This document shows, one piece after another, positions 1 through 64,000 of a stretch of DNA of 64,000 nt. The stretch lies in assembly GCA_002269645.1 (NCBI GenBank), contig NIVC01002679.1, positions 86,061 through 150,060 of the forward strand, read 5' to 3'. Made by a program: the position numbers and the translations under genes. The notes beneath the pieces were generated by a model that was not told the origin of the DNA, did no database searches, and worked only from the letters and a program-made list of their open reading frames with translations. Position 1 is the first letter of the stretch. Each line of letters opens with the position of its first letter. Source of the stretch: Macrostomum lignano. Taxonomy: Eukaryota.

Positions 1-634
1 ACCTTCTCGCAGTCCAGCCCACCGTAGCTGGGCGGGCAGGTGCAAACGTAGGCGTCAACTAAGGTCCGGCACTGGCCGCCATTCAGACAGGGCGACGGGA
101 AGCAGTTGTCGCGCGGGCGGAAGCAGTCGAAGCCGTCGAACTCCGGCTGGCAGCGGCACGAGCCGTCGGCCGGGTCGCACCAGCCGCCGTTGAGACAGAC
201 GACGGAGGCGCAGCGATCAGCCCGACGGTCGCAGTGCTCGCCAACGAAGCCGGGCTTGCAGACGCATTTGAATGAGCCGACGGTGTTCAGGCAGCGCTGC
301 GTGCCGTCGGAGTCGCAGCGGCCCGCCGCCTGGCACTCGTCGATGTCGTCGAGGCACAGCGGGCCGGAGAAGCCGCCGTCGGCGGTCGAGCAGTCGCAGC
401 TGAAGTTCACCCAGTTCGGCGCCGGCCGGCAAAGCGCCGAGTTGGCGCAAGGCCGCGACTGGCACGGGTTGGCGCGGCTGGCGCAGCGGTCGCCGAACCA
501 GCCGGCTGGGCAGCGGCAGCGGAAGCCGCCGCCGACTTTGTCCAGGCAGTCGCCGCCGTTGTGACAAACGACGCAGTCGGGTGCCGCCGAGGCGGCGGCG
601 GAGCAACTGCCGATGTTGTTCTCACAGTTGGGAC
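1..634 (-). CDS. EGF-repeat gene, exon 4 (runs to window edge)
   Basis: CAG acceptor, phase 1, completing CPLGFNG|PNCE. Five further EGF repeats, including Ca-binding type DDIDECQ...CLNTVGSFKC. At least 11 EGF repeats follow the signal peptide; Notch versus Crumbs or other identity cannot be decided here. Confidence 0.92.
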
Positions 635-699
635 CTGCGAATTGTGCGGGATTGGCAGCTTGTAAAATCTGGGATCTGGGATTTTTTATGCATTGGTGT

Positions 700-1040
700 C
701 ATGATTCGAGATTAGGATTCAAGATTGGGATTTGAGATTGGGATTTGAGATCTGGATCTGAGATTGGGATTTGAGATTGGGATTTGAGATTTGAATTTGA
801 GATTTGAGATTTGGATCTGAGATTGGGATCTGGGTTTTGAATTTGAGATTGGGATTTGAGATTTGAATTTGAGATTTGAGATTTGGATCTGAGATTGGGA
901 TCTGGGATTTGAATTTGAGATTGGGATCTTAAAAAATAGGATCAGAGACCGAGCTAGGCTAGCTAGCTAGGAGAATGAGATTGGGATTTGAAAATCTGGG
1001 ACCTACCAGGAATCTGGGATTTAAAATTGAATCTGAGACG
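700..1040. repeat. Degenerate ~12-bp repeat (GAGATTGGGATTT)
   Basis: Direct inspection. Confidence 0.9.
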
Positions 1041-1414
1041 AGATGGGATCAATTAGAGAACATTGATCCATTATCGAATTCAATTGGCAATACACTACGC
1101 TAGCTATTTTAGGAGCTATTAAGAAAAAGTAATGCATATATATTATATACATATACTGGAAAAAATTTTCTACTTAAGCTTAAGTCAAACTCAGTTTGAG
1201 TCCACACCCTCACCCCGCAGATGGGATCAATTCCTACTTCTTAAAAAAGAATTGGGAAGAATTTTGACCTCTGCCGCAGGATTTACGGGACTCGCGGGGA
1301 TTTGTCAGCAGCGGCCGGTATATATACTTCTAAAGTGGAAGACTTGGGGTGATACATCAGAATATAAAGTTTGCAATGAAAAAAGTGTTCTATTTTTTCA
1401 AAATATTATTCTGC

Positions 1415-1703
<289 letters not shown>

Positions 1704-3159
1704 GTTCTATCAACGCTAATAAACTTCGAAATTAAAAAAAGTTACAAGCATTGTTGCCAGTTTTGCTCTCCAAAAAAAACGTGTTACTTTTTAATTGCCA
1801 ATTTCTACTTTTTTCACGTTATTGTTGCCTTCTTAACAACTCGAAAGAGATTGAAGGCGAGAGAAACAGTTTACATGTTGTTCTTTTGCTACATGGCATT
1901 TACACTGCGCTAAGTATAATAAAAAGAACACAGTAATGGCTGCTCGAGTTCGCAATTCTGGCCCAATGATGAAGGAAGCCAGACATAGAGTTCTGGTAAT
2001 TCAAGGGCTTGAAAAGGGAGTAGCGTGAGAAAGTAGGTGGGTTGGTTTGACTTAGATGCCTTTAACCAGAGGGACTATCTGTGGCACACATGCGCTGCGC
2101 CCCGGGTCCTTGACTTGGTGCAGCAAGCCAATGAAAACAAATGCACACACACACACAGACACACAGAGAGAGATGGGTGGTGATGCAGAGCCAGCGGCAG
2201 CGTGGGACAAGGGAAATATGATATAGGGTGTTTCGTTTCATCGCGGCTATTAAGAACCAGCCCACCACTCTCTTTCTATCCTTCTGTCTCACACTTTAGA
2301 AAAGCTTTCTTGCTTGCTTCAAGCTGACAATATCGTTAGGGCTTTGCTTAATACCGAACACACTTGATATGTTACAAAGTGTATCGAGCATGTGGTGGCC
2401 TGAGATAGCAAAGGACATGACTGTAAAGCACCCCAAAGGGCCGGCCTTCCACTCTCCCACGATCAGCGCCCCACAGGCTCCCGTGTAAAGAACGCGACCC
2501 ACCCCCAAAAGCAGAAAAAATGAATGCAGAGAAAAGCAGGAAGGAGTCCAGGAAATGAAACGGTTCGGAAATTTGCAATCTGCAAATACTATTATAGTTG
2601 GGACAATTGCAGAAGCAGAAGACGATGACGCGCTGACAGTAATGAAAGTAAGATGCCAGTGTGACAAAGACAAAGGCTGTCCGAACCCTGTGCTGAGGAA
2701 GTTACAGGTATTGTAAGGAATATCTATCTACCATACAGCTAATTAACCAGAATTGAAAGGCCCAGGAAGCTTCAGCTAGCCGAGGTAACTTGATGCAAAG
2801 CTTCGCTACATTACAGTTGATTCGATTGTAAACCTCTTTTATTAGATGATGCTAAGGAGAAAATGAAACAGCTGCTAATCCCTTAGGACTAGGTCGTTGC
2901 TATGCTGCTCAAAAACACTATACGCTAAGCTATAAGGAAGCAGGTTTACACAAACTCATCACTTCGTCACAAGAAGCAATAAGCTGGCGGAGGGCTTCAT
3001 TCAATTTCGTTACAGCAGAGCGCTCGCAATACGGATACAAAATAAACACTTTTTGTTTATCATTTTTGATAATTAATATTCCAATACTCTATGCGCTTAT
3101 GACACAATACCCAGATACAATGCCCTACATTTTTTAGAACGTCAGTGGGTAGATAGGAA

Positions 3160-3610
3160 GTGTCAGTGGGTGGACAAGAGGCGTCGGTGAATAGACAAGA
3201 CGCGTCGGTGAATAGACAAGACGCGTCGGTGAATAGACAAGACGCGTCGGTGAATAGACAAGAGGCGTCGGTGAATAGACAAGAAGCGTCGGTGAATAGA
3301 CAAGAAGCGTCGGTGAATAGACAAGAGGCGTCGGTGAATAGACAGGAGGCGTCGGTGAGAGGACAGGAGGTGTCGGTGAGAGGACAGGAGGCGTCGGTGA
3401 GAGGACGAGAGGCATCGGTGAATAGACAAGAAGCGTCGGTGAGAGAACAGGAAGCGTCGGTGAGAGGACAGGAAGCGTCGGTGAATAAACAAGAGGCGTC
3501 GGTGAGAGGACAGGAGGCGTCGGTGAGAGGACAAGAGGCGTCGGTGAATAGACAGGAGGCGTCGGTGAATAGACAGGAGGCGTCGGTGAATAGACGAGAG
3601 GCGTCGGTGG
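3160..3610. repeat. 21-bp minisatellite (GAGGCGTCGGTGAATAGACAA)
   Basis: Direct inspection; explains the spurious ORFs at 3060-3707. Confidence 0.97.
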
Positions 3611-4442
3611 ACAGTGATTCGTGCCCTAATGATTTAAATAATTTTTGCATTATTTTTGTATAAATAAGTTGCATTAATTTAAATAAAAAGATACCTGCAA
3701 TAACCAATATAAAAAATTCTAGGCTCTTCAGCGCTTTGAAAATTATGATTTTTTCGATATTTCTTATTCCTAGGGAAAAAACAGAGCTATAGTTATTGGA
3801 AAAAAGAACTTGAAATAATTAGTGTCCGATAAACTGCCGCACCCAAAGAGACACTTGTTCGTCATTGGACTGCAGATCATTATTAGAGCGATAAGATTCG
3901 ATAACTTGGCAATTATTAACTTGAAAAATGAATTGGTCCCACTTGTAGAGCCACAGGAATCAATGTAGAAAAATTAAAATCAGGAGGAGCCTACAAAATA
4001 GGCAGTCAGTCAAACTCGCAGCTGCTTAATTGCCGATGCCGTTATTTATGCATTATTAGTATATGCTTGTACAAAGACTAGACAAATTACAAAGACACAC
4101 ATACACACGGGCAGTGCTGGCATGAATAATTAGACGCGCTACAAGTGATGCAATCAGCTTTGAACATCAACTGCGCCCCCCCCTTGCTATCTATCATCCC
4201 CGACCAGCCTTGCATTAATTTGGCAGTTAAACCTTGCCGGAAATTAACTAAATTGACAGAGAGAGAGAGAGAGAGAGAGAGATGTAATTGAGACAATCGC
4301 ATCGGCGAATAATTGGGGCGAAACCCGCCCACCCGTAAATACCTGACCTTGATTGCATCGTTTGTTCAACTAATTTCATGAATCTGTAATATTTTATATT
4401 ACAAAACTAAAAATTCTTCAAAATATCAAGGCCTATATCATG

Positions 4443-5300
4443 AAGGGGTGGCAGCTGAATGATCGGGGAGGGAGGGGTGGCAGCTGAAGGATCGGGGGTG
4501 GCAGCTGAAGGATCGGGGAGGGAGGGGTGGCAGCTGAAGGATCGGGGGGTGGCAGCTGAAGGATCGGGGAGGGAGGGGTGGCAGCTGAAGGATCGGGGGG
4601 TGGCAGCTGAAGGATCGGAGAGGGGGTGGCAGCTGAGGTATCGGAGAGGGGGTGGCAGGTGGCAGCTGAAGGATCGGGGAGGGGTGGCAGCTGAAGGATC
4701 GGGGAGGGGTGGCAGGTGGCAGCTGAAGGATCGGGGAGGGGTGGCAGCTGAAGGATCGGGGGGTGGCAGCTGAAGGATCGGGGAGGGGTGGCAGCTGAAG
4801 GATCGGGGGGTGGCAGCTGAAGGATCGGGGAGGGGTGGCAGCTGAAGGATCGGGGAGGGGTGGCAGCTGAAGGATCGGGGAGGGGGGGTGGCAGCTGAAG
4901 GATCGGGGAGGGGGTGGCAGCTGAAGGATCGGGGAGGGGTGGCAGCTGAAGGATCGGGGAGGGGTGGCAGCTGAAGGATCGGGGAGGGGTGGCAGCTGAA
5001 GGATCGGGGAGGGGTGACAGCTGAAGGATCGGGGAGGGGTGGCAGCTGAAGGATCGGGGAGGGTGGCAGCTGAAGGATCGGGAGGGGTGGCAGCTGAAGG
5101 ATCGGGGGGTGGCAGCTGAAGGATCGGGGAGGGGGTGGCAGCTGAAGGATCGGAGAGGGGGTGGCAGGTGGCAGCTGAAGGATCGGAGAGGGGGTGGCAG
5201 GTGGCAGCTGAAGGATCGGAGAGGGGGTGGCAGGTGGCAGCTGAAGGATCGGAGAGGGGGTGGCAGGTGGCAGCTGAAGGATCGGGGAGGGGTGGCAGCT
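4443..5300. repeat. G-rich ~26-bp minisatellite (GGGGTGGCAGCTGAAGGATCGGGGAG)
   Basis: Direct inspection. Confidence 0.97.
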
Positions 5301-5756
5301 CAAGAGGATGCAGCTCCTGAAGTATGGGAGCTTGAAGTATGGAAGTCACATATGAAGTATGTGACTTTCATCACAATATACTAAATCTCTAATTAATAAC
5401 TGATGCTAGTGCGTCAGTTCAGCTTTAACGCAACTCACAAGTCAGCAAGATATACAATTAATAAAAACAAGATGTCGTTAGGGCCTTAGAGTGCACTGGG
5501 ACATTTTCAAATCTGTTTTGCATAATGCAGTGGCGCCTGCAGGGCGGGGCGGAGGGTAAACAAAGGACGGTCTTCGAGTCACGGGTCGGACTCGGAAACA
5601 AAGACCCAAAAAGCGGCTGAAATGGCACAATAAAAACAGACTATGAAGAGCTTAGCAGCTCTTCAAGGTCATTTGGGTGCCTGGAAATAGCTGGACTTGT
5701 AAGTAAAATAAATAAAAATAAAGGAATACCAAGTATGAAGAAGTTTTGCGAAGGTT

Positions 5757-6918
5757 CTAGTTTGTCAAGCTTCTAGTCTAGTCTGTCAAGCTTCTAGTCT
5801 AGTCTGTCAAGCTTCTAGTCTAGTCTGTCAAGCTTCTAGTCTAGTCTGTCAAGCTTCTAGTCTAGTCTGTCAAGCTTCTAGTCTAGTCTGTCAAGCTTCT
5901 AGTCTAGTCTGTCAAGCTTCTAGTCTAGTCTGTCAAGCTTCTAGTCTAGTCTGTCAAGCTTCTAGTCTAGTCTGTCAAGCTTCTAGTCTAGTCTGTCAAG
6001 CTTCTAGTCTAGTCTGTCAAGCTTCTAGTCTAGTCTGTCAAGCTTCTAGTCTAGTCTGTCAAGCTTCTAGTCTAGTCTGTCAAGCTTCTAGTCTAGTCTG
6101 TCAAGCTTCTAGTCTAGTCTGTCAAGCTTCTAGTCTAGTCTGTCAAGCTTCTAGTCTAGTCTGTCAAGCTTCTAGTCTAGTCTGTCAAGCTTCTAGTCTA
6201 GTCTGTCAAGCTTCTAGTCTAGTCTGTCAAGCTTCTAGTCTAGTCTGTCAAGCTTCTAGTCTAGTCTGTCAAGCTTCTAGTCTAGTCTGTCAAGCTTCTA
6301 GTCTAGTCTGTCAAGCTTCTAGTCTAGTCTGTCAAGCTTCTAGTCTAGTCTGTCAAGCTTCTAGTCTAGTCTGTCAAGCTTCTAGTCTAGTCTGTCAAGC
6401 TTCTAGTCTAGTCTGTCAAGCTTCTAGTCTAGTCTGTCAAGCTTCTAGTCTAGTCTGTCAAGCTTCTAGTCTAGTCTGTCAAGCTTCTAGTCTAGTCTGT
6501 CAAGCTTCTAGTCTAGTCTGTCAAGCTTCTAGTCTAGTCTGTCAAGCTTCTAGTCTAGTCTGTCAAGCTTCTAGTCTAGTCTGTCAAGCTTCTAGTCTAG
6601 TCTGTCAAGCTTCTAGTCTAGTCTGTCAAGCTTCTAGTCTAGTCTGTCAAGCTTCTAGTCTAGTCTGTCAAGCTTCTAGTCTAGTCTGTCAAGCTTCTAG
6701 TCTAGTCTGTCAAGCTTCTAGTCTGTTAAGTTCTTAGTCTAGTCTGTTAAGTTCCTAGTCTAGTCTGTCAAGCTTCTAAATTGTCAAGCTTCTATAGTCT
6801 GTCAAGCTTCTAGTCTGTTAAGTTCCTATTCTGTCAAGCTTCTAGTCTGTTAAGTTCCTAGTCTAGTCTGTCAAGCTTCTAGTCTGTCAAGCTTCTATAG
6901 TCTGTCAAGCTTCTAGTC
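5757..6918. repeat. 21-bp minisatellite (TCTAGTCTAGTCTGTCAAGCT), near-perfect
   Basis: About 45 identical units, then a degenerate right end. Confidence 0.98.
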
Positions 6919-7614
6919 TCGAGCTCCATAGATCTAGGTATCTGGAGTTTGGAGACCCATTCCCCTACACTAGGCATGCTTTGTTAAACTCCAACTACGG
7001 ACTGTGACAGTGCCAGAACTCCATGACCAAAGTTACCAAAAGCTGTGGACGGGGGGGAGGCGGGTGAGGTGATCGAGGCATGAGGCTTTTTGGGGCGGGT
7101 TGGTTGTTGTAAGTGAGCTAAAATAAGCTTTATAACAATATCAGGCCATAGATAACAAGTGAGGGGACATGCACCCTGCACAAATGCACAGTCAGTCAGT
7201 CACAGACTAAGCACGTGATAAATATTATAAACCTTTAACTATATAAAAAATATGCATATACTATACGATTACAAAACAAGCCTCTTGTAGTGGAAAAAGA
7301 GGACCCTGGAGTACCTTACTGGTATTGATATTTGCACCTCGATTTATCTTACCTTCTAATACGAAAATTTATATCTTTATCAAGTGAAATAATAAAACCA
7401 AGAAGTCAGGCTTATATTTCCGTCCGCTCTGTCTCATTTTAGCGCTTGGCCTTTGAGTTTTTGGTACCTGGTAGGCAAGTCCATAAGGCAATAACTGGGT
7501 GCTGTTGGGTTTCCGACTGGAGACCCATTAGAGATAAGGGTGGTGAAGTGTGATAAGCATTGTATAGATATCTAGATAGCATATAAAAGTTTAACATCCA
7601 TGCTTTGACTTCAA

Positions 7615-9417
7615 TGATAGAACCTCACCCTTCAAAATCGATAGTCTATGTCTAGAATACCACCCTTCAAATTTGATAGTCCATCTCTAGAACCTCACCC
7701 TTCAAAATCGATAGTCCATCTCTAGAATCCCAACCTTCAAAATCGATAGTCCATCTTTAGAATCCCACCCTTCAAAAACCGATAGTCCATCTCTAGAATC
7801 ACCCTGGCACCCTTTAAAATCAATAGTCTATGTCTAGAATACCACCCTTCAAAATCGATAATCTATCTAGAACCTCACCCTTTAAATTTGATAGTCCATC
7901 TCTAGAACCTCACCCTTCAAAATCGATAGTCCATCTCTAGAATCCCAACCTTCAAAATCGATAGTCCATCTTTAGAATCCCACCCTTCAAAAACCGATAG
8001 TCCATCTCTAGAATCACCCTGGCACCCTTTAAAATCAATAGTCTATGTCTAGAATTCTAGAATATCACCCTTCAAAATCGATAGTCTATCTCTGGAATAT
8101 CACCCTTCAAAATCGATAGTCTATGTCTAGAATACCACCCTTCAAATTTGATAGTCTATCTCTAGAACCTCACCCTTCAAAATCGATAGTCCATCTCTAG
8201 AATCCCAACCTTCAAAATCGATAGTCCATCTTTAGAATCCCACCCTTCAAAAACCGATAGTCCATCTCTAGAATCACCCTGGCACCCTTTAAAATCAATA
8301 GTCTATGTCTAGAATACCACCCTTCAAAATCGATAATCTATCTAGAACCTCACCCTTTAAATTCGATAGTCCATCTCTAGAACCTCACCCTTCAAAATCG
8401 ATAGTCCATCTCTAGAATATCACCCTTCAAAATCGATAGTCTATCTCTGGAATATCACCCTTCAAAATCGATAGTCTATGTCTAGAATATCACCCTTCAA
8501 ATTCGATAGTCCATCTCTAGAACCTCACCCTTCAAATTCGATAGTCCATCTCTAGAACCTCACCCTTCAAATTCGATAGTCTATGTCTAGAATCTCACCC
8601 TTCAAAATCGATAGTCCATCTCTAGAACCTCACCCTTCAAAATCGATAATCTATCTAGAATCTCACCCTTCAAAACGATAGTCTATCTCTAGAACCTCAC
8701 CCTTCAAAATCGATAATCTATCTAGAATCTCACCCTTCAAAACCGATAGTCTATCTCTAGAACCTCACCCTTCAAAATCGATAATCTATCTAGAATATCA
8801 CCCTTCAAAACCGATAGTCTATCTCTAGAACCTCACCCTTCAAAATCGATAGTCCATCTCTAGAACCTCACCCTTCAAAATCGATAATCTATCTAGAATC
8901 TCACCCTTCAAAACCGATAGTCTATCTCTAGAACCTCACCCTTCAAAATCGATAATCTATCTAGAATCTCACCCTTCAAAACCGATAGTCTATCTCTAGA
9001 ACCTCACCCTTCAAAATCGATAATCTATCTAGAATATCACCCTTCAAAACCGATAGTCTATCTCTAGAACCTCACCCTTCAAAATCGATAGTCCATCTCT
9101 AGAACCTCACCCTTCAAAATCGATAATCTATCTAGAATCTCACCCTTCAAAACCGATAGTCTATCTCTAGAACCTCACCCTTCAAAATCGATAATCTATC
9201 TAGAATCTCACCCTTCAAAACCGATAGTCTATCTCTAGAACCTCACCCTTCAAAATCGATAATCTATCTAGAATCTCACCCTTCAAAACCGATAGTCTAT
9301 CTCTAGAACCTCACCCTTCAAAATCGATAATCTATCTAGAATATCACCCTTCAAAACCGATAGTCTATCTCTAGAACCTCACCCTTCAAAATCGATAGTC
9401 CATCTCTAGAACCTCAC
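7615..9417. repeat. ~35-bp minisatellite (CTCTAGAACCTCACCCTTCAAAATCGATAGTCCAT) with higher-order structure
   Basis: Direct inspection; abuts EGF exon 3. Confidence 0.97.
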
Positions 9418-9441
9418 CCAAACCCAAGCCCCCGCACTCAC

Positions 9442-9976
9442 CATTGAATCCCAGCGGACAGGAGCAGGCAGTGCCGCCGTCCACAGTGAGGCAGTGGCCG
9501 CCATTCCGGCAGGGACAAAGTGCAGCGGGCTCAGCTTTCAATTCGCACCGGGTGCCCCAGTAGCCAGGCGGACAAGAGCAGACAAATTTGCCAAACCCGT
9601 CTGGCTGGCAGGTGCCAGAATTGGCGCAGGGATTCCCGTCGCAGGGATTCTCAATGACAGCTTCGTCGCACAGTTTGCCTCGGTAGCCGGGGACGCAGTC
9701 GCACACGAAGCCGTCTTCGTTGCTGTTATCCAGCCGGCAGGTGCCATTCTTATAGCACGGCCGCTTCTCGCAGATGTTTTTTCGAATTCGAATGCTGCAG
9801 GTCTGGCCGGTGAAGCCAGCAGCGCAGAAGCAGGTCAACCTGCCATCGACTATGCTGGTGGTGCAAGTGGCGCTCGGATGGCACGGGTTTTCCAAGTGGC
9901 AGCGGTCGACAAATTCGCAAAATCGTCCAATAAAACCGACGGGACAGATGCATTTGTAGCGCCGGTTGGCCAAGTC
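9442..9976 (-). CDS. EGF-repeat gene, exon 3
   Basis: Core of ORF 9386..10084. CAG acceptor, DLANRRYKCICPVGFIG... through four more EGF repeats to CPLGFN(G); G|GTGAGT donor. Confidence 0.92.
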
Positions 9977-10109
9977 CTGCTCGGGGAGGGGAGGGAAGTC
10001 TTTGTAGATGGAGAAGAGAACAGATGAGAGAAGACAGTGGAGAGGCGAGGAGAGGGCACCCTGACATCGTCCCATAACAGCCATCGGCGAGGAAATTTTT
10101 GTCCATTCA

Positions 10110-10233
10110 TGACTCCTGAGCCATACAGGCCCTGACTATCTAATCGTCAGGGATGTACATTTTTACACTATCTGTGCCTTGAGGTGGCAAGGAATCGAAC
10201 CAGGGAGTTTACCGCTGAGCTGCTCCGCTGCCC
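10110..10233 (-). mobile_element. tRNA-derived SINE copy
   Basis: A-box-like GCAGCTCAGCGGTA, B box GGTTCGATTCC, body hairpin CCCTGAC-N9-GTCAGGG shared with the copies at 40305 and 45485. Confidence 0.65.
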
Positions 10234-10290
10234 TAATCAGATCTGCTTAAAATCCCAAGCCGCAGCTCCCACAGCCAAGATGCCGCGAAC

Positions 10291-10478
10291 CTCGCAGGTT
10301 GCATTATTTTTGCAGGCAGAATCGGCGCACTCGTCCGAATTCACGGAGCAGTTCGGCCCGGTCCAGCCGTTGTTGCATTCGCACCTCCACTGATCGTTTA
10401 TCGTTAAATCCTTAAGGCACAGGCCGTGGCCGCTGCAGTACAGCTGACTATCGCATTCTTCAGGTCGTGGCGTGGCAC
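10291..10478 (-). CDS. EGF-repeat gene, exon 2
   Basis: CAG acceptor; reads GATPRPEECDSQLYCSGHGLCLKDLTINDQWRCECNNGWTGPNCSVNSDECADSACKNNATCE; phase-0 GT donor. Confidence 0.9.
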
Positions 10479-10559
10479 CTGAGAGTGTGGGGTGGTGTTA
10501 TTGGTTTTATTCCAAGAGCAATTTGTTGCCAATTTGTTAAAGTATTTCACTTATTTCAG

Positions 10560-11650
10560 CCTGATTTTGGATTCTAATAGCCTAAATTTGGATTCTAATA
10601 GCCCAAATTTGGATTCTAATAGCCTAAATTTGGATTCTAATAGCCTAAATTTGGATTCTAATAGCCTAAATTAGGATTCTAATAGCCTCGTTTTGGATTA
10701 TAATAGCCTAAATTTGGATTCCAATAGCCTAAATTTGGATTCTAATAGCCTAAATTTGGATTCTTATAGCCTAAATTTGGATTCTAATAGCCTAAATTTG
10801 GATTCTTATAGCCTAAATTAGGATTCTAATACTCTAATAGCCTCGTTTTGGATTATAATAGCCTAAATTTGGATTCCAATAGCCTAAATTTGGATTCTAA
10901 TAGCCTAAATTTGGATTCTAATAGCCTAAATTTGGATTCTAATAGCCTAAATTTGGATTCTAATAGCCTAAATTTGGATTCTAATAGCCTAAATTTGGAT
11001 TCTAATAGCCTAAATTTGGATTCTAATAGCCTAAATTTGGATTCTAATAGCCTAAATTTGGATTCTAATAGCCTAAAGTAGGATTCTAATAGCCTAAATT
11101 TGGATTCTAATAGCCTAAATTTGGATTCTAATAGCCTAAATTTGGATTCTAATAGCCTAAATTTGGATTCTAATAGCCTAAATTTGGATTCTAATAGTCT
11201 GAATTTGGATTCTAATAGCCTAAATTAGGATTCTAATAGCCTCGTTTTGGATTCTAATAGCCTGGTTTTGGATTCTAATAGCCTAAATTAGGATTCTAAT
11301 AGCCTCGTTTTGGATTCTAATAGCCTGGTTTTGGATTCTAATAGCCTGGTTTTGGATTCTAATAGCCTGGATTTGGATTCTAATAGCCTGGATTTGGATT
11401 CCAATAGCCTAAATTTGGATTCTATTAGTCTAAATTTGGATTCCAATAGCCTAAATTTGGATTCTAATAGCCTAAATTTGGATTCTAATAGCCTAAATTT
11501 GGATTCTAATGGCCTAGGTTTGGGTTCTAATAGCCTGGATTTGGATTCTAATAGCATCGATTTAGATTCTAATAGCCTCGTTTTGGACTCTAATAGCCTA
11601 GATTTTGGATTCTAATGGCTTAGATATATGGATTCTAATAGCCTGGTTTT
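10560..11650. repeat. 21-bp minisatellite (GGATTCTAATAGCCTAAATTT)
   Basis: Direct inspection. Confidence 0.98.
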
Positions 11651-12267
11651 TTATTCTCTTGTAATACTCATTTGCATTCAAATGGCATCATTTCTAGACT
11701 CGAATCAAATAACTAGCTTAAGTTCGGATCCCAATAGTCGTTATTTCGTTATAATTCAACTCATACGTTAAAGCAGGTAAAACCAAACTGGTTGTTCTAA
11801 ATCCTTTTAATCCTTAGCTCAGAAGTTTAACTACGACTAAGAGATTAACATTTCTTTGAATCTAATTACTTATCTTTGCTTCAACTGATTATAATGTAAT
11901 ATTGTTCAAAATAAAAATTGAACTACTTGTACACAGTTCTACCCAGGTAGGCACGCCTGGCAAGGGTATCCAATTAAGTATACGAAATGATTCCACTTCA
12001 ACATGACAATATATAGGAGCTACTCTTCAGTCTTATCTTGATTCGAAAGAGTGGAGAACCTATGTTAACGCAACTAACTGATAGAAAGCCTATAAGACCC
12101 AAAGTCAAACTATTAAATGGTTGTTTTTATCTGTCATTTAAAACTAGCACTACTTGTAAATTAGTTGAACGATTGCAGGTGCCCTCATCCAGGCCCCACC
12201 ACATGGACCCATCTAAAGTTGAAATTACCCAAATTTATGCATCTCTTCTTTGAAATTTAGCCATTCT

Positions 12268-12730
12268 ATTCATCTCAGAGGTTCAGCGATCACCAATCCC
12301 CCAGTATCTCATCACCTCAGAGGTTCAGCGATCACCAATCCCCCAGTATCTCATCACCTCAGAGGTTCAGCGATCGCCAATCCCCCAGTATCTCATCACC
12401 TCAGAGGTTCAGCGATCGCCAATCCCCCAGTATCTCATCACCTCAGAGGTTCAGCGATCATCAATCTCTGGGATCTCATCACCTCAGAGGTTCAGAGATC
12501 GCCAATCCCCGGTATCTCATCACCTCAGAGGTTCAGCGATCATCAATCCCCCAGTATCTCATCACCTCAGAGGTTCAGCGACCGCCAATCCCCCAGTATC
12601 TCATCACCTCAGAGGTTCAGCGATCACCCATCCCCCAGTATCTCATCTCCTCAGAGGTTCAGCGATCATCCATCCCCCAGTATCTCATCTCCTCAGAAGT
12701 TCAGCGATCCCCAATCCTCGGTATCTCATC
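12268..12730. repeat. 42-bp minisatellite (CATCACCTCAGAGGTTCAGCGATC...)
   Basis: Direct inspection. Confidence 0.95.
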
Positions 12731-13204
12731 CCTGGTACGTCATGATAAGTTCTGTTAATTCCTAATCGAATGACGTGATTGTGAATCTTAGGATCCAGAG
12801 TTATCCCGATCTGAGACCATGATAGAACTAGAAGATTATGAAATTATCTGTGTTGTGGGTCAGTGTGGCGTGGCTCAGGTTTTGATGCATCCAGATTGGA
12901 TTTGTATTGAGATTCTACAATTCCCTGCCACTATACTGAGTACTATGGCCATATCTAGCTTTCGAATATTGAATAATTAATTGAAGCAGAAAAGATTGCG
13001 CAGACACTTTGCTTGCTTGGCGACGTGATGGGATTTGCATTTTAGCCCATGCACATGCTCAAGGAATTCTTGGCGAGTCTGCAAGATGAGATCTGCGAGA
13101 TTCAGATATGCAGTACAGTATCATTAGTTTTTTGGCAAAAAAATTCAGCTAATGCTGAAACCAATCTTGTTCTTCTGCAAGGCAAAAAGGTCTTTTTTCT
13201 TGGA

Positions 13205-14520
13205 TTCTTCGCGGAACGCCGAATTTCTCTGGGTTCTTCAGGGGGCGCCGAATTTCTCTCGGGTTCTTCAGGGGGCGCCGAATTTCTCTCGGGTTCTTCA
13301 GGGGCCCGAATTTCTCTTGGGTTCTTCAGGGGCCCGAATTTCTCTTGGGTTCTTCAGGGGGCGCCGAATTTCTCTCGGGTTCTTCAGGGGCCCGAATTTC
13401 TCTCGGGTTCTTCAGGGGGCGCCGAATTTCTCTCGGGTTCTTCAGGGCGCGTCGAATTTCTCTGGGTTCTTCAGGGGGCGCCGAATTTCTCTCAGGTTCT
13501 TTAGGGGGCGCCGAATTTCTCTTGGGTTCTTCAGGGGGCGCCGAATTTCTCTCGGGTTCTTCAGGGCGCGTCGAATTTTCTGGGTTCTTCAGGGGCGCCG
13601 AATTTCTCTCGGGTTTTTCAGGGGGCGCCGAATTTCTCTCGGGTTCTTCAGGGGGCGCCGAATTTCTCTTGGGTTCTTCAGGGGGCGCCGAATTTCTCTC
13701 GGGTTCTTCAGGGGGCGCCGAATTTCTCTCGGGTTCTTCAGGGGGCGCCGAATTTCTCTGGGTTCTTCAGGGGGCGCCGAATTTCTCTTGGGTTCTTCAG
13801 GGGGCGCCGAATTTCTCTCGGGTTCTTCAGGGGCGCCGAATTTCTCTCGGGTTCTTCAGGGGCGCCGAATTTCTCTCGGGTTTTTCAGGGGGCGCCGAAT
13901 TTCTCTCGGGTTCTTCAGGGGCGCCGAATTTCTCTCGGGTTTTTCAGGGGGCGCCGAATTTCTCTCGGGTTCTTCAGGGGGCGCCGAATTTCTCTCGGGT
14001 TCTTCAGGGGCGCCGAATTTCTCTCGGGTTTTTCAGGGGGCGCCGAATTTCTCTCGGGTTCTTCAGGGGGCGCCGAATTTCTCTCGGGTTCTTCAGGGGG
14101 CGCCGAATTACTCTGGGTTCTTCAGGGGGCGCCGAATTTCTCTCGGGTTCTTCAGGGGGCGCCGAATTTCTCTCGGGTTCTTCAGGGGGCGCCGAATTAC
14201 TCTCGGGTTATTCAGGGGGCGCCGAATTTCTCTGGGTTCTTCAGGGGGCGCCGAATTTCTCTCGGGTTATTCAGGGGGCGCCTATTCTTTCTTGGATTCT
14301 TCAGAGGGCGCCGAATTTCTCTCGGGTTTTTCAGGGGGCGCCGAATTTCTCTCGGGTTCTTCAGGGGGCGCCGAATTTCTCTCGGGTTCTTCAGGGGGCG
14401 CCGAATTTCTCTCGGGTTCTTCAGGGGGCGCCTATTCTTTCTTGGATTCTTCAGAGGGCGCCGAATTTTTCATGGGTTCCTTCAGGATGTTTTTCCTGGG
14501 TTCTTCAAGGTCACCGACTT
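13205..14520. repeat. 30-bp minisatellite (GGGGGCGCCGAATTTCTCTCGGGTTCTTCA)
   Basis: Direct inspection; explains ORFs 13152..14576 and 13345..14535. Confidence 0.97.
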
Positions 14521-15105
14521 TTTTTGGGTTTTTAAGGGGCATTCGGGTTTTTCAATACGTTCGTTTAATCAGTTAGCTTATCAGTTTAATAACTGCTGTC
14601 ACGTGACTGCATCATGTGATGAGCGCAGACAGTCAGCGGTAGTGAAATGCATTATATGCGAGCGAAATAAGAAAACAGACATGAAGTATATTATAAAGTT
14701 ACATACTAGAAGTTATAAAGTAATACTAGACTGAATTTCGGACATGACAAGTCAAACATTTTGTGCTTCAATTTGGTTAGCGATTCACTTCAGTACAGAA
14801 TTTTTTGCCATAATGAAACAAAATCTTTCACACTAGACTGCTGATTGCTGCTGCTGTTGACAGAACAGAAATGTAACTATGAACTGATGCCTGCTTGAGT
14901 TTTTTATTTTAGCTTCTTCTTTCCGTCTGTCTGCTGCTGTGTGACTTTCTAGAATCTAGGAATATTTGATACAAGACCCAGTTGCTTTCCAATTCCACAC
15001 CAAGTCGTTATTAATAATATATCAATGACTGGTATTAACACAGCCCATAGATACTAAGATACTTCTAGATACTATTATAATGTTAAAGCAAACACTTTCA
15101 CTCAC

Positions 15106-15196
15106 CAATCCTGGCTGATAGTACAGAAAATGGAAGCAACAAAAACGCAGCAAGCAGTGCCAGCGTTGTTGCAGTCGTACGTTGACTTTGGAGCAT
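15106..15196 (-). CDS. EGF-repeat (Notch/Crumbs-like) gene, coding exon 1: signal peptide
   Basis: ATG at 15196 gives MLQSQRTTATTLALLAAFLLLPFSVLSARI(G), a hydrophobic signal-like peptide ending at a G|GTGAGT donor (phase 1) that joins exon 2 in frame. Confidence 0.75.
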
Positions 15197-16444
15197 CTTT
15201 TTTCACTTTTCGGTAGTGAGTTTTAGAAGAAGGTCTTGGTCAATGGTTACTTCTTATAAGCACGATATAAGTCTTGATTTTTAGGAGTCCATTCTCCTAT
15301 CTGTAAGTAGGCTGAGCTGAGATTGAGAGAGAGACCGTGTTTTTAATTCACAGAGCGGGCGCGCTGGGAACTTTTTATGCGGCCGGTTTGTTCAAAGCTT
15401 TTTTATTTTTCTCTGTCTCTATTTTGGGGGGCAAGCTTTCGGTCGGGTCCTTTTTTCGCCTGCAGCGGCGGGGTCCCTGCTGTAAAATTAGAAGAGGGGC
15501 CGGGGGTTGGGGGTGGCCCCGACGGCGCGTTCTGGTTGGCTGGCTGGCAGAGGGTAAGGGGGGAGAACGGGGGTCGGTTCGGTTGTAGTTTGCAACGTTT
15601 TATCATCTGAACTGAACCCAAACTCCCTTCGGCTTGCTATCTAAGGCAGTTAAAATTATCTGTACAGGGGACTGGGGGGATGTACATTGCTCACAAACCG
15701 TGAGAAAGATTCGGACTTCCCAATCTGACTGTTCTTTTTTATTTCGCTCATTCCACTGTCTCAGTCTGTTATCAACTCTATTCATAGTTTGTTTTTACTA
15801 TTGACGTCAGAAAGATTGTTTAATTCCCTAATTAAGCTACGTTTCCCAATTCCTTCAGCCTCAATTACTTTACATTTGTGACTTTGTCGAGCAATCAATT
15901 AATATTAGTACGTAGCTGGTGCATTGATTATTGCTTGCTAAATTTAGATAACTTACGAAACAAGTTCAAAATGAGATGCAAAACTTAAATATCTGGAAAT
16001 GATCAAATATCCCATTGTAAAAAATCAAAAAAGCCTCCACCATCTGAATCAAGTTCGAACTCCAACTCAATTTTCATCAACCCCATTTGGACCATGGGAT
16101 GGGAAAATGAAAACGAATGCCTTAACAACAACAAAAACGACCACAAACACCGTTTTCCGGTTTGCGTTGAAAGAAATCGACAGCAATAAACTTAATTTTT
16201 ATGCCGTTATCTCATAATTTGCATATTCGATTTTTTTATTTTTTTCTAATCGTTGCTACGCTCGTATGCTGCATTTTTATATGATTACTTGTCTTCATAA
16301 GCAATTAAATTTCAATGACTAAATGAGAAGTCTCAAATTATAAATGACACGAAGTCGAAACCTGACTGCCACAAAGGTTATCTTAACTGAGTTCGAATAA
16401 GCATTGATAGCATCCGGTTTCGTGTCTCGTGGCATTGATGAGAT

Positions 16445-16700
16445 TTGTACATGTACTTATGATCGGAGAGATGGGATCTGAACTTATGATCAGATGGAAT
16501 CTGTACATATTTATGACCAGATGGAATCTGTACTTATGATCGGAGAGATGGGATCTGAGCTTATATGATCAACTGGGATCTGAACTTATGATCGGAGAGA
16601 TGGGATCTGTTTATGATCAGATGGAATCTGAACTTATGATCAGATGGAATCTGTGCTTATGATCAGATGGGAACTATAACATAGGATCAGAGAGATGGGA
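16445..16700. repeat. Degenerate ~25-bp repeat (TTATGATCAGATGGAATCTG)
   Basis: Direct inspection. Confidence 0.85.
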
Positions 16701-17849
16701 TCAGTGCTGCAATTAAAAAGGGATCTGGTCAAGGATAGAAAGGGATCTGGATAAGATTTAAACCAGGGGGATTGGCTCGATATTAGGATCATGAAAATGG
16801 GATTTGTACTGAAACTTAAGGGATTGGATCTATTAAAATGTATAGATCCTATTCCAGTCCTCAGTTTCTGTTAGTTAGACATTTAAAGAACGGGATTAAA
16901 TGGGATTAAAAGTGTTTTTTTTTCAAAATTAACAATCGGATGGGAAAATATGTGCATGGCAAAAATTGATTGCTATATTACTGTCAGAAACGGAGACTTT
17001 CAAAGAATTCGCATACCTTCTTGTGCACCACAGTTCGCCGTTGGAGTCGGTTGCGGATGAATTTAAAATGGAACGCAAAATGTCGGTTTTAATTTTTTGA
17101 CATGCCCCCCCCCCTATGATGCAAGCCGTCGTGGAACATATGATGCTTCCTTTCCTGCCTCGTCGGGTTCCCATCGCAGCCGGGATACGCAGGTATAGAC
17201 ACGGGGGGTATCGCATAGAACCAGACGGACAGTTGTTGTTAAGGAGCTACATATACTCGCGGGGGCGAGAGGGCCACGGATGAATACTTAGCGTAAAACA
17301 TGCCCGACTAGCTGGAGAGGCCGACTATATAGAAGCTAAAAGAAGACAAGCAAAAGTTGGAACACTTTTCAAATCTGCTTTTTAGTTTTTTGGCGTAAAA
17401 ATGGTCGATTCACATGGCTTAGCAGAAACTTTAATTAAGCCTTAAGCTTGACCCATTCATTGGAGGCCTAGAAGCAGAACTTAAGGTAGCAACTCTTTGC
17501 CGAACCCCGCATTTTCAGACAAATGAAATCAATCACATGCCTGCCTGCCTACCTAACATGTAAAGATACAAACCATTTTTAGTATATAGGTGTAGGACTA
17601 TAGCAATCTGGGAGGAGGGGGAGAACAACAAAGACAACAAAGAAAGGGATACATTGTTTGAATAAACTACATGTAGGTTTTGACCTTGTACAGTCGATGT
17701 TGTTAATATCTCAAGGAAATAATGTTAAAAAAGCAAAAAAAACATTTATCCAGCATTCCCTGTGAGCTTCGGCATCAAAACCTACCTTTAAATTTAAGCC
17801 ATGGCTTAATGTTTAAGGGCTTAATCCCATGGCATCTCAGCAACCCCGC

Positions 17850-18770
17850 CCCACCCATGAGCCACAGAATTTCAGCAATTTCTTCATGAGCCTTAGCATC
17901 TAGCAATTCCCCCGTAATCCTTAGCATCTCAGCAATTCCCCCGTAAGCCTTAGCATCTAGCAATTCCCCCGTAATCCTTAGCATCTCAGCAATTCCCCCG
18001 TAAGCCTTAGCATCTTGCAATTCCCCCGTAAGCCTTAGCATCTCAGCAATTCCCCCGTAATCCTTAGCATCTCAGCAATTCCCCCGTAAGCCTTAGCATC
18101 TCAGCGATTCCCCCGTAATCCTTAGCATCTCAGCGATTCCCCCGTAAGCCTTAGCATCTAGCAATTCCCCCGTAATCCTTAGCATCTCAGCAATTCCCCC
18201 GTAAGCCTTAGCATATAGCAATTCCCCCGTAATCCTTAGCATCTCAGCAATTCCCCCGTAATCCTTAGCATCTCAGCAATTCCCCCGTAAGCCTTAGCAT
18301 CTCAGCAATTCCCCCGTAATCCTTAGCATCTCAGCAATTCCCCCGTAAGCCTTAGCATCTAGCAATTCCCCCGTAATCCTTAGCATCTCAGCAATTCCCC
18401 CGTAAGCCTTAGCATCTAGCAATTCCTCCGTAAGCCTTAACATCTAGCAATTCCCCCGTAAGCCTTAGCATCTAGCAATTCCCCCGTAATCCTTAGCATT
18501 TCAGCAATTCCTCCGTAAGCCTCAGCATCTCAGTGATTCCTCTGTAATCCTTAGCATCTCAGTGATGCAATTCCTCCGTAAGCCTTAGCATCTAGCAGTT
18601 CTCTCAAGGAAATCCTTAGCATCGCAGCAATTCCCCGGAAGCCTTAGCATCTCAGCAATTCCTCCGTAATCCTTAGCATCTCAGTGATTCCCCCGCGAGA
18701 CTTGACATCTCAGCAATTCCCCCAAGAGTTACAGCATTTCAATAATTCCCCCCAAGCCTTAGCAACTCTA
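17850..18770. repeat. ~29-bp minisatellite (ATCTCAGCAATTCCCCCGTAAGCCTTAGC)
   Basis: Direct inspection; same family as 40690-41570. Confidence 0.95.
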
Positions 18771-19409
18771 CACGTTGGCCTTGATGTCTGAAAGATATTC
18801 ATCTGGGCGAGGTAGAGTCACAATAACCCATAGTCAATGTAAATTGTATAATATAATCAGGCGCCACAAGATTTTAGCGCCAATTAAGCGCCGCAGGATA
18901 GACTTTAGCGCCAAATTATAGCAAATGTCACTCCGTAAAAAATGGAAAAATGAATCCGATGGAACTGGAAAACTGCAGCCAGTCCTACTACAGTTGTCTT
19001 GAAAATTGTCTTGAAAGTTGACCACTGCAGACCCCCGCGACCTCCTCCCCCCCCTCAAGTTAGCGGCTTTTAGCATCCCAGCTGCTCTCCTGCATCACCA
19101 GGGAAGGGGAGTCAATGGGATTCGCCTGTTCTTTGCCGGCAAACTTGGCAACTGCATGGCACTTTGTGTCGCTGCGTCGTGAATGCTTTTGAAAAAGCTG
19201 CATAGCCGGCACTTAAGAGTTGCCAAGTGATTGAAAAAATGCTGTTCGTGGGAGTTTCTTTACACAATTGACCTTCCCTGTCACATTCTCCCGCCGCGGG
19301 GAGAACCACAGATGGAAGTACTCGTATGTTAACCTAGTGGCATGGTTTGCTTTAATTCCGTTAACTGGGTTATTTTGTATTTTGGCTGAGAACTGAATGG
19401 GGTGTGTAT

Positions 19410-19990
19410 GGACAGGAGTTTTATTGGGTGTTTATTGGGTTGGAAGTTTATGGACTAGGTGCTTATTGGTTTAGAAGTTTATTTGGTGTGTGTGTATTGG
19501 GTTGGAAGTTTATAACCTGGGTGTTTATTGGGTTGGAAGTTTATGGGCTGGGTGTTTATTGGGTTGGAAGTTTATGGGCTGGGTGTTTATTGGGTTGGAT
19601 GTTTATGGGCTGGGTATTTATTGGGTTGGAAGTTTATTTGGTGTGTGTATTGGCTTGGAAGTTTATGGGCTGGGTGATTATTGGCTTGGAAGTTTATAAC
19701 CTGGGTGTTTATTGGGTTGGAAGTTTATGGGCTGGGTGTTTATTGGGTTGGAAGTTTATGGGCTGGGTATTTATTGGGTTGGAAGTTTATTTGGTGTGTG
19801 TATTGGCTTGGAAGTTTATGGGCTGGGTGATTATTGGATTGGATGTTTATAACCTGGGTGTTTATTGGGTTGGAAGTTTATGTGCTGGGTGTTTATTGGG
19901 TTGGAAGTTTATGGGATAGGTGTTTATTGGGTTGGATGTTTATTTGGTGTGGGTATTGGCTTGTAATTTTATGGGCTGGGTGATTACTGG
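19410..19990. repeat. ~31-bp minisatellite (TTTATTGGGTTGGAAGTTTATGGGCTGGGTG)
   Basis: Direct inspection. Confidence 0.95.
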
Positions 19991-21539
19991 GTTGAAGTTT
20001 TTCAGCTAGAATTTTATTATAAGTTTATAGGCCACCTGCGAAATGAATTTATGCAGTTATGCACAGACCGAGTTTGTAGATTCTTGCCACTAAATTGGCA
20101 AAAAATCTGCACAACTGAAATGAGTAAATAACTAACTAAATAAACCGACGCATTCCGCGTTTTGAAAAAAAGCAACACTAAAGATGAATTCGAAGCGCTC
20201 ACATGACGAAATGCTGAAATTCATGAACTTGGCATTGTATACCTCGGTTGACAAATCACCGAAAATTTCAATATTCTGCAGTGTCATACTGCAATCCATT
20301 GCGTTTAAACAGTCCGTCCATCGCTCATATGGGACAGGTATGTTGCTTTTTTGCTTCATCTAGCCGACCTGACAGAGAAAAATCTGCTTCTGGTAGAAGT
20401 TTGATGGCAGGAGCCGGAGGAATTCCAGCCATAGACATCTGGTCACGAAAGCCCACGCATGGGACACTGCAGGAGGCGAACCAAGTGGAGGCAACCCAAA
20501 TCCGTTTTTACAACGCCTCTGGACCCCCAGCATGTGTTTTGTCCCACTTTTTGCTTTGCCCCCCTACTTTTAATTCCCACAGGTCTTTGTTTTTTCAAAC
20601 GGCGGGGCGGATTTCCTCATGGCTGCTAGTTGCGTATGGGAATTAAGTCCGGGGGGCTTGTGTTTTTGTCAATCACTCGGCGGGGTCCTGGCCAGAAACA
20701 GGAGAAGAAAAACTGTCCCCCTATACACGCGCAGGTTCCCACCGCTTTGCCAACACCTAAATCTGTTCTAATACTCCGGCGCCGTCCTCCAGATCCCACT
20801 ATGGCACCCCCTCCCGCGACAACGTCAGCAAGGCACCCCTAGCGACTAGATAGGGATTGGCATAGGAGTGACCATTCCTAATCTCCCACGGGTACGAAAA
20901 TTTCCCAAAACTTCTTCCCAGACTCTTTTCGCCATCCCCCCTCCCCCCTACTGAGCTGCGTTGTCAAGGCCTGCTGAAGGAGACAGTGGGGGGAACGGAC
21001 GGTGGAACTTGCCTTGAGACAGACAGGGAGCTTCGCCGCGTCAGCTTCCGGAAACTCCCGCCGCCGCGCCCCCGCGGAGTCAAAGCCGGGAATTTCTATG
21101 CAAGTGGTCTGGCCCGGCGGCTGCAGCGGGGAGCATGCAGTTCCATCCGTTCCCGTGATTTCAATCGTAGCCGCGGTTAGAATAGCTTTAGTGGTCAACC
21201 TGCCTGCAGGTTAGAGTTTAAGTGGCCGCCGCATGCGCCCCTGGGTCTGGGCCGCATGTTGCTCGGATGACCGATGCCCAATGCATTTTTCCCGGTTACC
21301 AAGGCTTCCCGAATGGACTATTCATTGTTCTTAACTACCGCGCGTTATCATGATGCAGTAGCTGGTTGGGATTCTGTGAGCAGCGGGGGTCCGTATCGAT
21401 ATCACGGCAGTCGCAACCTCCGGAGTGATCGCCATGAAATCAGACATTGTTTGCAGGGCTGAAATAATTTTTGCTTCCCAGTACAGTTTTTTTTAATCCG
21501 TACCTCCAAAAAGAAATTTATTTGCTCATTAATTTAGTC

Positions 21540-21731
21540 AAGTGAAATTTGATCTGGGTGTCAGGCGAACTGGAACCATCATTGTCTTCGTTACGCTCGT
21601 AAAGACCAAATTTCGTGTGATCACACAACTTTTACATTAAATGTACACACACCCTCAATAACTCCAGCTAATGCTGATACCCATTTTACAGCTGTGTGAA
21701 CTGAAGCAATGCAGAGTTTAGTGTCTTGCTC
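21540..21731 (-). mobile_element. CORE-SINE fragment
   Basis: 21680-21731 CCCATTTTACAGCTGTGTGAACTGAAGCAATGCAGAGTTTAGTGTCTTGCTC aligns by eye with the MIR CORE domain. The head is replaced by a GA tract. Confidence 0.6.
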
Positions 21732-21734
21732 CTC

Positions 21735-22250
21735 GAGAGAGGAGAGGAGAGGGAAGAGGAGAGAGGAGAGGGGAGAGAAGAGAGAAGAAGAGAGAGGAGA
21801 GGAGGGGAGAGGAGATTAAAAAAATAATTTAGAGATTGGAGAGAGGAGGAAGAGGAAGAAGAGAGAGGAGAGAAGAGAGAAGAAGAGAGAGGAGAGGAGG
21901 GGAGAGGAGATTAAAAAAATAATTTAGAGATTGGAGAGAGGAGGAAGAGGAAGAAGAGAGAGGAGAGAAGAGAGAAGAAGAGAGAGGAGAGGAAAGGGGA
22001 GAGGGCAGGGAAAGGAGAGAGAGGAGAGAGGAGAGAAGAGAGGAGAGGAGAGGGGGAGGAGATGTGAGATGAGATGAGAAAGAGGAGAGAAAAAGAGAGA
22101 GAGGGGAGAGAGGAGAAGAGAGAGGGGAGAGAAGAGAAGAGAGAGAAGAGAGAGGAGAGAGAGGAGAGGAGAGAGGAGAGGAGAGAGAAGAGGAAGGAGG
22201 AGATTAGAGACTAGGTGAGAGAGAATAAATCAAAGAGAAGAGAGTAGAGA
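21735..22250. repeat. GA-rich low-complexity tract
   Basis: Direct inspection. Confidence 0.95.
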
Positions 22251-22283
22251 AGTGTCAAAACGACCCGAGAATAGAGAGGCTTC

Positions 22284-22326
22284 GCGGGCCGCCTGTGGCC
22301 CGTGGGACGGACTTTGCCGACTCATG
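22284..22326. mobile_element. Orphan hAT/Charlie-like right end
   Basis: GCGGGCCGCCTGTGGCCCGTGGGACGGACTTTGCCGACTCATG resembles a Charlie subterminal sequence plus TIR. It follows a GA-rich tract (21735-22250); no left end found. Confidence 0.5.
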
Positions 22327-22900
22327 GTATTTACTAAAGAATCACTTCAAAGCTGGCTTATAGGTTTCTGTAAAAGTTATTGTTCCACCATCAAACGGTA
22401 ATTTTGAAGCAAGTAAGGTTGAATTTATTTCGTGCTATTTTTACGGTTTGTTAGATAGATTGATTGGAGTCTAATAGTTGATAAATCTGCTCTTACCATT
22501 ACAAGCTGTATTCAAACTAAAGAAATTATTTTTTTAATTCTTTTGAAAGCATGTAAATTTCATGTACATCTATCTAAAGCTATTAGCTAATCATAAAATT
22601 ATCAGCACAGGAATGTAATTGACAAAATTTAATGTTTATTAAATCGAATACTGTTGCAGTCAAATACCAGTCACACTCCAGGCTGGCAAATTGGTGAAAA
22701 CGCCTAGCAAATTATGTATGTAATGTAAATGTAATTTACTTTAATTTAATGTAATTTAATGTAATTTACATCACATGTATGTAAATGTACTCTTGGCAGC
22801 TGTCTCGCATGAAAATACTCGTAATAGAGCTTCGGATCTATTAATTTCGAATAAATATTTAGCATAGGTCGTGGATCTAGCTCAAATTGTGCCTACTATT

Positions 22901-23143
22901 GCACGCGAAGGCGTATTCAGCATGCCAGTGAAGTATGAGACAGACTAGGCCCATGGGCTAAGGTCTGCGATGCTTCACGCCTGCCCCTATCTTCAGCAGG
23001 TCAAGGCTGGTGGGAGGTCTGCACCCTCTATTTGCCTCTGGCAGCCGCAGACCCCCCCCCACGCTGTCTCGCAAGTCGACCCAGGGTACTCGTCCCCGCG
23101 TGTGTTCAAGGCAGTCCCTAGGGCTGCTGGACAGACTGGGCTC
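22901..23143 (+). ncRNA. HDV-like self-cleaving ribozyme at the retrotransposon 5' end
   Basis: P1 GCACGCG(22901-07)/CGCGTGT(23097-103) with G1-U wobble; P3 GGG/CCC around L3 UACUCGU (23087-93); P1.1 A23088-U23105 and C23089-G23104; P4 hairpin 23106-31; J4/2 C23132-AGA; P2 GACCCA(23078-83)/TGGG-c-TC(23137-43). Confidence 0.8.
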
Positions 23144-23418
23144 CGGCGCTGGCGACCCTATCCAGTGGCTTCGGCCGAATTTGGGTATGCGGGTCTGGCT
23201 CGCCAACCTGCAGGCCGTGGTACTGCTCAACGTACTCTCTAATGCCTAAGGTGTTGACCGTGCCGATGGGCTGGAAGGCCGGGGAGTAGTCCGGTCGCAA
23301 GCGGTCCCCCTCCTGGTGTCGGGCCAGCCTTGAGGGTGCTATTGGCCTACTGCCCGGTCAGGTGGAGCGGCCGGGTGGGTACCGCGCCCCTTTGAGGGTA
23401 GCCCACCAACCTTTTATC

Positions 23419-24939
23419 ATGGCCTTCGAGCCGACTATGGATAAACAAGCTATTTCTAGGGACGGGGACCCTTCTAAACCCCAACCTCAGTCCGAAGGAC
23501 CGGCCGGCCCTGCTGGCAGATCCCAACCGACTGATTCAACTGTGGCAAAGGAAGGACCGGCTGGCTCTGCTGGCAGATCCGACCAGAGCTACCAAACTCA
23601 AAATACCCTAAGACCTGCCAGCTCCGCTGGTGGATCTAAGGGAACCGCGAGCTCTGAGCCTAAAGGACCGGCCAAATCTGGCAGATCCGATGAAGCTCAG
23701 CGGGCTCGGCTTGAGCGCAAACGCGCTAAACAACGCGCCAAAAGGCAGGCCAAGAAGGGAGCTGCGGGGGCCAAAGCGGCGGCGTCCACCATGGATGCTG
23801 AAGCGACTGGAGTCCCAAGGCAACCAGGCGGGCCGGCCGGTGGAAGCTCCAGTAGTTCAGCGGCGGCGCTCCCTGGAGCTGCTGCCGCGGCTGCTGAGGC
23901 CGAAACCACGGCGCAACAAATGGCCACTGCCAACAAGGAGGTTCCTTCGGGAGCTACCTTTGCGGCGAAGGCCAAGGCCAAAATCCCGGGAGTGATCATC
24001 CAAGGTCGCGACCAGGACTGGACCACTGATCAGCTTCAAAAAGTGTGGAGTGCTGTTGACTCCTATCTGATTGAGCTGACTGTCGAGGAGGGAATCTCCA
24101 TCGGCGTTGAGCGGATGGTGCTGCGAAGCACATTCGTTCTTATTGCTCCTAGCAGCGAGGAGGACGCTCGGCGGCTGCTCCAGCGGCTACCGACGGTCTC
24201 CTTGGATGCTGACCTTGGTGGAGCTCTTTTTCTTCGCGAGGGCCAGCGTCCAAAGACGATACCCTATGTGGTTTTCGTCCCTGCTAAGAGCACCGCAGCT
24301 GGACCAGACGTTATTCGCCGGGTCCTACTGCGTCTGAACCCCGACCTCCCTGCTAGTGGACTGGTGTATCACCGCAAAGTCCGCAGGGGGGAGACGGGCA
24401 ACTCAATTGTCCTCGGCCTTTCCAGCACTTGGGCGAGTCGGTACCCTAATGGATCCTCTTTCCAGCTGGGTGCCCTCAAGCTCAAGTTGCGCCGAGGAAA
24501 GTCTGCCAAAGGGAAGGCTACTGCCAACCCCGGCATCTCCGGCAAGAGCGGGGCGCAGTCTAAGGCCCAAGGAAAGGCGCAAGCCGATCCCAAAGCCAAA
24601 GCTGCATCTCGCCCCTCTGCTAGCAGCAGTTCGGCGACCGCGGTAACGGCTCCGGCCGAGCCCCGGGAACCAAACCTGCCAGTCGGAGAAGGAGTTGAGG
24701 ACGAGGCCGGGTCTTCGGAATCCGAGCTCTCCTCGGCCACCTTGGTGGGGTCTGAAGGTAAAGATGCAGGTGAGGAAGCTTCCTCCATCCTGTCATCGGA
24801 GCCTGAGGACTCTGCTGGGGGGCCGGTGGGGGTGAGGAGGCCATGGACGTCGACCAACTCCCATCTCCCAGTCAAGCCCCAGCGGCCTGGGACGAGGACG
24901 ATCTGTTGTCCAAGTCTCCTTGATGGCCCTGGGCTCTAG
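23419..24939 (+). CDS. Retrotransposon ORF1 (gag-like, no zinc knuckle, DUF4780-like core)
   Basis: First ATG at 23419 (MAFEPTMDK...). Basic/Ala-rich N-terminus and a globular core with ...IRRVLLRLNPDLP..., recalled as resembling Loa-clade ORF1. The true C-terminus is probably in another frame (EEAMDVD...DEDDLLSKSP, stop 24921-23). Confidence 0.75.
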   Translation: MAFEPTMDKQAISRDGDPSKPQPQSEGPAGPAGRSQPTDSTVAKEGPAGSAGRSDQSYQTQNTLRPASSAGGSKGTASSEPKGPAKSGRSDEAQRARLERKRAKQRAKRQAKKGAAGAKAAASTMDAEATGVPRQPGGPAGGSSSSSAAALPGAAAAAAEAETTAQQMATANKEVPSGATFAAKAKAKIPGVIIQGRDQDWTTDQLQKVWSAVDSYLIELTVEEGISIGVERMVLRSTFVLIAPSSEEDARRLLQRLPTVSLDADLGGALFLREGQRPKTIPYVVFVPAKSTAAGPDVIRRVLLRLNPDLPASGLVYHRKVRRGETGNSIVLGLSSTWASRYPNGSSFQLGALKLKLRRGKSAKGKATANPGISGKSGAQSKAQGKAQADPKAKAASRPSASSSSATAVTAPAEPREPNLPVGEGVEDEAGSSESELSSATLVGSEGKDAGEEASSILSSEPEDSAGGPVGVRRPWTSTNSHLPVKPQRPGTRTICCPSLLDGPGL

Positions 24940-24962
24940 CCAGATATTGCATTTAATACAGT

Positions 24963-27900
24963 ATGACTAAGCTCCACGCTGCCAAAGGAGCGACATTCTG
25001 TCTGCAAATAAATTTACAGCATTGCGTATCTGCGTCAGTAAATCTGATGAAGATTGCTGAGCTGTACAGGCCAGGCCTCATCCTGATCCAGGAACCCTGG
25101 ATGCGCAACGGTAAGTTGCCCAACATTCCCTCTGGCTACTCTGATTTTTATGTGTGTGGCCCGGGGAACAGCCGCCCTAGAGCGGCTATCCTCGCTGCTA
25201 GCCATCTCCAGGCTTGGCTGAGGACTGATCTCTCTGATGGAGACCTTTGCGTCATCCAATCTAATCATTTCTCTCCGCGTACGTGTCTTGTTGCCTCGGT
25301 TTATATCCCAGGCGACAGAGACCCTGCTCCCGAGAGTTTACTGCGCCTTGCGCAGTACTGCGAGTCCCAGAACGCTGAGCTGTGCTTAGGGGGCGACCTC
25401 AACGCGCACCACAAGCACTGGGGCAGCAAAGATACCAACACTAGAGGAGAGGAGCTTCTGGCCCTCATCTCTAACACAAACCTCATGCTCTGCAACCGCG
25501 GCAGCACTCCTACCTTTAATAATGGCAGATGGACCGAGGTCCTCGACGCCACACTCGTTACCCCAAGACTCTTTGACAGAGTCAAGGAGTGGAGAGTCTG
25601 GTCTGAGGAGCCCTCCCTGTCTGACCACTGCTTTATCGCCTTTAATATCGCGGACACTAAAACCCAGTCTCCGATCACTTGGAGACGCAATATCCGCAAC
25701 ACTGATTGGGCGGCCTACAAGGCTGCCCTTGATCTGCACCTGCAGGAACTCACGGACTTACGTCCGATTGAGACCTGCGAGGATGTGGATCATATGGCTG
25801 AGACGCTGACAGGTTGCATTATTGCAGCCTACGAAGCGGCTTGTCCTGCTCGCGCCTACAGAGGCAAGACCTCGGCGCCGTGGTGGAACCCGGAGCTGGG
25901 GAAACTCAGGCGGAAGGCCAAAAGCCTTCATCGCCGTGCCATGAAGACCGGAAACCCGGAGGACATGGAGCTTTTCCGGCAAGCCTCCCGCAATTTCAAA
26001 TCTGAAGTGCGCAAGGCCAAGGAATGTAAGTGGCGCCAATTCTGCAATGAATTGGATCAAGACAGACCTACTTCTAGGCTTGTCAAGGCCCTTACAATGG
26101 ACAAAATGTCCAAATTAGCCATGATAAAAAAGATGATGGCTCTCTTACTAAAGACCCTGAAGAAGTGCTTCAGCATATGCTTAGCACATTCTTCCCGAGG
26201 GTACCTACTGCTAGACCGGAGCCCAACCATTCGATGGATGGAGCCACCCTAGCGGCGGGCATTGTCACTGAAGACCTAATCGCTCGTGCGGTCAGAACCT
26301 TCAAACCCTTCAAATCTCCTGGACCTGATGGTATCTACCCTGTTCTCCTTCGTGAAGCAGCCAAGATACCCTCGTTCCTGAGACTCACCCGCAATCTTAT
26401 GCGGGCCTCTATCCAGCTGGGATACGTTCCCAAAAGCTGGACTGAAGCTCGAGTAGTCTTTATTCCCAAACCTGGGAAGGGTGACTACCAAAGCGTCAAG
26501 GCCTTCCGGCCAATTAGCTTAACGTCAGCAATGCTTAAGCTCACTGAGAGGCTTATTCTCTGGCGGCTGCTCTCCTGCGAGCTGACAGCGATGCCCCTCA
26601 GCAATAATCAGCACGCCTTCCGTACCGGGAGGTCGACTGACAGCGCCCTGCATGCGATTGTCGAAAAGATTGAACGGGCGGTACTGGGTGACGGTTACGC
26701 CCTGGCTCTCTTTCTTGACATTGTTGGCGCCTTCGACAACGTTATCTTTGAAGCGTTTCAGAGGGCCCTTCAAAATCGCAAAGCTCATGCTACCCTCATA
26801 CGGTGGATCATGTACATGATCTCCAACCGTACGGTCACTGCCCAACTTCTTGGGCAAACTGCCTCCACCAGAGTCTGTAAGGGTGGACCCCAAGGCGGAG
26901 TCCTCACCCCGACGCTCTGGAACCTGGTCATGGACGCTCTTCTGAGTGACTCCCGACCTGACCCCGTCTTCAAAGTCGGGTATGCTGATGACGTCACGGC
27001 CATTGTGGCAGGACCGTCTCCCAGCACGCTCAGGGATCTGATGCAGAGCTTTATCCGCAAAGCAGAATCCTGGGCCAATGACAATGGTTTGGAACTCTCT
27101 GAGCCCAAAACCGTTGCCATTATGTTTACCAGCAGACTACGCTGGAACATACGTCCTCTGCAGCTCTACGGCAGAGATATTGCCTTCGCGCACCAGACCA
27201 GATGTCTCGGGGTCACACTTGACCACCGGCTCAACTGGTCCTTCCACGTGAAAGCAAAAGCTAAGCGTGCCTCAGCCATCCTGGCCCAGCTCCGACGAGC
27301 ACTTGGCACTTCTTGGGGTCTATCCCCAAAGCGGCTTTGGTGGATCTATACTTCCGTAGTTAGACCTGCCATTACGTACGCCTCTGTTGTCTGGGTTAGC
27401 GCTACCCAGGTCAAAAGCCATGCAGACCTGCTCAACACGATCCAAGGCAGAGCGTGTAGGCTCATCTGCAACGCCACCAGGTCCACGCCCTTTGCTGGCA
27501 TGGGGGCCTTTCTTAATCTTCCGCCTCTTGACCTCTTCATCAGGGGTGAGGCGGCTAGAACGACGCGGCGTCTAATTGATGCCGGCGTCAAATTCATTTA
27601 CATGAGAGCACCTGCTAAGCGGAACCTTGTCCCGCATAGCGATCTGTGCCTCAACTTTCTCAACGAGTGTCAGGCCAATCGCGTCTTCACCGATGGCATT
27701 GCCTCAACGCTCAACCTGAGACAGCGCTACTCCGTAGCTATCGACTCGCGCGATAACATCAATGACCATTGGAACCCTGGTGAGCTTCATTGCTACACCG
27801 ACGGTTCTAAGCAGTCAGCCAACACCGGCTTTGGTGTTGGAATCTTTCTGAACGGGAGGGTCATCGCTACCCACGCTCAATACACTGGGGTCAACTCCAG

Positions 27901-28701
27901 TGTTTTCCAAAATGAAGTTCTGGCCATCAGCTCCTGCACTGCAGAGCTTCTCGCCACTGGCGTTACTGGTAAGAACATCATTTTCCATTCGGACAGCCAA
28001 GCTGCCTTGCACGCCATCAGTGGCTGCAGCACCAACTCTGCTACAGTCCTTGACTGTATCAAACTCCTCAATGTGTTGGGTTCCGCCAACAAAATTACCC
28101 TTAAGTGGGTTCCGGGGCATGTGGGGATCCGAGGAAATGAGTTGGCTGACACCCTTGCAAAAGTTGGTGCCTCCGGCTCCTCTCTCGGCCCCGAACCTCT
28201 TGTCCCGATCCTGGCTGTGTCATCGACTCGCGCATCAAAGCGTGGATCAGGACTCAGCACCGCTCGACTTGGGCGAACCGCACGAACTGCAGGCAATCCA
28301 GAGGCGCTGTCCCTCAGCCCTCTCACCAGCTCCGGAAGCTCCTCTTGCGCCTCTCGCGCAGAGACATCCGGGCTGCCACCATGACCCTCTCTGGTCACGG
28401 CTGCTTCTCCAGGCACCAGTACCTGCAGGGCAACGCCACCAACGCCACCTGTAGTTTCTGCAACTCAGGTGACGAAACCGCTGAGCATTTCGTCAGCATC
28501 TGTCCCGCCTTCACGCGGGCCAGACTCACTTACCTCGGGCCACACACATCTATTACTGAAGCGTGCAAACCCGAAAACTTTAATCAGCTCATGCGCTACC
28601 TTCGGGCCACCCGCAGGGCTGAACTCTCCTTTCCAGAGAGCACCATAGCTGCTGGCGACACTGGGGGACCTCCCTGGGCGGCGCCAACCCTCCGTCCATA
28701 G
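24963..28701 (+). CDS. Retrotransposon ORF2: APE endonuclease - RT - RNase H - CCHC finger (two 1-nt frame breaks)
   Basis: APE motifs QINLQH, IQEPW, GGDLNAHH, SDH; RT motifs GGPQGGVLTP, GYADD; RNase H motifs YTDGSK, SDSQAAL, WVPGHVGIRGNELAD; CSFC-x8-H-x4-C. Adding one A at 26126-31 and one C at 28210-11 gives a single 1246-aa frame. Confidence 0.95.
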
Positions 28702-29575
28702 CGACGCGTCGGCCGTTCAGGGACTAGCGGAATGGGCGCCCGCGCCTTCCCGCTGTGTCCCCTCCGGGACAGCCCTGCAGCTAAGTCAAGTAAGTCAAGT
28801 GCCTACTATTAATTTTCATAGATAAAAAATGCTTCTATTCATTTTTTCTATCCATCCAATATATCGCGTTCGGTTCCGGGCGTCCAAAAAAATCAGAGTG
28901 TCAAAAATTTTGTGTTGTTTCATATATTTCTTAACCGCTATGTAGCAAGTTGTCAACAGCTAGCAAGAATTCTCCTGGATAAATACGCCGAATTTGGGGG
29001 AACATCAATCAAATCATGTCGGCATAAAACAAAAACGACCCATTTACCGTAAGAGTTGAATAAGAATAGAAAAAACTTTTTGATAACATTAACTACTTGC
29101 AGTAGTGATGCTCGAGGAAGTACGTTTCGCTTTGGCTTTTGAACAAATGAAGAAACTTCCGGACCTATTAAAAGCGCAAGCCATCAAAAACTGGAAACTT
29201 GTCATAATTTCAAAGGGATTTGAGAGCAAGCTAGGTAAGACATTAGGATCCGATTGATGCCATGGATACGAGTTAGAAGAATATAGCATTTTGGGTCGGC
29301 TCATTGGCCAAATCAATATTGGATGTAATTAATTAGCACAATGCTTTCATAAGGCAGAAAGTCTAGCGATTGAGGTCTATTCCAGTAAATTTAGTAGGGC
29401 AAAACTTAGAAATGTGGTGTCCAAGGAGAGAATTTCAAACTCAGTACAAGTAAATAGCACGAGCGTATAGAGAACACTAATTATTGCTGTCACAAACTTA
29501 GGCATTAGGTTTTTCGGTGCTATGTACTATTAATCCCAATTCGCAAAAGTATATTCATAAAGTTATCACAATCAG

Positions 29576-31323
29576 TTAAGGCTTGTTCAGATCCTTGCAA
29601 AAACGGTTGCACTGGTGCGTGCCAAAGAACTCTTTGATGCCGTCCGCACCAAGGTTCGTTGGATGGTACCGTGTGACGTCCTTGCAGTGGATTGCCGGGT
29701 CAGTCATCCAGATCTGCGGCTTCGAGTTTCCGGACGACTTTCGGATGCAGCCCTGAAGTAGGATATGTGATGGTTTTGCTATACAGCAAATGCTGAAAAG
29801 TGTTATGAACAGATCAGTGCATGGTATAAAAAGAGAACAACCTGAAGGTCCACAACGATCAGAAAGCCTTTAGTTGCGTTCCAAGTCCAGTGCGAGAATG
29901 CCGTGATGTAATCCAATACCTCGGGCTCAATTCCATACTTCTTCATCTCGTCAGCGCGCCTCTCCACAGTGTAGTTTAGGTTGTTTGTAAACTTCACAAA
30001 CAGAGCGTCCTTCCCCATGAACTCTTCGCACGTCATTGTTCTGCTGGATGGTTGGCTGAGAACAAGCGTCTTTGTTGTAATGAACTTGATCTCGATACCG
30101 CTGGGCGTTGACTTACTGAACTCGGTGGCAAGAAAGGCTGCGATTGTTTGCACCTCGCATGACGAATTGCATCTGTCCAGGATTTTATCGTGCTTATTCA
30201 TACTTTTTGGCTCTTTTAGTACCATTTGCTGGTCGGAAGATGGACTGTCGCCAGAATAGTGCTCCCCAAAATCTGCCAACAGTGCATAAAACGCAAGCCT
30301 TTCTGCACCCTGGGCAAAAGGACTTTCGGATATCCTGACTTTTACGGAGCTGCCGTGCTCCTGTTTAATAGCTTTGTCGTCAATGATACAAGCAATTGAA
30401 GATGGAACAACAAACTCCAAAAAGTGGCCTACATTCACAGGCCTTTTTGACCAGTCTGGAATCTCCGGTTTCAACGCAACTTCAGGCAGATTTTTGGGGC
30501 AAGCGACCAACTTGGAATTTTCTACGTTTCGTTCGACTGAAGTGGCGATCGATTGAATAACCGATCCAGCTATCTGCTCAATTCCTGCCACTTCAAAGTG
30601 CTCAATTGTTCTACCGTAGGCGATGGCAAACTTGATCAGCATTTGCGCTGTTGACTTGTTGATCTCTCCAAAGTAATAGTCGATTTTCAGTTTTTTTATT
30701 TTATCGAACAGATAATGCTCCGTGCGACCCTTTGGGTCCCCGTTCGGGTGGCTGTCACCGAGCTCGCTTGTATGATATTCATTTCCGTGGCACGGAGCGT
30801 CGCAGATGTGAAAAATGATCCGCGTGCCTGCGGTTTCTGACCAGTTGAGTTTCGTGGTGGCCTCCAACCCCCCGAACACGTCTTCCGGTGCGTCACCTCC
30901 GCCTGTAGCAGCAATTTTTTCCAGAAAGCTGACGCACTGTTGGCTGTTTTCGCTGAAGTCGAATACTTCAAGCGGAACAGAATCGGTCAAGTCTCGGTAG
31001 GCTACAACGGCAAACCGGATCTTCTCAACAGTCGCCTGATTTTGCTGGCTGCGAACTAGAGTGTTCACTATCTTCTTTATGCTGTCCTTTGTTCCAGCAA
31101 TGTGCCCAGCCATACTGCCAGTGGCGTCGAGTAGAAAGCACATGTCGACACTCCTCGATTGCTTTATTTGGCTCATGGTCTTTTTAATATTGTCCTGCGT
31201 GATGGCCAGCGCCAGCTTGAAGCGTCTGACTTGCTCTTCTTCATCTGTGGGGTCAAGACCAAACTCCACCCCTCCGTTCTCGCAAATGTTGCGCAGTCTC
31301 TTGTTTAGCCGACTTAGGTCCAT
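29576..31323 (-). CDS. vWA-domain alpha-kinase (eEF2K/MHCK-type), catalytically intact, 552 aa
   Basis: Exons 31323-29842 and 29752-29576, 89-bp GT-AG intron. vWA motifs FLLDATGSM, FAVVAYRD, GGGDAPEDV; kinase motifs PFAQGAER, VLKEPK, CEEF, KFTNN, FSHWT, VVDLQ|G, TDPAIH, NLGADG, HQCNRFC. Confidence 0.93.
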
Positions 31324-32781
31324 ATTTTTACTTTTTGGAATTAGTTTCCAAAAGCTTGGGGCAAAAAGTCGTGTCCTTTGTCTGCTTTGTGAGTTAAAAC
31401 TAATGCGATATGAAATTTAAAGGATATACGCTCGTAATAACGGACAGGCCATGCTAAGATTTGGATTAAAATTATTTGACTGTACGCTTTGACTTTTTGC
31501 TTTAACTGTACTTTCTGACTGTACGTTTTGTTCTAGGAAGAGTAGGATTTGACTTTATGAGATGAAGAGCGAAAGAGAGGGACCGCACTTTCGTCCCCTT
31601 AGCAATTGTACAATCAAGGTAATGAGACTCTGAAGCCGTCCATTAGGATACAGAGACAGGAATTTAGCAACGCAGAACTTTGCAAAGAATTTCTAGGAAA
31701 TAGATGAGTCAATTGCTAGAATTTCTTGGAAATAGATGAATCAATTGCTAGACTTTCTTGGAAAAAGCTGCTGTACGAGCTGTTGTACGCCATTGTGGGA
31801 CTTGTGTGCGTTTCGTCCATTCATAGGAAATGACCAATCGCACATAGAAGGCAAATAATTTTTATAAAATGCGGGAGAAGCGAACTGGAAAGTCCAGTAT
31901 CTTTGAATTGCACAGCATTGCACACGAAACCAAATTTTAACTACGCCAAAAGATTCAAGACGTTTTCCAGGAAAGACGAACCAGTACTAATCGAGTACTT
32001 TCGCGACTAGTTTTCCAAAACTGTTATTGACGGTGTTTGGGCTACATAAATTTATTTGTTTGGGACCATCAAGACTCGGGATAAAACCAGGTATGTCAGT
32101 ATGTGACTGTAATATTGACGAGTTCAATTCATAAACTGTACAGCTATAAATCATATAAAAGTGCATATGTAGCTGCATGCTGTATAGCTATAAGTTTCAT
32201 GGGCGCATTCAGACGATTCTGGATCGGGATCCAGTTAGGGGCCAACTAAATACTGGAATCGGGACAAGCTGATGGGAAGTTGCTGAGATGTCAAGGCTCA
32301 TGGAGGCTATTGCTGAAATGCTGTGGCTCATGAGTTGCGTCAGATGCTTTGAGCCAAAGCTCATAGGGGATGCTGATATCTTAGGCTAGATAGCTGGCTT
32401 TCACTTTCAGGGCTGATGCTTTTTTGGTTTAAAGATCATTTTTCTTAAGAAACTAACAATAGTGATTGTACAAGGTCATATCCTACGAGCTACATGTAGC
32501 TTATTTAATTTTTGTTTCTTCTCAAACGGGCGACGCAGATTGCTAGTACCTTGATAAAGTTCGACCATAGACAAAATTTCCTAAACCACACGCACTATAT
32601 TGATAATTGCATGCATGCTTCGGACAGAGAAGTCTATAGGCCTAATAAATATAGCATTTCCGGTCGGACATTCATTCCCAGGTCTCTATGGATGCGTCCC
32701 TGCTAACTTTCTCTTTTAGTTTTGATTAACACCAATGCATAAAGACACGGTGGCCATGTCCAGCATAACAAGATGTACTAT

Positions 32782-33110
32782 ACTTTGACTTAGCTGCAAG
32801 GGGCTCAGGGTACAGCGGGGAGGCGTTGACGAACATTCTGCTAACCACTCGCGACCCCTGGCCGCAGCGTCGTACAAGGAGATCCGGTGGGTGCCGGCGT
32901 CCGCAGTGCGGTCCACCTCCACGCTCGCCCGTTAGCCCTTAGGTAGAAATTATCAAGCCTGAAAACGTTGTTGGAAACGTCCGGGTTGGGGCCGAGGTAG
33001 GTGAGCCTGTCCTGAATAAAGGCAGGGCATTCACAGTTGAAGTTACTTTGACTTCATCCCAGCACCTGGGAGGCAGAAGATGTGCTTTAGCTCGTAAGAC
33101 ATAAATCAAA
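32782..33110 (-). mobile_element. 5'-truncated, decayed 3' fragment of a LINE related to the 22901-28798 element
   Basis: Minus frame CECPAFIQDRLTYLGPNP...FYLRANGRA parallels SICPAFTRARLTYLGPH...RYLRATRRA. Its 3' end CCCGCTGT...TGCAGCTAAGTCAA matches the full element's terminus. Confidence 0.8.
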
Positions 33111-33352
33111 GAGACACGCATAGCTAAATGGGTAAGGGTCTTGGGTGAGGGAAGGAACTGGATTTTTTAACTGAAACCTTTTGAGTATAGATTTTAAAAA
33201 TAATTTCCCTCAATTTCATTGACTCCACTTTACTCATGGTTTATATAGTACATTAAAAATAGCCTCCTCTTTGCTGATAACCAAGCAATTATGCTCGTAA
33301 TATCAACTCATTACTTCAGCATTCATCCTCATTGCAGACTTCATCGTATGCT

Positions 33353-35174
33353 ATGTTGTCCATTAATGAACGAATTCGGTGGATCTTCGAGCAGAGCGAG
33401 CTGGGATACGGAAGGCCCACCGAGAATGAGGAGGAGCTCGTCCGCCGCTTCCAAATTGCAATTCAACTGCGAAATCAGAAAGTTCAGCAGCTTTTAAAAG
33501 AAGAAGAGCGAAAGGCGAAAGTTCTGACTGATTTCAGGCATCGCAACTCAATTCGAAAAGCTATCCTTGCATTGTCGCGGAAAACCAAACACTCTGAGCA
33601 AAAAATTTCTACTGCCGTGTTAGTGGCGGCTGTATTTTATAGGAAACAGGGCTATCAAGTGATCACCTGTACATCTGACATTCAAGACATTCTGGACCTA
33701 GTAGACAGTCCAAGAAGTACTCTTATGCGTGGATGTTCATCGGTTTCTTTAGTGGACGAGTTCGAGGGGATGAACTTTTCCGAATGGGTTTGTCAAGAGA
33801 TGCACGAAGCGATTTCTAGCTTGAAAGCTGTCGTTCACTTCACGGACAAGTCACAGAATTTCAATCCAGCATCAAAAGCAATTGAGGACAGTGCGTCAAT
33901 AGTTGGTGACAGCTTCCGTCAGAAGAATCTGAGTTACTACTGGGTCCCTATCAGTAGGGATGAAAAAGTTTTAACTGTACTCAAGAAACACTTCGTCGGC
34001 ATGGAAGCCATTGAATTGAGGAGCAGTGACGCCCTAGTAGAAAAAATTCTTCAAGATGCGTACAGGCGGTTCCGCAATGCCCAAGTTGAAATCTGCGGTA
34101 TTCCAAATTTCACCGTAGCGACTGCGACCCCCGATTTGGGCGCTCCGGATTGGAAGGATGCGGCTGCAGAAGACTTTCAGTACCATGCTATTGGCGTGCC
34201 GGCTTCAATACAGAGCATCGTTGACGGTTCCGAACTCAGCCGAACCGTCTTCAGCGTGCAAGTGAAGAAATCTGCCCGTCCCTTCGCGCTACAAGGACTG
34301 GTTGCGGAGTACTTTGCGCTACTCAAAGAGGGAGAAGCGGCATGGCACAAAGCAACTGTGCGAGAGTTCCTTGTATCCGACTTAAAAAATACGTTCAAGC
34401 AGCCTTTCGTTCTTCTCAATACTTGCGAGATTCTTCAGGTAGCGACGTTTTTATTTCAGGAGTTCAACAGGTTGAATAAAATCGTACGAGTCGTCAAGCC
34501 CTTCACGACTGCCGTCATCATTCCAAGGACGCGACGTGCAGGACTCGATCCAGCACTGCTATGCCCATTTCGATTTGAGAAGAAGCTCGCGGGAGCCAAT
34601 CAATTTGAAATAATTGACGACGACTGGAATCCAGGTGAAGTGACGTCAGCTAACCCAGTTGAATCTGATTGCAGAGGTGCCGCTGGTACTGGAAACTCGT
34701 CCTCTAAGCAAGCGTCCTCAGGCAACCCTGAAAAGCACTGTTTCTCCGCTTCTCAACGATTCAAGCTAGTAGATCCAAACATGCCCGTTCTTGACTGTTT
34801 TGCGCACTGGACACATGCTATCACTGGCGGCTATTTGCTAGTGGAAGGTCTTGAGGTCTGTTAACACGCAAACACGCGTCAATTTTTAAGATTCAATAGC
34901 ATATGTACGAGCTACAAGCGTACTTTTACTTTATATTCCGAAGCATAGCCTGAAAAACACCTGACTTTTGTAGATATTCACGCGCTGCTCCAAGACGTTG
35001 TCGGACGAAGCAAGCGAGGCCCTGATAAAAAGCGCGAAGATTCACTGCTCAGACGTCACTCGCTTTTTGCCTTGGAACTTAGGCAAATCCGGCATCCGGA
35101 GATACCTTCAGAAGCACGAGTGCAACGACTTGTGCAAGAAGATGGGACTGCGAAGGGTGTTTATGAGCATGTAA
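33353..35174 (+). CDS. vWA-alpha-pseudokinase, paralog of the 29576-31323 gene, 567 aa
   Basis: Exons 33353-34855 and 34974-35174, 118-bp GT-AG intron at the same position and phase. Colinear similarity (PDW, VPxSI, PFA, CEILQVATFL, FAHWT, IHCSDVTR, NLGKSG, HECNDLC). Catalytic residues are replaced, but there are no stops or frameshifts. Confidence 0.85.
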
Positions 35175-35929
35175 ACCGTTTATGAATGGCTTTTGAGCGA
35201 CTTCCTGTTTTTTGTAATGCAGATTGATTTAGACACCACTAATAATAGCAGTAGCAATTTTCGTAGAATCATAAAATATCCCTTATCCAAAGTTGATGGC
35301 TTTATTAACGAAACAAATCGGTTGCCGGTTATTACTTTACTTTATTTAGTAGCTTAGGTAGTGTTTGCTTGCACGGGAGTCTCTGAAAAAGCGGAGTTTT
35401 GGTTTTGGTTTCATTTTTGCATGGTTCGGTTCTAAACCACTCCAAAGTTAGAAACTAAAGTCCTAGCGTATGCAAACTAGATGTCGCGATTTTCCATTAA
35501 TTATTTTCAATTCTAGCGCTAGAGAGAACCGGATGCCGCGTAAATAATTTTGTTTGATTGACGCACTCGCACTTCTTGTTAAACTTTTATATACTTTCTT
35601 CTATCTTTTATTCTAGCAAACAAGGTTTTGGAAACATTTTTTGAAACCTTAGAACCTTGATTTAGAAAAAAAACCTGCTCGCAAAAAAAATCTGTTCGTA
35701 AATTCCAGTTTTTAAAGTTACTTTGGAAGAATATGTTACTCTACGAACAGACATCAAATTTTATACCCCTACTAGAAGGAGGAGGATCGGGTGTTGTGTC
35801 TTCCGTTGAGTATATACTCATATAAATTGATTTCACTAAAATATTTTTATCCAATCTTTGCTTCAATCTTCAATAAATGGAAACTACTTTATTCACAATG
35901 AGCTGTGCTTAAGAGATGTTTATATGGTT

Positions 35930-36081
35930 TGGCATCCCGTGTTTTAAGTGATCCAACTGCCGCTAAGAGGTTCCAAGAGGTATCCGAGGCCTATGAGGTC
36001 TTGTCTGACGAGTCCAATCGTAAACAGTACGAGTCCCTGCACGCAAACTTATTCAGTAACAGTAAAAAGGATTTATATTAA
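35930..36081 (+). pseudogene. DnaJ J-domain fragment
   Basis: WHP followed by a disrupted stretch, then DPTAAKRFQEVSEAYEVLSDESNRKQYE (J-domain helices III-IV) and a stop at 36079-81. No upstream helices found. Confidence 0.65.
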
Positions 36082-36099
36082 AGTACATTTTTGTCAGCG

Positions 36100-37230
36100 T
36101 TATTGTTTTTGTGGTTTTTGCTGTAGTTGTTGTTCTTTTTGCTGTTATTTTTGTTGTTGTTGGCACCAATCAGTTTGCATCAAAAGCAGCAACACCATGT
36201 CGCCGAGCGAGAAGAAATCAGACAGGCGCTCAACTCCGTTGGTCCCACTGAAATTGTCCCGAAAGCTCGCCACAGAGTCAACAGACGTCGCCGATGGCGG
36301 TGCCAGTGCGGTTCCGATAGTAGGCCGGTAGACTCCGGGCAGTGGCCTGCCCTGGTCTGCGAGACCAGGCTTTGCTGTTTGACAGGACCATTGTGGTGTG
36401 TCACTGGAGCGCCAAAGACGTCCAGGAGGTGGCCCTAGCTCTAGAAAGTAGGTTGAAACTTGTGATAGTGCCGCGGATTCTCTCCTTGGCAGCTGCGAGA
36501 GTGATGGAAACTTAGTATTGGGGGAGACTGGCAGAGTGCTTGACTTCGGTGTCGATCAACTTCTGTGCACCCAGAGTGTCCATGCAGGAACCTAATGCAA
36601 GGTCATCTTAGTTGAACGCAAAGCTTGAATCAGGAGCAGCTTGACTTCCTCCAGGAAGGTTTAGTCGTCGGGTGGTCGGAGGGAATGGCTGTCGGTAAAG
36701 GATGGTGGCGTTGCTGGGCGCGGTGGTAATGAGATACTGAAGAGCCATGAGCCAGATGGTGATGAGCTTCGATTTAAAGTAACTGCAACAGCGGCCAGCC
36801 GCGGTGTGCCCCCCCCCGGATTATGGAGCAGCCGGAACGGTCAGTGTGGATCCAGGCCGAGCCGTACCATTCTCCGGGCACCGAGCCGTCAGCCCAACAA
36901 CCATGCACTGGAGACTAGAAGACAGCATTCTGTTTTGGACTGATTGATGTCGATGAGCAGGTGGGAGCTGCCCATTCATTAACCTTGTCGAGAGCTGCTT
37001 GGAAACGACCTTAGAGGTCACTCAGGTTGCAGATTGACAGGACGTCATCATCTGTAGGTCGTCCGCTGTAGTCCACTGAGCGGTCTGGAGCCGGACCAGG
37101 CATTACATATACAACAGTAAAAAACCGGCGAGCTTCCGCCTTCGCAGCCACGTCCACTTCTTCATTACCACTGAGGCCGCAGTGTGCTGCAGGACCCAGC
37201 AAATGGTCCGCGCTCGTACTTAACCCATCT
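36100..37230 (-). mobile_element. Decayed, rearranged I-group LINE remnant(s)
   Basis: RNase H motif HCGLSGNEEVDVAAK (~37140-37190); post-YADD RT segment FQAALDKVNEWAA/LIDINQSKTECCL (~36900-37010); SQTRAGHCP/AYYRNRTG C-terminal piece (~36300-36370); degenerate (CAA)n tail at 36100-36170. Confidence 0.55.
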
Positions 37231-40121
37231 CAATGATAGTTTGTATTGTTCTGTGTACGATCGTATTTCGTTCGCCAATGGGTAATTAGCTTTCTTACTG
37301 TTGATAAGCTGGAGGCTGCTCCGATTGTCGGTTGTGATACATACATATGTATTCTCTAACCTTTAAACTCCAGGTCCATCCTAGCTGGCTGCTATAGAAA
37401 TGTTACATGCATTTTACTCAAATTACATTTACAGGTGCTTCAGCTTCGACGAGTATTTCTATGATGGTACATATATGTACATATAAAAGTATATGAGCTA
37501 GGTTTAAGCACATGCGCGTACAGGCAATCCGACTTCGGACAACGTACTTTTGTATTATGTACTTTTATATTACATCGACAGATAACAAACGTCATCCGTC
37601 GCCTGAAAACACTTACAGCAGTATATGTTACGTGTAGCCTGCAATTCTTTACATCCGGTCCAAGATTCTCTTAGGGCATAAAGAGTTGCAATGATTTTGG
37701 CTGGCGTGCGCAAATATCAATAAGAAAGGGCGCCCTCCCCAAAAGTCCGTCGTCCTAGAAAGAAATGTTTGCTTTGAACCCAATCATGCGATCATATTTT
37801 TAAGACTTCGCGCGGCCCAGCACGATGTGATAATCCCTCAGTTAAAAGGACCTCCTGTTAGCTGCACCACTTCGGTAATCGTTAAATTATGCAGCAGAAT
37901 ATTTATTAACAGTGGTTTACCGTGAGTTAATATAAATATTATCTAGATAATGTACGTATGAAGTATGTAGGTAGGAGTACCCTACATAAGATTACCAATC
38001 AAATAATTATTAAACAAAGACTAAAACTTTTATAAAAGACTAAAATTGCAGAATAAACTATGGTGGATGAGAGGACTGTATTTTTCATCTTTGTTGAAGG
38101 TTTACAAAGGTTATAACGGTAAATAACGAGGCTTCGCAATTAAAAAAGAAAATATTTTAAATATTTCTTTTATTAGAAGCTCACAGAATTTACTTCGTTC
38201 GTTCAGCCAATAAAGTTGTTTTGAATAAGGTATGTATCACACGACACTTACAATACACTTTCACAGCAGAACCATAGAATATGCTACTATTGTTATCAAC
38301 CTTTTGATTTCATAATTGTTTTACCTCTTGTTTCAATTCATTTCAATTTAGTAACTTGAAGATAAAGTTAACTAAATATAGTAAAAATAAGTTCTGAGCT
38401 AGTTTTTCTTCAATTAGCACCCAGATCTCTAATTTAATATTTGGATTAGATTGATAGGGCATATAAAAAGTAGAAGGAATTATACAAACATTGCTTTGGG
38501 GCGATGCAGTTATACAATTTATAAGGTCTTAAGAGTATTTAATTTAGGTTAAATGCTTTTTTTGGCTTTGCTCAGTTACTGTTATCATCAGAATTTTTAA
38601 TTAAAATGTGAGTTCGAATAGCATCGTAATAAACTATTTAAAGTTGTAATGACAAATGATACTATTATTGCTTAATGAAATCATAAATTTGTTGTTCTTT
38701 GCCAACTTTGCTATATAGTATAAAGAGCCAGCTAGCTAGGGGCCTAGAATTTTGACCAATTGAAACAAGCTTTTTAGAATTTATATGAGTTAAATACTAC
38801 CCTTTATTGTTCTAGATACAGAACAATTTTACCAACATAATTTTACAAATCTTTATAGTATAGTGTATACTTGTATATCTCATATCATATATAGTATCAA
38901 ATGTTTTAAAATCATTAAATGACATTGTATAGTTGATGTATCAATTAAATGTAGAATACTAAAAGCATATAGGAATCGAAATCATATATATTATATTAGC
39001 CACTAATGTTAAGATTCATAAGATAAAAAAGTGCATTATATTTTTTTAGCATGGAATATATATATTTTATTCTATAACCCTAGAAATTATCTTGGCCATT
39101 TATGCTTTTTAGCTTTGTGAAATATATTATAAATTTTTATAAACTATATAGTAATAGAAATACACAATTAGCTAGGCTAGAAGTTTTTTAGGATATTGGT
39201 TGCAGGTTGCCAAAAAGATACTTTTGTTTAATTATATAATTGTATTATATATGCTTTTATTTAGTTTAGTTTCCTCAGGTATTCTTATTTTGAACTTAAC
39301 TATTTAAAAATATGTTCAGATTTTTTGGGATTCCAGTTTTGTTGGTGGGATCCTAAGTTTTCAAGATTATAGGATTGGGATCCCTATCTATTCCTCTAGC
39401 CTATTCAAATAGCATATGTTCAATAGCATTGGCTAGCATCATTGATGATAATAATAGTCTCTGTCTTATCTTTAAGCATATATAGAGGTCAGGATCAACA
39501 TTTTTAGTATTAGGCAGGATTGGGATCCCAATTTTTGCTAAGATCCCAGAATTTTATGTCCTAGACCTATCTCTAGTCATTACCCTCTTATTCCTTATAC
39601 TATACTATATATGCGGTTATATAATTATAAAAATCTATATTATAAATTTATACGCTGGTTACATTTCTTAAGATTTCAAATCTTAAGATTTTATTTAATG
39701 CCAATTGGCAACTATTTATTTGTTAACTGAGAAATTTGGGCTAAAATGATATCATTGGCATATTTTTAGCTGCAAGTTTTCTATTGGTAAGGGAAACATC
39801 TTTACTATAATGAGAACTATTATCTTATACCTTAAAAACCAATAGCTAATTGCTAGTAGAAACTAGAAAGGCAGCTTAATTTACAAATTGATGTTAAAAT
39901 ACTTTACTTTAAAACTTTCAGTGCACCAATGGCATCCTAACACAAGCTAAAATACAGCACCTGTGATTTCTGATAATCAATCTGATTGTTTGGAACCTGA
40001 TTATTCACTGGTCATAAAAATTCTGAAACAAACAAGTTGTTGGCAGGATTCACTAAATCTATCAATCATCTGTAAAAAAGTTCATCAGACTCGACTTAAA
40101 AGTACATGAAAACAAAGCAAC

Positions 40122-40232
40122 ATGACTGACAGTCGCAAGACGCCGCCAACGTCTCCGCACAGGTCAAGTGGCAAAACTCTCACTGTGAAGGTTGTGCTGC
40201 TGGACGACACCGTGAACTCTTTTCAAGTACCG
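40122..40232 (+). CDS. FERM-FA gene (FARP/Cdep-like), exon 1
   Basis: MTDSRKTPPTSPHRSSGKTLTVKVVLLDDTVNSFQVP, G|GTGAGT donor; start of the FERM N-lobe. Confidence 0.85.
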
Positions 40233-40304
40233 GTGAGTTTCTCACAAAATACAGAAATAGGGAATGGGAAAGAGACAAAATTCATTCATTTGCCGTGCAA
40301 TTCA

Positions 40305-40420
40305 CAACCATGAGGCCCAACCACCCCCCAAGGCACACAGAGTGCACATCCCTGACGATTAGAAAGTCAGGGCCGCTGTACACCCTGTGTATGAGTGCGT
40401 GCCTGTGTACAGTATTGAAG
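40305..40420 (+). mobile_element. SINE body copy (headless)
   Basis: CCATGAGG...CAAGGCAC...CATCCCTGACGATTAGAAAGTCAGGGCCGCTGTACACCCTGTGT, homologous to the 45485-45640 and 10110-10233 copies. Confidence 0.65.
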
Positions 40421-40689
40421 CACTTGTATGTGCTCACGAGTCAGCCGAATGGGGCAGAATTGATGTGGCCTTTGTGGGACAATGTCGCCGAAGGGGCGCT
40501 GCGCCAGGGTGCCCATAAATTCGTCGCTTTCGACCTTGTAGTCACTATTGTTTTTTTAGTTTCTTACGGAAAGTGACGTTTACAGTAAAAAACTTAAGAT
40601 ATAAGCATCTCCTTTGAGATTTGGCATCAAGGCCTCTCTTTAAGCCATAGCTTAACCCTAACTCCCCCTTTGATGCTTGACCTACAAAA

Positions 40690-41570
40690 AACTCCCAATC
40701 GACACTTGGCATCTCAGCAATTCCCCACGAAAGCCTTGAAATCTCAGCAATTCCCCACGAAAGCCTTGACATCTCAGCAATTCCCCACGAAAGCCTTGAA
40801 ATCTCAGCAATTCCCTACGAAAGCCTTGAAATCTCAGCAATTCCCCACGAAAGCCTTGACATCTCAGCAATTCCCCACGAAAGCCTTGAAATCTCAGCAA
40901 TTCCCCACGAAAGCCTTGAAATCTCAGCGATTCCCCACGAAAGCCTTGACATCTCAGCAATTCCCCACGGGAGTCTTGACATCTCAGCAATTTCTCACGG
41001 GAGTCTTGACATCTCAGCAATTCCTCACGGGAGTCTTGACATCTCAGCAATTCCCCACGAAAGCCTTGACATCTCAGCAATTCCCCACGAAAGCCTTGAA
41101 ATCTCAGCAATTCCCCACGAAAGCCTTGAAATCTCAGCAATTCCCCACGAAAGCCTTGAAATCTCAGCAATTCCCCACGAAAGCCTTGAAATCTCAGCAA
41201 TTCCCCACGAAAGCCTTGATATCTCAGCAATTCCCCACGAAAGCCTTGAAATCTCAGCAATTCCCTACGAAAGCCTTGAAATCTCAGCAATTCCCCACGA
41301 AAGTCTTGGCATCTCAGCAATTCTCCACGGGCGGGAGTCTTGACATCTCAGCAATTCCCCACGGGAGTCTTGATATCTCAGCAATTCTCCACGGGAGTCT
41401 TGGCATCTCAGCAATTCTCCACGGGCGGGAGTCTTGACATCTCAGCAATTCCCCACGGGAGTCTTGACATCTCAGCAATTCCCCACGGGAGTCTTGATAT
41501 CTCAGCAATTCCCCACGGGAGTCTTGACATCTCAGCAATTCCCCACTTGAGCCTTGAAATCTTAACAATT
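40690..41570. repeat. 30-bp minisatellite (ATCTCAGCAATTCCCCACGAAAGCCTTGAA)
   Basis: Direct inspection. Confidence 0.97.
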
Positions 41571-42093
41571 CTCCCTACTAAAGAAATAGGACACCGCGGG
41601 TGTCCAAGTTTCCTGGCCGTAGCAACTCCATGAAATTATTGTGTACTTGTACTACTAGATTATTCAATTTACTAGTATTCTACTATTTATATTGGAAACC
41701 GTTGCTAGATGTGGGGAGAGACGGAGTGCTCACTGCACGGTGTTCCGTATTAATCAAATTAATAAACCACAGAACATAGGACAATTATCCCTGTGCTATT
41801 GGGAAGCAAGGTAGCCAAGGGGATTATAATACACTGTCTGCCTTGTGTGTATTATGCCTTGTGTGCTTCTCTTAATCCTCTCTTCTTGTTGAGTAGTCGA
41901 GAGCATACTTTGGTGTGTAGCTGGGGTAAGGTTGGCTGCTCAGGGCTACACGCTATACATGCTCTCTCTCTCTCTCTCTAGTTCAGCTGGGTTCAAGCCA
42001 GAAAGTAATAGGAAAGTGAAATGACAATGACAAATGCAAATAGAATGGGCTAAAAGTATAAATAGCATTCATTAAAATTTATAGAGTATAGGC

Positions 42094-42697
42094 CAGGGGT
42101 CTGCAAACTTATCTACCTCAAGAGGTAGATAAAGAATCCAGCTCATGTCTGCGGGCCAGATGAGAGAGGAAAGGAGAGAGGAGAGGAGATAAGAAGGGAG
42201 AGGAGAGGATAGAAAAGAGAGAGAGAAGAGAGGAGAATGGGGAGCGATAAGAGTGAAGAGAGAGAAAGAAGTGAGAAAAGAGAAGAGTGGAGAGAGAGAA
42301 AGAAGTGAGAAAAGAGAAGAGTGGAGAGAGAGAAAGAAGAGAGAAAAGAGAAGAGTGGAGAGAGAGAAAGAAGAGAGAGAGAAGAGAGAAGAGTGGAGAG
42401 AGAGAAAGAAGAGAGAAAAGAGAAGAGTGGAGAGAGAGAAAGAAGTGAGAAAAGAGAAGAGTGGAGAGAGAGAAAGAAGAGAGAAAAGAGAAGAGTGGAG
42501 AGAGAGAAAGAAGAGAGAGAGAAGAGAGAAGAGTGGAGAGAGAGAAAGAAGAGAGAAAAGAGAAGAGTGGAGAGAGAGAAAGAAGAGAGAACAGAGAATA
42601 GAAGACAGAAAGAGCTGAGATTGAAGAGACACAAATATTGAGCAGGCCGAATTGCTGTTGTGAAGTTTCAACCGGACCGGAGTTTAGCCAACCCCTG
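42094..42697. mobile_element. Non-autonomous hAT (Charlie-like) element with internal GA-rich tract
   Basis: TIRs CAGGGGTCTGCAAACT / AGTTTAGCCAACCCCTG; perfect 8-bp TSD GTATAGGC at 42086-93 and 42698-705. Confidence 0.9.
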
Positions 42698-43459
42698 GTA
42701 TAGGCTGAGTCGGCAGATTACTGAGTCACTGTTTCATAACGCAGTCCTTTTACACAAATGGAGTCTAATTCCGTTATACTTGAAGTATCATAGTGCTGCT
42801 CTGAAAAAACAACCTTATACGTGAAGTGCTTTGGTTGTCTCTGGGTTGTCTCGAGGTGGCCTGGCAGGTCTTTGTATCCCACCGCTGCCACCAGTGAAGT
42901 ACTTCTCCTTCTCGGGTTCTCGAAGATGTTCCTAGAAAATAGAACCCGCTGCTCCTGAAGAAGCTAGATAGCACCGCAGTACTACCTATCGATTTGCCTG
43001 AAAATGAACCTAAAACGTTGCCGTTACTTGGTAGGGTTGCTGCCACCTTGGTGTGCGGACTCGACGCGTCGGCAGAGTTGTCTATCCGTCACCTGAAAGA
43101 AAATTAACAAAGTCGCTCGGAGCAAGGGCAAATCTGAAAAATGTCTCGACAGTCGATCGTCTTAGTTGAATGCTGCTCGAACCTGAAACCTGTAAAACCT
43201 GAAATGAGAGAGGAGAGCTCGGAGGCAGAGGCTTCACGAGTTAGCCACAATGCTCCGCGAGACGACGCAGTCTACGAACACGGTCTGGAGAAAATGGCTC
43301 GCAGATGCTCCGTATTTATAGACGAGCGGACCCCCAAAAGTCACGTGAGTTTCATGCGGTGAGCGCGTGAAACTTCCTTATTTGGGCATTGGAATCATGC
43401 GGGCGACGCGTGATCCAAGGCCAACTTCCAAATAAGGCAACCCTGTCACGCAGCAGTGG

Positions 43460-43680
43460 CGTGACTCAAGGTCAGTGGCCACGCACCGAGTGCGTGCACA
43501 GTCACGTGCTTAGTCTGTGCTAAAAATAGAAACGTGGGCGGATGAGTCATCCTGTTTACTCCCTCTAGGCAGCCCTTACACTCCGCGCAGGTGATGAGTC
43601 ATCCTGCTATGCCTCCTCAGCGCGAGTGGGAAGACATTGAGTGTGGCTGCCCGCGCCCGCTCAGGCGATGAGTCATCGGG
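43460..43680. promoter_or_regulatory. AP-1 motif cluster in FARP-like intron 1
   Basis: GATGAGTCATC at 43541, 43593 and 43667; TGACTCA at 43462; CACGTG E-boxes at about 43344 and 43503. Confidence 0.45.
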
Positions 43681-44969
43681 CAGTAAACACTTAGGCCCAG
43701 CACAGGGTATCTCTCTCACTAGATCAGGTGGACTGAGCCACTGTGCAGCGGATCACAGCGCCCTTAGGGAAAGCTAGTGAATGCTGCTGAATAGCCAGTT
43801 AGCAGCCAGTCACTACATACGTCTTTAATTTGAATGTCACAGAACTAGCACAAACACAAGCACAAACTAGCACTAGCTTTTTACTTACCTACAAAAGTGC
43901 ATACTTAATGCTTGAAAGTTAGTGTTTCCCTCCAGCCTAGCTGCCTGCCAGAGGCGTCCAATGGCTTGTCTATCATTCCTTATTTCCCCCTCCCCCCCTA
44001 CTTTTTTGCCCTTGCCTGCTACACTTTCCGGTCAAGGCGCACCAGCTTGATTGATGGGTGCACAGGGTTTATGTACGGCGAACGATTCGTAGAAAAAATG
44101 CTTTCACAGGCGACAGACACGCCTTGATTGACATGGTCCACTGTCCTAAAATATTAATGTGCATAGTTTTCTCTTGCGCGCAACAGCTTTCTTATGACTG
44201 ATCAAGGGTCTCTTAACCCCCCCCCCCCCAGAGAGACGCAGAGACGGTTAGAAGGCATGAGCAGTGAAGACAAGAAGAGTCTTAGCATCTTTCACTCTTT
44301 TTTCCCTTTTTGCTCTTCCTTCCCTTTGGATTCGGCCACCAAAAGGCTTCCGTCTCCCATCACACCCTCTCTCCTCCCTTCCAACCTCTCTTCTCCTTAC
44401 TTACTACTTTTCCCTTGAAGCCTTGGGGGCAAGCAGGGGTTAGACACGTTAAATCTCGGCGATTCCACTAACGATTCCACTATCCCACTAACGAAGCAAT
44501 CCACTCGCCTACTCCTCGGTTCGGTCTCTGCTCCATTGCCTGTATCTTATAAAGGGTTGAGGCAGGCATTCGCCTTGACTACTCTGATTGAGATTGAGAG
44601 GATCAGCAAAGGGTTGGTTGCTCTCGCTCTCTTACTCTTACTCTACACGCAGACGTGCCTGCGAGCGACCGTATGTGTGGCCTTTCTTGACTCAGCATTT
44701 CAATCTTGATGGGTAACGATGAAAGGAGTAATGCATTTGGATCAGAATAGAGATCAGGCCACTGGCTTAGATGTTTAAGTATTAAATATGAACTTTTAAG
44801 AGACCAATGTACTTAATATGCCGGTAAATTAAGTAAGTAAGAAAATATATAATAACATTATTTACCTTGATTGTAATTTTTGTCTGCTTGAACCACAGAT
44901 ACTAGAAACACGGTCTGAACGTCTTTCAAATTCTTATAGGGATTTCTCTAGCAAACAAAAAAGTGAAAC

Positions 44970-45466
44970 GCAATTTGAATACTTATTGTCTATGGCCCAA
45001 TTGTCGCTGAAGTTGTTCTCCCGTATTTGAATACTTATTGTCTATGGCCCAATTGTCGCTGAAGTTGTTCTCCCGTATTTGAATACTTATTGTCTATGGC
45101 CCAATTGTCGCTGAAGTTGTTCTCCCGTATTCGGAACTTATTGTCTATGGCCCAATTGTCGCTGAAGTTGTTCTCCCGTATTTGAATACTTATTTTCTAT
45201 GGCCCAATTGTCGCTGAAGTTGTTCTCCCGTATTTGGAACTTATTGTCTATGGCCCAATTGTCGCTGAAGTTGTTCTACCGTATTTGAATACTTATTGTC
45301 TATGGCCCAATTGTCGCTGAAGTTGTTCTCCCGTATTTGAATACTTATTGTCTATGGCCCAATTGTCGCTGAAGTTGTTCTCCCGTATTCGGAACTTATT
45401 GTCTATGGCCCAATTGTCGCTGAAGTTGTTCTCCCGTATTTGAATACTTATTGTCTATGGCCCAAT
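44970..45466. repeat. 52-bp tandem repeat (TTGAATACTTATTGTCTATGGCCCAATTGTCGCTGAAG...)
   Basis: About 9.5 near-identical head-to-tail units, no spacers. Confidence 0.97.
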
Positions 45467-45484
45467 ATACAAGTGCGCCAATAC

Positions 45485-45640
45485 TGACTCACACACACGC
45501 TCACACAGGGTGTACAGCAGTCCTGACTGTCCAATCGTCAGGCATGTACACTCCCTGTGCTTTGGGGGCTGGCCCTCATGGCCCTCGGGAATCGAACTAG
45601 GGGTCGTGTCGCGAGAGTCACTTGAACTGTGCTAAAGGGC
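45485..45640 (-). mobile_element. tRNA-derived SINE copy
   Basis: B box AGTTCGATTCC at 45588-98, followed by the same body and CCTGAC-N9-GTCAGG hairpin. Confidence 0.65.
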
Positions 45641-46249
45641 AGATTGATGCGCACCAGTTGCGCCTGTCCTATATATGTACGCTCGTACATAAGGCCAGTT
45701 GGTTAATTAGGACTCAATTACACAGACCAGGTCGATACGCCGCTCCACCTGCACTCGCGGTGCGACTCATTTTTTTTCTCACTTTGATTAAACACTGCCA
45801 GCTTGGGATCGGATGATGAGGAACGGTGAGAAAGGGAAAAAAGGAAGAGAACAGGCGGGTCGGCGAGTAAATTAGGGGATGGAGAAGAGGATAATGGGAA
45901 GCTAGGGGAGAGGATGCGATAGGCGAGTTGGGGTTTGAGCTCAATTTTTTAGTAGCTATTCGGCTCAGACCTGCAGCGATCGAATGCAGCCCGACTCCTG
46001 TGCTCACCGCTGCTCAGGAAGGAACAGGAGCTCTGGTGATGCCAGAGTAACGGGGAGTAGGGAGATTTATATATATATATACAGATGGGAGGTACGAAAT
46101 TTGGGACTCAGATTATTTTAATGCGCCGATGTCGATATGAAAATTTGATGCTCGTAAACAGCCTATTATTGAGATTTTGACTTATTATTCGGTGAGAGAA
46201 GGGCGAGAAGAGCGGAGACTGAGGTTCAGAAAAAGGCGTAGAGTAGATG

Positions 46250-47140
46250 GGAATAAAGCGGGAGAATAGATGGCAGTAGAGTGGAAGAATATGTCGGAGA
46301 TAGAGTGAGAGAATATATGGGATTAGAGTGGGAGAATAGATGGGAGTAGAGTGGGAGAATAGATGGGAGTAGAGTGGGAGAATAGATGGGAGTAGTGAGA
46401 GAATAGATGGAAGATAAGAGTGGGAAAATAGATGGGAGTAGAGTGGGAGAATAGATGGAAGATAAGAGTGGGAAAATAGATGGGAGTAGAGTGGGAGAAT
46501 AGATAGGAGTAGAGTGGGAGAATAGATGGGAGTAGAGTGGGAGAATAGATGGGAATAGAGTGGGAGAATAGATGGGAGTAGAGTGGGAGAATAGATGGGA
46601 ATAGAGTGGGAGAATAGATGGGAGTAGAGTGGGAGAATAGATGGGAGTAGAGTGGGAGAATAGATGGGAGTAGTGAGAGAATAGATGGAAGATAAGAGTG
46701 GGAAAATAGATGGGAGTAGAGTGGGAGAATAGATGGAAGATAAGAGTGGGAAAATAGATGGGAGTAGAGTGGGAGAATAGATGGGAATAGAGTGGGAGAA
46801 TAGATGGGAGTAGAGTGGGAGAATAGATGGGAGTAGAGTAGAAGAATAGATGGGAGTAGAGTGGGAGAATAGATGGGAGTAGAGTGGGAGAATAGATGGG
46901 AATAGAGTGGGAGAATAGATGGGAGTAGAGTGAGAGAATAGATGGGAGTAGAGTGAGAGAATAGATGGAAGATAAGAGTGGGAAAATAGATGGGAGTAGA
47001 GTGGGAGAATAGATGGAAGATAAGAGTGGGAAAATAGATGGGAGTAGAGTGGGAGAATAGATGGGAGTAGAGTGGGAGAATAGATGGGAGTGGGAGAATA
47101 GATGGGAGTAGAGTGGGAGAGAGTGGGAGAGTAGATTAGA
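46250..47140. repeat. 23-bp purine-rich minisatellite (GGGAGTAGAGTGGGAGAATAGAT)
   Basis: Direct inspection. Confidence 0.96.
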
Positions 47141-47679
47141 ATAGATAAGTATATTGTTAATCTAGCCTGATCCATGAGCCATGAGCCGAGGAGGCACAAG
47201 TAACTCATTGCGATACAATATCATTAGTACTCATAGGAGTATTGATTCCAGTACCTCTGCATGCCGGGGACTCGCCAGTCCATGCAAGTAGGTTTACGGC
47301 ATCTGGGTTCCGCGTCTGGCTTAGCGTTATTCCAAAAAGCCTCCCCTGTCTGTAGCCTCGCTTTCCCTTGCGTTTTGGCAGGGTTGCCGTATATTCTCCC
47401 TGCCCCTCCCGCTCCCGCCTACAGCGCGCTAATCCTCAATTGATCGGGAATTGAGTCCCGGCGAGCTGGGGCGGGAGAGCCTCCGCCAAATCCCCGCCCC
47501 AACTTCGTCCCGGTTGGATCTGGCGCAAGAAATTGGATAAGCTCCGTGCCGGATTTAATGCAGCGGCTGCTGCGCCACTCGGGGGAACATGAGGAGCGGG
47601 GAGGACTGGGAGAGAATTCTGGCTGGCCCTGCTGGTGCTGCGTATCCCTATTGGCGCGCCTGTATGTGCTCAAGAGTCA

Positions 47680-48066
<387 letters not shown>

Positions 48067-48369
48067 AAGCAAAAAGTGAGACTAAATCTCGCTGATCCAA
48101 ATGCCAGAGAATATACCTAGAGCGCAACACATGGGCAGAACTCCAGAGTGCTTGCACAAATTGTAGCACTGAGTGCAGTGCCCGCATTTACAAGAATAAG
48201 CGGCATCGATTTATTCCCCCGCAATCTTTCCAAAACTAAGGAGAGTTTCTTGAGATTTTGTTGAGTTAAACCCTGTCCGAAGCTCAAGGGTTCTCACAGT
48301 CTATCAAGTCTATCACTCACTCACTCACTCGATCGCCCCTCTCGACCCGTTAAGTAAGCTTTGGAGCAG

Positions 48370-48900
48370 AAAACTGCGCATCTGTGTTGTGCTGCTGTGT
48401 GTCCGAAATTCGCTTACTACACATCGCTTTGGAGTGGGTTTCCCTGTTCCCCTGCTTTCCCTTGCCGATTCTCTGTGGCTCTCAGCTTTTCAATTGTATT
48501 ATCCTGCTAGAGATTTTCTCCTTGCCAGTCTATGCTCAAGTGTGCTTCTTTTACTCCCGGTTCGTCTGTCCCTCTCCATCTTGTTTCTACTGCATGTACC
48601 TCCCGAATCGAGACAGTTTCCTATCGATTAGTTGTTGTTGCTGCGGTCCAAACTCGGAATGGTTGGTTTGATTTGAAAGGGACTATTCTGACCAAGAAGT
48701 GTTGGCCCGTCGTTTCTGTTTGTGTCAGAGGATTTTCGTCACGGTGCTGAAGGTCTCGAAGAATGATATTCTGGCCTACTGCCTGATCATGAGCAAGTCA
48801 GGGTCGATGTACACTCTGTATGAGCATGTGCCTGCGTATGTATCTTTGCATAGGAGTGCGAGCAAGACTGATTCCCATCTACGGGTTGACTGTCGCCTTG
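48370..48900 (-). mobile_element. Possible heavily decayed RTE-like LINE fragment
   Basis: Stop-riddled frame with FETFSTVTKIL and QQLIDRKLSRFGRY, reminiscent of the RTE RT C-terminal region; weak. Confidence 0.3.
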
Positions 48901-48927
48901 ATTTGACTGCAACAAACAACAAACAAA

Positions 48928-49491
<564 letters not shown>

Positions 49492-50199
49492 CACGTGAAT
49501 GTGTTGCCTCTTTATTTTGCTATTGACTTGAAAACTGCTGAAATAGTGGCCAGCTGTGTGACAACTGGTGAAGCAACGAAATGAAGTCTAAAACTAACTG
49601 CGTAAAATGGTTTGTTCGAAATAATGGACATGAGCAAAATTGTCTTTTTTTAGTTTAAAAATAAGTGATCTGTTTATTTCATAAAAATTTGATTAAGCCT
49701 TCCCGACGGCTGATTAAGCTAACTCACTTTCCAATGAACTCTCTAGCCTACTGGTGTGCGTCTTGGCCATGCTGATAAGAGAATTCTTTAAGTCAGTCTG
49801 GACTTGCAATGACGATGACTCACGTGTTCTCTCGGGAAAAGTGAAGGCGAGCACGCGCAGTTAGTCTGGTGTATCTCTCTCCCTCTCTCTCTATTTCCCT
49901 TCTATGATTCTCCCTGCCTCATCTTCGTCTTCACGATTTCCCATGCCTGCTGACGTAATACCTCCATACGTATATGCTCAGTAGGAGCTAGTGTCTGGTA
50001 GGATTTCGTTCTGCTGCCAATCTTCTTCGTGGCTTTTAGCTCTGTGGTTTTATTGCTTTAGGAAGGTTGCTGGGGTATGATGGCTACTGTACTAGGATTA
50101 TTACTTTTTAATCGTTTTTTTCGGTTAGTAGATTGCATCTTGACACAGCTTTTTTTAACTTGGAAGCTAAAAGCCATAGCCTTGCAGCCACTTCACGCT

Positions 50200-50650
50200 C
50201 AGAGCTCTAACCTACCACCTCACTCCGCAGCCACCTCACGCCCAGAGCCCTAACCCGCCACCTCACTCCGCAGCCACCTCACACCCAAACTTCTGCCCCA
50301 CTATTCCTAACTTCGCAGCCACCTCACACCCAAACCCCTAACCCACCACCTCACTCCGCAGCCACCCCACGCCCAAACCCCTAACCCACCACTCACTCCG
50401 CAGCCACCTCACACCCAAACCTCTGCCCCACTATTCCTAACTTCGCAGCCACCTCACACCCAAACCTCTGCCCCACTATTCCTAACTTCGCAGCCACCTC
50501 ACACCCAAACCCCTAACCCACCACCTCACTTCGCAGCCACCTCACACCCAAACCCCTAACCCACCACCTCACTTCGCAGCCACCCCACGCCCAAACCCCT
50601 AACCCACCACCTCACTCCGCAGCCACCCCACTCCCAAACCCTTACCCAAC
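50200..50650. repeat. C-rich ~45-bp minisatellite
   Basis: Units such as GCAGCCACCTCACACCCAAACCCCTAACCCACCACCTCACTCC. Confidence 0.9.
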
Positions 50651-50704
50651 CGCTTCTTTTATAGTCTGTTTATACAAACAACAAAAATTTGGTACGCAAT
50701 GCAG

Positions 50705-50809
50705 GCTCGACTACCAGGCCAAGAACTGTTTAACGCTGTTGTTAAGAAGCTAAAACTTCTAGAAGTCGACTATTTTGATTTGGAATTTCTATCACGCGAC
50801 GGTCGTCAG
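50705..50809 (+). CDS. FARP/Cdep-like gene, exon 2
   Basis: ARLPGQELFNAVVKKLKLLEVDYFDLEFLSRDGRQ; AG/GT borders, phase 0. Confidence 0.9.
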
Positions 50810-50895
50810 GTATGTTTATAAGTGCAAAAAAATCAATATGCTTTCAAGTAAAAACAATATTTTTAATCGGATGTTTTCATAAATTCGTACTTCAG

Positions 50896-51017
50896 TCGTG
50901 GCTAGAACATGAGAAGACGCTACCGAAGCAGTGCCCGTCTACCGCTGAGCTGATATTTTACTTTTCTGTAAAGTTTTATCCGCCAGATCCGCACCTGCTA
51001 GAGGACGAGTTCACCAG
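50896..51017 (+). CDS. FARP/Cdep-like gene, exon 3
   Basis: SWLEHEKTLPKQC...FSVKFYPPDPHLLEDEFT(R); AG/GT borders. Confidence 0.92.
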
Positions 51018-51107
51018 GTGGGTGGTTATTTTTTTCTGATCGAGAATTTAATTAGCGATTTATTTTAAAAAATGGATTAATTAATTCGTAAAACTCGACG
51101 CCTGCAG

Positions 51108-51205
51108 GTTTCTGTTCGCTTTGCAAATTAAACGCGATTTATTAAATGGCTTGCTGCCGTGCAGCGAGAACACTTTGGCTCTGCTGGCCTCCTACCTGGT
51201 GCAGG
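51108..51205 (+). CDS. FARP/Cdep-like gene, exon 4
   Basis: FLFALQIKRDLLNGLLPCSENTLALLASYLVQ; FERM central lobe. Confidence 0.92.
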
Positions 51206-51274
51206 GTGAGCGCCACTGTTTGCTTTTGTACTGGTAATTGCTTATAGAATCGATCATCCGTTAATATTTTATTA

Positions 51275-51900
51275 ATCATTTATCAATCATCTGCCAATCG
51301 ATCTATCAATCACCTATCGATCATCCATAAATCTGTCAACGACCTGTCAATCATGTTTCAATAATTTATCAATCATCTACCAATCATCTATCAATAATAT
51401 GTCAATAATATGTCAGTCTATCTATCAATCATCTACCAATCACCGATCATCCATCAATCTATCGATCAATAAATAAATCTATCAACGAATTATCAATCAT
51501 TTATCAATCATCTACCAATCATTTATCAATCATTTGTCAATCATATGTCAATCTATCTATCAATCGTCTATCAATCATCTGTCAATCTATCTATCAATCA
51601 TCTATCAATCATCTGTCAATCATATGTCAATCTATCTATCAATCGTCTATCAATCATCTGTCAATCATCTGTCAATCATCTATCAATAATCTAATCAATC
51701 ATCTGCCAATCACCGATCATTCATCAATCTATCGATCAATAAATAAATCTATCAACGAATTATCAATCGTCTATCAATAATCTACCAATCGTTTATCAAT
51801 CATTTATCAATGATATTGTAAAGCTATCTATCAATAATCGTTCAATCGAATAATCATTCGTTCTATCTTATCTTATCTATCTTATCTATCTTATCAATGG
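51275..51900. repeat. Degenerate ATCA/TCTATCAATCA repeat
   Basis: Direct inspection. Confidence 0.9.
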
Positions 51901-52639
51901 TATATTGAATTATCTATTAATCAGCTATTGCTTCTGTATCAATCATCTCATGCCTCCATAATTATTACCTCTCGCAATGGTTGCACTACACGAGAAGTAT
52001 TCTACTGGAGGGGAAGGCTTCGGCAGCCGGGATTTCGCCAAGCCTCAATTACTAGACATGCATGCCGTCAGATGCGTGCTGTCCCATTCCACACAATCTG
52101 AGAATGGTTGGGCAAGGCGGGAGAATCTGGACAGAACAGGCAATTCCAGCTTGGCCTCGTGGGGGGGGGGATTTTTATCCTCAAGTCCAGTGTTCAAGCC
52201 TGGCGTGTTGCTTTCCTGCCTGGCTTGAATTTTTGCTTTCTTTATCGTCAACTTTTCTCTGCCTCCGCGGCCTGACCCCCCTCCCAGCTTTCAATCTTCA
52301 TCCTAGATGCAGCGGTTCTCTTTGACTCGGTCACGCGAGCTTTTGCCTGAAATTTCTCTTTTTCTTCCTTGACGAAGGGGAAACTTTTCGCTTTTTCACT
52401 GACTCTTCTCTCTTCATTTGCTTCATTTATTTATGGCCTGGATGCTGGAAACAATGAGACCTGCTGTCGCCTTCTCGGGGATCAACTTTCAGTCGAAAAA
52501 GCAGACTTTTGTCATTAGTTTTAGTGTCAGCTTTTTATTATTGCTTGACTGCAATAAAATCCTGCAGTTGTGTGTTTTGGGGCTTTTGGAGATGGCTGGG
52601 ATCTCAGAGATGTTATTGGGGACCAGATGGGGTTGATGT

Positions 52640-53040
52640 TTGAGTCAGAGAGGTCAGTGGGCAGTCAGAGGGGTCAGTGGGAGTCAAAGAGGTCAGTATG
52701 GAGTCTGGGGGGTCAGTGGGGAGTCAGAAGGGTCAGTGGAGAGTCAGGGGGGTCAATCGTGAGTCAGAGGGGTCAGTGGAGAGTCAGAGGGGTCAATCGG
52801 GAGTCAGAGGGGTCAATGGGGAGTCAGAGGGGTCAATCGGGAGTCAGAGGGGTCAATCGGGAGTCAGAGGGGTCAGTGGGGAGTCAGAGGGGTCAGTGGG
52901 TAGTAAGAGGGTCAGTGGAGAGTCAGAGTGGTCAGTGGGGAGTCAAAGGGGTCAGTGGGAAGTCAGTGGGGAGTCAAAGGGGTCAGTGGGGATTCAGAGG
53001 GGTCAGTGGGGAGTCGGAAGGGTCAGTGGGGAGTCAGGGA
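52640..53040. repeat. ~21-bp minisatellite (GGGAGTCAGAGGGGTCAGTGG)
   Basis: Direct inspection. Confidence 0.93.
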
Positions 53041-53168
53041 TTTCTGGGTTCAAAAGGCTCTGTGATATCTGTCGGTTTTGCCTACAGTGTCTTACAGGCA
53101 TAAATATTTCTACCTTAAGTGTGTTTAATTTTTACTACTCTTTGTAATCCTTAATAAATTAATTTCAG

Positions 53169-53295
53169 CCGAAATCGGTGACTTCCTCGAAGACGAGTAC
53201 TTGGACACTTTGTACCTCACCCAGCTGAAAGTGCTTCCCCAGCCCTACACAGACGAATTGCTGTTTAAAGTGATGGAGTATCACAAAGCTCACCT
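53169..53295 (+). CDS. FARP/Cdep-like gene, exon 5
   Basis: AEIGDFLEDEYLDTLYLTQLKVLPQPYTDELLFKVMEYHKAH(L). Confidence 0.92.
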
Positions 53296-53349
53296 GTGAG
53301 TGCTTCTTATGCGACAGAGACAACCTCGAATCGGCCTTTGATTCAATAG

Positions 53350-53930
53350 AATACTGGACCTCTTCAAAGAATACCCTTAATACTGGACCTCTTCAAAGAA
53401 TACCCTTAATACTGGACCTCTTCAAAGAATACCCTTAATACTGGACCTCTTCAAGGAATACCCTTAATACTGGACCTCTTCAAATTGATGCCCTTAATAC
53501 TGGACCTCTTCAAGGAATTCCCTTAATACTTGACCTCTTCAAGGAATACCCTTAATACTTGACCTTTTCAAATTGATGCCCTTAATACTGGACCTCTTCA
53601 AATTGATGCCCTTAATACTGGACCTCTTCAAGGAATTCCCTTAATACTTGACCTCTTCAAGGAATACCCTTAATACTTGACCTCTTCAAATTGATGCCCT
53701 TAATACTGGATCTCTTCAAATTGATGCCCTTAATACTGGATCTCTTCAAATTGATGCCCTTAATACTGGATCTCTTCAAATTGATGCCCTTAATACTGGA
53801 CCTCTTCAAATTGATGCCCTTAATACTGGACCTCTTCAAATTGATACCCTTAATACTGGACCTCTTCAAATTGATGCCCTTAATACTGTACCTCTTCAAA
53901 TTGATGCCCTTAATACTGGACCTCTTCAAA
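53350..53930. repeat. ~30-bp minisatellite (TAATACTGGACCTCTTCAAATTGATGCCCT)
   Basis: Direct inspection. Confidence 0.96.
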
Positions 53931-54689
53931 GGACACTTTCAATACTCAATCTCTATAATCTGGTAAACTGATCGAAAAAATGAATGAAGCAGCTTTTGAA
54001 AATGAATAAATTTAATCATATTGGATTAATAGCACCGCCCTGTATGGAAATAAGCTGGGATGTGAAAGGGAAACTGCAGAGGCCCGTCAGTACTCCCTTG
54101 TAGGGAGTTGGGATTGGCTGGAGGCAGTTAGCAAGTTTTTTGGTCGCGAGAATGTACCAGCATATAGGGCTGACAACAGCGGAGGCTCAGAGACCGAATT
54201 GAATCATTTCTCAGCAGAGCTCCGTGTGAGCAGCGCTTCCGCTCTGCCTTTGCCCAGACTCTGTCCTACGAACTCGCTACTCCATGCAGCAGCGGTCGAT
54301 AATGATAAGCTGAATTAATTATCCCATCAAGGCTCGCCTGGGTAGGCCTGGAAGGGGCGGGGTGGCTGATGGGGGACTAAGATGGTCGCTAAGGGGAAAT
54401 GGCTTGCTGCCCAGTTGCTGGCTGTAACTGGCATTCTGTCTCTCTTCCAGACTCTCATCTTATCCTCCTGTTTGAGCTAGTTTTTCTAAGCTGTGCTGTT
54501 CAAAGACTGAAGATTTGCGTTTGATTTCTATTAGATTCGGGGGGGGGGGTTAATTAACAAGTTCGAGACTGCTTTTGGAGTGGCTTTTTTATACCGAATT
54601 TCATCTACAGACTGGTACTAGGACAGACAGATGGACAGGACGCTAAGACAGTTGGAAACTAAGACACTGTGACACTGAGACAATTAGAC

Positions 54690-55740
54690 ACTAGGACTCT
54701 AGAACACTAGGACTGTGGACACTAGAACACTAGGACTGTGGACACTAGAACACAAGGACTGTGGACACTAGAACACTATAGGACTGTGGACACTAGAACA
54801 CAAGGACTGTGGACACTAGAACACGAGGACTGTGGACACTAGAACACTATAGGACTGTGGACACTAGAACACAAGGACTGTGGACACTAGAACACTAGGA
54901 CTGTGGACACTAGAACACTATAGGACTGTGGACACTAGAACACGAGGACTGTGGACACTAGAACACAAGGACTGTGGACACTAGAACACTAGGACTGTGG
55001 GCACTAGAACACGAGGACTGTGGACACTAGAACACCAGGACTGTGGACACTAGAACACGAAGACTGTGGACACTAGAACACGAGGACTGTGGACACTAGA
55101 ACACGAGGACTGTGGACACTAGAACACGAAGACTGTGGACACTAGAACACAAGGACTGTGGACACTAGAACACAAGGACTGTGGACACTAGAACACAAGG
55201 ACTGTGGACACTAGAACACAAGGACTGTGGACACTAGAACACGAGGACTGTGGACACTAGAACACAAGGACTGTGGACACTAGAACACAAGGACTGTGGA
55301 CACTAGAACACAAGGACTGTGGACACTAGAACACAAGGACTGTGGACACTAGAACACGAGGACTGTGGACACTAGAACACGAGGACTGTGGACACTAGAA
55401 CACGAGGACTGTGGGCACTAGAACACGAGGACTGTGGACACTAGAACACGAGGACTGTGGACACTAGAACACGAGGACTGTGGACACTAGAACACTAGGA
55501 CTGTGGACACTAGAACACTAGGACTGTGGACACTAGAACACTAGGACTGTGGACACTAGAACACTAGGACTGTGGACACTAGAACACTAGGACTGTGGAC
55601 ACTAGAACACTAGGACTGTGGACACTAGAACACTAGGACTGTGGGCACTAGAATACTAGGACACTAAGAAACTAAGATACTAAGATACTAGGGCACTAGA
55701 ACACAAGGACTGTGGATACTAGGATACCAGGACACTAAGA
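54690..55740. repeat. 23-bp minisatellite (GGACTGTGGACACTAGAACACAA)
   Basis: Direct inspection. Confidence 0.97.
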
Positions 55741-55820
55741 AACTAAGATACTGAGGATACCTGAGTGCTACTATTGGGACAATTATAGCATACATTATTA
55801 GTATTAATGCTAATTTGCAG

Positions 55821-55908
55821 CGGCCTCACACCGGAAGATGCCGAATACAGCCTGTTGGACACGGCTAGAAAGGTTGAGCTGTACGGCATACGGCTGCATC
55901 CTGCCAGG
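55821..55908 (+). CDS. FARP/Cdep-like gene, exon 6
   Basis: GLTPEDAEYSLLDTARKVELYGIRLHPAR. Confidence 0.92.
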
Positions 55909-56019
55909 GTGAGGGGTGTTTCCTTTGCTGCTATGTGGCTACTTATTAGTAGTAATCTGTGTGTTAAATTGCATTCAATTATTGAAAGCCGCTGGGGATG
56001 AAATGTTTGTCAGACATTG

Positions 56020-56450
56020 GGTGTCATGTAGAGTGGGTGTCAGGTTTAGGTGGAGTGGGTGTCAGATTAAGGTAGATTGGCTGTCAGGTATAGGTAGAGT
56101 GGGTGTCAGGTACAGGTAGAGGGGGTGTCAGGTTAAGGTAGATTGAGTGTCAGGTTAAGGTAGAGTGGGTTTCAGGTTAAGGTAGATTGGGTGTCAGGTT
56201 TAGGGTAGGTAGAGTGGGTATCAGGTTAAGGTAGATTGGCTGTCAGGTATAGGTAGATTGGGTGTCAGGTTAAGGTAGAGTGGGTGTCAGGTTAAGGTAG
56301 AGTGGGTGTCAGGTTAAGGTAGATTGGGTGTCAGGTTAAGGTAGAGTGGGTGTCAGGTTAAGGTAGATTGGGTGTCAGGTTAAGGTAGAGTGGGTGTCAA
56401 GTTAAGGTAGATTGGGTGTCAGGTAAAGGTAGATTCTGTGTCAGGTATAG
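56020..56450. repeat. 22-bp minisatellite (TGGGTGTCAGGTTAAGGTAGAG)
   Basis: Direct inspection. Confidence 0.95.
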
Positions 56451-56538
56451 ATTGGTATACATAATTAGTATATAAATGCATGTACTTCAAGGTATAAGTT
56501 AGGAGCCAGCATGATATCCCCCCGGCTCTCGAACCCAG

Positions 56539-56694
56539 GACCACGAAGGCCTGCCGCTGAACCTGGCCGTGGCCCACGCTGGCGTGCTGGTGTTCCAGGG
56601 CACCGCCCGCATCAACACCTTCAGCTGGGCCAAGATACGGAAGCTGAGCTTCAAACGGAAAAAGTTTCTGGTCAAGCTGCACCCGGAAGGATAC
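56539..56694 (+). CDS. FARP/Cdep-like gene, exon 7
   Basis: [52 protein letters not shown]; FERM C-lobe. Confidence 0.93.
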
Positions 56695-57039
56695 GTGAGT
56701 GAGGCGTACCTATTATCTTCAGTTTTTCTGGCGGATATTTCCTTTGCTAGCTTGCAATTGTTTTTTTAGTTTTTTAAGCCAGCCTTTGTTTCTATCAGTT
56801 GCTTTTCTGTTTCACTTCTGCTTTAAGAAATAATTTTGCCAAGTTTTTTTCAAGATTTTGACTACAAAACTCTTACATCTTTAACAGCATGCGATAGATA
56901 TCACTAATCAGATATGTTGGTAAGTAGGCAAGTTTGGGTGCATACAGGTATATTGAGGTAGATTGATCTTTAATTATTAAATAATTTGATGTTTCATTGA
57001 TCGCCTGACCAACTGATTTGTTGACCGATCGATTGATTG

Positions 57040-57071
57040 ATCAATTAAATGATTGACTGATTGCTTGATTT

Positions 57072-57120
<49 letters not shown>

Positions 57121-57145
57121 CTGGTTGATTATTTGATTGACTGAC

Positions 57146-57178
<33 letters not shown>

Positions 57179-57193
57179 ATTTGATTGACTGAC

Positions 57194-57246
<53 letters not shown>

Positions 57247-57261
57247 ATTTGATTGACTGAC

Positions 57262-57316
<55 letters not shown>

Positions 57317-57521
57317 CTGATTGATTGACTGATTGATTGATTATTTGATTGATTGACTGATTGATTGATTGATTGACTGATTGATTGATTGATTGACTGG
57401 TTGATTATTTGATTGACTGACTGATTGATTGATTGATTGATTGATTGACTGATTGATTGACTGATTGATTATTTGATTGATTGATTGACTGATTGATTGA
57501 TTGATTGATTGACTGACTGAC

Positions 57522-57580
<59 letters not shown>

Positions 57581-57581
57581 C

Positions 57582-57612
<31 letters not shown>

Positions 57613-57657
57613 CTGATTGATTGATTGATTGACTGATTGATTGATTGATTGATTGAC

Positions 57658-57716
<59 letters not shown>

Positions 57717-57717
57717 C

Positions 57718-57748
<31 letters not shown>

Positions 57749-57809
57749 CTGATTGATTGATTGATTGACTGATTGATTGATTGATTGATTGACTGATTGA
57801 TTGATTGAC

Positions 57810-57862
<53 letters not shown>

Positions 57863-57865
57863 ATT
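57040..57865. repeat. (GATT)n microsatellite with GACT interruptions
   Basis: Direct inspection. Confidence 0.99.
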
Positions 57866-58494
57866 TAATGCCGCAATGGTAAATGCCGCATGCAGTGCCC
57901 ATCTAAGCTTCAGTCAGTTAAGAGTACGGCATTATTCAAGCATATTTTTCAGACTGGATCATTTTTCAAATTGACAACAGAAGCGAAAGCAAATTTTTCG
58001 GAATTATTTTTTCTGCCCATCAAATCCCATCCGCGTGTTTCTCAGACAAAAGAAGATTTTCTCCAAGTTTTTTGTAAAAAAACTGCAAATTCGTCTGTCA
58101 CAATTTCAGAACCCCGACTCGGAACTATTGGCCTCAATGCAGCTCTTTGTCATTGAAGGCGTAAGGCATTCTAATAGATAGCTAGTCGTCAGTTCTGCTT
58201 CTGACCCCTCCTCAAGTGTCTCCGTTTTTTGCTTCAAACAAAAAATTCTCCACAGTTTCTGTTGGGCAAAAAGCATCATCATTAAATCGCAGTGTTTTTT
58301 ATGTTTTATTATTTATCAATGTTTCACACACTGTTAAGTTTGGCTTCAAGTTGACGTAATTGCTAGTTTTGACAAGAAAACAAGTAAAAGTAAAAGTTTT
58401 GTATTGTATCTCTTTGCTGGCATTGTGCTTGATTAAAAACTGTAAAAAATCTGACTTTAACTTTTTCTACAGTAGAGGTTTTATCTCAGTTTTT

Positions 58495-58760
58495 TTGGAC
58501 TGGGACCTCTGGGTGTACCTGGACTGGAAGTCGGCGAAGGGACCTCTGGGTATACTTGGGCTGGAAGCCGGCCAATGGACCTCTGGGTATACCTGGGCTG
58601 GAAGGCAAGGGGACGTCTGTATACCTGGACTGGAAGCAGGCGAAAGGACCTCTAGGTATACTTGGGCTGGAAGCCGGCCAATGGACCTCTGGGTATACCT
58701 GGGCTGGAAGGCAAGGGGACGTCTGTATACCTGGACTGGAAGCAGGCAAAGGGACCTCTG
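58495..58760. repeat. Composite ~40-bp repeat duplicated as a ~120-bp block
   Basis: GGACCTCTGGGTATACCTGGGCTGGAAG... units. Confidence 0.85.
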
Positions 58761-59679
58761 TCTGAGCTCATCAAGATAATTCTCGATTTCTTTGTAGCTA
58801 AAAATTCCACCAATCCAACTGCATGGGAAGTTTCTCTTGCTTAGATTAGTATTAAGCATATATACGAAATAGTTTTGTGTACTTTTTCTTTGGCTTTTCT
58901 CAAGTCGATGGTTTGGTCAGTCGTCAGCATTCCAATCCTCTGCTTTGTCTTTGTCTATACTTCACCCAGGCACAATCGCAATGGTTGATTGCGCAAGCTT
59001 TCATACTAAACAAGTGCATTGCATAATGTATTTTGCCCAGCACTGTTTGTGAGAGATTCAATTTAGACTACTGAGAAAAGTAGACGAATAGAGATTTGAA
59101 TTTTAAAATATCTCACGTCGCCCTAAAAGAAATGGCAGCAGGAAAAAAATATCTTGTGAGCACACTAAAAGTGGTGGGAGAGGACGGCGTGTGGCCATCG
59201 CTCACTGACGAAGCCTGCCTGCGCGAGGTTCAACCTGCACTTTTAGTGTGTCACTCGGTGTGAACAATCTGCCATAGCTGATTGATTGATGATGCTGCTA
59301 AAAATTGCACAATTTTTATACACCTGTGGGTAGTAAATTCTGTACTTTGCAATTCAGTCGAAAGACGGCATGTTATCAAAGATGTTAATATTATTATGCC
59401 TAGCTAGCACGTAATCTGATTTTTAATTGATGAGTGCATTTTAATAAGCTGTTCAGATTTTATTGTGCCATTGGCAGGCTGTGCTTTCTTTCATTTTTTA
59501 ATGTTGCAAACACCCATGCAGTGCAGTTAAAGATCTGATGCACACTTAATGGCTCTTTTTGACGCTGGTTAAATGGGGATTACTATGGGGAGTCACATTA
59601 TTGTACATTTTTATCGTACGTGCTTTAACTTGATATTTTAGGAATAGGAAGCCTAATAAGTTTGATATCCTAATGAGAC

Positions 59680-59950
59680 TCGCCTCACCAACCCCACTCC
59701 ACCCACCCATTGTACACTCTCTCCAGACCAACCCTCACTTCACCAACCCCACTCCACCCTCCCCATTGTACGCTCTCTCCAGACCAACCCTCACTTCACC
59801 AACCCCACTCCACCCACCCATTGTACACTCTCTCCAGACCAACCCTCACTTCACCAACCCCACTCCACCCTCCCCATTGTACGCTCTCTCCAGGCCAAGC
59901 CTCACCTCGCCAACCCACTCCACCCACCCCATTGCACACTCTCTCCAGAC
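59680..59950. repeat. C-rich ~55-bp minisatellite
   Basis: CACCAACCCCACTCCACCC...TTGTACACTCTCTCCAGACC units. Confidence 0.9.
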
Positions 59951-60178
59951 GTTGATAGGCTTAACGTACATTGAATTATTTGATTAAAATATATCTACAA
60001 ATACTTATTCAACTACACAGGAAACACAAAAGTTTGTATTTGATCTACTTAATTAAACCGTCCACACCAATGTGACAGTGGACTGCATGCAGGGTCATTA
60101 TTTAATTAATTATAGAGTGCTGACTTTACTGTGAATAATCATCTGTTAACCCATCACCTGCTGCTCTCAACCCAACAG

Positions 60179-60339
60179 AACTATTTCAAGGACGTAGTTG
60201 AGTTCTATTTCGATTCGAGAGACGAGTGCAAGCACTTTTGGAAGAAGTGCATCGAGCATCACACGTTCTTCCGTTGCCAAGGCGTTAAACAGGCTGGCAA
60301 GTCGCGATCTAAAGTCGTTTCCAAGGGATCCTCGTTCAG
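60179..60339 (+). CDS. FARP/Cdep-like gene, exon 8
   Basis: NYFKDVVEFYFDSRDECKHFWKKCIEHHTFFRC...SKGSSF(R). Confidence 0.93.
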
Positions 60340-60359
60340 GTGGGAGAATATTATTTTTT

Positions 60360-60705
60360 ATGCGTCTTTGTTCTAGCTCGTATTCTGGTCAAGCTCATTA
60401 TGGTCACTCTAATGAGTCTTTGTTCTAGCTCGTATTCTGGCCAAGCTCATTATGTCACTCTAATGAGTCTTTGTTCTATTCAGGCCAAGCTCATAATAGT
60501 CACTTTAATGAGTCTTTGTTCTATTCAGGCCAAGCCTATAATGGTCACTCTAATGAGTCTTTGTTCTATTCAGGCCAAGCCTATAATGGTCACTCTAATG
60601 AGTCTTTGTTCTATTCAGGCCAAGCCTATAATGGTCACTCTACTGAGTCTTTGTTCTATTCAGGCGAAGCCTATAATGGTCACTCTACTGAGTCTTTGTT
60701 CGAAT
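60360..60705. repeat. 45-bp minisatellite (TCTTTGTTCTATTCAGGCCAAGCCTATAATGGTCACTCTAATGAG)
   Basis: Direct inspection. Confidence 0.95.
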
Positions 60706-60848
60706 CTGAGTCGATGATATTCAGACTATTGTTTTAGAATCTAGAGCTCTTTTTACAATATATAAATGTAATTTACAGCTATTTGCGTTCAGAAGTCTTT
60801 GTTCCAATCTGGCTTCAAAGGAGCCGCCGCCTCCCACCGCCTACGCAG

Positions 60849-60923
60849 GTACTGCGGCCGCACCCAGAAGCAGCTAATTGAATTTGTTCGCGAGAACTAC
60901 GTTAAACGGCCGCAGTTTGATAG
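60849..60923 (+). CDS. FARP/Cdep-like gene, exon 9 (FERM-adjacent domain)
   Basis: YCGRTQKQLIEFVRENYVKRPQFD(R), closely resembling the FA region of FARP/Cdep proteins. The DH-PH domains are not in the window, so no gene symbol is given. Confidence 0.9.
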
Positions 60924-61191
60924 GTAGACCAGCGACCTCAGAATCAATAATCCATAATGTTCCATACACCCTACTTTTTGAGGGAGAATCTGAGTAGGCT
61001 AGTGGCGAATATTAATGCCTAGAATATTTTTAAAGCAAAAAATCCAAGCTTTAACGAATTATTTGGCATATTTGCGCGTTTAGCATATTTATATAGGATT
61101 AAAAAATTCGCCACTTGCCTACTCAAATCTTCACCAATTAAGTAGACTATATGGTACATTATTTGACTCGATTCCTTTGCAATCTTGTCAG

Positions 61192-61441
61192 GAGCTCCAG
61201 CGGAGCCCGCTCGTTGCCCAGCAGGTCGCCAGCGGCGCGCCGGGCGCCGCACCTGCAGAGCGGCAGCGGCAGCGGCCACTGGCAGCAGCAGCAGCAAAAC
61301 AGCTCGGCGAGGTCGGCCGCTTCGACTTCTTCAGCCGGGTCGCACGTCCTGCTTGCCGCCGGCGCCAGTGCGGGCGTGGAAGTGGATTTTTATGGCGGAC
61401 AGCGCAGTCGGACACTGCCGGCCGGGCAGCACTACCTTCAG
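61192..61441 (+). CDS. FARP/Cdep-like gene, exon 10
   Basis: Phase-2 acceptor, RSSSGARSLPSRSP...GQHYLQ, CAG|GTGAGT donor. Confidence 0.7.
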
Positions 61442-61469
61442 GTGAGTTGTGTGTGAATGGGCACGGGAC

Positions 61470-61845
61470 ATTTCGTCCGGACAATTTTTCCGGTGAGTCA
61501 TTCCGTCCGGATAGTTTGTCCGGTGAGTCATTCCGTCCGGACAGTTTGTCCAGTGAGTCATTCCGTCCGGACAGTTTGTCCAGTGAGTCATTCCGTCCGG
61601 ACAGTTTGTCCAGTGAGTCATTCCGTCCGGATAGTTTGTCCGGTGAGTCATTCCGTCCGGAAAGTTTGTCCGGTGAGTCATTCCGTCCGGACAGTTTGTC
61701 CGGTGAGTCATTCCGTCCGGACAGTTTGTCCGGTGAGTCATTCCGTCCGGACAGTTTTTCCGGTGAGTCATTCGGTCCGGATAGTTTGTCCGGTGAGTCA
61801 TTCCATCCGGACAGTTTGTCCAGTGAGTCATTTCGTTCGTACAAT
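61470..61845. repeat. 30-bp minisatellite (CCGGTGAGTCATTCCGTCCGGACAGTTTGT)
   Basis: About 12 units; explains the overlapping ORFs at 61177-61880. Confidence 0.97.
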
Positions 61846-61922
61846 TCCTTCGGGAGGATTATTTCCGGATAATTTTTCAACTTATCACCACAAACCCCTC
61901 CTCACTACTATCGGCAGGACAG

Positions 61923-64000
61923 CAGCAGTACCAATACTATCAGCAGCCGATGCCTCCAGCAGCCGAGCCCGCTTCTATTGGCAACAATCATCGTTCCGTG
62001 TCGGTGTCTCCTCCGGGCTACCGACCGGCTCCGCTGCCACCTCAGCCGCCGCCGCAACACCCGGCCATGCCTTACCCGGTGCCCGCTGCCACCGCTGCGG
62101 CTCCGGTCAGACTTCACGGCCACTCCCGGTCCCGCTCGCTGCCCGACGACGAGTCGCCCCCGTCGCCCCCGTCGCCGCCGCCGCCGCTGCCGCCGCCGCC
62201 GCTTCTTTCCTCCAATCTCCAGCAGCTGTCGCCTTCGACTTCTCCGCCGCTGCCGCCGTCGCTGCCGCCGTCGCTGCCGCCGCCGCTGCTGCACGACGAT
62301 GATTTTATTGGCCACGACGTCGGAGATGTTGTCTTGGACAACGGCGTCATCGTATCGGCACCGTCGTCGCATCGATATCGGCAGCACCAGCGGCACCGAC
62401 TCGACGACTCCGCCACTGACGACCCAGCGGACGATGAGGAGGCATGTGAAGCGACGCCCGACGAAGCTGACGATCTGAGCGGGCATCATCGCCATTACAC
62501 TGGAGGCGTCGGCGGCTTCCGACGCAGCGCTATCGACGATTTCGTCGCTCGTCGAGCTGTGTGCGTCGATTTGAACAGCTCCAGCGACTCGGAGCTGGCG
62601 ACAGCTGGCGAGCCGCCAAATTCAACAAGTCGATCGTCGGAGTTGAAGGCCGCCGCCGCTGCCGGTACGGTTGCGACTTCCACTGAGACTCAGGCCGGCA
62701 CCGCCGCCTCCGCTGACGACGGCCTGATGGTGACGCTGGACAATCTGCCTCCGCTGGACAATTTCTCCTACAGAGACGACACCGTGGCAACGCCGCCAGT
62801 GGCCGCGGCTGAACGATTGGCCAACACGGAGGCCTACGTGAACTCGCACCGGGGCTACCGGTTCGCCTCTGACCTGCTGCTGTACTATGAGGACGGCGTG
62901 GTCGGTCCGCATCCTCAGCAGCAGCAGCAGCAGAGGCCAGTTCCGGCTCCGTTGTTACTTGGCGCCGCAACATCGGCTGCCGACAGTCAGGACAGTCAGG
63001 ACGAGCTGGCCGCCTATCTTGGCGGTATCGCCGGCACCAGCGCCAGGTACTTCCAGCAGCACCAGCCGAAGCACCCCCAGCAGCCGCAGCGTCACCTTCG
63101 TCACGGTCCGTCTGCGGCGTCGTCAAATTCCATCGACGACGACGACGACGACGACGAAGGAGACGATGCCGGCGGCGGTGTCGACGAGCGGATGAGCCGG
63201 CCGAGGTCGGTCAGCCGGCTGGAGAGCGCGCTGGCCACGCCGAAGACCGGGTCGCCGACGGCGGATCTGGACATTGACGACGATGAGGACGAGGACGATA
63301 ATGATGAAGAACGAAGGGCAGCTGGGGAGCCGGAGGACGACTGGGATGATGACGAGTTCGCCACCAGAGCGGACGCCGCCATGGAGGCCGAGGCGCAAGT
63401 CGTGCTTCGCAATCGAGCACCCCGAGAGGTGGCCGTCCAAGCGAACGACGCCTCGCTGGATAGCGACGACGGCGACGACAGTGCTGACGACTGGCAGCAG
63501 AGAAGCCGAGTTGTTGACAGCGAGACCCAGACGGCTGGCGGAGAAGTCGAACCGGCTGGAGTCGGCGTCGATGTTGCAGTTGTCGGCGGCCCGGTTTGGT
63601 CCGACACCGTCGGCGTGATGTCGGGCGCCAGCCTCAGCGTCGGTGTCGGGGTTGGCCGGGGCTTCGTCACGCTGAGCACCGTCAACGAGGAGTCCGACGG
63701 CGGCGGCTCGGCGGCCAGCTGCCGCAGCGGCTCTGTCGAACTTGGCGGCGTCGGCGTTGCGGCGGCCAGCGCTCTCGCAATCTCGCTGCAGCAGAGCGAG
63801 TGCGTCCGCGTCGATCTCAGCAGCTCCAGCAGCTGCTCCGGCGACGGCGAGGGAGACAGAGATGGCGACGTCGAGGAAGATTCAGGCCCAAGGCCGCCAA
63901 CGCCGCCGCCGCCTCCTAGTAAGTCGCTGCACTCGCCGGATTCCACGGCGTCGAACTCCATCACCGGCGGAGGAGGCGGGGGTGGCAGCCGGCTGCACCT
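61923..64000 (+). CDS. FARP/Cdep-like gene, exon 11 (long low-complexity exon, runs off window)
   Basis: Stop-free GC-rich frame from a CAGCAG acceptor to the window end (QQYQYYQQPMPP...; Pro-, Asp/Glu-, Ala/Gly-rich). The exact acceptor is uncertain. Confidence 0.65.

What the first reader, a model, noticed from the sequence alone, without database searches (positions are those of the whole stretch)
22901..23143. HDV-like self-cleaving ribozyme whose cut site is the first base of a full-length LINE
Seen in sequence: every element of the HDV nested double pseudoknot can be drawn. P1 is 7 bp with the G1-U wobble (G22901-T23103). P3 is GGG/CCC. L3 is UACUCGU, keeping the U20/G25 equivalents. 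P4 is a hairpin, followed by a candidate catalytic C23132 in a CNRA J4/2 and then P2. P1.1 is A-U plus C-G, a compensatory change from HDV's two C-G pairs. The ~170-nt J1/2 folds into two self-contained hairpins (22928-22978; ~23009-23062). Independently, the TSD places the element start at G22901, the predicted cleavage position. Established: R2, RTE, L1Tc and some Loa-group elements use HDV-like ribozymes to release their RNA from read-through transcripts, and R2 ribozymes carry long J1/2 inserts. Inference: this family processes its own 5' end; I know of no description of this particular instance.
Basis: partly seen in the sequence, partly recalled or inferred. Interest (0 to 1): 0.88.

Follow-up and report, generated by a model that had tools for sequence, protein, structure and literature searches.

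The report
HDV-like ribozyme at a flatworm LINE's start
The first ~240 bases of a 5.9-kb retrotransposon, probably from the flatworm Macrostomum lignano, can fold into an HDV-type self-cutting RNA whose predicted cut lies exactly at the element's first base; a distant relative keeps the fold through matching base changes, so this is a credible but unsurprising new example of a known way that such elements trim their own RNA.

Summary
P1 is 22901-22907 paired with 23097-23103, 7 bp with a G-U wobble at the base. P3 is GGG/CCC, L3 is UACUCGU, and P1.1 has 2 bp. A P4 hairpin, a C-containing J4/2 and a 4-bp P2 are all present. An 11-bp target-site duplication puts the element's first base at G22901, which is the predicted cleavage position.

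A fixed HDV-type descriptor matches about 5e-5 of start positions in 1.17 Mb of control sequence. It hits exactly base 1 both here and in the only close relative found (L001, ORF2 58% identical).

Between the two sequences all 15 comparable core pairs stay paired, and 6 of them changed on both sides. Slid registers keep only 0-8 of 15.

The 172-nt J1/2 is a conserved three-hairpin domain, and R2 ribozymes have longer ones. Two distant relatives (L021, L019) carry compact HDV-like candidates that draw sub-threshold Rfam HDV-family hits.

Weak points:
- No Rfam hit on the window itself.
- Only two informative sequences.
- P2 is short.
- The catalytic C is not settled, and there is an alternative 3' closure at 23176-23186.
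- The folding z-score is unremarkable.
- There is no biochemistry.
- This copy's ORF2 has two frameshifts.

Verdict: a real HDV-like 5' ribozyme is likely (about 0.7). It is a new member of a known kind and of moderate interest.

The parts
22890..22900 (+). Upstream copy of the target-site duplication TGCCTACTATT. The predicted scissile bond lies between T22900 and G22901.
   Evidence: an identical 11-mer sits at 28800-28810. The next bases differ (G22901 versus A28811), which fixes the 5' boundary.
22901..22907 (+). P1 5' strand GCACGCG. G22901 is ribozyme position +1 and also the first base of the LINE.
   Evidence: It pairs with 23097-23103 over 7 bp, with a G-U wobble at the base. L001 has GCCUGC paired with GCAGGC, with two double compensatory changes.
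22908..23079 (+). J1/2 peripheral domain of 172 nt with three hairpins: I 22928-22978, II 22979-23001 and III 23005-23065. Possible closing helix between 22910-14 and 23061-65.
   Evidence: L001 shows the same three-hairpin layout, with 11 compensatory pairs in the RNAalifold consensus. The top of hairpin I is 88% identical over 41 nt between the two elements.
23080..23083 (+). P2 5' strand CCCA, directly abutting P3.
   Evidence: It pairs with TGGG 23137-40. L001 has CUCAGA paired with UCUGAG at the same place.
23084..23096 (+). P3 (GGG 23084-86 with CCC 23094-96) enclosing L3, TACTCGT 23087-93.
   Evidence: P3 is identical in L001. In L3, positions 1, 5, 6 and 7 are conserved, and positions 2 and 3 change together with their P1.1 partners.
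23097..23103 (+). P1 3' strand CGCGTGT.
23104..23105 (+). J1/4 bases G and T, which form P1.1 with C23089 and A23088.
   Evidence: L001 has A195 and G196 pairing with U181 and C180, so both pairs changed on both sides.
23106..23130 (+). P4 hairpin: lower stem UCA with UGG, inner stem 23111-17 with 23121-27.
   Evidence: L001 has a different and stronger hairpin at the same place (201-226).
23131..23136 (+). J4/2, ACAGAC. The candidate catalytic base is C23132; C23136 is not excluded.
   Evidence: L001 has AGCUGC here. The assignment of the catalytic C is inference.
23137..23140 (+). P2 3' strand TGGG; this is the 3' end of the ribozyme in the favoured model.
   Evidence: It changes together with P2a in L001.
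23176..23186 (+). Alternative, disfavoured 3' closure: C23176-GAATT followed by TGGGT 23182-86, which could pair with ACCCA 23079-83.
   Evidence: L001 keeps 'GGGU' at the aligned site although its P2a changed, so there is no covariation. In both sequences this GGGU can instead pair with ACCC in the loop of a conserved downstream hairpin (window 23155-58).
22901..28799 (+). The non-LTR retrotransposon. It has a 5' UTR of 518 nt and ORF1 at 23419-24939. ORF2 (APE, RT, RNase H and a C-terminal Cys/His motif) is split into 24963-26252, 26165-28384 and 28345-28701. The 3' end is (TAAGTCAAG)x2 at 28782-28799.
28800..28810 (+). Downstream copy of the target-site duplication.

Best explanation
Bases 22901 to about 23140 encode an HDV-like (nested double-pseudoknot) self-cleaving ribozyme. 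It forms the extreme 5' end of an APE/RT/RNase H LINE, probably in Macrostomum lignano.

Proposed mechanism:
1. Inferred: the element is transcribed as part of a longer read-through RNA, or from its own promoter with upstream run-in.
2. Shown (sequence): the RNA can fold so that P1 (22901-07 with 23097-103), P3/L3, P1.1, P4 and P2 build the HDV-type core.
3. Shown (comparison with L001): a conserved, structured 172-nt J1/2 domain lies between the P1 and P2 strands. Inferred: it holds P1 and P2 together.
4. Inferred: a cytosine in J4/2, most likely C23132, catalyses cleavage of the T22900-G22901 bond. This leaves a 5'-OH on G22901.
5. Inferred: the trimmed RNA is the template for target-primed reverse transcription. 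Full-length insertions therefore begin exactly at G+1, directly after the target-site duplication.
6. Shown: the TSD-defined start of this copy does coincide with ribozyme position +1, and the fold is kept through compensatory substitutions in a relative.
For: (1) All helices are present at the stated coordinates.

(2) The TSD fixes the element start at G22901, which is ribozyme +1.

(3) The descriptor background is 4.8e-5 per position (1.2e-5 for a 7-bp P1) in 1.17 Mb. The window match begins exactly at 22901. In L001 the only match in 13 kb (both strands) begins at base 1 of the contig.

(4) Comparing the window with L001, all 15 alignable core pairs are standard in both although only 17 of 30 paired bases are identical. 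Six pairs changed on both sides. Sliding the 3' partner by 1-4 nt leaves 0-8 of 15 pairs.

(5) L3 keeps its U, C and G positions. The two variable L3 bases change together with their P1.1 partners.

(6) Forcing P1 and P3 costs only 0.3-0.8 kcal/mol relative to the unconstrained nested MFE in both RNAs, before any pseudoknot energy is added. In L001, P1 is part of the MFE itself.

(7) The J1/2 architecture is conserved, with 11 compensatory pairs. R2 ribozymes have J1/2 loops of 216-498 nt (PMC3774820), and a J1/2 helix is known to activate large HDV-like ribozymes (PMC4908430).

(8) The distant relatives L021 and L019 have compact cores upstream of ORF1. These are hit, below threshold, by several Rfam HDV-family models: four for L021 and three for L019. 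For L021 the HDV-F-prausnitzii and drz-agam-1 matches start at its predicted +1 (848), and the HDV_ribozyme match starts at 846.

(9) 5' HDV-like ribozymes are established in R2, R4, Dong, Baggins, RTE and L1Tc (PMC3774820, PMC6765202, PMC3185411).
Against: - No Rfam HDV-family model matches the window at gathering score, nor at E <= 10 on the local region. This is plausibly because of the 172-nt insert and the unmodelled pseudoknots, but it is still a failed test.
- The comparative support rests on one close relative. The descriptor was also written after I had seen the candidate.
- P2 is only 4 bp.
- J4/2 (ACAGAC; AGCUGC in L001) is not the textbook motif, and the catalytic C cannot be fixed.
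- A second possible closure exists at 23176-86.
- The folding z-score is -1.31 for the window, which is not significant; L001 gives -2.59.
- A relaxed descriptor shows no clear enrichment upstream of ORF1 across 84 related loci, so the feature is not obviously general in the wider clade.
- That the L001 contig starts at +1 may simply reflect an assembly break at a repeat boundary.
- This copy is coding-defective.
Confidence: 0.7

Rival explanations
1. Chance resemblance. The 5' UTR is a GC-rich structured leader, for example an internal promoter, a protein-binding site or a translation element. It can be drawn as an HDV fold but does not cleave, and the element's 5' end is set by transcription initiation.
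For: - No Rfam HDV hit.
- z-score of -1.31.
- The loose version of the descriptor, with any L3, matches hundreds of places per 64 kb.
- P2 is short and J4/2 is atypical.
- L1Tc shows that a 5' segment can act as a promoter as well (PMC3383444).
Against: - The strict descriptor hits the exact TSD-defined start, at about a 1e-5 to 5e-5 chance.
- It hits base 1 of L001 independently.
- Six double compensatory changes occur with no broken pair, and slid registers fail.
- L3 and P1.1 co-vary.
Confidence: 0.12
2. A real HDV-like ribozyme, but closed differently. P2 would be ACCCA 23079-83 with TGGGT 23182-86, the catalytic C would be C23176 (J4/2 CGAAUU), and a large multi-hairpin P4 domain would span 23106-23175. 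The ribozyme would then end near 23186 rather than 23143.
For: - One search finds this 5-bp P2, preceded by a more canonical C-G-A-A type junction.
- The compact relatives L021 and L019 close with a 'GGC-UAAA' junction after a long P4.
- L001 has GGCUAAAC-CGGGU at the aligned position.
Against: - In L001, P2a has changed to CUCAGA while the aligned downstream GGGU is unchanged, so that site cannot pair with P2a and shows no covariation. The proximal site does co-vary: TGGG becomes TCTGAG.
- C23175 and C23176 sit in a stable GGC-UUCG-GCC hairpin, which is conserved with a compensatory change as CGC-CUCG-GCG in L001.
- No closing P4 stem is predicted for 23106-23175.
- In both RNAs the GGGU can pair with a conserved ACCC hairpin loop instead.
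Confidence: 0.1
3. A decayed relic. The family once had an active 5' ribozyme, but this copy, or the present M. lignano lineage, has lost catalysis while keeping most of the fold.
For: - ORF2 of this copy has two frameshifts.
- J4/2 differs from the junction seen in L019 and L021.
- Inactive R2 ribozymes in dead elements are documented (sow bug, PMC3774820).
Against: - The TSD is perfect.
- ORF1 is 98% identical to M. lignano protein models from other copies, so the insertion is young.
- No helix is broken.
- The L3 C and G bases, whose substitution coincides with the lack of activity of the sow-bug R2 ribozyme, are intact (PMC3774820).
Confidence: 0.08

Closest known systems
R2 (and R4/Dong) 5' HDV-like ribozymes of insects and other animals
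   Same: - An HDV-type double pseudoknot at the extreme 5' end of a non-LTR element, in sense orientation.
- Cleavage defines the RNA 5' end.
- P3, L3 and P1.1 are the best-conserved part, and P1 evolves by compensatory change.
- J1/2 can be very long: 216-498 nt in silkmoths, where part of it is needed for activity (PMC3774820).
- The R2 protein binds structure inside the extended ribozyme (PMC6765202).
   Different: - R2 has a single ORF, a restriction-like endonuclease and site-specific insertion in 28S rDNA. It is co-transcribed by Pol I and often cleaves upstream, within 28S.
- This element has two ORFs and an APE endonuclease plus RNase H. It sits in ordinary repeat-rich DNA and has an 11-bp TSD. 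Its predicted cut is exactly at the element junction.
Baggins and RTE HDV-like ribozymes (drz-Agam-type)
   Same: - Dispersed APE-type LINEs with a 5' HDV-like ribozyme, thought to release the element from read-through transcripts (PMC6765202).
- Large Agam-2-type ribozymes are activated by a helix (P1.2) in J1/2 (PMC4908430).
   Different: - Membership of the same LINE clade was not tested, as no reference library was available.
- No Rfam drz-agam model hits the window.
- The J1/2 here is a conserved three-hairpin domain, not a single helix.
L1Tc ribozyme (L1TcRz / Pr77) of trypanosomatids
   Same: - An RNase H-bearing APE LINE whose first bases are an HDV-like ribozyme cleaving at +1.
- A conformational switch away from the ribozyme fold is described for it (PMC3185411, PMC4035085).
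- The same segment doubles as an internal promoter (PMC3383444).
   Different: - L1TcRz is compact (77 nt) and starts with C1, and it is found in a protist host.
- No sequence similarity to it was found.
- Promoter activity here is unknown.
Hepatitis delta virus genomic and antigenomic ribozymes
   Same: - Helix order and topology.
- 7-bp P1 with a G-U wobble at the cleavage site, 3-bp P3, 7-nt L3 and 2-bp P1.1.
- P2 stacked directly against P3, and a cytosine in J4/2.
   Different: - Host and context differ: a cellular retrotransposon, not a circular viral RNA.
- A 172-nt insert lies in J1/2.
- One P1.1 pair is A-U.
- P2 is 4 bp.
- The Rfam HDV_ribozyme model does not match the window.

Membership tests
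HDV-like self-cleaving ribozymes | Nested double-pseudoknot strand order: P1a, J1/2, P2a, P3a, L3, P3b, P1b, P1.1, P4, J4/2, P2b. | tested here: met
   All strands lie in the required order at 22901-23140.
HDV-like self-cleaving ribozymes | A P1 of about 7 bp that begins at the cleavage site, typically with a G-U wobble at its base. | tested here: met
   7 bp, with the G22901-U23103 wobble. L001 has 6 bp, with G-C at the base.
HDV-like self-cleaving ribozymes | A 3-bp P3 closing a 7-8 nt L3 with conserved U, C and G positions. The L3 C and G are the conserved sites whose substitution marks the inactive sow-bug R2 ribozyme (PMC3774820). | tested here: met
   GGG/CCC with UACUCGU. L001 has UCUCCGU.
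HDV-like self-cleaving ribozymes | A P1.1 mini-helix between L3 and the two bases that follow P1b. | tested here: met
   A-U plus C-G in the window, and C-G plus U-A in L001. Both pairs are compensatory.
HDV-like self-cleaving ribozymes | A P2 helix whose 5' strand abuts P3 and whose 3' strand follows J4/2. | tested here: met
   CCCA with UGGG (4 bp, which is weak). L001 has 6 bp, two of them compensatory. An alternative 5-bp partner at 23182-86 is noted.
HDV-like self-cleaving ribozymes | A catalytic cytosine in J4/2, immediately after P4. | tested here: inconclusive
   C23132 (in CAGA) and C23136 are both available. L001 offers C228 or C231 in AGCUGC. Nested folds can pair C23132. The choice is inference.
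HDV-like self-cleaving ribozymes | A match to a curated covariance model of an HDV-type family (Rfam RF00094, RF01787, RF01788, RF02682 and related). | tested here: not met
   no hit on the window, even at E <= 10. The compact relatives L021 (25.7 bits, E = 0.004) and L019 (23.4 bits) get sub-threshold hits. The 172-nt J1/2 insert is the likely cause for the window.
HDV-like self-cleaving ribozymes | Covariation across homologues that supports the helices. | tested here: met
   15 of 15 core pairs kept, 6 of them compensatory. However, only two sequences were compared.
HDV-like self-cleaving ribozymes | Divalent-ion-dependent self-scission that yields a 5'-OH and a 2',3'-cyclic phosphate. | not testable with these tools
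   Needs in vitro transcription and cleavage assays.
LINE 5'-end processing by a ribozyme (R2/R4/Dong/Baggins/RTE/L1Tc type) | The ribozyme occupies the extreme 5' end of the element, in sense orientation, upstream of the first ORF. | tested here: met
   the ribozyme is at 22901-23140, ORF1 starts at 23419, and APE/RT/RNase H lie downstream.
LINE 5'-end processing by a ribozyme (R2/R4/Dong/Baggins/RTE/L1Tc type) | Full-length insertions begin at the cleavage site. | tested here: met
   the TSD boundary equals +1 for this copy; the L001 contig begins at the homologous G, which is suggestive only. Other M. lignano copies were not available.
LINE 5'-end processing by a ribozyme (R2/R4/Dong/Baggins/RTE/L1Tc type) | The element RNA arises from co-transcripts with upstream host sequence. 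| not testable with these tools
   No expression data were available.
RNase H-bearing APE LINEs (I / Loa / Ingi-type superfamily) | Two ORFs, with ORF2 carrying APE, RT and RNase H followed by a C-terminal Cys/His motif, and a short tandem repeat at the 3' end. | tested here: met
   The exact clade (Loa or another) was not determined, because no reference set was available.

The most novel reading that the evidence does not exclude
The ribozyme has a built-in strand-exchange switch. Four short segments change in step between the window and L001:
- element positions 3-6 (ACGC in the window, CUGC in L001);
- positions 11-14 (GCGU / GCAG);
- a 3' J1/2 strand (ACGC at 23061-64 / CUGC at L001 159-162);
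- the centre of P1b (GCGU at 23098-101 / GCAG at L001 189-192).

This allows two folds. The active fold has P1 plus a J1/2 closing helix. The alternative fold has a 5' terminal hairpin plus a hairpin that sequesters P1b.

The 5' hairpin could act as a temporary placeholder. It would shield P1a from arbitrary upstream flanks while the 170-nt J1/2 is being transcribed, or it could switch the RNA from 'cleave' to another role after cutting. The near-invariant top of J1/2 hairpin I would be a protein- or tertiary-contact site.
Probability: 0.2. Interest if true: 0.6.

Novelty: new member of a known kind. Interest (0 to 1): 0.4.

Why it matters
If confirmed, this extends 5' HDV-like ribozymes to a dispersed, two-ORF, RNase H-bearing LINE of a free-living flatworm, Macrostomum. 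No ribozyme of this kind is described for that genus in the searched literature.

It would also give a second natural class, besides R2, with a large and conserved J1/2 domain. M. lignano is a transgenic laboratory model. Questions that are hard to address in R2 hosts could therefore be tested in vivo:
- whether LINE expression relies on read-through transcription plus self-cleavage;
- what the J1/2 domain binds;
- whether the uncapped 5'-OH RNA is translated.

The general principle is already established, so the finding refines rather than changes the picture.

Tried and rejected
- Rfam at gathering score on the whole window, and at E <= 10 on 22700-23500 and 23060-23200. No HDV-family match; the weak hits (ncrMT1302, mir-62, xrRNA and others) are chance.
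- BLAST of the element against the window. No second copy.
- Metagenome scan with the conserved hairpin-I motif. Nothing found.
- The same motif in the viral collection: nothing. In bacterial genomes: three chance hits inside 225-464 kb bacterial contigs.
- ORF1 homologue searches. Only chimeric M. lignano UniRef models without DNA, or nothing.
- Exact-sequence look-ups of ORF1. Not on record.
- P0001 contig: no DNA available. L002, L003 and L004: either lack the 5' end or are too diverged.
- Eighty metagenome loci encoding 26-36%-identical ORF2s. The strict descriptor is not enriched on the sense strand (19 versus 15 cores). The relaxed descriptor is only about 2-fold enriched upstream. Only L021 and L019 look convincing.
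- The shared 'GGACAGAC' between the window and L021. This 8-mer is common by chance.
- An exhaustive anchored scan timed out and was replaced.
- A TSD for L021 or L019, to fix their 5' ends. Inconclusive.
- The alternative 3' closure at 23176-86, and a model in which L001's GGCUAAAC is its J4/2. Both rejected for lack of a P2 partner or covariation in L001.
- I could not obtain Ruminski et al. 2011 or Webb et al. 2009.
Full report
THE ELEMENT

The finding sits at the 5' end of a 5,899-bp non-LTR retrotransposon, window 22901-28799 on the + strand. The element is bounded by a perfect 11-bp target-site duplication, TGCCTACTATT, at 22890-22900 and 28800-28810. It ends in two copies of TAAGTCAAG.

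- ORF1 runs 23419-24939 and has no Pfam match.
- ORF2 carries an APE endonuclease (PF14529, PF03372), a reverse transcriptase (PF00078) and RNase H (PF00075). An invariant C-terminal Cys/His motif appears in the alignment of relatives.
- tblastn with an intact relative shows that ORF2 here lies in three frames. The frame changes fall near 26111-26192 and 28180-28282. The copy is full-length in layout but coding-defective.
- Protein hits of 79-98% identity to Macrostomum lignano models point to that flatworm, or a very close relative, as the host. The dense minisatellites and metazoan domains in the surrounding window are consistent with an animal genome.

THE OBSERVATION

- P1 is 22901-07 (GCACGCG) paired with 23097-103. 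It has 7 bp, with G22901-U23103 at its base.
- P2 is CCCA 23080-83 with UGGG 23137-40.
- P3 is GGG 23084-86 with CCC 23094-96.
- L3 is UACUCGU.
- P1.1 is A23088-U23105 plus C23089-G23104.
- P4 is a hairpin within 23106-23130.
- J4/2 is ACAGAC and contains C23132.

The base after the upstream TSD copy is G22901, so the predicted scissile bond coincides with the element boundary.

There are four corrections. J1/2 has three hairpins: 22928-78, 22979-23001 and 23005-65. P2 is short. One extra C separates the CNRA motif from P2. The element is not intact.

IS IT MORE THAN CHANCE?

I fixed a descriptor with a 6-7 bp P1, a 3-bp P3, L3 = U...CG., a 2-bp P1.1, a P2 of at least 4 bp abutting P3, and a C in J4/2.

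- On 1.17 Mb of control sequence (both strands of the window and of 84 loci, candidates removed) it gives 56 distinct P1 starts, or 4.8e-5 per position. For a 7-bp P1 it gives 14 starts, or 1.2e-5 per position.
- In the window, one match starts exactly at 22901.
- The descriptor was written after I had seen the candidate, so these are rough odds and not p-values.
- Thermodynamic stability alone is unimpressive: z = -1.31.
- No Rfam HDV-family model matches the window, either at gathering score or at E <= 10 on the local region.

COMPARATIVE EVIDENCE

The only close relative with a 5' UTR that I could obtain is L001. It is a 6.5-kb Logan contig with ORF2 58% identical, both ORFs intact, and the same CTAAGTCAA(A)G 3' end. 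The contig begins at the base homologous to G22901.

The same descriptor finds a single match on both strands of L001, and that match starts at base 1. The helices are:

- P1: GCCUGC with GCAGGC.
- P3: GGG with CCC.
- L3: UCUCCGU.
- P1.1: C-G plus U-A.
- P4: a strong hairpin at 201-226.
- P2: CUCAGA with UCUGAG.

Pair by pair, all 15 comparable core pairs are standard in both RNAs, although only 17 of 30 paired bases are identical. Six pairs changed on both sides: P1 positions 3 and 4, both P1.1 pairs, and two P2 pairs. One pair went from G-U to G-C. Sliding the 3' partners by 1-4 nt leaves only 0-8 of 15 pairs.

Forcing P1 and P3 costs 0.3-0.8 kcal/mol relative to the unconstrained nested optimum in both RNAs, before any P2 or P1.1 energy is counted. 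In L001, P1 is part of the MFE itself.

The limits should be stated plainly. There are only two sequences. The contig start could also be an assembly break at a repeat edge rather than an RNA end.

THE J1/2 DOMAIN

RNAalifold on the two 5' regions recovers the same three hairpins, with 11 compensatory pairs. The top of hairpin I is 88% identical over 41 nt, although the rest of the UTR barely aligns. That suggests a sequence-specific role.

Long J1/2 inserts are precedented. Silkmoth R2 ribozymes have 216-498 nt there, and part of the insert is required for activity (PMC3774820). A J1/2 helix that pinches P1 and P2 together accelerates large HDV-like ribozymes by nearly 1000-fold (PMC4908430). 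The R2 protein binds structure within the extended ribozyme (PMC6765202).

THE 3' HALF IS THE LEAST SECURE PART

A second P2 partner exists: TGGGT at 23182-86, preceded by C23176-GAATT. It would give a 5-bp P2 and a more canonical junction. I disfavour it for four reasons.

- In L001, P2a has changed to CUCAGA, but the aligned downstream motif is still GGGU. That site therefore cannot pair and shows no covariation, whereas the proximal P2b does co-vary.
- C23175 and C23176 lie in a GGC-UUCG-GCC hairpin that L001 conserves as CGC-CUCG-GCG.
- No closing stem is predicted for a 70-nt P4.
- In both RNAs the GGGU can instead pair with ACCC in the loop of a conserved downstream hairpin.

Which cytosine is catalytic remains inference. 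The candidates are C23132 or C23136 in the window, and C228 or C231 in L001.

THE WIDER CLADE

Eighty metagenome loci encode ORF2s that are 26-36% identical. Across them the descriptor shows no general enrichment upstream of ORF1. Two related loci do carry convincing compact candidates.

- L021, 848 to about 969. Four Rfam HDV-type models hit it below threshold, the best at 25.7 bits with E = 0.004. The HDV-F-prausnitzii and drz-agam-1 matches start at 848, HDV_ribozyme at 846, and drz-agam-2-2 at 819.
- L019. The core is at 686-760, with a 7-bp P2. Three HDV-type models hit it, the best at 23.4 bits. A possible P1a lies 107 nt upstream.

HDV-like 5' ribozymes therefore recur among RNase H-bearing LINEs related to this one, but I cannot say that they are universal.

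MECHANISM (INFERRED FROM ESTABLISHED SYSTEMS)

The element is transcribed with upstream sequence. The ribozyme folds and cleaves 5' of G22901. The 5'-OH RNA is then translated and reverse-transcribed, so a full-length insertion starts at G+1, directly after the TSD, which is what is seen here. This is the role shown experimentally for R2, R4, Dong and L1Tc, and proposed for Baggins and RTE (PMC3774820, PMC6765202, PMC3185411).

AN UNEXPLAINED EXTRA

Element positions 3-6, positions 11-14, a 3' J1/2 strand and the centre of P1b are mutually complementary in both RNAs. They changed in step, from ACGC/GCGU in the window to CUGC/GCAG in L001.

This permits an alternative fold with a 5' hairpin plus a hairpin that sequesters P1b. 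That fold is predicted to be 6-8 kcal/mol less stable than the active one. It might guide co-transcriptional folding or act as a switch; a conformational switch is described for the L1Tc ribozyme (PMC4035085). With two sequences this remains a lead only.

NOVELTY AND VERDICT

Full-text searches found no description of ribozymes in Macrostomum, nor of HDV-like ribozymes in flatworm LINEs other than planarian R2 (PMC3774820).

This is a new member of a known kind, with an unusually large conserved J1/2 domain. My confidence that it is a genuine HDV-like 5' ribozyme is about 0.7. Interest is moderate.

I compared the candidate with HDV only through position names and the Rfam models. I did not write out viral sequence.

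Noticed in passing
window 22903-22906, 22911-22914, 23061-23064, 23098-23101; L001 3-6, 11-14, 159-162, 189-192: Four segments are mutually complementary and changed in step between the two elements (ACGC/GCGU versus CUGC/GCAG). This allows an alternative fold with a 5' hairpin plus a hairpin that sequesters P1b, predicted to be 6-8 kcal/mol less stable than the ribozyme fold. It may be a folding guide or a switch.
   Followed up: partly
L021 848 to about 969 (JGI Ga0209678_1001203): A compact HDV-like candidate lies about 1.7 kb upstream of ORF2 in a 31%-identical LINE. P1 is GGCCCTC with GAGGGCT, P3 is ACC with GGT, and P1.1 is CC with GG. A long P4 is followed by a GGCTAAA junction and a bulged 7-bp P2. 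Four Rfam HDV-type models hit it below threshold; the HDV-F-prausnitzii and drz-agam-1 matches start at 848. The element ends in (TAAGG)n.
   Followed up: partly
L019 575-760 (JGI Ga0209122_1001051): This relative of L021 has an HDV-like core: P3 ACC with GGT, L3 GCCTCGT, P4 at 720-743, a GGCTAAAC junction, and a 7-bp P2 (GACCAGC with GCTGGTC). It draws sub-threshold Rfam HDV hits. The best P1a is a G-run 107 nt upstream, where AT-rich flank carrying an old RT fragment gives way to the element.
   Followed up: partly
window 22933-22973; L001 33-73: The upper part of J1/2 hairpin I is 88% identical between elements whose ORF2 proteins are only 58% identical. It is by far the best-conserved UTR block, which suggests a protein-binding site, a tertiary contact or a promoter element.
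   Followed up: partly
window 23140-23186; L001 237-280: A conserved module lies just downstream of the ribozyme. It comprises a hairpin whose loop ACCC (23155-58) can pair with a downstream GGGU (23183-86), plus a C(UUCG)G-type mini-hairpin at 23167-76 that is CGC-CUCG-GCG in L001. This may be a pseudoknot in the 5' UTR.
   Followed up: partly
window 23265-23300 and 23340-23395; L001 about 440-470 and 505-555: Further short 5' UTR blocks are conserved with L001 just before ORF1, for example CCGGGGAGTA.TCCGG and TTGGC.TACTGCC...GGTGGGTAC. Their function is unknown.
   Followed up: no
window 26111-26192 and 28180-28282: ORF2 of this copy changes frame twice relative to the intact relative P0002, so this insertion cannot encode a complete ORF2 protein.
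   Followed up: yes
window 1-64000 (for example 5756-6919, 7618-9419, 10558-11644, 13217-14486, 17889-18768, 40705-41571, 54694-55733): The window is packed with minisatellite arrays of 20-45-bp units and long tetranucleotide runs (47676-48066, 48918-49491, 57027-57862). Several long 'ORFs', for example 13152-14576, are just these repeats.
   Followed up: no
window 29803-31323 (-) and 9386-10084 (-): Host-gene fragments lie near the insertion: an alpha-kinase plus VWA domain ORF about 1 kb downstream on the opposite strand, and an EGF-repeat ORF upstream.
   Followed up: no
window 22718-22768: An AT-rich decamer repeat (ATGTAATTTA, 5 copies) lies about 130 bp upstream of the insertion site. 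It is the source of the weak mir-62 and AfaR Rfam noise.
   Followed up: no
L001 5960-6492: The L001 contig includes about 530 nt of unique 3' flank but no 5' flank at all. If the run is RNA-seq, this asymmetry would itself indicate 5' processing. I could not check the library type.
   Followed up: no
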